Shown: one piece after another, positions 1-64,000 of the stretch
Numbering within the stretch: the first letter of the stretch is position 1
Layout of the letters: the number at the start of each line of letters is the position of its first letter
From: Octopus sinensis
Taxonomy: Eukaryota
Length of the DNA: 64,000 nt
Reading direction: 5' to 3'
Assembly: GCF_006345805.1 (NCBI RefSeq)
Contig: NC_043011.1
Coordinates: 34,422,464-34,486,463, forward strand
Made by a program: the position numbers and the translations under genes
Notes under the pieces: model-generated
The model's database searches: none
What the model saw: the letters and a program-made list of their open reading frames with translations, nothing else
What the model was told of the DNA's origin: nothing

Positions 1-288
1 TCCAAATAATGATTTCAAATTTTGGTACAAGGCTAGCAATTTCGGGGGAGTGGGGGTCAGTCGATTACATCGATCCCAGTGTCCAACTGTGGCTTATTTT
101 ATCGACCCCGAAAGTATGAAAGGTAAAGTCGACCTCGGCGGAATTTGAACCGAGAAAGTAAGGACAGACGAAATGCCGCGAAGCATTTCGCCCGGCGTGC
201 CAGTTCGCCGCCTTAGACAACTCCAGATAATAACGCAGGAATAAGTAGACGGTCATAAATTTACATGTAAGAGCGGGTGGTTGATTAA

Positions 289-477
289 CCCTTTCGCATT
301 TCGATTATTCTGTCAAATGTTGCGCTAATTTATTATGCATTATCTTGTAGCTTTGCGATTTTGATGATGTGATTGTTATTTCTGTTTAAAGTGGCATTGT
401 AGCGTAAGTGTGAGAGGTTTGAATATAAAAGCAGTAGAATATTCGAGTCAGATAGAACCGGTTTAAATGATAAAGGG
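289..477. mobile_element. piggyBac-type MITE
   Basis: TTAA|ccctt ... aaggg|TTAA; same family as 9202-9421. Confidence 0.75.
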
Positions 478-2391
478 TTAAATCAACGCCAGAAAGATAA
501 AAGGTAAAGTTAACCTCGACAGGGTTCGAACTCAGAACTTAAAGATCCATAACAAACAAATACTGAAAAGTATTTCTGTCTGACACTTAAACGATTCTGC
601 CAATCTATCGTCAACAAAGAAGGAAAAAAAATCCATAAGTAATGGGAATAGGTGTCAACTTACGTGGTGCCTGGTTTAAGATAACCCATCTAACTTCTGG
701 AGGATTTGGGTTGATAGGATGGCGTCTGAAAATAGATATAGTAAATGTGTGGTTCTTTGAGTGAGAATGAGCGGGTGGCAGTCCCCTACCCCAGACATAT
801 ATCCATCATTGTAATTGCTTTTGCAATCGTTGTTGCTGTTGTTTAGCCCTAGGTCAGCAGCTCTACTGAGCATGCCTATAAACGCAGTATTCCTGTTGAG
901 ATAATCTTTTTTTGAGTTCAGACATAGTGTATCTAGAACTGTGAAGAAGCGTAGCTTAGTGGTTAGAGGTATTCGGTTCACAATTGTAAGGTCGTGAGTT
1001 CGATTCTAGGCGGCGTGTTGTGTCCTTGGGCAAGACACTTTATTTCTCGTTGCTCCACTCCACTCAGCTCGCAAAAATGAGTTGCATCCATAAGTTGAAA
1101 GGCCAGCTTTGGCACATTCTTTGGTACGTGTATCTTTGGGGTGCCCATCTACTTGCGCGTTAATTTCACGAGCAGGCTGTTCGGTTGATCAGCTCAACAG
1201 AAACACTCGTCGTCGTAACTGACGGAGAGCCAGGCCATCTAGGACTACATATCTAATGTGTCTTTTTTCCTTCCTTCTTTCTTTCTTTTTATTTATTTTT
1301 TTAGACAATAGGGTATACGGGAGTGATTTTGCTGCTATTTCAGACAAGCATGTTTACTTTACATTGAGATATACGAGATTCATTCGTTTCCATTTATTAT
1401 ATTTCATCTTGTCATTGCTCATAACCCCCATCTAATTTCTAATCAGTTGTTGAGTACTCTCTGTGAATAAATGCCCCGATTGCACGAACTAAGACGTACC
1501 GAACCGCTGGGTTACGGGGACGTAAACAAACCAGCATCCATTGTCAAGAAGTGGTAGGGGACAAATACAAGAAAATACACACCCACACGACGGGGTTCCA
1601 TACAGTTTCCCTCATCAAAATTCACTGACAAAGCATTGGTCAATCCGGGACGATAGTAGGTGCTGTGCAGTGGATCTGAACCTGAAACAACCTGGTTCCA
1701 AAACGAGCTTCTTAACCAACACAACGATACATTATTCTCCATAAAGTTACCCTGTCTTTTTCTCTCCACCGCTTTACTCGTCTTCCTCACTTATTCCCTC
1801 TTTTTTTTCTTATCCGCCACTGTTTTCGGCCTTTAAAAATTTTCTTTATTCATTATTCATTATCCCCCCTCTCTCTCTCTCAATATTCACACAAACAAGG
1901 AATTTTAAGTGTCTTCCTTCTAGCAATTCTAGTAGAATACGACTGTATTACACTAGCAGTGTGTATCCCTCTCTGCCTCGAAGTCTGTAGATAACAGACA
2001 AGTCTTCCCATGGCGTCAATGGAATTAATTATCTACCAACACATCCAGTACATCTCTCTTCTCTTTTGTTTCTCTTTCTTGTTGGCCACAGAAAATACTG
2101 AGTCTCTTTTATTTCATGTCTTTCAATGATTTGAGCTCACAAGTGACATCGTTCAGTTTCGTTCTGTCCTTATTTATATCCGTCTTCACTCACGTTCTGC
2201 TTCTTATACAACAGACGTTGTCATTTAACCGCCATACTGAAACTAATGCAAACCATCTTACCTGCATTACGCTGTTTGATTGAGTCGTTATCTAACTTCG
2301 CATTTCTAGCCAAAAACTAACTGAAACTTTTGAATCAAACTATGGCTTAAAACACACACACACACGCACGCATAAACAAACAGACAGAGAA

Positions 2392-2427
<36 letters not shown>

Positions 2428-2846
2428 CTAGTGGCGTTTCCTCAGTTTCTGATTTAGGCAGGAGACCGATAATTTTGAGGAGAGATGGGGTTAGCCGATA
2501 TCCCCGACCTCAGTACATATGGTCGACTTTGCTTTTCATCCTTTCAGGGTCGATAAATTAAGTACCAGTTACGCACTGGAGTCGATGTAATCGACTTAAT
2601 ACCTATGTCTGTCCTAGTTTGTCCCCTCTGTGTTTAGCCCCTTGTGGGTAATAAAGAAATAGGTATTTCATTTTATCCGACTCCGATTTTATCAACATAC
2701 GCACACATACATACACACACATTTTATGTATATATGTACTTATATATTTATGTATGTATGTATGAATATATGTATGTGTGTGTGTGTGTGTGCTTGGCGA
2801 TTTTTTTTCCTCCGTCTTCCCTTCTCTGGATCTTTCCTTTTCCTAT

Positions 2847-2881
2847 GTTTCTGACGAAGAGCTCCGCTCGAAACGTAAAAC
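2847..2881 (+). ncRNA. Minimal (dimer-type) type I hammerhead motif within a ~190 bp short repeat (approx. 2794-2980)
   Basis: GTTT CTGACGA A GAGC-TCC-GCTC GAAAC GTA AAAC; stem III is the palindrome ACGT, and there is one extra A after A9. Confidence 0.72.
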
Positions 2882-2978
2882 CCTCCTTCTTCCCTTCCTT
2901 CCTGAGCGTCCAATAATACTATATTTGTTCCACGTCCTCGCGTTGTTGTGTTTTCTCTGTGTTTTCATGTTTGGATAA

Positions 2979-3038
<60 letters not shown>

Positions 3039-3524
3039 TAGATAGATATAGTGTGTAATAGTAAACAAATTTTCATGCTATACAAAATCAAATCATGGGA
3101 TTTCACTGTCATAATTTTAGGTTCCTATCGCAATTACACTTTTTCCTGACACTAAACTGCATGTTAACCTCCAAAAGATTCTTCAAACTTTACTCAAATT
3201 CTAATGAAACTTGCCTCAAGCAAAAGGGGCGAGTGGAACTTCTGGCTAGGGGCCCTCAGGACAGTTGCCCCTCCCTCATTTAAACATAAATGTTTGGCTT
3301 GTTAAGACGTGCGACTCCGACGATTAAACGATTCGTGTGTATTTAAATAGTTGTTTACTCAATAGTTGTTTACTAAACATGTGTTATATTTATAAAATGG
3401 TGCTGATAGACTGCTTGATGGCGAGTTGGCTATATGGCTGGCTGGATAGATGGGTGAATGGAAGAGAGGTGGATTATTGTAAAGATGCGATAGCTACGTC
3501 GACAGAGAGATAGATAGAATGGAT

Positions 3525-3600
3525 GGTTGGATAGATAGGTGGATGAATGGATATACAGACGAACAGATAGACAGAGAGATACGTAGACAGACACATAAAC

Positions 3601-3672
<72 letters not shown>

Positions 3673-3724
3673 GGATAGACAGAGAGATAGATAGTTAGAT
3701 AGATAGATAGATAGATAATCAGAC

Positions 3725-3780
<56 letters not shown>

Positions 3781-3793
3781 CGATAGATAGATC

Positions 3794-3861
<68 letters not shown>

Positions 3862-3965
3862 CAGAGATCGATAGATTGAGGGATAAGCAAACTGACAGAC
3901 AGATACATAGATAAATCGGTAGATAAACAGATAGGCAGGCAGAAAGACAGACAGACATATAGATA
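3525..3965. repeat. (GATA)n microsatellite
   Basis: Direct inspection. Confidence 0.95.
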
Positions 3966-4565
3966 GATTGAGGGTTATACAAACCGACAAACAGTCGGAC
4001 AGATAGATAGGAAGAAAGAAAAATACATGCATACATACACACACACATACATACATACATACGTGGGTAGGTAGACCAAGTGGTATGTAGACGGACCGGT
4101 GGTCAGAGAAGAAAGATAGACAGACAGATAGATAGATAGATTAATAGAAAAAACAAATATAGAGATGGGCAAGCAAACAGCCGACAAGCATAGATAAGAT
4201 GCATGTTAAAAATATAAATATATAATACAAATACAGATACCCAAAAATACACGTGTATCTATGGGTGTCTGTACGTGTGTGTGTGTGTGGGGGGGGGAGA
4301 TAAGACAAACAGGGGGCATGGAAAAAAGCGGTTGTGCCTGTATTGAAAGGGTGGAAATTAACGTAAAATTTGAAGAGAAAAGGAATTGAAATTTCAATGC
4401 CTTTCGTGTTTTGGTTCCAGATAAGATTTTGCCGGAGATTTAATACTGCCAAGGGATAACAGAGAGGCTTGTCAAATCTTAAAACTTTCCTTTCATCCCA
4501 CCACCACCTCTCTCTCTCTCTCCTCTCTCTCTTTCTCTTTCTGCGCGCGAGCACACACACACACA

Positions 4566-4617
<52 letters not shown>

Positions 4618-5056
4618 CTATCTCTATCACCTTTTCTCTGTGATATGAACGTGCGAATGTATGAACTGTTTGTCGAAATGTTATTTAAATTTAAATGCAA
4701 AAACAAATAAGATAATGACAACAAACACTAGTTTTTATCTCGCGTTATTTACTCACATACATGAATACATAAAACATGTCTAAGTATACAGTATGTGTGT
4801 GCGCACGCAACACCTACACACAAACACACGCATATATCGTATTCACTCGTATATAAGGCGCACTCTTTTATGGTTGATTTTTAACTGAAAAACCTGGGGT
4901 GCGACTTATACACGAACACACGCATAAATATAATGTATACATAAATATATGCGTATACCATATGCAAACACATATACATAAATGTGCGCGTGTGTGTCTG
5001 TTTACTTTAATGTCAAGTTGTATAAAAAAACAATTTAACATTGAACTGAAGATATG

Positions 5057-5101
<45 letters not shown>

Positions 5102-6064
5102 ATAATATTAGGGAGTAAATCCAAACTTACAGGGAAAAATTAGATTTAGGAATAAATCTAATTTTACAGTATAAATATATATATTTATATATTAAATTAG
5201 AGATAAAACACTATTAGGCAAATCAAACAGTGAAAAATATAAACCAAAACATAGAAATGAAATTAATTAATATAATATACAAAATATATAAAATATAAAA
5301 TTCAAAATTTGATTATTAAATTTAAAGTTAGAATTAAAAAAAAATATTTTAAATATTAATTTAAACTTATAAATTTATATATATATATATATATATATAT
5401 AGATATATATATATATGTTATATTATTTTTATTTTTATTTTTATTTTATATATAAGTACACACACATATGTATATATATATGTGTGTGTGTGCGCGTGTG
5501 TATACATATCCATATAAACATACACATGCATACATACATACATCCATAGATACATACATGCACTTCAACTGATCTCGGGTCGAAATTTTACTTGTCCAGG
5601 CTTGTTCATTTATTGTATCTAAATAACTGATTATTCCCCCAGATACGCGTATCTTCAGACCTTCGAATTACGGGTACAACCCATCTGATAGTCTTTTAGA
5701 CAATTTTTGTCCACGCATTTTCACTCACAAGCTATAAGGGCGACATAAGGCTGTGGAAAGTTACACTTGCCCGAGAGCTATGCAGTATCGAACTCGTTGC
5801 TGCGTGATTGGCCAAACGCTTAAGACGTTGTACCATCTCAGCATACCAAATACATCAATGAAAACAACACTAGGATCTTTTCTACTACCAAATTATGTTT
5901 TCTGGCTGGGGTAAAATGATCAAATTTTAAACCTCTAACTGTTCTTTAAAATTTTTTTTTGGAACAAGTGAATTAGGTCTCGAGATTCAGCATGGAAAAT
6001 TACATGAATATACCAAATTCGAAAATTTTCACTTGATTTTAAAATTTCAAGAAGTGCAGCCAAA

Positions 6065-6345
6065 TAGAAAAGATCTCTACACTATTGACGGATCAGTAAT
6101 GTATATAGGATGTGATTAGAATGTCATAGGAAAAAATCACAAGACAAATTCTTCTAACCGAACCAACTGGCGAGAGACCTAGGGGTAGACCAAGAATGAG
6201 ATGGTTGGATGATATCCTTAGTCTCTGTTGGACATGCATCGGAATCCAGCTAGAAAGTGTAATGACGATTGCTTCTGACTGGACCCTACGGAGGAGGTGT
6301 CTGAGGACTACGGCTACCTAGGGATAGTGGGTGCAGAATATTGAT
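6065..6345 (+). mobile_element. RTE-type LINE C-terminal remnant
   Basis: DVIRMS*EKITRQILLTEPTGERPRGRPRMRWLDDI. Confidence 0.7.
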
Positions 6346-6699
6346 TAATGGTATTCTCAGCCTATTTGAAAGCCTTAATAGTGATGGGTTTATAAGCAGT
6401 CTGTTCCTGGACACAGTCACTGATGAAATTCCAGTTCAATATTCAAGATACGGAATAAAGGAATGGAAATGTTTTCTGTGTATATGCAGACATGTTGTTT
6501 ACATCTGACTAAATATGTAGCGTTCGAGACTTGTATGTATGTATGTATGTATATATAAAGTATGCATTGCGTATAAAGATTAAATAATGTCGTACATATA
6601 TACCTGTTTATTGCTAGATATGTCTTTTTTTTTATCTCGCTATTTAATGTGTCTGTGTATGAGCGGGCGTTATATATACCGACACATATATACATGAAT

Positions 6700-6733
<34 letters not shown>

Positions 6734-6748
6734 GCATTATCTAGCTAA

Positions 6749-6818
<70 letters not shown>

Positions 6819-7027
6819 CTATATATATATATATATATATTATATATATTATATATATTGTGTATGCATTATCTGTGTGTCTATCTTACTATCTATCTAT
6901 AAATTTATAATATAATGTATTGTGCGTACGCATATACGCATGTGTGTTAAAAATAACGTTATCTCTGCTCTCTTCCTTTCTCCCTTCTCAGTTTGTCGGT
7001 TTCTCTCTCTCCCTCTCTGACACACAT

Positions 7028-7108
<81 letters not shown>

Positions 7109-7418
7109 ATGTGCTTGTGTGTGTATAATACTCTGCGTTTATTTATTCATCTGTTGGTTCACTTATTTATAGCTATCCATTTATTTATAAATTATCCGTT
7201 TCCATGTTTATCTTACCTGATCCTTCCCTGAAATCAGAACCAACGAGAACGAAAAAGTGAATAATTACTCTTTCTTTTCTTTCCCCCTTTTTTTTTTATT
7301 AACTGCCCCCCCAAAAAACAAGCTTGTTCCAGAATAACAAACTAGTAGAAAGTGGTGCTTCCGCTATCAACCTCAATCCTCCCTTGTGCCATTTTGGAAA
7401 TTAAAATTTGTTCAGAAA

Positions 7419-7858
7419 CTAAACCCGAGTGGGCGATCTTTCGTCTCTTTCCGTCGATTTCCGTAAAAAATTTTTTTTTTAACATATGGGCTTGCGGGAA
7501 CTTTTGAAGTAATATACATACATATACACATACACCGAGTAAAAAATTTCAGTTATCTCTTTCTTTCACACATTACTCTGTCTCTTCACACACACTAACA
7601 GAAGCACTTCACTTACACAACATACTGTCTGTCTCCCACACCCCATCAAACACACACACACACAGACATGTACATCAATGCTTCCCCTGGACGGTAACTT
7701 CAAAAGAACTTCCCTCGTCATACAATCGCTTTCTCTTAGTCTCTTTCGCCCTCATTACTTCAAAAGTTCCCGCAAGCCCATATGTAAAAAAAAAAATTTT
7801 TTTACGGAAATCGACGGAAAGGTCTACTAGAGACGAAAGATTGCCCACGAGTGTTTAG
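7419..7858. mobile_element. Foldback/MITE with ~95 bp TIRs, superfamily unassigned
   Basis: ctaaac...gtgggcgatctttcgtctct...gggcttgcgggaacttttgaagtaat is mirrored at 7754-7858; no TSD found. Confidence 0.75.
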
Positions 7859-7959
7859 ACTCTTGTCGTTTTCGAAGCATTTACATTGAAATAAATTTCC
7901 TTGAAGTTAACCCAGCGTTCTTTCATATCTACTTTTCTCGTTTTCACTCTCTCTGTCAT

Positions 7960-8014
<55 letters not shown>

Positions 8015-8105
8015 CACTATCTCTTGCTTTTAATAATATCCTCCTGTCTTTCTTTTCCTGTTTTATACAACATTCTATCTAGTATCCATCCTTCGCGCAT
8101 AAAAC

Positions 8106-8522
8106 GGATCTTTTCGGTTTGAATGGCAGTTTTTTTTTAAATAATTTCCACGTAACTGAACACTTTTCAACTTCGTATACTTGTAGAATGTGTTTACAAA
8201 ACATCTTTTTCTCTTCGCTTTATTGAGAAAATTCTATAGTTTGTAAGATATTTGTTGCTTTTTTTTCTTCAATTTCTGCAATTTCAACCAATCAATGACG
8301 TCTATTGAGGTGAAAACATTCTGTGCCGTATGAATATGTGCCTCGTTTAAGAAACAGATTGGGTTTATTTACATTTCTAAAGAAAAAAGATACCCACCCT
8401 CACCCCTAACCCTAACCCTAAAACAGATTGAAATGTAATAGATCGATACTAGGGTCATAATTATGGGTGACAATTTCATATGACACCGCTAGAAAAAACT
8501 GCTGTTCAAACAGAAAAGATCC
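8106..8522 (+). mobile_element. GG-terminal MITE with 8 bp TSD (Merlin-like), internal (CCCTAA)n
   Basis: TIR ggatcttttcggtttgaatggcag; TSD cataaaac/cataaaat (7 of 8 match). Confidence 0.8.
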
Positions 8523-9001
8523 CATAAAATTCTTTAAGGGGTCAGAATCGATTGAGCATCATACAAAATGTCTTGCAGTATTTAGTAGCGTTTTAAACGT
8601 CCTGGGTGAAAGTGCGTGGTCTAGTGGTTAGGGTGTTGTAGATAGGATCGCAAGATCGCGGTTTCGATCCTCGGACCGGACGGTGCGTTGTATTCTTGAC
8701 CAAATACTTTGTTTCACACTGCTCTAGTCCATGCAGCCGTAAACGAGTAACCCTGGGGTACCGTTCAGGGAGAATGTTGTGATTTCGGTCGTTCTATATG
8801 TTACGGAAACTGGGCGGCTGACCTTTTGAATCCATGGAAACGAGACAATGATGTACAGATGGACTTATGTTTCTGACTTCGTTTCTCATCGAGAGGCTAA
8901 TTTTCCATTTCGTTCCTCTTAGATCAATAGAAGTAACCACCAGTAAATGTGTGAGATCAATATAATCGACTTCCTGTCTATGTTAGAAATCAATATTCTT
9001 T

Positions 9002-9108
9002 AAGGTGCTACAGTGATGAGTGGTCGACAAGGTGCTACAGTGATGAGTGGTCGACAAGGTGCTACAGTGATGAGTGGTCGACAAGGTGCTACAGTGATGA
9101 GTGGTCGA
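9002..9108. repeat. Minisatellite, 27 bp x 4 (aaggtgctacagtgatgagtggtcgac)
   Basis: Units start at 9002, 9029, 9056 and 9083; no spacers. Confidence 0.95.
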
Positions 9109-9201
9109 ACAGGGAAAATGTACAATTTTGGTTAAGGAAAAAATGACAGAAAAAATAGCTCAATTCATATAAATGTAATAAATATTATTTTAATTAATTA
9201 A

Positions 9202-9421
9202 CCCTTTAGCATTCAGATTCCTCTGTCAAATGTAAAGCCTGTTTAATCACATTGTTTAAAATTAATTGAACTGCATCTTGTAACTCTGAGATTTTGATGA
9301 TGTCCCTGTTTATTTTTAGAGTGACTTTGTAGGGTAGGTGTGAGAGGTCAGAGATGGCTGGTTTGAGCATAAAACAGGAAAACAATTTTGGCCTGGTATG
9401 GCCGGTTTAAACACTAAAGGG
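9202..9421. mobile_element. piggyBac-type MITE
   Basis: TTAA|ccctttag ... ctaaaggg|TTAA. Confidence 0.8.
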
Positions 9422-9456
9422 TTAAATAATATAATGGGTAGTTTGCTTATTTACTA

Positions 9457-10017
9457 TCCAATGTAAGGACCGACAAAGAAATTGAAAATAGACTCTCTAA
9501 GGCAAATAGGTCCTTTGGCAGATTGTACAAACGTGTTTGGCACAATAATAACCTGAAGAACAAAACAAAGATCAGAGTCTACAGGGCCGTGGTTCTCACC
9601 ACTCTTCTCTACGGCTCAGAGACCTGGATTACTTACCGCAGTCACATCCGTCTCCTCGAGCGCTTCCACCAGCGATGTCTCCGCACCATCCTCAACATAC
9701 ACGGGTGTGACTTCGTCACATACATTGAGCTCTTGGAGCGGGCCGAGATCCCCAGCATTGAAGCCATGCTACTGAAGTCCCACCTCCGATGGGCAAGGCA
9801 TGTCTCCAGAATGGAGAACCATCACCTTCCTAAGATTGCCCTGTTTGGCGAACACTCCACCGGCCACCGTGTGAGAAGAGCTCCGAGGAAGCGCTACAAA
9901 GACTGCCTCAAGAAGTCTCTAACAGCACGTCATATTGACCACCAATGCTGGTCAGACCTGGCTGCTGACCGCGATGTCTGGCGCCACACGGTCTTCAACG
10001 CAGTGCAAATAACATAA
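9457..10017 (+). mobile_element. RTE-clade LINE fragment (RT thumb/C-terminal region)
   Basis: DKEIENRLSKANRSFGRL..RVW...TKIRVYRAVVLTTLLYGSETW...ERFHQRCLR.IL...LRWA.HV.RM...PRKRYKD. Confidence 0.9.
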
Positions 10018-10299
10018 AATACGTGGACAACGAGAGAAAAAAATGGAAAACAGGACAAGTAAACACAGAGAAAGGTGAGTGGATTTGGTCGACGGAAACT
10101 GAAAGGAGCCCGTCGTATATATGTATATGTATGTGTGTGTGTGTGTATGTTTGTGTGTCTGTGTTTGTTCCCCCAATATCGCTTGACAACCGATGCTGTT
10201 GTGTTTACGTCCCCGTAACTTAGCGGTTCGGCAAAAGAGACCGATAGAATAAGTACTAGGCTTACGAAGAATAAGTCCTGGGATAAAAAGAAAACCGAC

Positions 10300-10364
<65 letters not shown>

Positions 10365-12161
10365 AATAAATAAATAACTAAATAAACCCGCCAAATATTT
10401 TCTTAGCATTCCTTAAAGGTTACAAGACTTGAGGTTTTATCTTGAACGAAACAACGGTTTAAATGAGACATCTAGACTTTATAGTGTCTGACCTTTGAAG
10501 ACCTTCTTTTAACGAGTTGAAATCAGAGACATTACATTAAACATTTACAGGAATAAATTCTGTTCAGTAGATCTCGGATTAAATCGACTCATTTCTTCCT
10601 CGTCTACAGATATTTTATGCGGTTGCTTGACCTTCTCAGAGCATGGATCCAGAACTCTGTCAGCCTGTCTGTCTTTCCGCCTCTCTCTCTCTCTCCCGCC
10701 CTCCTTCTACCCCTCTCTATCTCCTCCTCTCTCTCCCCTTCTCGTCTTTACGTTTTTCAAACAAATGTGTTAATAGGACCGCATATATTTTCAGTCATAA
10801 GTTATGTAGATACATCAGCGAGTCAAAGAGAAGCAAGAATAGGGGCTGAACTTGTTCTCATGACCGGTTAAATATTGACACTAAATCTCACTCAGATTCT
10901 TTCTTTCTTTCTTTCTTTCTTTCTGTTTTTCTTTTTTTTAAAGAATAATAGCCCCGCGTATCTTTTTAGTCAAAGCTCTCTGACTTGTGGTCACCGCTTA
11001 CTGAATTTATACTGGTCGATGGGCTCAGAAGGAAACACGCCAAAAGAAAAATAAATCCTTGTTCGAACCTATTCGACTCGAAGTCGTGATTGGTGAGATT
11101 TTGTTGATTATGTGGGCAATACTCTAGCGAATCGTGATATCGAGCGATTGCTGAATATACCCGCTACAAGTGTTTTACTCAAGAAATACACACTGCCCAG
11201 TCTGGTAATCGTAATATTATATGTGCAACATTCTAAACCACCAGGCCATGTGACTTCATAATGATAATCCTTTCAACTATAGGCACAAGGCCTGTAAGCG
11301 ACTGTTTTTGCAGTCCCTTCGTTGACGCAATCAGATTTTTGTAGAATTTATGGCAAAAATAAACGCAGATTCTATTATTATTGTGAAGGCTAAGACGGCG
11401 AGCTAGCTGAGTCATTAGCACGCTGAGCAGAATACTTAGCGGTATTTCGTCCTTCTTTGCGTTCTGAGTTCAAATTCCGCCGAAGTCGACTTTACCTTTC
11501 ATCCTTTCAGTGTCGGAAAAATAAGTACCAGTTGAGTACTGGTGGTGGTGTGTGGGTGGGTGGGTGATGGTTTATGTAATCGAATTCTTTGACCTTGTGC
11601 CAAAACTTGAAAACATCAATATTATTATTTTACTCCGAGGTTTTTCAGCCCTTTACATTTCTAAACACGGGGATTTTGTCTGATTGGTTTCTTACACTTA
11701 TTTTCTCTTTAATAAAAACGACAAAATTTTTTGCTTAATAAAAACACACAATTGTTGGAAGAAATTCAGATTTTAGAATATATCTATGAATCTCCTAGCA
11801 TAATAATGAGCGTAGTGTTTTTATATATTTGTATGTCTGTATGTATGTATGTATATATATATATTTGTCCAAGATCAGAGTAGGAGAAAGAGTAGTATAA
11901 GTGAAGGATGAGGAGAGACAATAGTAATTCAGTGAAGGAGAAGTAGTGAGAGTATTAGCCCTGACTGAGAGAGAGAGAGAGAGAGAGAGAAAGTAATAGC
12001 AATGAGAGAAAGGCAGTGGCAAAGAGCGCGTCTTCTATTTTCTTCCGCCACAACATATGAATGAGAAAGGAAGGAGGGATAGATGAATATCGAAGGAAGG
12101 GATGAAAAAAAAATCAGCGGTTCAATTGTGTGAGTGTGTATGTAAAAGCGAGGTATGTGAA

Positions 12162-12192
<31 letters not shown>

Positions 12193-13706
12193 TTGTGTGT
12201 GCATTGGAAATGGGATGGTAAATGTTCAACGCTGAAAAGAAAAATCAAACAGCATTTCAACTCTGAGTATATGTGTGTGCAAGGGAAGTATGTGAATGTT
12301 TGTATCTGTGATTATTATGTACCTTATTTTATACCTTATGTATATATGAAATACTAAAATTAGCCATCTGACGGCACAGGGTCAGCTAGTATACAGATAA
12401 GTATTTACATGAAAGGATAAAGGTATAAACAGACAAAACAATTATGAAATATATACTTGTAAACGTGATGGTTGAGTCATTACACCAGTTTAGATATAAA
12501 GAAGGAAGTAAACAGGTGCGCAGAGAGGTCCTTACAGCTGTTTCAAGAACAGATGCGCAGATGGTGCATGTTGTGCAAAACAAGTGGTAGCAATCCATAT
12601 ATCAGTGATCTATTCCATAATCGGAAGGAGAATGAAATATAGCAATGATCTATTCCATCATCGGAGAGCATGAACATGCACAGTTGATAAACTACCTACA
12701 GCCAGTCGTCATTATGTGGCTAATAACACCCTCGTTTTTAATTACAGTTCACGTTGGTGTTTTAGGGCCTCAAGTCAATGTTCAGCGCTAATTGTATGTA
12801 CCTATTGCTTTATCTCAACAGATGTGATATTACATGAAGTCTATGTATTATTTACTTAGGTCAGTTATGAGCCCTTGGAATCATAAGTCCTGATCATAAC
12901 TCGGTTTCTATGGCGTATATGTGACTTAGATTACAAACTCCATCCTCACTTCCCAACGCACACCACGTTAAACGGGATGACGGACCATCGCAGGTTTTAA
13001 CTTCACAGCCGTTACTTGAACTCGTTTACATATGGATGGAAGGGAGCAACGTGAAATGAAATGTTTTGATCAAGAACACAACGTACTGCCCGGGTCCAGG
13101 AATCGAAAGCATGACCCTATTTGCGATCGTGATTGCTACATTCTAACCACTAGGCCTTCACACATATGTACTAGACAGAAGATACACAGCGATTGCGACT
13201 AAGGTTTTCGTATACGTTGTGTGTATGTGTGTGTGCGCGCGTGCGTAAGTGCGTGTGTGTGTATGTGTTTCCTTGTTACATGGAAAGTAACAAGGATACA
13301 CTTGAAAAGCATCGAGTTATCCAACGAAAGAGAGAAAGATAACGCTTTGCAATTTATCATCTATCAATAAAAATAGATTTGTTCAGATTTCAGAAGTAAT
13401 AAAACATTTATCTCCCTTCTCCTATATCGCTCTCTCTTTCTCTCTCGCTCGCCACACACACACACACACACGAATGCACGCACGACTCCACTACCGTCAC
13501 CACCACCACAGCCACCACAAACTACTACTGTGTATCACGAACATTTATCTCGTAGCGTGACTATGTTTAAAGCTTTGACGCTGTCGACGTCCATTGCAAA
13601 GTAGAAAAAACATGAAAACGGTTAATTTTATTGTTTTTGTTGAAATGTGACCCACTCGCACGTCCATATCAACCCTGTTATCTGTGTGTGTGTTTGTTTG
13701 TTTTGT

Positions 13707-13747
<41 letters not shown>

Positions 13748-14487
13748 ATCTTTAGCTTGTTGCGGCAATGCTGGGCTTAGTCAAATAAATCACCTCCAGT
13801 ACTAATTATTACTTTTTAATAGTTGGATACTTATTCTATCGGTCACCTCTGTAGATCAGCATCTACTAGGTTACGGGGGGCATGAACAAAGCAACGTCGG
13901 TTTCCAAGCGGTGGTAGGGACAAACAGACACAAAGACACATGCATACGTACATATGTGAATACGACGGGCTTCCACACAATTTCCATTTTCCAAATTCAC
14001 TCACAAGGCACTGGTCGACCCGGAGGTTATAGCAGAAGATACTTGTCCAAGGTGCTGCGCAGTTGAATTGAACCCGAAACAATGTGAGTGTATATTAGAT
14101 TGGTAAATAAGTATGTATGTGTATACGTGCATAGTCGAACGGTTAAGCAGTTCGATTTGCAAACACGAGGTCTTTAGTTCAATTCCACCTACATGACATC
14201 TTAGGTAACGTGCCTTTTACCTTAAAAGCCTCAGATTAACCCAAACTTTGAGTGAAATTATACAGAAACTATTGTAGAAATCACCTCACTCCGTTGGTTG
14301 GGTTGTACCACCTATTCTATAATTCAAAGGTCAATAGTTTGTCCTTATCACATTTGCCTTATGTGTGTCACCTTGATTTTTGCTTCAGGAGTATGTTAAA
14401 GACACACGTGTCTGGAATACTCAGCCATATGCACGCTGAAACAAATGAACAAGTAATTCAGTTGATTGAACGACTAAAATATATTCA

Positions 14488-14870
14488 TCTCTCTATATAT
14501 AAACGGCAGTTTGTCTGTCTGCGTGTCTGTGTGTCTGTTAGGTTGTACCCTCACCCTGACCACGGCTTTCAACCGATTCTGATGAAACTTGACACACACA
14601 TAGTCCAATGTCATAATTCAAAACTAACGCAGCGAAAATTTTGAAAAGTTCCCCCAGTTCTGAAAAAAATCGATAAATTCGACATGGGGTCGAGAATCAG
14701 AAACACAAACCACAGACTGTCTAGGGGACGCAACTCGACCTTTTTAACTCTCAAAAAAATTTACCATAATTTCTTTTCCATTTTTTTGCTATTTTTTGGC
14801 TATAACTCTCTAAAAATGCTTTATAGTTATTTCCCTTACAAACCCGAGCAACGCCGGGCGATACTGCTAG
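14488..14870 (+). mobile_element. Non-autonomous Helitron
   Basis: A|TC ... subterminal hairpin cccgagcaacgccggg ... CTAG|T; no TSD. Confidence 0.88.
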
Positions 14871-16150
14871 TCTTTGATAAAGTTCCAGTGCACGAAGCTC
14901 TCGATCTTTAAGTCACTCTAACATCTGCCGATTAATCATAAATAAATACTCATCTCCGTCCTAATCGATGCAGAACCATGTTTACACACACACACGTATT
15001 CAAAACTTCAAAAGCTACAGTCGCAGGTATATTCCGTCTGATACATACGTATTTACGCTACATAAGCTGTTGTGTCTGGGGAGAATCATTCTCTTTTGGT
15101 GCCTTAGGCTCTTCGCCGTCTACGGACCATTTCTCCGTTGTTACCAAATCTGGATAGCAAGGCCTTTCTCTCACAGGTCTTATCATTTGTTAATCAATGC
15201 TTCTATAACTGAACTTTTTCTAGGTAGGGATACAGTGCTTGATTAGTTTTAAGCTCTTCTCTACCTGTGGAGTAAAAACCACCGGCAACTTTTCTTCACT
15301 CTTCTCACTCTGGGCTGTCTTTTAAGATCATTCTCTTCAAGGGTTTGTTGGTATTGATTTGCCATCGATGCTTCTGCAATTTCGTTTTTTTTCTGGGTAG
15401 GGGTGTTGGCCTTACACAAACCCATTTTTACCTCTGGGAAGAGGTGGTCCATATTAGTTTGGCCTCAATCCTTTGACCTGTCTAGCGTCGGAGGCCCTGC
15501 CAGGAGTTTGCGCTTCGCTGGCATATATCTGGGTCATTGAGGTACACTAAGTCACCACATTGCAATGACGGTTGGACCTTGAGGTGGATTTTCTCTGATT
15601 TAAAATGGTTTTCTTATGGGCTTACATAAACAGCCACGCGCACGCGTGCACACAGACACACAGATACACACACACACACACATACATACACACATAAATA
15701 TACGCACACATCCTATCAAAAGCAATACACATACACACAAACACACACATGCACGTACGTTCGTATACACATATACCGACATGCGTAATGTATCAACTTC
15801 TTTCGATACTTCTTTGCTTATACAATACTGTCGCATATACATAAGACATTGTGAAAAAAATACGATACAAACAGAAAGTTCTTGAGAGATGGAGACTAAA
15901 TAAAATGGCGAGAGAAAGAGAAAGAAAGAGAGAGAGAGAGAGAGAGAGAGTTAGTTATAGGTGAGTGAAATAATAAGATAAGAGACGCAGTGAATACAAC
16001 AGACAAACACAGTTTGTATGTGTTTGACCTACAAGTAATGTCTGTGTATGTGTTGTATGCGTAAATCAATGTAATGTGTATGTCTGTGTCTGTGTATGTA
16101 CGTGTACACACACACAGACACAGACACACACACACACAGACACGCACACT

Positions 16151-16793
16151 CATTAGTCGGACGATGGCCTAGCTAGCCGAAACTTCGAGGTCAATAACAT
16201 TCTTGTATAAAAATAATAAATTTATTAAATCTCCGAACGAGATGTAAACAGTAACCGCTCGACAACGTAAAGTGTACTAGCCATCTGAATGTGGCTAGCC
16301 ACTGGGGGTGGGTGTTACTGACGCTTTTAGCCCCAGGAGATCGACGTCTCCAGCTGGCCTTAGACACAATTTCAGTGCCCTTGTGTTATTTGCAAAGGGA
16401 GTTCATTCTCCCTCGAAAACCTAAGTGATACATACGGACTATAGTTTCAAGGTTTTTGCCTCTCGTCAACGTATGGTAAACACCGGTTTTCGATGAAGGA
16501 GACCTTTGCAAATAATATTTAACGTTTTTCACAGCAACCACAGTCACTGATTTAGAAAAACTGTCTGAAAGCATTAATAAATCTCCGAACGAGATGTAAA
16601 CGGTAACCGCTCGACAACGTAAAGTGTACTAGCCATCTGAATGTGGCTAGGCACTGGGGGTGGGTGTTACTGACGCTTTTAACCCCACGAGGTCGACGTC
16701 TCCAGCTGAGACGTCGATCTCCTGGGGCTAAAAGCGTCAGTAACACCCACCCCCAGTGCCTAGCCACATTCAGATGGCTAGTACACTTTACGT
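16151..16793. mobile_element. Composite Penelope-like remnant: hammerhead, 130 bp direct repeat pair and ~85 bp inverted copy
   Basis: Direct repeats at 16227-16356 and 16579-16708; inverted arm at 16708-16793 forms a hairpin with 16617-16702. Confidence 0.5.
16153..16197 (+). ncRNA. Decayed type I hammerhead motif (U4 to G)
   Basis: ttagt CGGACGA T GGC-ctagcta-GCC GAAAC TTCGAG GTC aataa; stem III ACT-TCGA-GGT, GUC triplet. Confidence 0.6.
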
Positions 16794-17030
16794 AATAATA
16801 AATTTGTATTCTGCAAAAGTATATATCAGCGCTCGGCAACCGGTGTGTCACAAGACAATGCAAGGTGTGCCGCATTGTAACCTGAATATAATTTTTCCCT
16901 TATACTTTTAGTTACACTTTTAGCTCAGATGTGCTGCTGAATTTTGATCGTAAGTGAAAAAATGTTCCGGAGCACTGGTATAGAGTAACTCATCAGATTA
17001 ATGTAAAATTGTTTTCATTATAAGTGAATG

Positions 17031-17444
17031 GGATCTTATCAGTTTGAACGGCAGTTTTTTCTAGCGGTGTCATATGAAATTGTCACCCATAATTATGACC
17101 CTAGTATCGATCTATTGCATTTCAATCTGTTTTAGGGTTAGGTTGGGGGGAAGGGTATATTTTTTTTCTTCAGAAATGTAAATAAACCCAATCTCTGTTT
17201 CTTAAACGAGGGACATATTCATACGGCACAGAATGTTTTCACCTCAATAGACGTCATTGATTGGTTGAAATTGCAGAAATTGAAGAAAAAACAACAACAA
17301 ATATCTTAGAAACCATAGAATTTTCTCAAGAAAGCCAAGAGAAAAAGATGTTTTATAAACACATTCTACCAGTATACGAAGTTTAAAAGTGCTTAGTTAT
17401 GTGGAAATTATTTTAAAAAACTGCCGTTCAAACCGAAAAGATCC
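17031..17444 (-). mobile_element. Same Merlin-like MITE, opposite orientation
   Basis: Perfect TSD agtgaatg at 17023-17030 and 17445-17452. Confidence 0.85.
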
Positions 17445-17566
17445 AGTGAATGTAAAACAAACATTAATATACATGCATACATACATACATATATCTGTCT
17501 ATCTATCTATCTGTCTGTCTGTCTGTCTTTTACTTGTTTCAAAAAGCACCCTTGCAGTGTTTAGTC

Positions 17567-17864
17567 CAGGGGTTCCCAACCTTATTTTGCTTGTGGACCT
17601 CTTGAGAACTATCTTGTCATCTGTGGACCCCATATATGCACATGCAAATTTTTGAAATAAAATATTTGTTTGTAGGTTAGTAAGAACTAACAATAAAACA
17701 ATTTCGTTATATTCATAACATAAATTCAAAATACAAATCTTGAAAATGTCAATAAACACAGTTGCCTCTTTTAGTAAACAAAATTTATATAGGGACCCAC
17801 AAATTGCAGTTTTTTACTCGTCGATCCCCTTAAAGCTTCTGTGAACCCCTGTTGGGAACCTCTG
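17567..17864. mobile_element. hAT (Charlie-like) MITE
   Basis: caggggttcccaac / gttgggaacctctg TIRs; 8 bp TSD gtttagtc/gtttagtt. Confidence 0.85.
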
Positions 17865-18120
17865 GTTTAGTTTACCAAACTCAGTCGGTTCGTCTACTGT
17901 CATAATTATAAGCAAATATATTTTTTATTGCTCTCTTTCTCTTGCCTTCTCTCACTCGCACACAAACATAAGCACAAGCACACACAAGGGGAACATTCAC
18001 TAAATCTCCATTTGTAAAACTCAATGTCAAATACACTCTTTACGATGAAAAAGACTGACGTTTCGAGCCTACGCTCTTCGATAAAAAAGTTTGAGAGTAA
18101 GAAAACAATGATGCACACAC

Positions 18121-18258
18121 ATTAATATTTAGCAGAAACAACAGTGACTCAAGGGCCGAGAATTTCTTGCGTTAGCACTTATCAAACGAGTTAAATTAGT
18201 GCCAACTTACGAAAGTCTCGGCCCTTGATTCACTCTGTTGCTTCTGCTAAATGTTAAT
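18121..18258. repeat. Short foldback (hairpin) element
   Basis: atttagcagaaacaacagtgactcaagggccgaga / tctcggcccttgattcactctgttgcttctgctaaat. Confidence 0.75.
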
Positions 18259-18908
18259 AAAAATATACAGCAGCCTGGGTTTCAGGGGCCCACAACTTTT
18301 TAATATTCTCCCAAAGAGCCTGAGGGACCTACACAGAGTGGATGTAGGTGTTTTCAAATCAAAACTGAACCTCTTCTTGTCGAGTCCCAAATGAACCTAC
18401 GTCGCGGCAAGAGGTGCAAGTGAGGGTACCGACATCAACCCCGCTTATTCACTAAATGCCACATATAAGAGGAGGCTCTCAATAATAACAGTGTAGCAAA
18501 ACGGCAGCGCCCCAGCATGGCCACAGCTTTGAGCCGAGACTGAAATTATATAGTAAGAAGCTTGCTTCTCAACCACATGGTTCCGGGTTCAGTCACACTG
18601 TGTGGGACCTTGAGGAAGAGTCTTCTACTATAGCCCCTGACCGACCAAAGCCATGTGAGCGGATTTGGTAGACGGAAACTGAAAGAAGCCCTTCATATAT
18701 GTATGTATCTACGAGTTTGTGTTTGTCCCCCACCATAGCTTGACAACCGATGTTGGTGTGTTTTCGTCCTCGTAAGTTAGCGGCTCGGCAAAAAAGACCG
18801 ATAGAATAAGTTCTAGGCTTACAAAAGAATAAGTCCTGGGGTCGATTTGTTCGACTAAAGGCGGTACACCGGCATGGCCGCAGTCAAATGACTGAAACAA
18901 ATAAAAGA

Positions 18909-18939
<31 letters not shown>

Positions 18940-19174
18940 TACATACATACATATATATATATATGTGTGTGTGTGTATGTGTTTGTATGTATATATATAC
19001 ATATATATATACATATATATATAGAGAGATAAATAGCTAGAGTGTTGTTTAAGCGTTTGAGTTCGTGTACATTGCATACGATAAGATATTGATAACAACA
19101 CCAATAGTGTGAGATAGTTACATTATATCTATGATGAAATAGATTTCCACATAAATGGACTACATTGTATTTTG

Positions 19175-19254
<80 letters not shown>

Positions 19255-19499
19255 CATGATAAGAAATACTAGAAACGGAAAACCAAGTTGGGTCACTTTT
19301 TTGCACACGCACACATTAACAACATATAGATACCTGTTTATATTTAGCTGTATTATTTAAAGACTCGTCTATCCACGTTGAAAAGAAAACATCGGTAAAT
19401 CTGAATTAGATTTTTTTTTCCTAACAGGGTTTACCTGTTGTAAAACGCTTAGTAATATTTAAAAATATAGTAGTCGATTTGTTTGCCCCCCCTCCACCC

Positions 19500-20050
19500 G
19501 CCTGCACGCACTCGTACAGTGTCCAACCATTTTCCGACCTGTGGGCTTATGTCGAACGACTGCTGTCGCGTGTGGGACGAGTCCGTTTATCAACCGAGTC
19601 TATCGTGAATATTGTCGCGCCTCCTTCCTTGAAACGGGAAGGAAGAGCCATTTTCATTGTACTTATGGCTATGGCGAAAGAATGTGTATGGTGGACGCGT
19701 CTGGAAGGTCTAGAGACAAACACTTTCCTCTCTGGTCAATCTCTCATCAACTTCAAGTATTACTTGAAGAGGAAGGTGAGAGTAGAGAGGGAAGTTTTGT
19801 CTAGTGAATGCTTCAAAAAAAGATGGGTGAATGTAGCAAAGATGGCACGTGTGAATGACGGGGCCACCTTGAGCATAATCCTATGAACCAGAAAACGAAA
19901 GGAAAAAAGAGTGTCATTTACTGTAATCTGTTTTTTTGTATGACATTATTGCCCGAGGTTACCGTGGTCTTTTCCGTAGGCTTTTTTTCCCACGGATAAA
20001 CCTAATCTGTTTCCCCTTTTACATTATGACATTTCTGTGATACACAATCC
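19500..20050 (+). mobile_element. 5'-truncated Tx1/L1-like LINE 3' end (ORF2 C-terminus plus 3' UTR)
   Basis: LHALVQCPTI|SDLWAYVERLL...MAKECVWWTR...F.KRW: second half of the CCHC knuckle (one +1 frameshift) and a Tx1-type C-terminus; stop at 19886. Confidence 0.75.
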
Positions 20051-20068
20051 CTATTGATCGGCTTCCTT

Positions 20069-22328
20069 TAATCCTAACCTTAATCCTAACCCTAAACGCG
20101 AACGCTAACCATAAACCTTAACCCTAAATCCTAACCTTAAACCTAAATCCTAACTTTAACCCTTAACCCTAACCTTAAATTTTAACTAAACCCTAAATCC
20201 TAACCTTAAACCTAAATCCTAACTTTAACCCTAAACCCTAACCTTAAATTTTAACTTAAACCCTAAATCCTAACCTTAAACCTAAATCCTAACTTTAACC
20301 CTAAACCCTAACCTTAAATTTTAACTTAAACCCTAAATCCTAACCGTAAACCTAAATCCTAACTTTAACCCTAAACCCTAACCTTAAATTTTAACTTAAA
20401 CCTTAAATCCTAACCATAAACCTAAATCCTAACTTTAACCCTAAACCCTAACCTAACCTTAAATTTTAACTTAAACCCTAAATCCTAACCTTAAACCTAA
20501 ATCCTAACTTTAACCCTAAACCCTAACCTTAAATTTTAACTTAAACCCTAAATCCTGACCTTAAACCTAAATCCTAACTTTAACCCTAAACCCTAACCTT
20601 AAATTTTAACTTAAACCCTAAATCCTAACCTTAAACCTAAATCCTAACTTTAACCCTAAATCCTAACCTTAAATTTTAACTTAAACCCTAAATCCTAACC
20701 TTAAACCTAAATCCTAACTTTAACCCTAAATCCTAACCTTAAATTTTAACTTAAACCCTAAATCCTAACCGTAAACCTAAATCCTAACTTTAACCCTAAA
20801 CCCTAACCTTAAATTTTAACTTAAACCTTAAATCCTAACCTTAAACCTAAATCCTAACTTTAACCCTAAACCCTAACCTTAAATTTTAACTTAAACCCTA
20901 AATCCTAACCTTAAACCTAAATCCTAACTTTAACCCTAAACCCTAACCTTAAATTTTAACTTAAACCCTAAATCCTGACCTTAAACCTAAATCCTAACTT
21001 TAACCCTAAACCCTAACCTTAAATTTTAACTTAAACCCTAAATCCTAACCTTAAACCTAAATCCTAACTTTAACCCTAAACCCTAACCTAAATTTTAACT
21101 TAAACCCTAAATCCTAACCTTAAACCTAATCCTAACTTTAACCCTAAACCCTAACCTTAAATTTTAACTTAAACCCTAAATCCTGACCTAAACCTAAATC
21201 CTAACTTTAACCCTAAACCCTAACCTTAATTTTAACATAAACCCTAATCCTAACCTTAAACCTAAATCCTAACTTTACCCTAAACCCTAACCTTAAATTT
21301 TAACTTAACCCTAAATCCTGACCTAAACCTAAATCCTAACTTTAACCCTAAACCCTAACCTTAAATTTTAACTTAAACCCTAAATCCTAACCTTAACCTA
21401 AATCCTAACTTTAACCCTAAATCCTAACCTTAAATTTTAACTTAAACCCTAAATCCTAACCTTAAACCTAAATCCTAACTTTACCTTAAATTTTAACTTA
21501 AACCCTAAATCCTAACCTTAACCTAAATCCTACTTTACCTTAAATTTTAACTTAACCCTAAATCCTAACCTTAACCTAAATCCTAACTTTAACCCTAAAT
21601 CCTAACCTTAAATTTTAACTTAAACCCTAAATCCTAACCTTAAACCTAAATCCTAACTTTACCTTAAATTTTAACTTAAACCCTAAATCCTAACCTTAAA
21701 TTTTAACTTAAACCCTAAATCCTAACCTTAAATTTTAACTTAAACCCTAAATCCTAACCTTAAACCTAAATCCTAACTTTACCTTAAATTTTAACTTAAA
21801 CCCTAAATCCTAACCTTAAACCTAAATCCTAACTTTACCTTAAATTTTAACTTAAACCCTAAATCCTAACCTAAACCTAAATCCTAACCTAAATTTTAAC
21901 TTAAACCTAATCCTAACCTAAATTTTAACTTAAACCCTAAATCCTAACCTTAAACCTAATCCTAACTTTACCTTAAATTTTAACTTAAACCCTAAATCCT
22001 AACCTTAAACCTAAATCCTAACTTTACCTTAAATTTTAACTTAAACCCTAAATCCTAACCTTAAACCTAAATCCTAACTTTAACCCTAAATCCTAACCTT
22101 AAATTTTAACTTAAACCCTAAATCCTAACCTTAAACCTAAATCCTAACTTTACCTTAAATTTTAACTTAAACCCTAAATCCTAACCTTAAACCTAAATCC
22201 TAACTTTACCTTAAATTTTAACTTAAACCCTAAATCCTAACCTTAAACCTAAATCCTAACTTTACCTTAAATTTTAACTTAAACCCTAAATCCTAACTGT
22301 AACCTCGACCGTAGACCCTAGCTCTAAT
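20069..22328. repeat. Telomere-like satellite with 70 bp, 56 bp and 32 bp higher-order units built from CCCTAA/CCCTAAA/TCCTAA-like subunits
   Basis: 70-mer AACTTTAACCCTAAACCCTAACCTTAAATTTTAACTTAAACCCTAAATCCTAACCTTAAACCTAAATCCT (e.g. 20221 and 20291); 56 bp period at 22147/22203; 32 bp period at 21662/21694/21726. Confidence 0.95.
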
Positions 22329-22858
22329 CTCACTGAGAACAGGTTATTTCAGTCTAGATTACAGGTACTGCAGTAGACTGCACGCTAAAGTAGCACCAAA
22401 AAATCTTTGATTGCCAGCAGGATTCTAAAGAAAACAGGCAAAACCTGTCACAGGATAAAGCAAAACAAGCAAATACACTTAACTTGAGAATGTTACAGGT
22501 GTTTATCAATAAATGCTGTGTATATTTAGTGTGTGTGTGTGTGTCATTGTTGTGTACCTGTGTGTGTATGTATTTGAATAGGCGTGTGTATGTATTCGTT
22601 GCGTGTGTGCATGTATATATCTGTTTGTTGTATGTATGCGTTTGTGTATGTGTATGTGCATGTGTGTGTGTGTTCGTGTCTGCATGTGTATGCATGTTAG
22701 TGCATGTGCTTGTGTGCATGTGTGTTTGTATCTGTTTGTGTGCGTGTGTGTCTGCTTGCATATGCGTGTGTGTATGTGTATGTGTTTGTTGCGTGTATCT
22801 TAGTATGAGCACACAAACATATGCACACACGTACACACACACACACGCACACACACAT

Positions 22859-22893
<35 letters not shown>

Positions 22894-23551
22894 TTTAAGG
22901 ACAAGGAATTGACTTGGTTATGAAAGAATCAGACAGAATGCCTTACAGCGACCGTTCTAAATACTTGCTTTCTGAGTTCAAATCCTGCAATAGCCAACTT
23001 GGCCTTTCCTCCTTTAAAGGTCTGTTAAATAAAGCAGCAGTTCAAGGCAAGTGAGACAATCAGAAGCTTAGACAAGATACCTAATGATATTAGTTTCATC
23101 CCTGTTTGTTCTGCGCTAGCACTGGAACCAAATGCATCGGCTCTTGCCTTTCTCGTGGACAACAAAGCTCATATGGGGAGGATGAATCGCAAAGCCGTCC
23201 GCAGCGGAATTTGAACTCAAAGCGTAATGAGTGTTATGTAATCATCACAACAAACATGAACAATCAACGTTGCCCATTGTCTCCCTTGATACAAGGACAT
23301 TCAGTAAGTTTCCCGCCACAACAAATACCTTGTACAACAACGGCAGTCTAATAAAGTATCTCGTATCGTTAACACGTTTTTTCAGTCTCTCTCATTTTCT
23401 TAATCTTTCATACTAAGTACTCACTACTTCCTTTAATACTCAATACATTATATATATATAACAACAACAATGAGTAGGAAATAAATAGAACAAGTTTATT
23501 CTGTCTGGCAGGCTAAAGATTCTTCGTTGCTATATGTTAGCTTTTTATATA

Positions 23552-24066
23552 CCGTAAATCCTCGAGTATAATACGCATTTTTTCCCCAAAATTTAAAGGT
23601 CAAAATCCCTAGTGCGTGCTATATACGAGGTTAAAAATGAAAATTATTTTCCAAGCAATGTCCAAGTCTCTATTTGCTGTCCGGCAATGTTTATTCAGAC
23701 GCATTTTGTGATGTCGGGCGCGAAAATACCTTAAGCTAAGCTTGAAAGCAATGAAGTTATAAAAGAATCATCCATAACTTGCAGTAAGCAACATTTATTA
23801 AACGTTATTACTGTTATTTCTTTATTTTCTGCCAACAAAATGCACAAAAAAGCTACACGTTTGCATTATGTTATATATACAATAATAATAATAAAGGACG
23901 TTACCATATACATTTTTACAAACCAAGGACGTTATATAGACCTCCTTGACTCAAGATAGAGAGGGGGTGCGTATTATACACACGGTTTAGGTTTTTCAGA
24001 GGTACAGCTCCCTAAAAATCCCCTGCGTATTATACTCAAGGGCGGACTATACTCGAGGATTTACGG
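23552..24066. mobile_element. Tc2/pogo-type MITE
   Basis: TA|ccgtaaatcctcgagtata ... tatactcgaggatttacgg|TA; CCGTA termini are typical of the Tc2 group. Confidence 0.85.
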
Positions 24067-24246
24067 TAAGCATTTATCCAAAATTAAAAATACGCGCTTA
24101 CATGCAACCTTTTGCTTACCTAAAGCATTTTCATAAGTTTGCCCTAAACGTCCACTTGTTTTCAAAATTTTAATTAGCCTTTGTTTCATACATTCTGATT
24201 AATAAATATAAAGCTTTCCTTTCATAAGTCCTTTCAGTTACTCAGT

Positions 24247-24615
24247 GGAGGCGCAATGGCCCAGTGGTTAGGGCAGCGAACTCGCGGTCGTAGGATCGCG
24301 GTTTCGAATCCCAGACCGGGCGTTGTGAATGTTTATTGAGCGAAAACACCTAATAGCTCCACAAGGCTCCGGCAGGGGATGGTGGTGATCCCTGCTGTAC
24401 TCTTTCACCACAACTTTCTCTCAGTCTTACTTCCTGTTTCTGTTGTACCTGTATTTCAAGGGGCCGGCCTTGTCACTCTCTCCTGAGAACTACGTTTAGG
24501 GTGCACGTGTCTGTGGAGTGCTCAGTCACTTACACATTAATTTCACGAGCAGGCTGTTCCGTTGATTCGGATTAACCGGAACCCTCATCGTCGTAACCGA
24601 CGGAGTGCTTCCTCC
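24247..24615 (+). mobile_element. tRNA-headed SINE family B, full length; other copies at 41049-41430 (+) and partial ones near 941-1232, 8610-8830, 43770-44010, 54738-55022
   Basis: A box tggcccagtgg, B box ggtttcgaatcc; 12 bp TSD tcagttactcag at 24234-24245 and 24616-24627. Confidence 0.88.
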
Positions 24616-24954
24616 TCAGTTACTCAGGTGGTTGCAAAAACAAAATTAGAAATGCATATCATATGTGATACATAGACGCCAGAGAAATATATCTTGTGTA
24701 CGACACAGGACAAGGGGCTAACGTTAAAATGACACTAATAAAAGAATTACTGGATTTATGCTTTTTTGATACCTGATATCTAGAGAGTTCAATATAATTT
24801 TCTTTTTTCTCTTTCGTTTTTATCTTATTTTTCTTAAAACTAATCGCAAATGTCGCGTTTGTATAGGCTTGGTTTGTAAATATGTATTTTGTTAATGTAT
24901 GCATGCATATGTATGTGTGCATGGCTATGTACATATGTGTATGTATAAGCTTGT

Positions 24955-24986
<32 letters not shown>

Positions 24987-25074
24987 GTGTATGCTGTGTA
25001 TAATTTGTGCGTGTATGTGTATGTGGTATGCCTGCGTAACTGAGTATACATATATAAGTAAAGATATATTAGAA

Positions 25075-25680
25075 TGTATGTATGTATGTATGTATGTATA
25101 TATGTATAATGTATGTATGATGTATGTATGATGTATGTATGTATGTATGTATGTATGTATGTATGTATGATGTATGTATGTATGTATGTATGATGTATGT
25201 ATGTATGTATGTATGTATGTATGATGTATGTATGTATGTATGTATGTATGTATGTATGTATGTATGTATGTATGTATGATGTATGTATGTATGTATGTAT
25301 GTATGTATGATGTATGTATGTATGTATGTATGTATGTATGTATGAATGTATGTATGATGTATGTATGTATGTATGTATGATGTATGTATGTATGTATGTA
25401 TGATGTATGTATGATGTATGTATGTATGTATGTATGTATGTATGTATGTATGTATGATGTATGTATGTATGTATGTATGTATGTATGTATGTATGTATGT
25501 ATGTATGATGTATGTATGATGTATGTATGTATGTATGTATGTATGTATGATGTATGTATGTATGTATGTATGTATGTATGTATGTATGTATGTATGTATG
25601 TATGTATGTATGATGTATGTATGTATGTATGTATGTATGTATGATGTATGTATGTATGTATGTATGTATGTATGTATATA
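25075..25680. repeat. (TATG)n microsatellite with recurrent 3 nt interruptions
   Basis: Direct inspection. Confidence 0.95.
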
Positions 25681-26162
25681 TACACATAAATTTCTTAGTG
25701 TGTAATTAATGTATCTATGTATGTATAAATATATACTAGCACGTGTGTATGAATTTATGAATATATGTATGTACTATGCACCTTCGTTTCGATGGATGGA
25801 TGGATGGGTGAATGGCTGGATGGATGGATGGATGGATAAATGGATGGATGTATAAGTATGTCTGAAAGAGTATGTGTAAATACTCTTGCCCCCCCCCCCG
25901 TCTTTTTTGTTCAGTGCAAACGTAAATATATTTCAATGGATTCTTTCTTCCTTATTCGCTGTTATATGAAACTTACCAAACTAGTCATACATCCCGCCAC
26001 ACGCACATACGCACCCACCATCCAGAATGTATGTATGTATGTATGTATGTATGTAATGTATGTATGTATGTATGTATGTATGTATGTATGTGTGTATGTA
26101 TGTATGTATGTATGTATGTGTGTGTATATGTGTGTGTGTGTGTATGTGTGTGTGTGTGTATG

Positions 26163-26198
<36 letters not shown>

Positions 26199-26327
26199 TA
26201 TATAATCTGTGTGTGTGTATGTATATACATATATATAATATAAATAATATATAAATATATGTATATATACATACATATATAAGTATATACATGCATATAT
26301 GGGTACAGGACATCATATATGTGTGTG

Positions 26328-26374
<47 letters not shown>

Positions 26375-26708
26375 GCAATTATGGATGAATGTGTGCGTGT
26401 ATTTGTGTATGCGAATATGTGTGTATGTGTGATTGCATTTATATACTTTGGAAAATATCCCATAAGAATTGAAAAGTTATCACACACATACATAGACACA
26501 CACACACACAGACACACATGCACAGACACACACATACGCACACACACACACACACAACACTCCTATCGGCCCTATATATGATTGTATAAACGTATGTGAT
26601 TGTGTGTATATATACATATACGTACATACATTGCGTGCAGGTGTGAGAGAAGGGGAGGAAGAGGTGCGTGTGTGTACATACGTACATACATACATATATA
26701 TATATATA

Positions 26709-26743
<35 letters not shown>

Positions 26744-27004
26744 GAGAGAAAGGGAGAAAGAGGGGACAGTAGAAAGAAGGTGTGAGCGAAATCTAGCTCC
26801 CTAAATCTCATCTGCATAGAGATAGGTTCATGTATACATGTACAAGTTAGAGATTTGAAAGAAATACCCTACGTACACCAACTACAATTATCAAGTTCTT
26901 AAGAAATTATTTTCTTTTTACAAACGTTATTTTTTTTGTTTTCCCCTACACTTTCTTTCGTTTATTCTTTTCTTAATTCTCTCACGTCTCTTCTTTCTTC
27001 CAGA

Positions 27005-27068
27005 ATGGAAACGAAAGTGATCCTATTTGCTGTGATTTGTATACTTTCTGTAGTTATACCTACTGAAG
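27005..27068 (+). CDS. ITGB: Integrin beta coding exon 1 (signal peptide [22 protein letters not shown]), ends phase 1
   Basis: Hydrophobic N-terminus. Acceptor ttctttcttccag lies immediately before A-ATG; donor GT at 27069. Confidence 0.85.
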
Positions 27069-27220
27069 GTAAATATATAGTTATTTATTTTTTAATATTC
27101 TTTCAAATAATTCCTTTTTTTTTTCTCATCGTTTTCCTTTTCTGTTTCTTTTATTCTGTCTTTCCTTTTTTTCTTTCCTTTTCTTCTTCACTTTCTTCAT
27201 CCTACTGCTTACCTACTTTG

Positions 27221-27251
<31 letters not shown>

Positions 27252-29727
27252 CTTCTTCTTCTTCTTCTTCTTCTTCTTCTTCTTCTTCTTCTTCTTCTTC
27301 TTCTTCTTCTTCTTCTTCTTCTTCTTTTGTTGTTGTTTAGCCCATGGTTTATTTACGGCAACCAAACTTGCTGATCGAAAAGCTTTCAAGCTGTGACCAT
27401 TTCGTTTTTTTTTTTTTCCTAGACACCGCTACGGAAAATGGGATTTTTTTCTAGCGGTGTCAAATGAAAATGTCACCCATAATTATGGCCCTAGTATCGA
27501 TCTATTGCATTTCAATCTATTTTAGATTTAGGGTTAGGGGTTGGGGAAAAGTATCTTTTTTTCTTCACAAATGTAAATAAACCCAATCTGTTTCTTAAAG
27601 GAGGGATGTATTCTTTATACACAGAATGTTATTTACCTAAATGGACGAATTTGATTGGTTAAAATTGCCGAAATGCTCGAAATTTCAGACGAAATATCTT
27701 ACAACCTATAGAATTTTCTCAGTAAAGCTAAGAAAAAAAATGATGTTTTATAAACACATTCTACCAGTATACGAAATTTAAAAGTGTCTAGTTAACTAGA
27801 AATTGTGTTGACATGTGCCGTTCAAAAGGAAAAGATCCAAAAATCCAATAGATGTGTTTGTCAGAGTGACTAACACATACACATGCAAACAGGTATAAAC
27901 ATGTGTCCACAGCTATTTTTTTTCATTATAAACTTTCTGTGTGTCCTTTCATCAAAGTGTATGTGCGAATGCGTGTGTCTGTGTATATACATACGCGCGC
28001 GCGCATGCACACACACACACACACATGTATACATGTATGTATTATGTATATGTATGTGTGCTCTCTTTTTTTCTGCATGTGTTTTATTACTTATCTGTCA
28101 GTTATTATTACTATAGAGTAGAATGAGGGTGATTGACATAAATACATGTCTGTATGTAAGTATAATATATGTGTGTGTTTATGTTTTCATATGTGTATGT
28201 ATTAGGCATATGCATGCACACACTCCCTTAAACGCACATACACATCAAAGATTTATGGTTTTACTTCTACTATGTCAACAAATTTCCTATGGCAACAGGA
28301 TTTATTGAGATTTATTGTTGTTAAAATAAAATTGAAATCAGTTCACTTGTACACACATATGCTGAAAAAGACTAAAGGAAATTCAGACAGAAACTAAATT
28401 TTTTAATTACATGTTCGATATACACAACTTGGTGTTTAATCCTAGATGGGACATAATTGAGTAGATCTTTACTTTAAACCAATCCAGTTATGACCATTCA
28501 CTTTTATTTTTTCCCAAGATAATGTATATAGAGTCAAATTATCTAATTTGCACTTCTTTTTGTTTGCACAATAGTGTCTGATTTATAGAAGATTTGCCTG
28601 CTCCTTCTTGTAGATTGAATGACTATGTAGAAGCACCCTTGTTGACTTAATAAGGAAGTATTTATTTCATCTGGTTGCAGAACAGTGGTTTGGCAGAATC
28701 AGTTAAGAGTTGGGCAGATCTTGCACTACTAAGTCAGGTTCTTTTTATATTCTGAGTTCAATGTCCACTAGATTTGACTTTACCTTTCTAATATTTGATA
28801 AAATAAGTAAGGTTCCAGTAAACTACTGGTATCAGATTAAGTGTCTTTAATCCTGCTGACTGTAATTTAAGTCCATGTATTTAGTCAGTACCGTCTTAAG
28901 GTATGGGCACACTGGGCAGTAACCCAGAGGCCCCGCGGATCTGGGGGCTTTATTCTGAACTATGTATGCTGTAGTTTGCTGTCAATAAGTAAATGCTGTA
29001 GGGCCCAGTGTATAGATTTGCCCAGGGGCCTATAAAGCTACTAAGACAGCCCAATGCTTAGATTCGAAATCCTTTTATTTGGTTAAGATGCATCACAGCT
29101 CTCACTTGCATTGTCTTATTTTTGAAAGAGAAAGAAATTCATAAACAGGGTGGTCAATACAGGAACATATTGGATTATGGTGTCTGCTCATCTACACCTA
29201 AGCAACAACAACCATAGCAGCACTAGCAATTGCAACTACTACTGTAACAACAACAGTGAGAGCAGCAGCAGCAGCAGTGTCAAATGGCATAGTTGACATT
29301 TTGAATGTATGAATGGTATAGACTGGTATAGCGGGGTGTGGGATAAATATCATCAGATAAAGTATGTTGAAGTAGTACAGCATTTGTTACTTGGCCTGTG
29401 TCACATCTATCAGTGATACAGCTGAGTGTGTCTTTGACACTTGTTGTTCCTGAAAGATAGCAAATATAATATTTATAGTATCAAAAAAAAAAAAAAATAA
29501 ATAAATAAAAAGAGAGAGAGAGAGAGAGAGAGAGAAAGAAAGAAAGGTATGGTTCCTATTAATAACTACTAATATTACACTTGAAAATGCATCATTCATT
29601 TCTGCCATAATAGAAACCAAATATCTATTTTATCTTACTGTTATATATTATGTATGCGTGTGTGTGTGTGTGTGTGTGTGTCTGTGTCTGTGTGTATATA
29701 CATACACACACACACACACACACACAG

Positions 29728-29787
<60 letters not shown>

Positions 29788-29878
29788 TTATTTATACACA
29801 TACACACATGTGAGTGTTTGTGTGTGTGTATATATATATATATGTATTTATTTATACACATACACACATGTGAGTGTT

Positions 29879-29915
<37 letters not shown>

Positions 29916-32900
29916 TCACACATACATGTGTGCATTCACACACACCACACACACACACACACACACGCATGTACATTTGATAGTCTAGCGGTGAGGTGGC
30001 AGATTTCTTAGTTTGTTGGCAAGAATGCTTGCAGTGTCTTTTGTGACTCAGCTCTCTGAGTTCAGATCTCACTGAGGTCAACTTTAGCTTTCATCATTTT
30101 AGCATAAGATTAACAACAGAGTATCAATCAAGAAGGCGTGGGTTGAGGGAATTGTTATGACATGAAATGAAATACTCCATATAGTATCTTTTCTAGTTCT
30201 ATGCATTCTGTGTTCAAATACAGCCAGCTGCTATAAACAGATTGGCTGCTCATTGCTCAGTTTGATGTAAACAACTCTGATGAGATGCCAGGAAGGTTTG
30301 AAAACCAATTAAGGCTTTTCATCATTTCTCAATCTATGGAGAAATAGCTAAATCAACCTTGTTTATATAGCTCTCTCTATATAAACGGCAGTTTGTCTGT
30401 GTGTGTGTCTGTCAGGTTGTACCCTCACCCTGACCACGGCTTTCAACCGATTCTGATGAAACTTGACACACACATAGCCCAATGTCATAATTCAAAACTA
30501 ATGCAGCAAAAATTTTGAAAAGTTCCCCCAGTTCTGAAAAAAATCGATAAATTCGACATGGGGTCGAGAATCAGAAACACAAACCACAGACTGTCTAGGG
30601 GACGCAACTCGACCTTTTTAACTAAAAAAAAATTTACCATAATTTTTTTCCCATTTTTTTTGCTATTTTTTGGCTATAACTCTCTAAAAATGCTTTATAG
30701 TTATTTCCCTTACAAACCCGAGCAACGCCGGGCAATACTGCTAGTCTACTATATAGGTTACACACACATGTTCCAATACCCTAGTTATATCTAGTGACAG
30801 TTATAGTTTTTCTTTTTGGTAAAACATTGCACATGGCTGTTTATCTTAATTTTTTTTTATATACACATTAGTGATTTACTAAATCATCCATAGATTTTTA
30901 TGGTGGATACATATGTAGCTACTGACAGAAAATTAAGTCTGGAATCAGCTGAGTCGAGTGGTCCCTACTGATGAGTCTATGGAATTAGCTGAAACTGACT
31001 GGTCAGTATAGGGAACTCTCGACTGGTGCTTTCGGGCGATTACAGTCCTTGTCAGTACATATCTATACAATTATGTGCTTTAACTACAGCATTAGAACTT
31101 TTTAGCTCTTATTTCTAGTAATGTAAGTGTTCTAACACCCTTGTCATATTTAGTGACAATTATAGTTTTTCCTTTTGGTAAAACATTGCACCCTGCTGTC
31201 TTTATTAATTACATATATATACACACACTACATTCTAGGTGTGTTTGTGGCATTGTTAGCTAACTCCTCCAACATCATTTTATCAATTTTGATGAAACTT
31301 GACATGTGAGTAGAAATGTATAGAAACCTCATGGCATACTCAGATTGTTGAAAAATTCGATAATTGGGCCCCTGGAGGGGATCCTTATATATCTAATATA
31401 TTTTATTTTAAAAGCCAAGGGAAATAACCCACTTGCTCCTGGAAGGGATCCTTATATATAGCCAAGTGAAATAACCCATTCATTTTCCTAAATTATTTGG
31501 TAAAAATGAAATTGAGTATGCTTATTTCTTAGTATTTGAACTGTTAGAGTTATTTTTGAAATTTATCCAGTACAACCCTTAAACAAGTAAATAGTGTATT
31601 CCTAAACAATAGATCCACTTATTTCGATTAGTAACTTATTCACAAATATACCAACACTAGTGCCCCTGGGGGTAATATTCTCTGGGAACACACAAAAGCC
31701 CTTTCCAGAATTATTTACTTTGAATTATTATCCCATATCTGATTAGCCTGTTATTACGTAACATACTTTACAATTTTAGTATATATACCTTATTAGTATT
31801 TCTTCCTATGTTCTATATACTCTGGGAATGCATTAAAGCTCTTTTGGGGGGCAACTTTATTTGAATTCTTACTATCGGGTAACTAATTTCATGTTATTGC
31901 ATAACCGACTTCACAATTTGAGTATTCATAACTTATTGGGAATTCCTAAAAACAAGATCCTGTGTAAGAAAGTTTGGTATTCTCTGTAAATGCACAAAAA
32001 CCATTTTAAGGGCTACATACTTTGTATTGTTATTGGATTAGCAAAAAATTATGAGAACATAACCAAGAGATAAACCCACTTTCCCAGGAATTACCAGGTA
32101 CGTCAGCTAGTATATATATGTATGTATGTATATATGGGTAATATTTAACCCCGTTTAAAAGTGGATGTTGTGTTAGTTACCATGAGAGAAACATATTGGC
32201 TTTAATAGTAGTATAATAATATATCTCATGATAATATATATATACGCATGTGTATGTGTGTATATATATGTATATGTTTGTATCATCACTATAAAAACTA
32301 GAAAAGAAATTTCTGGTATGGAAGCACAGACTGGAATCAAAGGGCCTTAGAATTTAATTAGAAGACCAAAATCTTGATAAGTAGGAAAACAGACAAATCA
32401 CAGATCCATTCAGGGGGATGGGCTTGCTTGATTTGTAGAAAAGGTGTTGGGAGAAACTCTATATTGTGTACTCAGTGCAAGCTATGGACATATAAGAGGT
32501 GCAGCAATATTACTGGAAGACTAACAGAGGAAGTAGTCTTTACATGTGGCAGAGGTGCATGTACATTAAACACCAGGAATGTACAGAAAATAGGAGTATA
32601 CAGTTTCTATTACTTAGGTGACCAAGTTAATAGTGGGAGAGGTTGTTCTGAAAGCATAGCTGCCAGAATAAGGATAGGCAGGACAAAGTTCAGAAAGCTA
32701 CTACCTCTGTTAGTTACGAAGGGCCTCTCCCCCAGAGTGAAAGGCAGATTGTATGATGCCTGTGAATGAACAGCTATGCTACATGGCAGTGAAGCATGGG
32801 CTGTGACTACTGAGGGTATGCAAAGCTTTGAAAGAAATGAAACCAGTATGCTCTGCTGGATGGGTAATGTCAGTGTGCATTTACAACAGAGTGTAAGTAA

Positions 32901-33705
32901 TTTGAGAGAAAAACGGTGTACATATCATAAGATGTAGTGTGCAAGAGAGAAGACTGCACTGGTATGGACATGTAATGCATATGAATGAATGTATCAAGAG
33001 ATGCTGATCTCTAATTGCAGAGGGAGCATGTATAAGGGGTAGATCCAGGAAGATGTGGAACGAAGTGGTGAGAAAGGATCTACAGATGTTGGGACTTACA
33101 GAGGGGATGATAGGGGACTGAGACTTCTAGTGGTTTGCTGTGCTTGAGAAGACATGCCAAGCTAAGTAAAAGCATGATTGTCCTTGTATACAGGTTTGTC
33201 CCCTGCAACCCTCTCCAGCTGAGCATTCCTAATCTTGCGGGCTCATGGGTCCTGGTGTCACATAAAAATCACCCTTGTCAGTGTCACATAAATGCTCCCA
33301 TGACTGTGCTGTGTAAAAGCACCCAGTACACTCTGTAGAGTGTTTGGTGTTAGAAAGGCATCCAGCTGTAGAAACAATGCCACAACAGACAAGGAGCCTG
33401 GATAGCTTTTCAGCTCCTGTTAAACTGTCCAATCCATGCCATCATGGAAAACAAATGTTAAATGAGATGATGATGACGACGATGTATGTATGTATGTTCT
33501 ACAGAATACGAGTAAATTAGTTCACCAAAAAAGAGAAGACTATCCTAACAAGCTGAAGAAAATATTTAACACAAACTGGAAAAAAAATTTGAGTTAATGA
33601 CTATTGTTTATGTGGTAGAAATGGAACAGAGTACTATGTTACTGTGATGGCACAAGGCCAATTAATGTGATGGTAAAGTAATGGAAGGAGGCAAGTTATG
33701 TACGT

Positions 33706-33745
<40 letters not shown>

Positions 33746-34971
33746 TTGGGGTAGGCAAAATAACAAAGAACTTCAATTATTATCATGATGATGATGAGGA
33801 TGATTAGTGATAATAACCATAGTGAGTGATGATAATGGTGATGATGACGATGTTGATGATAATGACGATGATGATGATGATGATGATAAAAGTTTCTTAG
33901 CATACCAATTAGCTGTATTTGCTATACAAAAATAAAACAAGTCAATAAACAAATATATAAAAATAAATCAAAAAGTAAATTAGATAACCAGAGGCCAATC
34001 TGAAATGTTGAAGTGTCGAAAGCTTCCATTTGTCATCTCAGCTAGGTGTGAAGTGGCTTTTCAAATCCAGCAGCTGCAGTAAGGGTAATACGTGTAGATG
34101 TGTGTATGTGTGTATCTATATATATATTCAATATGGGATCGCATGTGTATAGTTGGCGATTTTCTTTCTCCGTTTTCCCATCCTTGGACTTTTCCTTTTT
34201 CTATGTTTCTGACGAAGAGCTCTGCTCAAAATGTTAAATCCTCCTTCCTTCTTTCCTTTCCTGAGCTTCCAATAACACTATACTTGTTCCATGTCCCTGC
34301 GTTGTTGTGTTTTCTCTTTGTTCATGTTTGGATTAACTGTATATACACACACACACACACATATTGGATAATAAAATGAATGGTTTACACTTGATAGCTT
34401 ACTGGTAAAGCATGGTCACTTTCACAGTGATCGTTATGTATATGGCAAATGAAAGATGGAAGATAGAATATATGAGGATTTATCATTAATCACAACAATT
34501 GTTTCGACGCATCTAACATTGATTCCTCATGGGTGGGACACTAAACAACTGGTTGAGGAGCATCTGGCCATACAGATGTATCTCAGTGATGGATAAATAG
34601 ACACAACTTGTTAAAATAAAAGTTCCACAATGTAACTTCTCATTCTGTAGAAAGAAAAGCAGCCAGATGGAGGAAATATCTTTATTTACGTAGAAGATCA
34701 AAAAGAAAATCACAGAAGGAGAAAGAGAAATTAACATACAATGCAGCAAGAAAAGTATTAGAAATAATTTTTAACAAATAGGAGTGGCTGTGTGGTAAGT
34801 AGCTTGCTAACCAACCACATGGTTCCGGGTTCAGTCCCACTCCGTGGCATCTTGGGCAAGTGTCTTCTGCAATAGCCCTGGGCCGACCAATGCCTTGTGA
34901 GTGGATTTGGTAGACAGAAACTGAAAGAAGCCTGTCGTATATATGTATATATATATATATATTATATATAT

Positions 34972-35032
<61 letters not shown>

Positions 35033-35436
35033 TTGTCCCCCTAGCATTGCTTGACAAGCGATGCTGGTGTGTTTACGTCCCCGTCACTTAGCGGTTCGGC
35101 AAAAGAGACCGATAGAATAAGTACTGGGCTTACAAAGAATAAGTCCTGGGGTCAATTTGCTCGACTAAAGGCGGTGCTCCAGCATGGCCGCAGTCAAATG
35201 ACTGAAACAAGTAAAAGAGTAAAGAGTAAAAGAGAGTATAAACGCTCTTGGTACATTTATATACAAGATTTGTACTCATACAGAGATTCATCAATGGGCA
35301 CTTTGATTTTTCTCTGCATCTGCATTTATTGTATTTATTTGTATACAAGACAGTCCCGACTCCATTTACTGACATTGTTACCATGCTAGCTGTATTATAA
35401 ATATTTCTACTATTATATATGTGTGTGTATGTGTAT

Positions 35437-35491
<55 letters not shown>

Positions 35492-37104
35492 ACTATATGG
35501 CAGGCTTCTGTCAGTTTCCATCTACCAAATCCACTCACAAGGTTTTGGCTGGTCTCAAAGTGCCACACAGTGGGACTGAATCCATAACCATTATGTCAGG
35601 AAGCAAACTTCACGTCTAAACCTTGTCATGCTTCCACATCAATAACAACCACAACAATGACAAACAGTAATAATCAATAACAACAATAAAAATAGAATGA
35701 ACCAGAACCACAGCAAGAACACAGCCAAGAACACCAATGACGTCCACAACAGTAACAACAGTTGCACATTTATTGACCTAAGTCAATGAAGTTACCTTTA
35801 CATGGTCACTTGACATGCTAGAAATAGCAGCCAAACCTCCCCTATCTTACACTACCTTACTTTTGTATGATGAACACATTAGATAATGTACACCTAGATA
35901 TACTCTCCCCTGCCATACACCGCCCCCCTACACTCACACAAATCAGGATGGGCATGTTTGGAATGTTATTGATCATATGCCTGCTTTGATCAGAGCAAAC
36001 CTGGAGCTAAACATCATCTTCAGTAACTAGAATAATGCGTAACAAGGGAACTGCTTTGTGGTTGCTTGATGCTAGAAATAGCAGCTAGATTTCCCTTTAA
36101 TGAACACACAGCCTACTTGAAAAAGGACTTGTTGGATAATGTGGTGTTGGGTGTCCTTTGCATAGGGGAAAATGATGGAATAGGACGGGATGGTCACGGT
36201 TGGAATGCCTTTGAACCTACTTTGCTCAATTAGTGTTGACTTGGGACTAAACAACATCAACAGCAGCAAGACTGTCTACAACAACAACAACAACAACAGG
36301 ATGACTAACTACAGCAACAATAGCACAACTACTACAACATGCATATTTATAATGCAACAACACCAACATCAATAACATAAATAATAACAAGAACAACTGT
36401 ATGACCAACTACAACAACAGCATCAACAATAACAACAAAGCTCCTGATATATTGGAGAAATTAATTAACACATGCTGACTATAATAACCCTGGTTAGATC
36501 TGGTTCTAGTGGTTGCTAATCCTTCCAGCTTATTAAATACCTGTTTGAACCAGTTCAGACAGGTCTATGGTTGCCTGATGACGAGAAAAGGTTTATGGCG
36601 GAAACCAGTAATTTATGTCAGTGATGGATGTCTTAGAGTTCAAGGGGTCATTTTTATTTAGAAGGGGAAATATCAATGCTGAAAACCCCTTAATTATAAT
36701 TGGCAGAATTGTTAGAATGTTGGACAAAATACTTTGGGGTACTTAGTTCTGTCTGCATTCTGCGCTCAAATCCCTTTGCGGTTAACTTTGCCTTTCATCC
36801 TTCTGGGTTTTGCTTTTATCTTTTATCTTGTACTTGTTTCACTCATTGAGCTGTGGCCATGCTGGGGCATCGCCTTGAAGAGTTTTAGTTGAATAAATCA
36901 ATCCCAGTGCTTCTTTTTCTTTTCTATCTGTCTCTTGCCAAACTGCTAAGTTATGGGAACATAAACAAACCAGTACTGGTTATTAAGCAGTGGGAGTGAG
37001 GACAAACACACACACACACACACTGTTGAATGCTTCAGCTCCAAACTCCACTTTTCACAATGATTGTGCCTCTTACCATGCTGTCTGTGATCGATTGGAT
37101 TTTT

Positions 37105-37148
<44 letters not shown>

Positions 37149-37205
37149 CATACCATACATACATACATATATAATATACATACATACATACATATATATA
37201 TATAC

Positions 37206-37238
<33 letters not shown>

Positions 37239-37248
37239 GGTATGTATG

Positions 37249-37283
<35 letters not shown>

Positions 37284-38530
37284 TGAGTTGCTGAAACCCC
37301 CTTTGGTCATGTCTGACCATGGGATTGTACCTAGAAAGTTCCATTCCAAGGCATATGTCTGAGCAAAGTTGTTTTATGGAAGACCAGCAGTTGCCCAGGC
37401 ATACCGGCTTCCCCTCTCCATGCCACCGGTGTTATCCAAAAGAAAGGCAAAGGCTAATATAGATTGGCATCACCAACGTCAGAACTCATTTCTACAGCTG
37501 AGTGAACTAGAGCAACATGAAATAAAGTGTCTTGCTCAAGAATACAACACACAGCCCAGTTAGGAATTCAAACTCAAAACCTCACGATCGTAAGCCCGAC
37601 ACTCTAACCACTGAGCCATGTGCCTTCACATATATACATATATTAAAGAAAAATTTAATTGGTGAAAATTTAATTGGTGAAAATGCGCCAGGGTCAGCAT
37701 TGCCTTTCATCTTTTCAAGGTTGATAAAATAAGCACCAATTGAGCACTGGGGTCAATCTAATTAACTTAGCCCCTCCCACGAAATTGCTGGCCTTGTTCC
37801 AAAATTTGAAACCATTAGTGTGTTAGAATTTTGGCATTGGTTTGTCAGAATTGGCCTCCTTGTGACATTTAGTTGACCTCACTTTTAAATGGTTTGAGGT
37901 ACAAATCCTATGAGGGTTAGTGCTGGCTCTGATTTTTGTTTGGGGTGGGGGTGAGGGATCAATAAAAGTAAATACCAGTCAATTTGTTTGATTAAACCCT
38001 TCAAGGCAGTGAACCAGCTTGAGTACCTTGGTCCTTCTATATGACTTAATCTATTTTGGTCCTTCTCTCCCCAGGTACAATATGTAAACATGCCGAAACC
38101 TGTGCACAGTGTTTCACTTTGCACAAAGATTGCACCTGGTGTGCAGATGAGGTAAGGATATTTTTTTTGTTTGATTTCTTAGTTTATATTTTTATTTGGT
38201 TTTGTAATTTGTGCTCTGAGGTTTATTAGTTTTCTTTTATATGTTATTCTTCAAAGTAAATGAATTTTGTTTTTGTGTTTTTTTTTTTTGGTTTGCCAAA
38301 ATAACTGCTTGCTTAACATAAGTATAATCCCACAAGCACACACAAACATTTTTGTGCATGTGCTCACACAAAACGCATAAATAATAAACATATACATGTC
38401 TGTATACACACACACAACACACACACACACACACACACACACATTGTTGAATGCTTCAGCTCCAAACTCCACTTTTCACAATGATTGTGCCTCTTACCAT
38501 GCTGTCTGTGATCGATTGGATTTTTCACAT

Positions 38531-38580
<50 letters not shown>

Positions 38581-38629
38581 ATATATACATACATACATAT
38601 ATATATATACATACATACATATATATATA

Positions 38630-38665
<36 letters not shown>

Positions 38666-38677
38666 TAGGTATGTATG

Positions 38678-38728
<51 letters not shown>

Positions 38729-39852
38729 TGAGTTGCTGAAACCCCCTTTGGTCATGTCTGACCATGGGATTGTACCTAGAAAGTTCCCTTCCAAGGCATA
38801 TGTCTGAGCAAAGTTGTTTTATGGAAGACCAGCAGTTGCCCAGGCATACCGGCTTCCCCTCTCCATGCCACCGGTGTTATCCAAAAGAAAGCAAAGGCTA
38901 ATATAGATTGGCATCACCAACGTCAGAACTCATTTCTACAGCTGAGTGAACTAGAGCAACATGAAATAAAGTGTCTTGCTCAAGAATACAACACACAGCC
39001 CAGTTAGGAATTCAAACTCAAAACCTCACGATCGTAAGCCCGACACTCTAACCACTGAGCCATGTGCCTTCACATATATACATATATTAAAGAAAAATTT
39101 AATTGGTGAAAATTTAATTGGTGAAAATGCGCCAGGGTCAGCATTGCCTTTCATCTTTTCAAGGTTGATAAAATAAGCACCAGTTGAGCACTGGGGTCAA
39201 TCTAATTAACTTAGCCCCTCCCACGAAATTGCTGGCCTTGTTCCAAAATTTGAAACCATTAGTGTGTTAGAATTTTGGCATTGGTTTGTCAGAATTGGCC
39301 TCCTTGTGACATTTAGTTGACCTCACTTTTAAATGGTTTGAGGTACAAATCCTATGAGGGTTAGTGCTGGCTCTGATTTTTGTTTGGGGTGGGGGTGGGG
39401 GTGAGGGATCAATAAAAGTAAATACCAGTCAATTTGTTTGATTAAACCCTTCAAGGCAGTGAACCAGCTTGAGTACCTTGGTCCTTCTATATGACTTAAT
39501 CTATTTTGGTCCTTCTCTCCCCAGGTACAATATGTAAACATGCCGAAACCTGTGCACAGTGTTTCACTTTGCACAAAGATTGCACCTGGTGTGCAGATGA
39601 GGTAAGGATATTTTTTTTGTTTGATTTCTTAGTTTATATTTTTATTTGGTTTTGTAATTTGTGCTCTGAGGTTTATTAGTTTTCTTTTATATGTTATTCT
39701 TCAAAGTAAATGAATTTTGTTTTTGTGTTTTTTTTTTTTGGTTTGCCAAAATAACTGCTTGCTTAACATAAGTATAATCCCACAAGCACACACAAACATT
39801 TTTGTGCATGTGCTCACACAAAACGCATAAATAATAAACATATACATGTCTG

Positions 39853-39895
<43 letters not shown>

Positions 39896-42333
39896 TGTCA
39901 GATGTTGTTAAACAAAACTGGTTACAATGCACTTTGCATCATTTTGAACTTTCAAATGATGCGACCCTGCTGGCTAAGATTGGAAGGTTAGTGCGTAGCA
40001 GGTTTACCCATTTGCAACTGAAGTGTGCTGAAGCAATATGAAATGAAGTCTTTTGCTCAGGAACGGAACCCACTGCTCAGTCTGAAAATTAAAGCCACAA
40101 TCTGGTGATTATGAGTGTAACACCTACACCACCAGGCCATGCACCTTCACACATACATACATACATACATACATGCATACATTTGAACTATTGGGTTGGT
40201 GCGTAATTATTGCAGCCTTTTTTTCAACAAATTTTATTTAGTGTGTATACTGAAAAGTTTCTGGCTTTGGGTAAAGGAGGATCAGTTAATTATGGTTTTA
40301 TTCAAAATATTCCTCTTTCAGATTCACATACTTATTGCAGCAGTCCTTCAGTTTTTCTAAGTCCTGTAAAAGAACTCTGAAGGTTGGGCCTCGAACCAGT
40401 CCTTTCATGATACCTTTAAAGCCAGGAACTTTACAGCACTCCCTTTTATATACACATCATCATCATCATCATCATCATCGTTTAACGTCCGTTCTCCATG
40501 CTAGCATGGGTTGGACGGTTCGACCGGGGATCTGGGAAGCCAGAAGGCTGCACCAGGCTCCAGTCTGATCTGGCAGTGTTTCTACAGCTGGATGCCCTTC
40601 CTAATGCCAACCACTCCGTGAGTGTAGTGGGTGCTTTTTACGTGCCACCTGCACAGGTGCCAGGCGAGGCTGACAACAGCCATGATCGGATTGGTGCATT
40701 TTATGTGCCACCGGCACGGAAGCCAGTTAAGGAGGCGCTGGCATTGGCCACGATTCGGATAGTGCTTTTTACGTGCCACCGGCACGGAAGCCAGTCTAGG
40801 CGGCACTGGCATCAGCCACATATGTATATATATTGGAAAATGTGTGAAATCCTTGGTACGGTTGGGTATATTTGAAAAAGGAAAAGGATGACTTCACTGG
40901 TAGTTCTAATTAATTTAATTTTCTAATATTATAATATAAGTTAATTTTACAGTTTGGTTTGTAGATCTACACACACACACACACACACATACACACACAC
41001 ACATACACACACTTGCACACACTCATATGCACACACATATATGTATATGGAGGCGCAATGGCCCAGTGGTTAGGGCAGCGGACTCGCGGTCATAGGATCG
41101 TGGTTTCGATTCCCAGACCGGGCGTTGTGAGTGTTTATTGAGCGAAAACACCTAAAAGTTCCACGAGGCTCCGGCAGGGGATGGTGGCGATCCCTGCTGT
41201 ACTCTTTCATCACAACTTTCTCTCACTCTTACTTCCTGTTTCTGTTGTATCTGTATTTCAAAGGGCCGGCCTTGTCACTCTCTGTGTCACGCTGAATATC
41301 CCCAGAACTACGTTAGGGGTACACGTGTCTGTGGAGTGCTCAGCCACTTACACGTTAATTTCACGAGCAGGCTGTTCCGTTGATTCGGATCAACCGGAAC
41401 CCTCGTCGTCGTAACCGACGGAGTGCTTCCATATGTATATATATATATATTGGGTTGTCCAGAAAGTTTGTGCCAATTTATAGTAGCTTACCTTTCAACT
41501 TATTTTAGAACATGGTTGAGTCCATAAAATAGGATTTGACTACACCTCCATTTAGAGCACAGTTTAAGCTATCTTTTCGTGGAAGAAGGTTTATGCTCCT
41601 ATAACCAGTGTTAATTCTGTAACCCTTTAAAATGGAAGATAAGGAAGTTCATTTTTGGCACTTGATGCTTTGGAAACCAGTCAAAAATTGCTGCAGCTCA
41701 GCTGGGATGTGTTACCCCACCCTCCATATTCACCAGATATTGGTCCTTCGGATTCTAACTTATTCAGGTCTCTGCAGAATAGTCTCAATGGTAAAAATTT
41801 CAATTCCTTGGATGATGTAAAAAGATACTTTGATGAATTCTTTGCCATGAAACCACCTCAATTCTGGGAAGAGGGTATTTTCAAGTTAAGGGAAAGATGG
41901 AGACGCATTGTGCAATAAAATGGTTCATATTTGGTTGACTAAAAATGTAATGGCAAGTATTTATTGACCTTTTTCTTTCCTTTAAAAATCGGCACAAACT
42001 TTCCGGACAACCCAATGTATATGTGGGTGTATATTTTGCTTATGTATGTTTGCATATGTATTTATCAAGATCATTTTCTGTCATTGTAGGTATTCCAGAG
42101 TGGCCGAACCAAATACACCAGGTGTGACATAGAAGACAATCTAATAAAGAAGAAATGCAACAGCATCATTAATCCAGACAATGATTTGCAATTTATCAAG
42201 GTATAACTTTATTGCTTTTGGTGATTGATAGTAATTTGGGATTTTATTACAGATGGTTTACTCTTGTCATTTGATCACTTGAAAAGAGAACAATGATGAC
42301 AATCCCACCACCATAAGTATCACCACCTCCTTC

Positions 42334-42365
<32 letters not shown>

Positions 42366-42676
42366 TATCATCTTCTTCTTCTTCTTCTCCTCCTCCTACT
42401 CTCCCCCACCCCTCCCCTCCCCCGCCTCATTCAGGGACCTTTTGAGCGGGATGGGTTACACGACCAGAAGAAAATCCTAACTGAGCCCCACCTGCAAAGT
42501 CATGCGCTGTTTATCTTGATATGAGATCACCATATCGCGCACATATGGTTGTGATGCATGTGCTTGGTTGGTGTACCCTTATCAAACAGGTAGTCATGAT
42601 GGGTATACTGGGCTTCGGATATTTTACCCCAGTGTCACTTTGATGGCATGCACAGCTCTCTCACTCAATAATAATA

Positions 42677-42728
<52 letters not shown>

Positions 42729-45701
42729 CCTTTCTACTAAAATAATAATCCTTTCTACTGTAGGCACAAGGCCTGAAGTTTGGTGGGAAGGGATTTGCTG
42801 ATTACATTGACCCCAGTGTTTCACTGGTACTTAATTTAATGACCCGAAAAGGATGAAAAGCAAAGTTGACTTTGGTGGAATCTGAACCCAGAACGTAGCG
42901 ACAGGCAAAATACTGCTAAGCATTACATCCAGCATGCTAACAATTCTGCCAGCTCAGCCCCTCAATAACAACAACAACAACAATAATAATTATTATTATT
43001 ATGATTTCTTTATTAATCACAAAGGTTTTGCATGAAAAAACTGAAAAAAATGCATTGTGATATTAGTTGTGGCTCAACTAATATCAAAGCCCACAACTAA
43101 AGACATGGATGGCACAGAACAAAGCATTGACTCGTGTGTGTGTGTGTGTCTTGTGAGGGTCTGGTATGTAAACAGGTTTAATGTAGAAAAAAAAAAGAAA
43201 ATGAGTCCCATACTTCACTGGTATTTTATGTTATTCATCCCAGAGTATGAAAAGCAAAGTGAACATCAGTGGTATTTGAACTCAGGACTTAAATAACTGG
43301 ATGAAATCCTGCTAAGTATTTTATCCAAGACACTAACAAGTGAACCAAGTCACCATCTTATAGTAATGGTCTCAGGTTTTAGCACAAGGTCAGCAATTTT
43401 GTGGGGAGTTGGGTTAGTAAATAACATAGACCTCAGAACTGGATTGGTACTTTCTTATAGTGACCATGTTAGAATGAAAGGCAAAGATGACCTTGAAGGA
43501 ATTCAAACTCAGAATGTAAACAACCAGAACTAATATCGTTTCTGCTAAAGGCACAAGGCCTGAAATTTGTGGGGAGGGGACTAGTTGATTACATCGACCC
43601 CAGTGTTTCACTGGTACTTAATTTATCAACCCCGAAAGGATGAAAGGCAAAGTCATCTGCGGCAGAATTTGAACTCAGAATGTAAATAAGTACAGAACCA
43701 CAACTAATATCACAATGCATTTTGTTCCATGCTCTTTTGATTCTTACCATTCTCTGTCTGTAGAAAGTGAAGACAATTAGTCTAGTGGTTAGAATGTTGC
43801 TCTCATGATTGCAAGCTCATGGTTTCATTCCCCAGTCTGGCGGTTTGTTGTGTTCTTGAGCGAAATGTTTCATTTCATATTGCTCTAGTCCACTCAGTTT
43901 TAAATGAGTAACACTGTGACTGACCAGTGTCCAGTTGAGATGTGTGCCGGGGGAATATTGTGATCTCAATCACTTATATGCCATAGAAACTGGATAACTG
44001 ACCTTATGAGTTCTAGGGCTTGAAACTAATGTCTAGGGATTGAAGATGACAGTGATGATGCCTATAAAAAGACCTATATTTCATGTGTAATTGAGAACAG
44101 ACAAATCGGATCTTTTCGGTTTGAACGGCAGTTTTTAACATAATTTCTAGGTAACTAAAAAATTTTAAACTTCGTATACTGGTAGAATGTGTTTATAAAA
44201 CACCTTTTTCTCTTGGCTTTATTGAGAAAATTCTATAGTTTGTAAGATATTTGTTGTTTTTTTTCTTCAATTTCTGCAATTTCAACCAATCAATGACGTC
44301 CATTGAGGTAAAAAAAAACATTCTGTGCCGTATGAATATGTCCCTCGTTTAAGAAACAGATTGGGTTTATTTACATTTGTGAAGAAAAAAAGATACCCTT
44401 CCCCCCACCCCTAACCCTAGCCCTAACCCTAACTCTAACTAACCCTAACCCTAAAACAGATTGAAATGCAATAGATCGATACTAGGGTCATAATTATGGG
44501 TGAGAATTTCATATGACACCGCTAGAAAAAACTGCCGTTCAAACCGAAAAGATCCGACAAATCAATAATTAACATGAGCAATTGCAAATTATTATCATTT
44601 TTATTATCATTACTTCGTCCATCGTTGTCAGTAATGACCAAGGGCATCACATGAAAGAAGACAGGAGATCTTGTTTCCAGCTGTGGTGAATCAGTCCGGT
44701 GTGTGCTACGAAGGCTCTGCTGCAGGTTGGGCACTGGTTGGTCTGTTGTCTGTCGGTCTCAAAGTAATATCTGTGTTAATGATGTGCGACTGCAACCTAA
44801 CCTGCATTATGCATCGTTGCTCTCTTAATACACAGCCTTATATATGCATTTGTTTGAAAGCAAATCTAAATGGGATTTTTGAGGGCATATATGTTCCAAA
44901 AGTTGACAAAATTGAAGCTTATTAGTAAATGAATGAAGGTGCTATATTTATGTTTTTGGGTGTGTGTTTGAGAGACAATGTGAGAAAATTGTTAAATATG
45001 TCGTAATGAAGGTGACTGGGTGTAAGTTTCACTTTTTTCTTTGTTTTTTTTTTGTGTGTGTGTGTGTGTGTGTGTGACTGAGAACAAACCTGCATTTCAA
45101 GTCTTAGCACTCTTATTTCTCTCTTTCTCTCTCACTCCCTCTCTCTCCCATAGTCATGATGGGTATACTGGGCTTCATATATTTTACCCCAGTGTCACTT
45201 TGATGGCATGCACTGCTCTCTCACTCAATAATAATAATAATAATAATTAATAAATAATAATAATAACAATAATAATAATAATAATAATAATAATGTATGT
45301 AATACAGTATTTATAATGAGTTATGTTGTCCATGAAATGTAAGGAATTTGAACCCCAACAGATAATAGTTCATGAAATTATTCTCCCTACTAGGCAGATA
45401 ATATAAACATCAATTTGGAAACAGGGATGGGCAGAAAATTGGTGTAATAAAACCCTCAAAAAAAGTATTTAATGATGTGGTATGTCCCAATAACCTAGAA
45501 TTTTCTGAGGTGTGATACAAAGTTACATGCCATTAATACACACACCTCAATGCCTGATTAATGATTGCAAAGCAGAAATCATGAACAAGAGGTACAGGCA
45601 TCTATTGTAAGACATACATAAACACTTTGATGTATACACAATCATGTATGCATATTTGTATGTGTGTGTGTATAAATACATATATATATATATAATATAT
45701 A

Positions 45702-45750
<49 letters not shown>

Positions 45751-48633
45751 CAGACAGACACACATTTACATTCATTCATATATGTATGTGTGGATGTTTA
45801 TATACATACATACATACATACATATATATATACATACATACATACATACGTACATATATATATAACAATAATAATGATATAGGCGCAGGAGTGGCTGGTG
45901 TGGTAAGTAGCTTGCTAACCAACCACATGGTTCCAGGTTCAGTCCCACTGTGTTCTGCTATAGCCCCGGGCCGACCAATGCCTTGTAAGTGGATTTTGTA
46001 GACGGAAACTGAAAGAAGCCTGTCGTATATATGTATATATATGAATGTGTGTGTGTTTGTGTGTCTGTGTTTGTCCCCCTAGCATTGCTTGACAACCAAT
46101 GCTAGTGTGTTTACGTCCCCGTCACTTAGCGGTTCGGTAAAAAGAGACTCATAGAATAAGTACTGGGCTTAGAAAGTCCCGGGGTTGATTAGCTCGACTA
46201 AAGGTGGTGCTCAAGCATGGCCTCAGTCAAATGACTGAAACAAGTAAAAGAAATATAGGATAAGATTAATTAATTAATTGATCAATTAATTAATTGATTA
46301 ATAATTAATGATTTTACCAAGTAGTCAGTACGTTAAAATAACCTTTTTAGGTGAATTATACAAAGTATTCTATAATTATATACATAATTATAATCAAGGG
46401 TCAGCTAACTGCTTTGGCATGTACCGAAATTAGAAATAGACCCTAATGTCATTTCAACTACCATAAGCATCTCTGAGACAATAACACACTTTTTCTATGT
46501 AGATATATGGGTAGTTGAAATGACATTACTGTCTATTTCTCATTTCGGTATGTGGTGAAGCAATTAGCTGACCCCTGATTATAATTACGTACATAATTAT
46601 AGAATATTTTGTGTATATCTCTCTCTCTCTCTCTTTCTCTTTCTCTTTTACTTGTTTCAGTCATTTGACTATGGCCATGCAGGAGCACCGCCTTTAGTCG
46701 AGCATATCGACCCTAGGACTTATTCTTTGGAAGCCTAGTACTTATTCTATTGGTTTCTTTTGCCGAACCGCTATGTTATGGGCACGTAAACACACCAGCA
46801 TCGGTTGTCAAGCGATGTTGGGGGTGACAAACACAGACACACAAACATATACACACATACATATATACATATATATATACATATACACACACATACATAT
46901 ATACATATATATATACATATACACACACATACATATATACATATATATATACATATACACACACATACATATATACATATATATCTACATGGTTTCGGGT
47001 TCAGTCCCACTGCGTGGCACTTCGGGTAGGTGTCTTCCACTATAGCCCCGAGCCGACCGGAGCTTTGTGATTGAATTCGGTAGGTGGAAGTTACTGCCGT
47101 GTGTGTATGTGTGCGTATAGCTGCTCAGTGCCTCTCCGAAAGAGAGAGAGGGATACATATATATATATCTACTAGCAGTATCGCCCGGCGTTGCTCGGAT
47201 TTGTAAGGGAAATAACTATAAAGCATTTTTAGAGAGTTATAGCCAAAAAATAGCAAAAAAATGGAAAAAAAATTATGGTAAATTTTTTTGAGAGTTAAAA
47301 AGGTCGAGTTGCGTCCCCATGACAGTCTGTGGTTTGTGTTTCTGATTCTCGACCCCATGTCGAATTTATCGATTTTTTTCAGAACTGGGGGAACTTTTCA
47401 AAATTTTTGCTGCGTTAGTTTTGAATTATGACATTGGGCTATGTGTGTGTCAAGTTTCATCAGAATCGGTTGAAAGCCGTGGTCAGGGTGAGGGTACAAC
47501 CTAACAGACACACAGACACGCACACAGACAAACTGCCGTTTATATAGAGAGAGATATATATATACATATACATATATACGGCGGGCTTCTTTCAGTTTCT
47601 GTCTACCAAATCCACTCACAAGACTTTGGTTGGCCTGAGCTCGTTTACTCTTTTACACTTGTTTCAGTCATTTGACTGTGGCTATGCTGGAGCACCGCCT
47701 ATAGTCGAGCTAATTGACCCCAGGACTTATTCTTTGGAAGCCTAGTACTTATTTTACTTGGCGTAGAATTTTTTTTTCTTTTGCTCTTGTTTATAAATTG
47801 TTTATAATTTTCACCTTAAAAGGTATTTTAATATGCTGCCTCTTTGATGAAATGTTTTTGGGGAAAAATTTTATCCTATATTAGAAGTAAATTTATGTAT
47901 GTATGTGTGTATGTATGTATGTATGTATGTATGTATGTATGTATGTATGTATGTATGAATGTATGTATGTATGCATGCATGTAAGTAATGTATATAAATG
48001 TAGCAAGTTAGACAGATCAATATACAAAGTTTTACCTTATTATGTTTGAAATACAAACATTAACAGCTCCAATGTAAGATCTCTTCACTGAAGATGGAAG
48101 CTCATCAAATCTTATGATATATATATATATATTATATATATATATATATATGAAAGAAGGTTTGAAAATGCAATTTGAAAGATGTTTATTCACTTGATCA
48201 GTTTCACTTTTTTAGAAAAAGATTGTATAAGCTTTGTTGTGTTAAGTACTGGTTGTCAGAAAAGTATTAAAATACATATATACATTCTTTGATAATAATA
48301 ATAAAATGTTACAATCAGTTTACAAGGAAATATCTGAGAAAATATTAAACAAAAAGTATTAGGAGTTCAGTAAAAATCATGTTTGTTTGGAAGTATCTAT
48401 ATACATACTCAGGAAAAGTATTAGGAGTTCAATAAAAATCATGTTTGTTTGGTAGTATATACATATATATACACAGAAGGAGATATATTTAGGAGTTTAC
48501 AAAGAATTTGAGATGAACCAATCTGTTTTAGCATTTTTTATTTTGTGTGAAGCTAAGGGTTGTTTGCTATTTTAAGGGACAGTGTGGGAAGTTGGTTGGG
48601 GTGGGGAAGGAAGAGAAATGTGGAATTGAAAGG

Positions 48634-48699
<66 letters not shown>

Positions 48700-49746
48700 T
48701 GTGCATATGTTGTATAGTTTTTGTATCTGGTTTGCAAGATTCTTTATGTGAATCTGTGTTGAAACAAATTTTGTTGTGCCTAGGGAGAGTCATTATGCCA
48801 ATATTATTAACACACTCACTGGTTCAATTATACTCCTTCATTATTAGTCAATTGGTTAAATATCCAACTAACTAACTGATTGTTTAATTTGTTTTGTCTT
48901 TGTTGAAGTCCTTTAGTTGTTACTTTCCACTGACCATTGACTTAGTCTGTTATAGAGGCTGCGTTTGTTTGAGATCTTGTTGTATGCATGTGTGTACATG
49001 CCTGTGTGTGTGTGTGCTTGTGTATGTATGTATTCTGCATATTCATGTTTGATATGAATATCTGGCTTTAGCGAAGCTGCCTCAACATATTCCATCAGAC
49101 TTATGTGGGCTTGGAAAAATAAATGTTAAAACGATGATGAAATGATGGTGAAAATGATGGTGAGGATTTATGTTGTAAAGAGAAATATATTTTAATCTTT
49201 AATTGATAAATCACCTACTTTTAATTACCGAACACTAATTATTAATTTCTAATTAATAAACATTGTTAACAACTATTTCAGAATGAAAACCTACGAGATG
49301 AAATAGGAAATAAAACCGGTATTCATATCCAACCCCAGGTGATCAACTTAAAGTTAAGACCCAGTAAGTATTTGCTAATATATATATATATATATAAAAT
49401 TATTTAACAATTAAGGACAACTTCTTAATAAGGAATCTTAACAAGAAATTATCAGGTAGATAGCGTGAAAAACCTCATAAGAGAAAAAATTTTGAAAATA
49501 ATTCTTTCTTATTGAACATATTAATTTATATATAGAGGGCATTATTATACATACATGCCACACGCTACAAGGGACAATTAGTCATTTCTACCAAAAATTT
49601 TACTTATCATACCCAATGCAATTTTTTCAAAGCAAGACATTTAAAAAATGAATTTAATCTTGTATCACCTATGATAAGTAAAATTTTTGGTAGAAATGAC
49701 TAATTGTCCCTCGTAGCATGTGGCATGTATGTATAATAATGCCCTC

Positions 49747-49782
<36 letters not shown>

Positions 49783-52700
49783 CAACAAAATCTCCTTAAT
49801 CTAGGAACTTTTATATAATTTATTACTCTAGCCATAATAAGAAATACAAGGGACAATCACACTTGTATTGATTTATGTATAGTATAAACAACGAAATTAG
49901 CATAAACCAAAACACCATAATGCTAAGAACCCAGTAACAAGTTCAACCCTGTATGAATGAAGGGCAATTTAGAACAATGAGGCCATGAGATATAAATGAT
50001 TCACAGAAAACAAGTATATCAAACATATATTGTCATCATCAGCTGCCTAACAAATATCATTATGTTTTTGATATATTTGTATATTTTGGGCTTCTTTTTG
50101 TTCCCATTTTCGGAATTCACTAAGAAGACTTGTTTTGCCCACAGCTATTGTGTAATTATGTGTGTATGTGGGTGCACATGTATGTATGTGCGTATGTGCT
50201 TGTACATGAGTATGTAATCATCTTTTACCATGTCTATTTCTATCAAGAGAAAGAGAGAGAGAGAGGAAGTAAGAGAGGATTTTTATTCCAATACTCAAAG
50301 AAAGATGAAAAACAAAAAAATCTGATCTAGCCAGATTTGAACTCCAAACATAAAGAATCAGAACCATTACTGCCTGTCATTTATGTGACATTCTAACTTA
50401 TACCAATGAACTTATTGATACTTAATCAACCACTGGAAAAAAAGAAGAAAAAAAAATCATGTCAAAGGTCAAAATAAAAAGAAACAAGTCCATGACAAGA
50501 TTTAAATCGCTTACTATATTTGATGACATAAAAGACACATGGCAATATTAGATGCATTCCAATTTTAGCAGCACATATATAAACAGCAAAATGTCTGTGT
50601 GTGTGTCCTTTATACAAATCCACAATTTTTCAGTTAGAGGGCTCACACTTTTTATGGTCATTCTAAATCGTCCAAGTGTGGTCATGCACATTTTTACATT
50701 CCCCCAGTCACCAAAAAAAGCCATTAAAAAATCAATAGAAGTGACTTTTTTGTGAATTTTCTATCCAAAACCCAATCAAAATGCCCGCAACTTGATACGC
50801 CAATTGAAAGCTTGCTAGCTGTATGTGATTGGTCGGAGATTTGGACAGTACTCATGTGTATGTGCGCATGCACACAGCTGTATATGCATGCACTAGCACT
50901 ATAAAAGAGTTTTTAATGCATTAAAGCAAGTAATATAGGTCTAACTTCACATATGGGACTTGGGGTTAATTTTTTGAGACATTATTTTTGGGGAAAAAGT
51001 ACAGTTTACATTAATGGAAACCCTAGGAGATTTTTCCCTTTTGTTGTTCTTTTCCTGCCTTGCAAGATACTTGATAACCTCTCTAGTGCCACTGTCATGA
51101 GAAAAAAAAAATCACACAGTACACAGTAGAGTTGTTGGTATTAGGGATGATATCCAGTTGTAGAAACCATGCCAAAGCTGACATTGGAGCACGATGCAGC
51201 TCACCAGATAACATCAAACCATCCAACTAATGCCAACATAGAAAATGGGACATTAAACGATGATAATGATGAACTTATAAACTCTTGCTGCTTTTTTTAC
51301 TGTCAGTATTTAAATTCTTGCCTGGGTTTTTGTCTACTTTCAGGAAAGCCTCACAGAATAGAGCTGGCCTATCGGGAAGCTAAAGACAGTGCTGTTGACC
51401 TGTATGTCCTTATGGATCTCTCTGCTTCAATGAAACGTAGTAAGGAGACGTTGTCAAAACTTGGACAAACACTTGGTAAGACCCATCCATCAATTCATCC
51501 ATATTTTTCACTCACAATTCCTGGGAGGGTCATGGGGGTAAAATCCTCAGGCATGTCCTCCATAGGGTCCTATCAGAAGCTAATTTCATTTGACTTCCTG
51601 GTTGGATTCCTAAGTACGACCAACTGAGACAATGGTCATTACCAAACCTTCCCATTTTTGGTCTACCCATGGGTTTCCTGTTGTTCGGTTTGGCTTGAAG
51701 AAGAATCCATCTTGAAATTCTTTCCTTCAGCATTCTAATTACATGTCTTTAGTACCAGGGCTTTGACCTCTCAGTGTGGAAAAAATCCACAGCTTAAGCT
51801 AAGGGGCCTCCCTGATCTCTGAGCTACACAGCCTGTTGAGTTACATTACTCCAGAGATCTTTCAAAGGAACCTTATTTTGGCTGAATGTATTTGCAATCG
51901 TACTCTTTTGCTCATTTCCCAAAATTTCATGATCATTGGTGAGAATAGGCACAATGATTGCTTTATTTTTTGTTGTCAATGTTATTTTTATTGCTTTACA
52001 TTTTATGTGACGTTAGGAAGGGCATCCAGCTGTAGAGACTCGTAGAGCTTGTGACAGTCCTCTGGATCACAAGTTCCTGTTGAACTCTTCAACTCTTGTC
52101 AGCATGGAAGACAGATATTAAATGACAGGAATGAGGATGATGATGTTGCTATGATTGTAAGATATTTGGGGGACAGATAAACAATTATTTCTAATTTAGA
52201 CACAAGGACAGAAATTTTGAAAGGGAGTGAGGTTAGTGGATGCCATCAACTTGTGCTTTATTTCAGCGACCTTGGTAGAATGATGGGCAAAGCTGGCCTC
52301 AGCTTGGTTTCCTAAACAATTAGAAATACTACAAGGCATTTTATTCAATTCTCTGACAATTCTTCCACTCAGTCATTCTATAGACAGATAAATAATAACT
52401 AACTTGGAAGCAAGAAAGATACAGACCAGTAGTATTAGTTGTGGTGGTGGTGGTGGTGGCAATGATGGGTGTGAGCAAAGGTATGGGCCATGTTTAAGAA
52501 GCTTACTTTTGAAGTATGGCCACATTTGCATACCACTGTGGGATTAGATCTAATAGTTTTGGGTTCAATTCCATGATGTGTCACCTTGATTAAGTGTCTT
52601 CTATTATATGACCCCAAGTCTATCATAGCCATGAGTCAACCATAACATCAGAAGGTCCAATCAGTTTTCAGTTGACCATGGTATCAGGTTAAACATAGTC

Positions 52701-54107
52701 TTGGGTTGGTACAAATATAGACAAACTGACTGACAGACAGAGAGACAGATTGACTGACTGACACAAATGTACTCAGACATGCTATGTATATGTATGTATG
52801 TTCCATCTACTTCTCTACAGCTAAAGAAATGAAGAAGATTACCAAAAAATTCTTGCTTGGATTTGGATCCTACGTTGAGAAAGAAATACCGCCATTTGTT
52901 TTCACTGATAGCAACATAACAATGTAAGTACAAGGAACACACACACACTCACACACACACACACACACAAACATATCATGAGGTATCATAGCATCAGTCA
53001 ATGTCGGATGCTGTTATACATCGCTGGTCACAATCTGCTTTGCATTGTTGTAACTTTCGAATGATACCACCCCACTTGCTAAGATAGGCAGGGCAATATT
53101 TCCCCTGAATGGAATGCTAGTCTGTTGCAGGGTCACCCATTTACAGCTGAGTGGACTGGAGCAACATAAAATAAAGTGTTTTGCTCAATAATACAATGTA
53201 CCACCCAGTCTGGAAATTGAAATAATGATCTTGCATTCATCAGTGCAACAGCTTAACGTGGGGTGTGGGTGTCTACATGTAAGTTAGTGGCTCTAGTTCA
53301 CTGAAGCTACTGGATTTATTGTGTGTATAAAAATATCGACTACTTCTTTCTCTGGGATTAGTCAAGTGATGTATATTTCCAGTGAGAACTCAATAATGCT
53401 TAAAAATCAAGACTGTTCATCATTTTTTCAGTCTATAGAAAAATAGTTACATTATCCAGGTTACACACATATAAATGCACAAAGACACACAAACACAAGA
53501 TTTAAAAATGTGTACTACTATAACTTTCATGCTTTGATGAACAGTAATCAGACAGGCTTGTATAGCATGTCATGTCCCATCCAAGCATGAAACTTAAGAG
53601 GAGCTCACATTTAAATCTTGTTTTTTTTTTATTAAATGATACTTATCTCTCACTGGATAGAGTCCTTTTTTTTTTATTGATCCTAAACCGTGCTCTCTCT
53701 CTCACATAAATATAAATAAATAATATATACAACAGAAAAATATGAGTCAGAGGTTGTGCAACCATCTTAGGGATAGATGTATCCTTAGGTACTCCTGGTG
53801 TATTGCCTCACTATGTATAGTCCTAGCTATAAGGTATACAGTAGTTGGTAATTTAAAGGTAAATCTATGGTTTAATATATATTGAAAAGAAAAGAAATGG
53901 AGCAGTAATTAACAATGGGAAGTTGATCATTGGTATTAAAAAGTCATAGTTTAATTGTAGTTCAGAACCATTTACAGCTGTTTCTGTTTAATCAAATCGA
54001 AGTAAATTTGCATTTATCTCGTTCCATTTAACAAACATCAAAATGGTTTAGAAGATTATAATTAGGAGAAAAAGGGAAATGAAAAGAAAAGGAAAAGGCA
54101 TATATAT

Positions 54108-54168
<61 letters not shown>

Positions 54169-57100
54169 CTGTATATGTATATAAATTATATACATGATAT
54201 GTGTATGTGTAACTATATATAGCATATGTATGTATATATGTGTATGTATGTGTGTGTGTATGTATATAAGGTGCATTCAAAAAGTATCTGGGTTAATTTT
54301 TTTAATGCCACTACAACACATCTGTACTCTAGGTGTAACATCTGGCAACTGATACAGCTTACTAGCACAAAAACTTTCACATATATACACCAGGTGGTGC
54401 TATTAAGTTAGACATGGCCTGGACCAATACTGGCTGAAACCTATCAAAGTATGTGCAGGAAGGGTTGCTTTACTTCCCATCCAAAGGATGTTGCCTTTGT
54501 GGCATTAATTTTAGCAGGAAAAAATAAAGTCAGATACTTTTTGAATGCACTTATGTATATCCAACATGTTCAATTTTGTTGATTCCTGTTAGCAAGTGAA
54601 ACATGTGTAATGGTGAATAATTAATACCAAAAAATTTTTCTAGCTTCCTATTTTGTTTTGTGTGTGTGTGTGTGTGTGTATGCGTGTGTGCGTGCATGCG
54701 TGTCTGTGTGTGTGTGTGTGTGCACGTGCGTGTGTGTAAAGGCGTGTTGCTTAGGTCATGTGTTCAATTCCCGGCGATGTGTTGTATCCTTGAGCAAGTC
54801 ACTTTATTGCTCCAGTCCACTCTGCTGGCAAAAATGAGTAGTGCCTGTATTTCAAAGGACCAGCCTTGTCACACTCTGTGTCATGCTGAATCTCCCTAAG
54901 AACTAAGTTAAGGGTACACATGTCTGTGGAGTGCTCAGCCACTTGCACGTTAATTTCATGAGCAAGTTGTTCCATTTATTGTATCAGCTGGGACTCTCAT
55001 TGTAGCAACCGATGGAGTGCTCCTTTAATATATATATATATATTATATATATATATATACATATATACTTTATTAAAAGCAGCAGAAATATAACAAAAAC
55101 TGTTACTCAGAGTTTCACATTCCCGTTCGTCAGACAGTTTTGTTATATTTCTGCTGCTTTTAAATAAAGCATATTACTCTACCTCTAGTATTTGAGTACT
55201 CTTTTCCCCACCTTGTTTCACATTTATGTGCTTACTCCTGTATATATACACAGACACACACACACATATATATCTATATCTATATATATGTGTGTGTGTA
55301 TGTGTATAGAGAATATATAAGGAGTTTTCATCAACTGATGTAAAGTAATAGGTATGCACTATTAGTGCTCAGTTTGGTCTGGCACTCAGCCTCTGGTGGT
55401 TTGAACTACAGCTGAGAGTGTGATATTGAGACTGCCTATCAAAGTCAGCTAGAAGTGGTTACTCCTTGAGTGGGTAGATATAAATTGAAGCAAAAATGAA
55501 AATGCAAAATGTTCGGCATCACTTGAAAAAAAGCATTTAATTAAATTTAATTAAATTAAATGACTGTTTCAAGTGATACCAAACGTTTTGCTTCTTCATT
55601 TTTTCTTTAATCTCTGTCTCACTAATATATATATGTTTGTATGTGTGTAATACATATATATATAAGATATATGCATGTGTATATATATTGTATATACACA
55701 CATATGTGTGTATACATGGTTATATAGTGCATGTGTATATGTGTATGTATGTTATTAGAAAAAATGCTCACCTGACTTTTCTTTAATTTCACTTAGCTTA
55801 ATTTTCAAATATATTCTTTGATTCTCTTTTACTCAGGTGTTCTGACTGTGCTATGACTTATGATTACCGACATGTCATGAAGCTGTCTCCAAATGGTACC
55901 AAATTCTCTGTAAGCAGAATATCTTTCCTTCTTATTTGTGTGCCCCTATTGTTCCCTTTGTTTGGTTTGGTTTTGTAAAACGGTTGGTGTTAGGAAGAGC
56001 GTCCAGCCATAAAAACCCCGCCGAAACAGACAGTGAAGCCTGGTGTAGTCTTTTGCCTAACCAGCCCCACCAAACTATTCTACCTACACCAGCATGATGA
56101 CGATGATGATGATAATGGTGGTGATGATGATGATGATGACGATTTCCTTTTGCTGATTTGAAGAATTTCAAGAGAATTCTATATTGGGAACAGTTTCATA
56201 CTTTAGCATTTAAACTAGCCATATCTAGTCAAAATATTCTACCTGTTTTATGTTCAAACTGGCCAGATTCTGGCCTTTCACACCCACCCTACAATGTCAT
56301 TCTAAAAACAAACAGATACACCATTGAAATCTCGGAGCTGTGAGATAATGCATGACTAATTCAAAACAGGGTGAATAGATAAGCATTATATTTGACATAG
56401 TAATCGGAACGCTAAAGAGTCAAGTGACTACAGCGTTCTCTATAAGAACTTGCTTTGTCTTCCATTTAAAGAAATTAATTCTGAGCTGTGAATTTTGTGT
56501 CAATGAATCTACCATTTGTTCTATTTACAAAGTTCATGGAGATGATTTAGTTATCACTGATTCATTTATCACTCTGTGTGTGTGTGTGCGTGTGTGCGCA
56601 TGTGCGTGTGTGCGCATGTGCGTGTGTGTGCATTCAAAGAGGAAGAAAACGCCTGTGATCAATCAGGATATACATCTAAAACTACACTATGCAATGCCCT
56701 TTCTTTTTTAAGTTGGTAAGGTGTAATTTAAGGAAGATTTGACTGCTATTTCTAACAGGTCTAGCAAGTATTTAGAGGCTCTCTCATTAACTTGTAGTTG
56801 ATGTTGTTATTGTTGTTATATGTTAAGTTTAATAACTTGTCTTTGTTTGAAATCCAGCAAATGGTAGCTGCAGCTGAAATCTCTGGCAGTAACGACATTC
56901 CTGAAGCTGGGTTTGATGCTCTCATGCAAACATTGGTTTGTGAAGTAAGTAACAACAGGAGTTTTTTCACATTTCTAAATACTGAATATACATTCCTTGA
57001 GTAAACTGACCCTTTAAATTACTTTTGTGCCCCTTACATTAAATACCTTAACCTTCTCCTGTCCAAAGTATTTTCATAAGTTTGTCCTTAATGTCCTTAC

Positions 57101-60100
57101 TTGTTTACAGATTTTTAGTTAACCCAGCCCATGATTCATAAGTTCTGAGTAATAAATATAAAGTCTTCCCTTTAAAAATCCCAAGTAACTCTAGTCAGTG
57201 AAAAATATTGGGAATATGTATCATATATGATGCATGGATGCCAAGAAAATATGACCTGTGTTACATATGTGATGATACACATGAAAGAAAGGGTCAACCC
57301 TTTGCTTGTCCAAAGCATTTTTGTATGTTTGGACTAAACATCCATACTTGGTTTCAGGCTTTTAGTTAACCCTTGTTTCATATGGTCTGAATAAATAATA
57401 TAAAGCTTTCCTTTTGTAAGTCCCATCTTATTCTGGTAGCTGAAAAAAAAATGGCAATGTTTATCATATATGATCCATGGATGTCATGGAAATATGTCTT
57501 CAGGCATTTGCCATATTCTGAATGCCTTACTTCCCTGGGCATGGATACATTGAAACTCCGACATCTGGCAGCTGACTTGGCAGACACCCATAAAATTATT
57601 AACCGTCTTACTAACAATAACTCTGAGCACTTTTTGCAAACTCCACCTGTCTAACACCCATGGACATGTTTACAAAGTCAGAAAACAGCACAGCTCCCAT
57701 GACTTTCGTAAACATTTTTTCACGCTAAGAGTTGCTGAAGCATGGAACAAACTGCTGGCATCAGTTGTTAGTTGTCGGAGCACTGCATCCTTTAAAACTT
57801 CCATGCTTCCTGAGATTCCCTTACACTACACCTGATTTTCTCCCCTCCATACACACACAAGCATGTATCTGACTCATACACTGTTCACTTCCCGGACATT
57901 TGTACATTACTGCATGTGCTTTATATGCACTTTTGACAAGTTGTGGTGCACCTGAGCACTGTATACAATAATTTCATTATTATTATTATTATTATACACA
58001 GGACAGACAAATGGTTAACATTTTGCTTATACAAAGCAATTTCTTAAGTCTGTCCTAAACGTCCATGCTAATTTTCAGACTTTTAGTTAGTCCATGTTTC
58101 ACAAATTCTGAGTAATATAAAGCTTTCATTTCATAAGATCCCCCTAGTTACTCTGGTGGCTGAAAACACAATTGGGAATATGTATCATGTCTGATGCATG
58201 GATGCCAAGAGAATATATCTTGTGTGTTACATGTGATGCACAGGACAAGGAGGCGAACCTGCTGCGATCACTTTGGGATCTAAGATCTAAGATATACGAT
58301 ACAGGTGTCCTGCTTTAGAGTGATCTAAATCAAAAACTTCCATTAAAATTTCATATTGATTTATGTTCCAAACACAAGCTTAATAATGACCAGTTATTTT
58401 CATAGATTCTCTGCTACTTTCAAAATTAATCCAAACAAAAGCAGTGTATTTTTACAGAAATGTGGTAAGGAAAGGTTTGACCCTTTCCCTCCCATATTTT
58501 CACACAGCCATGCCATACAGAGTATTCAGGCTAAATTTGACCATTTGCCCAAAAGGAAAAGAAAACAATATCCCATCCAAAAATAAAAGTATTTAAAAAA
58601 ATATCAAGATACCAATTAGATTATACCTAGGAGATAACAGTTTACTCAATGTAGCAGCCTTCAGCTTCCAACACAGCTTCAAGGAGGCTTTAAAATCTAG
58701 TGTGTGCATTCTTCACTGTGTCCTGGGGAAGGTCTTTGAACATATCCTTGATATAAGCTACCAGCTTGGCTTTGGTGTTACTGGCAGAACAGTTGGTGTC
58801 TTTCTCAACCATGGGATTATAAATTCTCAACACATGGGATTATAAATGGAGGAATTAGGTTAGAACCTGGAGCTGGTAAAGTTGTAGAACTTCTACAACC
58901 ACTTCTAACTCTTTCTGGAGATATGGCAAGGAGCATATGGCATTCCAGCTGCAAACTTCTCTGACACACAGGATTGACCACAGGCTTCAGCAACTTTGGA
59001 ATTGATCCTAAGGCCCTGTTCAAAAATATGGGGTGGCATGATGTCACTGTCACTGGTGACATACACAAAGACCAACCATCACAGTTTCAGGGAACTTGGT
59101 TTTCGTGATATCCATGTCATGTCTTACACCCTTTACAGTGTTCACAGAGCATTGAACAGTTGTCACGATGTCAGCATTTTAGTACTTGGCATCAGTTGTC
59201 ATGACACAAGCAACCCTTTTCCAATATTTAAATGGCTTCATGTCCTCCAAGTCAGCTAACAGGTAAGGCGGCAAGCTAGCAGAAACGTTAGCATGCCGGG
59301 TGAAATGCTTAGTGGTATTTCGTCTGCCATTATGTTCTGAGTTCAAATTCCGCTGAGGTTGACTTTGCCTTTCATCCTTTTGGGATCGATAAATTAAGTA
59401 CCAGTTATGCACTGGGGGTCGATGTAATCGACTTAATCCCTTTGTTTGTCCTTGTTTGTCCCCTCTATGTTTAGCCCCTTCTGGGCAATAAAGAAATAAG
59501 TCAGCTAACAGTTTCTCAACTACAATTTTAATCTTTATGCCCTCCAACACCATTGACTGTTCACCAATATATGAAGCTGTTCCTGAAAAGAAAGGGAGAT
59601 ATAAAAAAAAAGATCGTCAAATTTGGCCTGAACACCCTGTATATTGATATATTTGTAACCACTTTTGTATGACATGTTTTGAATTTTATGAGTCTTTGTG
59701 ATCAATAAAAAAATTGTTATTATTATTATTACTTTTATCTTCTTTTTAGCAAATTGGTTGGCGAAGCAAATCAAGAAAACTGGTCCTTTTTATTGCTGGT
59801 AGCTCCTTCCATACTGCAGGCTCAGGAAAGGTATGGCAGTTTCTGTCAGTCTATTATTTTTACAGTTGTTTAGCCCTAGGTCATCCCTGATTCAGATGAA
59901 CTATTATCAAAGGTATTCCAGCCATGACCACCCCATTCTTATTTCTGTTCAGTGAACCTAGAACTACATTGTCCAACATGTTCATTTTTAAGACGATAGA
60001 GTGTGATTTTTTTTTTGGGGGGGGGCGGAGATTCGGCTGTTATTTCTAGCAACTCGAGTGACCATGTATTGACTTCTGATGGTCCCCTTTTTTTCTGGGA

Positions 60101-61916
60101 GTGGTGGTGGTTGCAGGTGCTGTTTATTAGGCATTCCCTTCTCTCCTAGGTCAAACACTCAGGAGATGGCAGTTTTATCTCTGTACACACACACACACAT
60201 ATACACCATGCCACACACATACACACACACAAACACACCACATACACGCTGTACATGATGCACAGATACACATACTACACATGTGCAAACACACACACAC
60301 ACACACACACACTCAGTTGCTATGGTTTCAAATCACTTGTTATGATTCAGAGACCCTTATTTTATCTCTAAATAGCTTCCCTCCTCTTTCCTCTTTCTTC
60401 CTATTCTGACTTTATTTGTCTTCTGTTGTCTGTTTTATTTTTTGGCCTTTCTCTGCTTCTTTAACTTCTGCCTATCCGTTCCACCCACGTAATACAATGT
60501 GTGTGTGTGTACATGTGTGTGTGTTTGTGTGTGTATGTGTTTGTATGTGTGTTTGTGTGTCCGTGTGTATGTGTGTGTGCATGTTTGTGAGTGTTGCTGC
60601 TACTGTTGTTGTTGTTCTTCTTCTACTACTTCTTTTTCTTCTTCTTCTTCTTCTTCTTCTTCTTCCTCCTCCTCCTCCTCTTCTTCTTTTTCTTCTTCTT
60701 CCTCCTCCTCCTCTTCTTCTTTTTCTTCTTCTTCCTCCTCCTCCTCTTCTTTTTCTTCCTCCACCTCCTCCTCTTCTTCTTCTTCTTCCTCTTCTTCTTC
60801 TTCCTCTTCTTCCCCTTCATTATCTCCTCCACCTCTCACCCCTCACCATGATCCTTTGACCCCCTGCCTGGAAAAGGCAGAATACATGTGACTTCAATGT
60901 CACACACACCTTTTGTACACACTGGGTGATGGTAACCTTAGATAAACTATGCCTGCCAAAAAATGAACAAAAGAATCTGGGAGGGGGGGGAATGGATGGC
61001 TGGAATATCTTTGACCATAATTCTGCTTTGATAAGAGATGACCTGGAGCTAAAAGAGAAACAAAACAGCAGCAACAGTCAATATCTCTCCATTACCATTA
61101 CCACCACCTCCATCACCACCATCATTACTACAACCTGCCATCACCACCACCACCAATACCACCAATATCACCACTGCCGCTACCACTGCTGCTGCCACCA
61201 CCACTACCACCACCACCACCACCACCACTACTAATGGGAACTGGATATACTCTCTTGCTTGTTTCAGTTACTGGACCCTTGGCCATACTGGAGCACCGTC
61301 TTGTAGAGTTGGTCAATGAAATTGATCCCAGTGCTTTATTTTAAATCTGAGACTTATTCTGTTGGTCTCTTTTGCCAAGCTGCTACGTTATGGGGACATA
61401 AATAAACCAACACTGGTTGCCAGGTGTGTGTGGGGGGAGGGGGACCAAACACACGCACACATGTACATAACTTCATATAGATATATATATAGCTGAAATT
61501 TACAGAAAAACAAAAGATGAAGACAGGTGTATAAACAAAAAGCAGGTGTATTAGTTTGATGCTTGGGAAGGTGAGAAAATCTTTTACATTTTGAGCCTAC
61601 GCTCTTCAACAGACAGGAACACAAGGAAATAAACAGAGACAGAATAAAAAAAAAACATTGTGGATTTATACACACACAACAAACTTCTTTCAGTTTCCGT
61701 CTACAAATCCAGTCACCAAGCTTTGATAAGCCTGGGGCTATAATAAAAGACTCTTGTCCAAAGTGCTATAATGTGGGACTGAATCTGAGACCCCACATGG
61801 ATTGGAAGCAAGCTTCTTTAACCACATAGTCACACTTGCACCTACTACAACTACTACTACTGCTGCTACTACTACTACTACTACTACTGCTGCTGCTGCT
61901 ACTACTACTACTGCTG

Positions 61917-61947
<31 letters not shown>

Positions 61948-61970
61948 CACTCCTACTGCTGCTGCTGCTG

Positions 61971-62007
<37 letters not shown>

Positions 62008-63261
62008 CACTACCACTACTGGAGTTATTGGATATATAGTCTCAGCACTTGAAGGAAGTTTCAGTTGATGAAAGCATTTGAGGTTCTTGATGTCATGATG
62101 ATACAATGTTCAGGTTTCACAACCATATAGGGGCATGGATATAAAAACAGCTGGGTAGACTGTAATCTTTGTCTGTGAATACATGTTTTATAAGTTTACT
62201 GAAATCTGAATAATCAGACTCAATTCTTTGTTCCACATCTTGCTCAGGATTGCATTTGGTGGAGAGCAAACTTTTAAGATATACAAAAAAGTGGCTGTGT
62301 GGTAAGTTGCTTGCTTACCAACCAGTTGATTCTGGGTTCAGTCCCACTGCATGGCACCTTGGGGCAAGTGTCTTCTACTATAGCCTTGGGCCAACCAAAG
62401 CCTTGTGAGTGGATTTGGTAGACAGAAACTGAAAGAAGCCCGTTATATATATGTTTATGTATATATATGTGTGTGTGTGTGTGTACGTGTGTGTGTTTGT
62501 GTGTCTGTGTTTATCCCTGCCAACATCGCTTGACAACCGGTGCTGGTGTGTTTATGTCCCTGTAACTTAGTGGTTCGGCAAAAGAGACTGATAGAATAAG
62601 TACTAGGCTTACAAAGAATAAGTCTTGGGGTCGATTTGCTTGACTAAAGGCGGTGCTCCAGCATGGCTGCAGTCAAATGACTGAAACAAGTAAAAAAAAA
62701 GGCTGCAGACCAGTTTCCTGGGACATTTTCTAGAGAAATAAGTACGGCACTAAAACTATCAAATATGGTGGCTCAATTTCTCCTGTTTCCCATCATGCAT
62801 CAGAAAATGAATGATCTCCATCTAACATGGATAATTACTAGCTCTGTCAAAAACCTGTATGTAAGGTCATGCTCATAACTGCCAGGCCCTTTCTTCACAA
62901 TCCACAGCCAGGACTTCACAAGTCTGCTTCACCCGCCTGTGGCTTCTGCTTCTTCTAGCTTTCGTTAAAGAGAAGCAATTACTGGTCTCTTTACATGAAT
63001 CTTTGCCGGATTCATTCAACGCAGCCTTCAGATGTAAAAATTCTCCCAGCCTCACTTTCCTTGGTTATATCACCACATCATGTCTAAGTTTAATCTTGCT
63101 TATTTCAGATATTTTCGTACTGTGATCTTTGTATTTAACACAATCCTTTTGCTGAATCTCTTTATTTTCTTCTCTTTATTCAGTTACTCGGAGTTGTGAA
63201 ACCAAACGATGAGCGATGTCATTTAACAGCAGCTGGAGAATATTCTGAGAGTAAAGTACAG
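27005..63261 (+). CDS. ITGB: Integrin beta subunit, 3'-partial; join(27005..27068, 38075..38151 [or identical 39525..39601], 42090..42200, 49282..49363, 51344..51475, 52821..52923, 55837..55909, 56858..56944, 59750..59830, 63184..63261); 888 nt = 296 aa, continues beyond the window
   Basis: All ten exons have AG/GT boundaries with compatible phases and no stop. The product is [76 protein letters not shown]...[12 protein letters not shown]...[13 protein letters not shown]...GFGSYVEK...[17 protein letters not shown]...IGWR...[22 protein letters not shown]. This matches the PSI (7 Cys) and betaI motifs of integrin beta chains. The symbol is family-level only; orthology is not determined. Confidence 0.96.
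27223..27326. repeat. (TTC)n microsatellite
   Basis: Direct inspection. Confidence 0.95.
27441..27838 (-). mobile_element. Diverged copy of the Merlin-like MITE
   Basis: Collinear with 17031-17444; left TIR partly deleted; no TSD. Confidence 0.7.
30372..30744 (+). mobile_element. Non-autonomous Helitron, same family
   Basis: Near-identical to 14488-14870; ends CTAG|T. Confidence 0.85.
30769..31230 (+). mobile_element. Retrozyme/Penelope-pLTR-like element: ~100 bp imperfect direct repeats (offset 359 bp) around a hammerhead-containing core
   Basis: 30769-30870 and 31128-31230 share tagtgaca.ttatagttttt..ttttggtaaaacattgcac; the hammerhead lies between them. Confidence 0.6.
30953..31023 (+). 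ncRNA. Type I hammerhead ribozyme motif (intact core, weakened stem II)
   Basis: Stem I gtcgagtggtcccta/tagggaactctcgac (13 of 15 pairs); CTGATGA at 30968-30974; stem II gtcta-tggaat-tagct; GAAA at 30991; stem III actgac-tg-gtcagt; GUA triplet ending at 31008. Confidence 0.85.
31215..32110 (+). mobile_element. Older Helitron-like element
   Basis: Ends ccaggaattaccagg-tacgtcagCTAG|T; the 5' part shares gatgaaacttgaca with the young family; 5' end uncertain. Confidence 0.5.
32300..33485 (+). mobile_element. RTE-type LINE 3' fragment with a PHD-like Cys-rich insert, 3' UTR and (GAT)n tail
   Basis: ORF 32374-32769 (CLIC...CTQC...RC...C, then [26 protein letters not shown]). Degraded [15 protein letters not shown] and RGRSRK.W follow. 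The same 3' UTR recurs at approx. 40465-40830 (-), 52000-52145 (+), 55960-56145 (-) and 63590-63715 (+). Confidence 0.8.
34154..34340 (+). mobile_element. Second, decayed copy of the 2794-2980 hammerhead-bearing short repeat
   Basis: Collinear with 2794-2980; core reads CTGACGA AGAGC TCT GCTC AAAAT GTT (GAAAC changed to AAAAT). Confidence 0.75.
34780..35232 (+). mobile_element. tRNA-headed SINE family A with central (TA)n(TG)n; other copies near 10075-10285, 13843-14085 (-), 18553-18907, 45881-46255, 46645-47045 (-), 47575-47760 (-), 61245-61835 (-, split), 62291-62698
   Basis: gagtggctgtgtggtaag...ggttcagtcccact head and aaatgactgaaacaagtaaaag tail recur across copies. Confidence 0.88.
37270..37628 (-). 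mobile_element. tRNA-headed SINE family D; other copies near 12780-13160, 38727-39072, 39893-40148, 52975-53250 (all -)
   Basis: Minus-strand head gtgaaggcacatggctcagtggttagagtg; shared cagctgagtgaactagagcaac body. Confidence 0.7.
38075..38151 (+). CDS. ITGB: Integrin beta PSI exon, copy 1 ([25 protein letters not shown]), 77 nt, phase 1 to 0
   Basis: ccttctctccccag acceptor, gtaagg donor, C..C..C.....C.WC PSI pattern. Confidence 0.93.
39525..39601 (+). CDS. ITGB: Integrin beta PSI exon, copy 2 (identical to 38075-38151)
   Basis: Same 77 nt and same splice sites as copy 1, at offset 1450. Confidence 0.85.
41450..42015 (+). mobile_element. Internally deleted mariner transposon
   Basis: TIRs ttgggttgtccagaaagtttgtgcc / ggcacaaactttccggacaacccaa; TA on the left; transposase N-terminus (MEDKEVHF) joined to C-terminus [19 protein letters not shown]. 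Confidence 0.9.
42090..42200 (+). CDS. ITGB: Integrin beta exon ([37 protein letters not shown]), end of PSI
   Basis: RCD..NL...C..IINP motif; tgtag acceptor, gtataa donor; 111 nt, phase 0 to 0. Confidence 0.93.
42430..42730 (+). mobile_element. LINE-type 3' end with (AAT)n tail; shorter copy at approx. 45150-45292
   Basis: Shared tagtcatgatgggtatactgggcttc...ctctctcactc-(aat)n; clade not determined. Confidence 0.55.
44108..44555 (+). mobile_element. Same Merlin-like MITE with an expanded (CCCTAA)n tract
   Basis: Perfect TSD gacaaatc at 44100-44107 and 44556-44563; perfect 29 bp TIRs. Confidence 0.88.
46358..46616. repeat. Foldback element, ~105 bp arms
   Basis: tattctataattat...gtcatttcaactacc / ggtagttgaaatgac...ataattatagaata. 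Confidence 0.8.
47172..47554 (-). mobile_element. Non-autonomous Helitron, same family
   Basis: Reverse complement of 14488-14870; A|TC ... CTAG|T on the minus strand. Confidence 0.88.
49282..49363 (+). CDS. ITGB: Integrin beta exon ([27 protein letters not shown]), hybrid domain N-part
   Basis: IQPQ...L.LRP motif; tttcag acceptor, gtaagt donor; phase 0 to 1. Confidence 0.93.
49525..49756. repeat. Foldback element, ~87 bp near-perfect arms
   Basis: tatatagagggcattattatacatacatgccac...ttttacttatcata / tatgataagtaaaa...gtggcatgtatgtataataatgccctctatata. Confidence 0.88.
51344..51475 (+). CDS. ITGB: Integrin beta exon carrying MIDAS DxSxS ([20 protein letters not shown])
   Basis: tttcag acceptor, gtaaga donor; 132 nt, phase 1 to 1. 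Confidence 0.96.
52821..52923 (+). CDS. ITGB: Integrin beta exon ([33 protein letters not shown])
   Basis: GFGS.V[DE]K..PF motif; ctacag acceptor, gtaagt donor; phase 1 to 2. Confidence 0.95.
54267..54554. mobile_element. Mariner-derived MITE
   Basis: TIRs aaggtgcattcaaaaagtatctg / cagatactttttgaatgcactt in a TA context. Confidence 0.7.
55064..55173 (-). ncRNA. Type I hammerhead ribozyme motif with a ~37 bp stem I
   Basis: Minus strand reads ...aaaactgt CTGACGA ACG-GGAA-TGT GAAA CTCTGA GTA acagtttttg.... All conserved core positions are present and the flanking inverted repeat forms stem I. Confidence 0.85.
55837..55909 (+). CDS. ITGB: Integrin beta exon ([25 protein letters not shown]), specificity-determining loop
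   Basis: actcag acceptor, gtaagc donor; phase 2 to 0 fits both neighbours; C..C...Y.Y.HVM.L pattern. Confidence 0.92.
56858..56944 (+). CDS. ITGB: Integrin beta exon ([29 protein letters not shown])
   Basis: Matches the ISGN.D.PEGG.DA.MQ..VC motif; atccag acceptor, gtaagt donor. Confidence 0.96.
57497..57995 (+). mobile_element. CR1-type LINE 3' end with (ATT)n tail
   Basis: LPYSECL.SLG..TLKLR....DL..THKII; T.GH.YK..K.......[16 protein letters not shown]; attatt tail. Confidence 0.8.
58518..59639 (-). mobile_element. Degraded Tc1/mariner (maT-like) transposon, interrupted by a SINE
   Basis: TA-flanked TIRs cagagtattcaggctaaatttgac / gtcaaatttggcctgaacaccctg; minus strand [44 protein letters not shown]. 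Confidence 0.75.
59263..59497 (+). mobile_element. tRNA-headed SINE family C; other copies near 1-215 (-), 11392-11625 (+), 42725-42955 (-), 43535-43685 (-), 63722-63900 (-)
   Basis: B box gagttcaaattcc; 14 bp TSD aagtcagctaacag at 59249-59262 and 59498-59511. Confidence 0.88.
59750..59830 (+). CDS. ITGB: Integrin beta exon ([27 protein letters not shown])
   Basis: Gapless match to IGWR....RLLVFSTDAGFH.AGDGK; tttttag acceptor, gtatgg donor. Confidence 0.94.
60615..60812. repeat. (TTC)/(CTC) polypyrimidine microsatellite
   Basis: Direct inspection. Confidence 0.9.
61480..61675 (-). mobile_element. Decayed hammerhead-bearing short repeat (AGAGC-GTAG-GCTC family), nested in the central microsatellite of a SINE; related remnant at approx. 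18050-18090 (-)
   Basis: Minus strand CTGTTGA AGAGC GTAG GCTC AAAAT GTA AAAG. The 18055 copy reads TTATCGA AGAGC GTAG GCTC GAAAC GTC. Confidence 0.6.
61843..62020. repeat. (ACT)/(GCT)/(ACC) compound microsatellite
   Basis: Direct inspection. Confidence 0.9.
63184..63261 (+). CDS. ITGB: Integrin beta exon ([26 protein letters not shown])
   Basis: PND..CHL....Y..S motif; attcag acceptor, gtatct donor. Confidence 0.95.
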
Positions 63262-64000
63262 GTATCTTGGATTTTGCCTTTCTTCATTTCTGGTTTTACC
63301 TTAGTAACCCCATGTTTTCATGTTCAATCTCACTGCGTGGCCACCTTGGCAAATTTCTGAACTGACCAAAACCTTGTGAACGGATTTGGTAGCTGGAAAG
63401 TGAAAGAAGCCTGTTTGTGTGTGTGTGTGTGTGTGTGTGGGTGTGCATGCACATGTGTGTGGGTGGATGAGTGGTGTCTATTAGTCTCCTCCTCTTCTCA
63501 TCATGTGATGATTGTAAAGGAGTGTTGTCATTGTAGAAACAGTGTCGTTTGGTTCCAGTCTTTTAGTCATGGGAAAAATATTTATCTTATTTGGAAATAG
63601 GCGATGCTTAACGACAAGAAGGGCATCTGGCCTCAAAAAATCTGCCTCAGTGAATTCCATCTGACCCATGCAAGCATAGAAAAATAGTCATTAAAGTGAT
63701 CATCACCACCACCATCATTATAATAATAATGGTTGCAAATTTTGACACAAGGCCAGCAGTTTGAGGAAGGGGTTAAGTTGACTACATTGACCCCAGTGTT
63801 AAACTGGTACTTATTTTATCAACCCTGAAAGAATGAAAGGCAAAGTCAACTCCATTGGCATTTGAACTTAGAATGAAAAGTCACTAAGCATTTTTTCTGT
63901 TGCAGCAATGGTTCTGCCACCTCCCAGCTGCCTCCTCCTCCTCACCCCTCCTCCTGGTGGTGGTGGTGATGATGATGGTGGTGATGATGGTGGTGGTGGT

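What the first reader, a model, noticed from the sequence alone, without database searches (positions are those of the whole stretch)
51415..59824. Integrin beta with a dismantled metal-ion triad (ADMIDAS, D251 and SyMBS Asn all lost)
Seen, by gapless motif alignment from memory using human beta3 numbering: D119, S121, S123, D217, P219 and E220 are kept. D126/D127 are Arg/Ser (CGT AGT, 51436-51441), N215 is Ser (AGT, 56888), D251 is Gly (GGT, 59798) and D259 is Ser (TCA, 59822); D158 is Glu, as in beta6. Known: D126/D127/D251 ligate ADMIDAS, D251 also supports MIDAS, and N215 ligates SyMBS. Human beta8 lacks ADMIDAS but keeps D251 and N215. Inference: this chain is more degenerate than beta8 yet keeps an intact frame and splice sites over 10 exons. 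It may have altered cation dependence, atypical activation or a non-RGD ligand. A-to-I recoding cannot restore any of these Asp/Asn codons.
Basis: partly seen in the sequence, partly recalled or inferred. Interest (0 to 1): 0.75.

Follow-up and report, generated by a model that had tools for sequence, protein, structure and literature searches.

The report
Cephalopod integrin beta lacking ADMIDAS
The window holds the first ten coding exons of an already annotated octopus integrin beta gene, a fast-evolving but selectively maintained cephalopod paralogue that has lost one of its three cation sites (ADMIDAS) and single ligands of the other two, a natural variant useful for testing what those sites do.

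Summary

The gene is 100% identical, over the 274 residues read from exons 2-10, to NCBI XP_036365518.1, "integrin beta pat-3", of Octopus sinensis. That protein is a full-length 792-aa integrin beta.

It is not a pseudogene or an assembly error:
- The same substitutions occur in O. bimaculoides, Argonauta hians, an octopus transcript and a more distant transcript.
- dN/dS is 0.09-0.33.
- Only 9 of 154 universally conserved positions are changed in the clade, and three of them are N215, D251 and D259.

Octopus also has a canonical betaPS with every metal ligand, so this is an extra, faster-evolving paralogue.

"Dismantled triad" overstates the case:
- ADMIDAS is truly gone (D126, D127, D251, and the beta5-alpha6 Thr).
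- MIDAS keeps D119, S121, S123 and E220.
- SyMBS keeps E158, D217, P219 and E220.

Loss of the ADMIDAS Asp pair is common in invertebrate betas (62 of 141 scorable representatives). D251G with N215S and D259S is unique to this clade.

Most likely it is a talin/kindlin-coupled, MIDAS-dependent integrin without ADMIDAS control. This is a new variant of a known kind and of moderate interest.

The parts
27005..27068 (+). Coding exon 1: signal peptide [21 protein letters not shown] plus the first base of a Gly codon. Base 27004 follows an acceptor used by the longer N-terminal isoforms.
   Evidence: Exact match to residues 15-35 of XP_036365518.1; donor GT at 27069.
38075..38151 (+). Coding exon 2 (77 nt): first half of the PSI domain ([25 protein letters not shown]).
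   Evidence: AG/GT borders; Pfam PSI_integrin E 2.7e-11.
39525..39601 (+). Exact second copy of exon 2 with identical splice sites, inside a 1.45-kb tandem duplication (37002-38443 and 38423-39892, 96.9% identical). Using both copies would shift the frame.
42090..42200 (+). Coding exon 3: second half of PSI and start of the hybrid domain ([37 protein letters not shown]).
   Evidence: matches P0001, P0167 and Argonauta exon 3.
49282..49363 (+). Coding exon 4: hybrid domain strand ([27 protein letters not shown]).
51344..51475 (+). Coding exon 5: start of the betaI domain with the beta-MIDAS motif DLSASMKRS. DxSxS is kept (51415-51429). ADMIDAS D126/D127 are replaced by Arg-Ser (51436-51441).
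   Evidence: alignment to beta6 DLSASMDDD.
52821..52923 (+). Coding exon 6: [12 protein letters not shown], with Glu (52877-52879) at the SyMBS D158 position.
55837..55909 (+). Coding exon 7: short specificity-determining loop CSDC followed by [20 protein letters not shown].
   Evidence: The CxxC loop length is the same as in canonical protostome betas.
56858..56944 (+). Coding exon 8: SyMBS/MIDAS loop [15 protein letters not shown]215 is Ser (56888-90); Asn 216, D217, P219 and E220 are kept.
59750..59830 (+). Coding exon 9: beta4-alpha5 loop [15 protein letters not shown]251 is Gly (59798-800) and D259 is Ser (59822-24). The Lys equivalent to beta3 R261 / beta1 Lys is kept (59828-30).
63184..63261 (+). 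Coding exon 10: [26 protein letters not shown]. The gene continues beyond the window; by analogy with the 22 coding exons of the Argonauta orthologue, 12 more would follow.

Best explanation
**Shown**
- The window carries the 5' half of the Octopus sinensis/vulgaris gene annotated as "integrin beta pat-3" (XP_036365518.1).
- The product is a complete type-I integrin beta: signal peptide, PSI, hybrid, betaI, EGF repeats, beta-tail, transmembrane helix, and a cytoplasmic tail with NPIY and NPLY.
- It is a cephalopod-lineage paralogue, additional to a canonical betaPS. It is transcribed in at least two other species and evolves about twice as fast as the canonical gene.
- It is nevertheless under purifying selection, strongest in the betaI domain.
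- Its betaI domain has lost the whole ADMIDAS network: D126 and D127, the beta4-alpha5 Asp D251, and the beta5-alpha6 Thr.
- It keeps the direct MIDAS ligands and four of five SyMBS ligands.
- It keeps the beta6-alpha7 Asp-Ser motif and the Lys that inserts into the alpha-subunit propeller.

**Inferred**
- It still pairs with an alpha subunit.
- It still binds an acidic ligand residue through a MIDAS Mg2+, buttressed by a weakened or rebuilt SyMBS.
- It still links to talin and kindlin.
- Without an ADMIDAS Ca2+ it lacks the Ca2+-dependent latch between the alpha1 helix and the beta6-alpha7 loop. Its affinity should then be less switch-like (closed state higher, open state lower), little affected by Ca2+ inhibition or by Mn2+/high-Mg2+ activation at that site, and its MIDAS should be less negatively charged.
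- This is the behaviour measured for ADMIDAS mutants of alpha5beta1 and for alphaVbeta6-NN.
For: **Identity**
- 100% identity of the 274 aa spliced from the window to P0167, which is XP_036365518.1.
- Pfam Integrin_beta E 1.5e-61 and PSI_integrin E 2.7e-11.
- End-to-end alignment to human beta1, E 6e-159.
- AF2 model with mean pLDDT 81; its headpiece superposes on alphaVbeta6 and alpha5beta1 headpieces at TM 0.90-0.91, rmsd about 2.5 A.

**Conservation of the substitutions**
- O. bimaculoides, Argonauta hians, the octopus metatranscriptome contig L001 and the contig L002 all have S215, G251 and E158.
- All have non-Asp residues at 126 and 127, and S or E at 259.

**Expression**
- L001 and L002 are intronless 2.8-3.0 kb contigs carrying the whole CDS.
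- SRR3401912, the source of L001, is an octopus metatranscriptome (PMC11662614).

**Selection**
- dN/dS is 0.27-0.33 against L001 (dS about 0.3). It is 0.18-0.19 in the betaI part.
- dN/dS is 0.09-0.12 against Argonauta.
- S121 uses TCT, TCC, TCG and TCA in the four lineages.
- Only 9 of 154 positions that are at least 90% conserved in 49 other betas are changed in all clade members. Seven lie in betaI, and they include N215, D251 and D259.

**Paralogy**
- Canonical betaPS with DD, N, D, D and T exists in O. sinensis, O. bimaculoides, Argonauta and the cuttlefish Acanthosepion (Sepia) pharaonis.
- It is 44% identical to this gene in the same genome.
- The canonical gene is 88% identical between Octopus and Argonauta. 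This gene is 74-75% identical over the same species pair (75% over the window part, 74% full length).

**Retained coupling elements**
- The K-D-S-(A/S)-N loop, the GK of AGSGK, YDRRE, NPIY and NPLY.

**Residue roles and expected phenotype**
- Site composition, and the shift of the ADMIDAS ion to D251 on opening: PMC12443065.
- Beta8 N8/N9, the beta5-alpha6 Thr, the beta6-alpha7 DS motif, and a 6-fold higher affinity for alphaVbeta6-NN: PMC6889490.
- ADMIDAS mutation reduces the gap between open and closed affinities: PMC9265148.
Against: - No experiment or metal-bound structure exists. AlphaFold models no ions, and the model coordinates could not be inspected.
- D251 is the outer-shell MIDAS residue and is Asp in 132 of the 144 rows of the 150-sequence alignment that cover this position. 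Its loss could instead abolish stable Mg2+ binding.
- In beta3, the A252D/D126A/D127A triple mutant nearly lost ligand binding (PMC3792891). That mutant also carries A252D, so it does not isolate the effect of removing the ADMIDAS. In beta8, mutating N8/N9 to Ala lowered affinity 3-7 fold. Removing the site need not be activating.
- N215S may also weaken SyMBS, which supports MIDAS.
- The alpha partner, the ligands and the tissue of expression are unknown.
- dN/dS of about 0.3 in the closest pair is high for an integrin beta, which fits partly relaxed constraint.
Confidence: 0.6

Rival explanations
1. The betaI domain no longer binds ligand through a metal ion at all. On this view it is a pseudo-integrin beta: a subunit kept for pairing, trafficking, scaffolding or dominant-negative regulation of alpha subunits, or one that binds ligand independently of cations, as proposed for the mouse beta2-like protein Pactolus.
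For: - D251, N215 and D259 are each conserved in at least 92% of the representatives that cover the position, and all three are lost.
- All side-chain ligands of ADMIDAS are gone.
- The clade evolves about twice as fast as the canonical paralogue.
- Pactolus (PDB 2iue) shows that degenerate integrin betas exist.
Against: - D119, S121, S123, E220, P219, E158 and D217 (Glu in one lineage) stay fixed across lineages that are only 56% identical overall.
- There is synonymous turnover at the Ser codons.
- BetaI is the most constrained part of the sequence, with dN/dS of 0.18.
- Talin/kindlin NPxY motifs and the full ectodomain are kept, unlike Pactolus as I recall it.
Confidence: 0.22
2. It is functionally an ordinary integrin. 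On this view the substitutions are compensated: Asn216 takes the place of N215 at SyMBS, and Ser252/Ser253 or water replace D251. ADMIDAS is simply dispensable, as in many invertebrate betas, so nothing distinctive follows.
For: - Loss of the DD pair is common: 62 of 141 scorable representatives.
- N215S is seen in 8 other representatives, and D251N/E/G in 9 others, 8 of which also lack DD.
- Asn216 and Ser253 are invariant in the clade.
Against: - A canonical betaPS is retained alongside it in every cephalopod examined. That argues for a division of labour.
- ADMIDAS mutants of vertebrate integrins do change affinity regulation measurably.
Confidence: 0.15
3. It is a decaying gene copy (pseudogene or relaxed duplicate), or an assembly or annotation artefact.
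For: - Protein divergence is faster than in the canonical paralogue.
- A 1.45-kb tandem duplication holds a second copy of exon 2.
- Older O. bimaculoides models were fragmentary and began in a transposon-derived exon.
Against: - Full-length open frames exist in O. sinensis, Argonauta and two transcripts.
- dN/dS is 0.09-0.33.
- The same residues are seen in independent genomes and in RNA.
- Only 9 of 154 universally conserved positions are changed.
Confidence: 0.03

Closest known systems
Canonical protostome integrin betaPS / PAT-3 / vertebrate beta1 (e.g. O. sinensis betaPS XP_029645647.1; human beta1, PDB 7nwl)
   Same: Same domain order from end to end. It is colinear, with 44% identity to the octopus canonical paralogue and E 6e-159 to human beta1. 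DxSxS, E220, D217, the CxxC specificity loop, the beta6-alpha7 D-S motif, and the NPxY motifs are all shared.
   Different: It lacks D126/D127, N215, D251, D259 and the beta5-alpha6 Thr. Other changes are W to F at the membrane border, HDRRE to YDRRE and FEKE to FLLSKE. Its divergence is about twofold faster. It is a separate paralogue, not the PAT-3 orthologue its NCBI name suggests.
Vertebrate integrin beta8 (alphaVbeta8; PMC6889490)
   Same: No ADMIDAS metal site. The beta5-alpha6 Thr that is otherwise universal in vertebrate betas is replaced (Gln in beta8; Pro or Asn here).
   Different: - Beta8 has Asn-Asn at positions 8 and 9. By my recollection of its sequence, not checked here, it keeps the SyMBS Asn; PMC6889490 implies it keeps the beta4-alpha5 Asp. 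The octopus protein has Arg-Ser and has lost both.
- Beta8 has a remodelled beta6-alpha7 loop and a tail that does not bind talin. The octopus protein keeps the D-S loop and the NPIY/NPLY motifs.
- There is no orthology. The nearest relatives are protostome betaPS proteins.
Other invertebrate betas without the ADMIDAS Asp pair (e.g. Haliotis betaPS-like XP_048243651.1; Bulinus KAH9520115.1; Nymphon KAG1672098.1; Notodromas A0A7R9BT47)
   Same: - Non-DD at positions 126 and 127.
- Frequent loss of the beta5-alpha6 Thr (odds ratio 25).
- Occasional D251N or G, and N215S.
- The Haliotis protein combines D127A, N215S and D251N.
   Different: They do not group with the cephalopod clade in a neighbour-joining tree. 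None combines G251, S215 and S259. These appear to be independent losses.
Pactolus (mouse integrin beta2-like protein, PDB 2iue)
   Same: A lineage-specific integrin beta paralogue with a degenerate I-like domain. It is detected by sequence at E 1.5e-14 over residues 177-263 of the 274-aa window fragment.
   Different: From my own knowledge, not tested here, Pactolus is truncated, has an altered MIDAS and acts without an alpha chain. The octopus protein is full length with an intact DxSxS and E220.

Membership tests
Integrin beta subunit | N-terminal PSI domain with its Cys pattern | tested here: met
   Pfam PF17205, E 2.7e-11, residues 2-49 of the window fragment.
Integrin beta subunit | BetaI (VWA-like) domain inserted in the hybrid domain | tested here: met
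   Pfam PF00362, E 1.5e-61; PDB beta6 E 2e-59; model TM 0.90 to beta6 and beta1 headpieces.
Integrin beta subunit | EGF repeats, beta-tail, single TM helix, and a cytoplasmic tail with NPxY motifs | tested here: met
   These lie outside the window. They are present in the full protein P0167, which is 100% identical over the window part: PF23105, PF07965, PF08725; NPIY and NPLY aligned to beta1.
Integrin beta subunit | MIDAS: DxSxS, plus the Glu of the alpha2-alpha3 loop, plus the beta4-alpha5 Asp | tested here: inconclusive
   D119, S121, S123 and E220 are present and invariant in the clade. The outer-shell D251 is Gly. Metal occupancy cannot be tested with these tools.
Integrin beta subunit | ADMIDAS: Asp-Asp at beta-MIDAS positions 8 and 9 | tested here: not met
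   Arg-Ser here; Ser-Thr in Argonauta; Pro-Ser in L002. This feature is not universal in the family: it is absent from 62 of 141 scorable representatives and from beta8.
Integrin beta subunit | SyMBS: D158, N215, D217, P219 and E220 | tested here: inconclusive
   E158, D217, P219 and E220 are kept. N215 is Ser, with an invariant Asn at 216.
Integrin beta subunit | Forms a heterodimer with an alpha subunit | not testable with these tools
   There is only indirect support. The Lys equivalent to beta3 R261 / beta1 Lys is invariant. The loop around it has low pLDDT in the monomer model.
BetaPS / PAT-3 orthogroup (the name given by NCBI) | Being the single canonical protostome beta orthologue of its genome | tested here: not met
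   A separate canonical betaPS exists in O. sinensis, O. bimaculoides, O. vulgaris and Argonauta. It is closer to other molluscan betas (58-59% identity) than this gene is (43-45%).
Beta8-type atypical integrin | Asn-Asn at positions 8 and 9, a disengaged beta6-alpha7 loop without the (D/N)-S motif, and a tail that does not bind talin | tested here: not met
   This protein has Arg-Ser rather than Asn-Asn. The K-D-S-A-N loop is retained. NPIY and NPLY are retained. Criteria are taken from PMC6889490.

The most novel reading that the evidence does not exclude
Cephalopods may maintain, beside the canonical betaPS, a talin-coupled integrin beta that works with only the MIDAS cation, or MIDAS plus a rebuilt SyMBS. 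It would have no ADMIDAS and no beta4-alpha5 Asp. That would make it a naturally "unlatched" integrin whose affinity is set differently from all structurally studied betas, possibly as an adaptation to blood with seawater-like Ca2+ and Mg2+. The wider pattern may mark a recurrent, unrecognised class of ADMIDAS-less invertebrate integrins: the Asp pair, the beta5-alpha6 Thr and D251 tend to be lost together across invertebrate betas.
Probability: 0.3. Interest if true: 0.55.

Novelty: new variant of a known kind. Interest (0 to 1): 0.4.

Why it matters
The three betaI cation sites are the core of integrin ligand binding and allostery. Their roles have been worked out almost wholly in vertebrate integrins and by mutagenesis.

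This clade offers a natural variant that is conserved and selectively maintained. It removes ADMIDAS and its partner Asp while keeping the talin/kindlin tail and the beta6-alpha7 loop. No vertebrate beta has that combination, not even beta8.

Comparing it with the canonical octopus betaPS would test directly whether ADMIDAS is what makes integrin affinity switch-like.

The survey also shows that ADMIDAS loss is widespread in invertebrates. Across lineages it goes together with loss of the beta5-alpha6 Thr.

The gene itself is already annotated, and no function is shown, so the value is that of a lead rather than a discovery.

Tried and rejected
The O. bimaculoides orthologue fragment P0001 was used instead.
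2. The look-up of encoding contigs found no record for P0001 or P0167. The 3' half of the O. sinensis gene was therefore judged from the NCBI protein, not from DNA.
3. The first word-indexed protein search returned only three hits, two of them snake beta7-like fragments. That reflects the word index, not biology.
4. Literature searches found nothing on this protein: integrin with octopus and MIDAS, integrin beta with ADMIDAS and invertebrate, and integrin beta with cephalopod.
5. The taxon of SRR27666088 (L002/P0168) could not be established. I treat it as a more distant cephalopod because it shares the derived residues, but this is an inference.
6. Alternative betaI exons that might restore canonical residues were looked for among the five NCBI isoforms. 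There are none; the isoforms differ only at the N-terminus and at one residue, V/D 467.
7. dS is saturated for Argonauta and L002 in several partitions. Only the L001 comparison is quantitatively reliable.
9. A Pfam scan of four intronic or upstream ORFs found only a sub-threshold PHD match.
10. Pseudogene and assembly-error readings were rejected, as set out under the rival explanations.

Full report
**What is in the window**

The window is eukaryotic, AT-rich and full of microsatellites and transposon fragments. On the + strand there is a split gene.

I located nine exons by reading frames and splice sites, and a tenth, the signal peptide, from the annotated protein. The coordinates are:
- 27005-27068
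- 38075-38151
- 42090-42200
- 49282-49363
- 51344-51475
- 52821-52923
- 55837-55909
- 56858-56944
- 59750-59830
- 63184-63261

All are bounded by AG and GT and join in one frame.

The 274 residues from exons 2-10 match Pfam PSI_integrin (E 2.7e-11) and Integrin_beta (E 1.5e-61). They also match human beta6, beta1, beta3, beta7, beta8 and beta2 structures.

The fragment is 100% identical to XP_036365518.1, "integrin beta pat-3 isoform X3" of Octopus sinensis, 792 aa. The O. vulgaris protein CAI9736014.1 is identical over this part. So the gene is already annotated, and the window is from O. sinensis or O. vulgaris. The gene runs off the 3' end of the window. The Argonauta orthologue has 22 coding exons.

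**The observation**

HMMER alignments to beta6 and beta1 give the same residue equivalences as its gapless alignment from memory.

| beta3 position | Here | Status |
|---|---|---|
| D119, S121, S123 | same | kept |
| D217, P219, E220 | same | kept |
| D126 | Arg | lost |
| D127 | Ser | lost |
| D158 | Glu (as in beta6) | conservative change |
| N215 | Ser | lost |
| D251 | Gly | lost |
| D259 | Ser | lost |

The remark that A-to-I editing cannot recreate Asp or Asn from CGT, AGT, GGT or TCA is correct by codon logic.

**Not an artefact, not a pseudogene**

The same pattern is found in several independent sources:
- O. bimaculoides (XP_014777706).
- Two Argonauta hians models (GAB1605708.1 and GAB1599522.1).
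- L001, an intronless 2.76-kb contig from run SRR3401912. A paper describes that run as an octopus metatranscriptome (PMC11662614).
- L002, an intronless 3.04-kb contig from SRR27666088. It is only 56% identical, and related sequences were seen on many other assembled contigs.

All of these have Ser215 (AGT), Gly251 (GGT) and Glu158. Positions 126 and 127 vary without ever being Asp: RS, ST or PS. Position 259 is Ser or Glu.

Pairwise dN/dS for the window part:

| Comparison | dN/dS | Note |
|---|---|---|
| vs L001, whole window part | 0.27-0.33 | dS about 0.3 |
| vs L001, betaI portion | 0.18-0.19 | |
| vs L001, PSI/hybrid | 0.40-0.54 | |
| vs Argonauta | 0.09-0.12 | dS near saturation |

The retained Ser121 is written TCT, TCC, TCG and TCA in the four lineages.

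I then looked at 154 positions that are at least 90% conserved among 49 other bilaterian betas. Only nine are changed in all clade members, and seven of those lie in betaI: Y116V, P176M, N215S, D251G, D259S/E, G331T and one Leu to Val. The other two are the membrane-border Trp and one tail Glu. These beta3 numbers other than N215, D251 and D259 are my own count. This is targeted change, not decay.

**A paralogue beside a canonical gene**

A third protein search recovered canonical betaPS proteins from four cephalopods:
- O. sinensis (XP_029645647.1)
- O. bimaculoides
- O. vulgaris
- Argonauta
- the cuttlefish Acanthosepion (Sepia) pharaonis

All carry DLSNSMxDD, FVDK, SGNLDSPEGG, STDxxFHYAGDGK and FAVT.

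Within O. sinensis the two betas are colinear and 44% identical. The canonical gene is 88% identical between Octopus and Argonauta. The divergent one is 74-75% identical over the same species pair, so it changes about twice as fast.

The nearest relatives of the divergent clade are canonical protostome betaPS/PAT-3 proteins at 42-47% identity. In a neighbour-joining tree it sits alone on a long branch. No orthologue outside cephalopods was found, but deep orthology cannot be excluded with these data.

**How unusual is the pattern?**

I tabulated the 147 closest 50%-identity cluster representatives that could be aligned; three further rows of the alignment are this clade. The counts below are over all 150 rows.
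- The Asp-Asp pair is missing in 62 of the 141 non-clade representatives that could be scored. ADMIDAS loss is therefore common outside vertebrates.
- N215 is Ser in 11 rows, 3 of them from this clade.
- D251 is Asp in 132 rows, Gly in 5 (3 from this clade), Asn in 4, Glu in 2 and Val in 1.
- Non-Asp at 251 goes with loss of the Asp pair: 8 of 62 against 1 of 79, Fisher p = 0.01.
- Loss of the pair goes strongly with loss of the beta5-alpha6 Thr: odds ratio 25, p = 1e-13.

These tests are not corrected for phylogeny. The full combination is seen only in the cephalopod clade.

**Further features outside the window**

These are read from the full protein.
- The beta5-alpha6 Thr is Pro in octopods and Asn in L002. 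That residue is Gln in beta8 and Thr in all other vertebrate betas (PMC6889490).
- The beta6-alpha7 loop keeps the Asp/Asn-Ser motif (KDSANIL).
- The Lys of AGSGK, equivalent to beta3 R261, is kept.
- The tail keeps YDRRE, NPIY and NPLY.

An AlphaFold2 model built with 54 homologues has mean pLDDT 81. Its headpiece superposes on alphaVbeta6 and alpha5beta1 headpieces at TM 0.90-0.91. The coordinates could not be inspected.

**Interpretation**

The literature assigns the residues as follows (PMC12443065):

| Site | Residues |
|---|---|
| MIDAS | D119, S121, S123, E220, D251 |
| SyMBS | D158, N215, D217, P219 |
| ADMIDAS | D126, D127, the M335 carbonyl; the ion shifts to D251 on opening |

On that basis ADMIDAS is abolished here. 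MIDAS has lost only its outer-shell Asp. SyMBS has lost one of five ligands, and an invariant Asn lies one residue further on. "Dismantled triad" is therefore too strong.

The most likely working model is a heterodimeric, talin/kindlin-linked integrin that is MIDAS-dependent and lacks the ADMIDAS latch. The experimental precedents are:
- ADMIDAS mutation in alpha5beta1 raises closed-state affinity and lowers open-state affinity (PMC9265148).
- The NN mutant of alphaVbeta6 binds 6-fold more tightly (PMC6889490).
- Removing polar side chains at positions 8 and 9 altogether lowers affinity.
- The beta3 A252D/D126A/D127A triple mutant binds poorly (PMC3792891), although it also carries A252D.

So the direction of the effect is uncertain.

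The main rival is that metal-dependent ligand binding is lost altogether. Strict conservation of the remaining MIDAS and SyMBS ligands across 56%-identical lineages argues against this. A link to the high Ca2+ and Mg2+ of cephalopod blood is my speculation.

**Comparison with known systems**

It works most like an ADMIDAS-less integrin such as beta8, but it is not a beta8-type protein:
- The residues at positions 8 and 9 differ.
- The beta6-alpha7 loop is retained.
- The talin-binding tail is retained.
- There is no orthology.

It is not the PAT-3/betaPS orthologue its name implies. It is a member of the integrin beta family with one common deviation (no ADMIDAS) and one rare one (no D251), plus N215S and D259S.

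**Verdict**

The gene is known to annotation. Its metal-site make-up and cephalopod-wide conservation appear undescribed in the literature I could search. This is a new variant of a known kind and of moderate interest.

Noticed in passing
window 37002-38443 and 38423-39892: A 1.45-kb tandem duplication, 96.9% identical, lies in intron 1. Each copy carries an exact copy of the 77-nt PSI exon with identical splice sites (38075-38151 and 39525-39601). Including both copies would shift the frame. The Argonauta locus has a single copy. It could be a recent duplication or an assembly artefact around microsatellites.
   Followed up: partly
window 56888-56890 and 59798-59800; L001, L002 and L003 at the same codons: The two invariant losses, N215S (AAY to AGT) and D251G (GAY to GGT), are both second-position A-to-G transitions. 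These are the changes A-to-I editing of the canonical codons would mimic. All four lineages use AGT and GGT. Ordinary transition bias explains this equally well: other lineages show D251N or G. "Hard-wiring" of an edited site is only a speculation.
   Followed up: no
alignment A1 (150 integrin beta sequences: 147 representatives plus three of this clade), not in the window: Across invertebrate and vertebrate betas, absence of the ADMIDAS Asp-Asp pair goes together with absence of the beta5-alpha6 Thr (41 of 51 against 10 of 71; odds ratio 25, p = 1e-13). It also goes with non-Asp at D251 (8 of 62 against 1 of 79, p = 0.01). The test is not corrected for phylogeny. It suggests a recurrent ADMIDAS-less class of betas.
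   Followed up: partly
window 24199-24336 and 40965-41138: A repeated element encodes [14 protein letters not shown](R/H)RI(A/V)VS.PRPGVV. The old O. bimaculoides model P0001 (UPI0006954C52) starts inside such an element and splices into exon 3. That points to a mis-predicted or alternative first exon derived from a transposon.
   Followed up: no
window 41643-41915 (+), 9442-10014 (+), 32362-32766 (+): These are open frames in introns and upstream DNA. To my eye they look like a mariner-type transposase C-terminus ([10 protein letters not shown]...), a LINE reverse-transcriptase C-terminal part, and a PHD-like zinc finger. Pfam gave only a sub-threshold PHD match (E 5e-4) and nothing for the others.
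   Followed up: partly
Argonauta hians GAB1605708.1 and GAB1599522.1 (P0004, P0154): Two near-identical copies of the divergent beta lie on different contigs, 20.96 Mb and 4.85 Mb. They differ at a few residues. They could be haplotigs or a recent duplication.
   Followed up: no
window 20001-22000: GC skew is -0.95 at 30% GC in this 2-kb block. This is presumably a long C-rich, G-poor simple repeat.
   Followed up: no
P0167 residue 467 (outside the window): The NCBI isoforms of the gene differ by Val or Asp at one position in the first EGF region, and by the N-terminal extension MLLLGFIQMDFNKR. The exon for that extension was not found on the + strand of the window.
   Followed up: no
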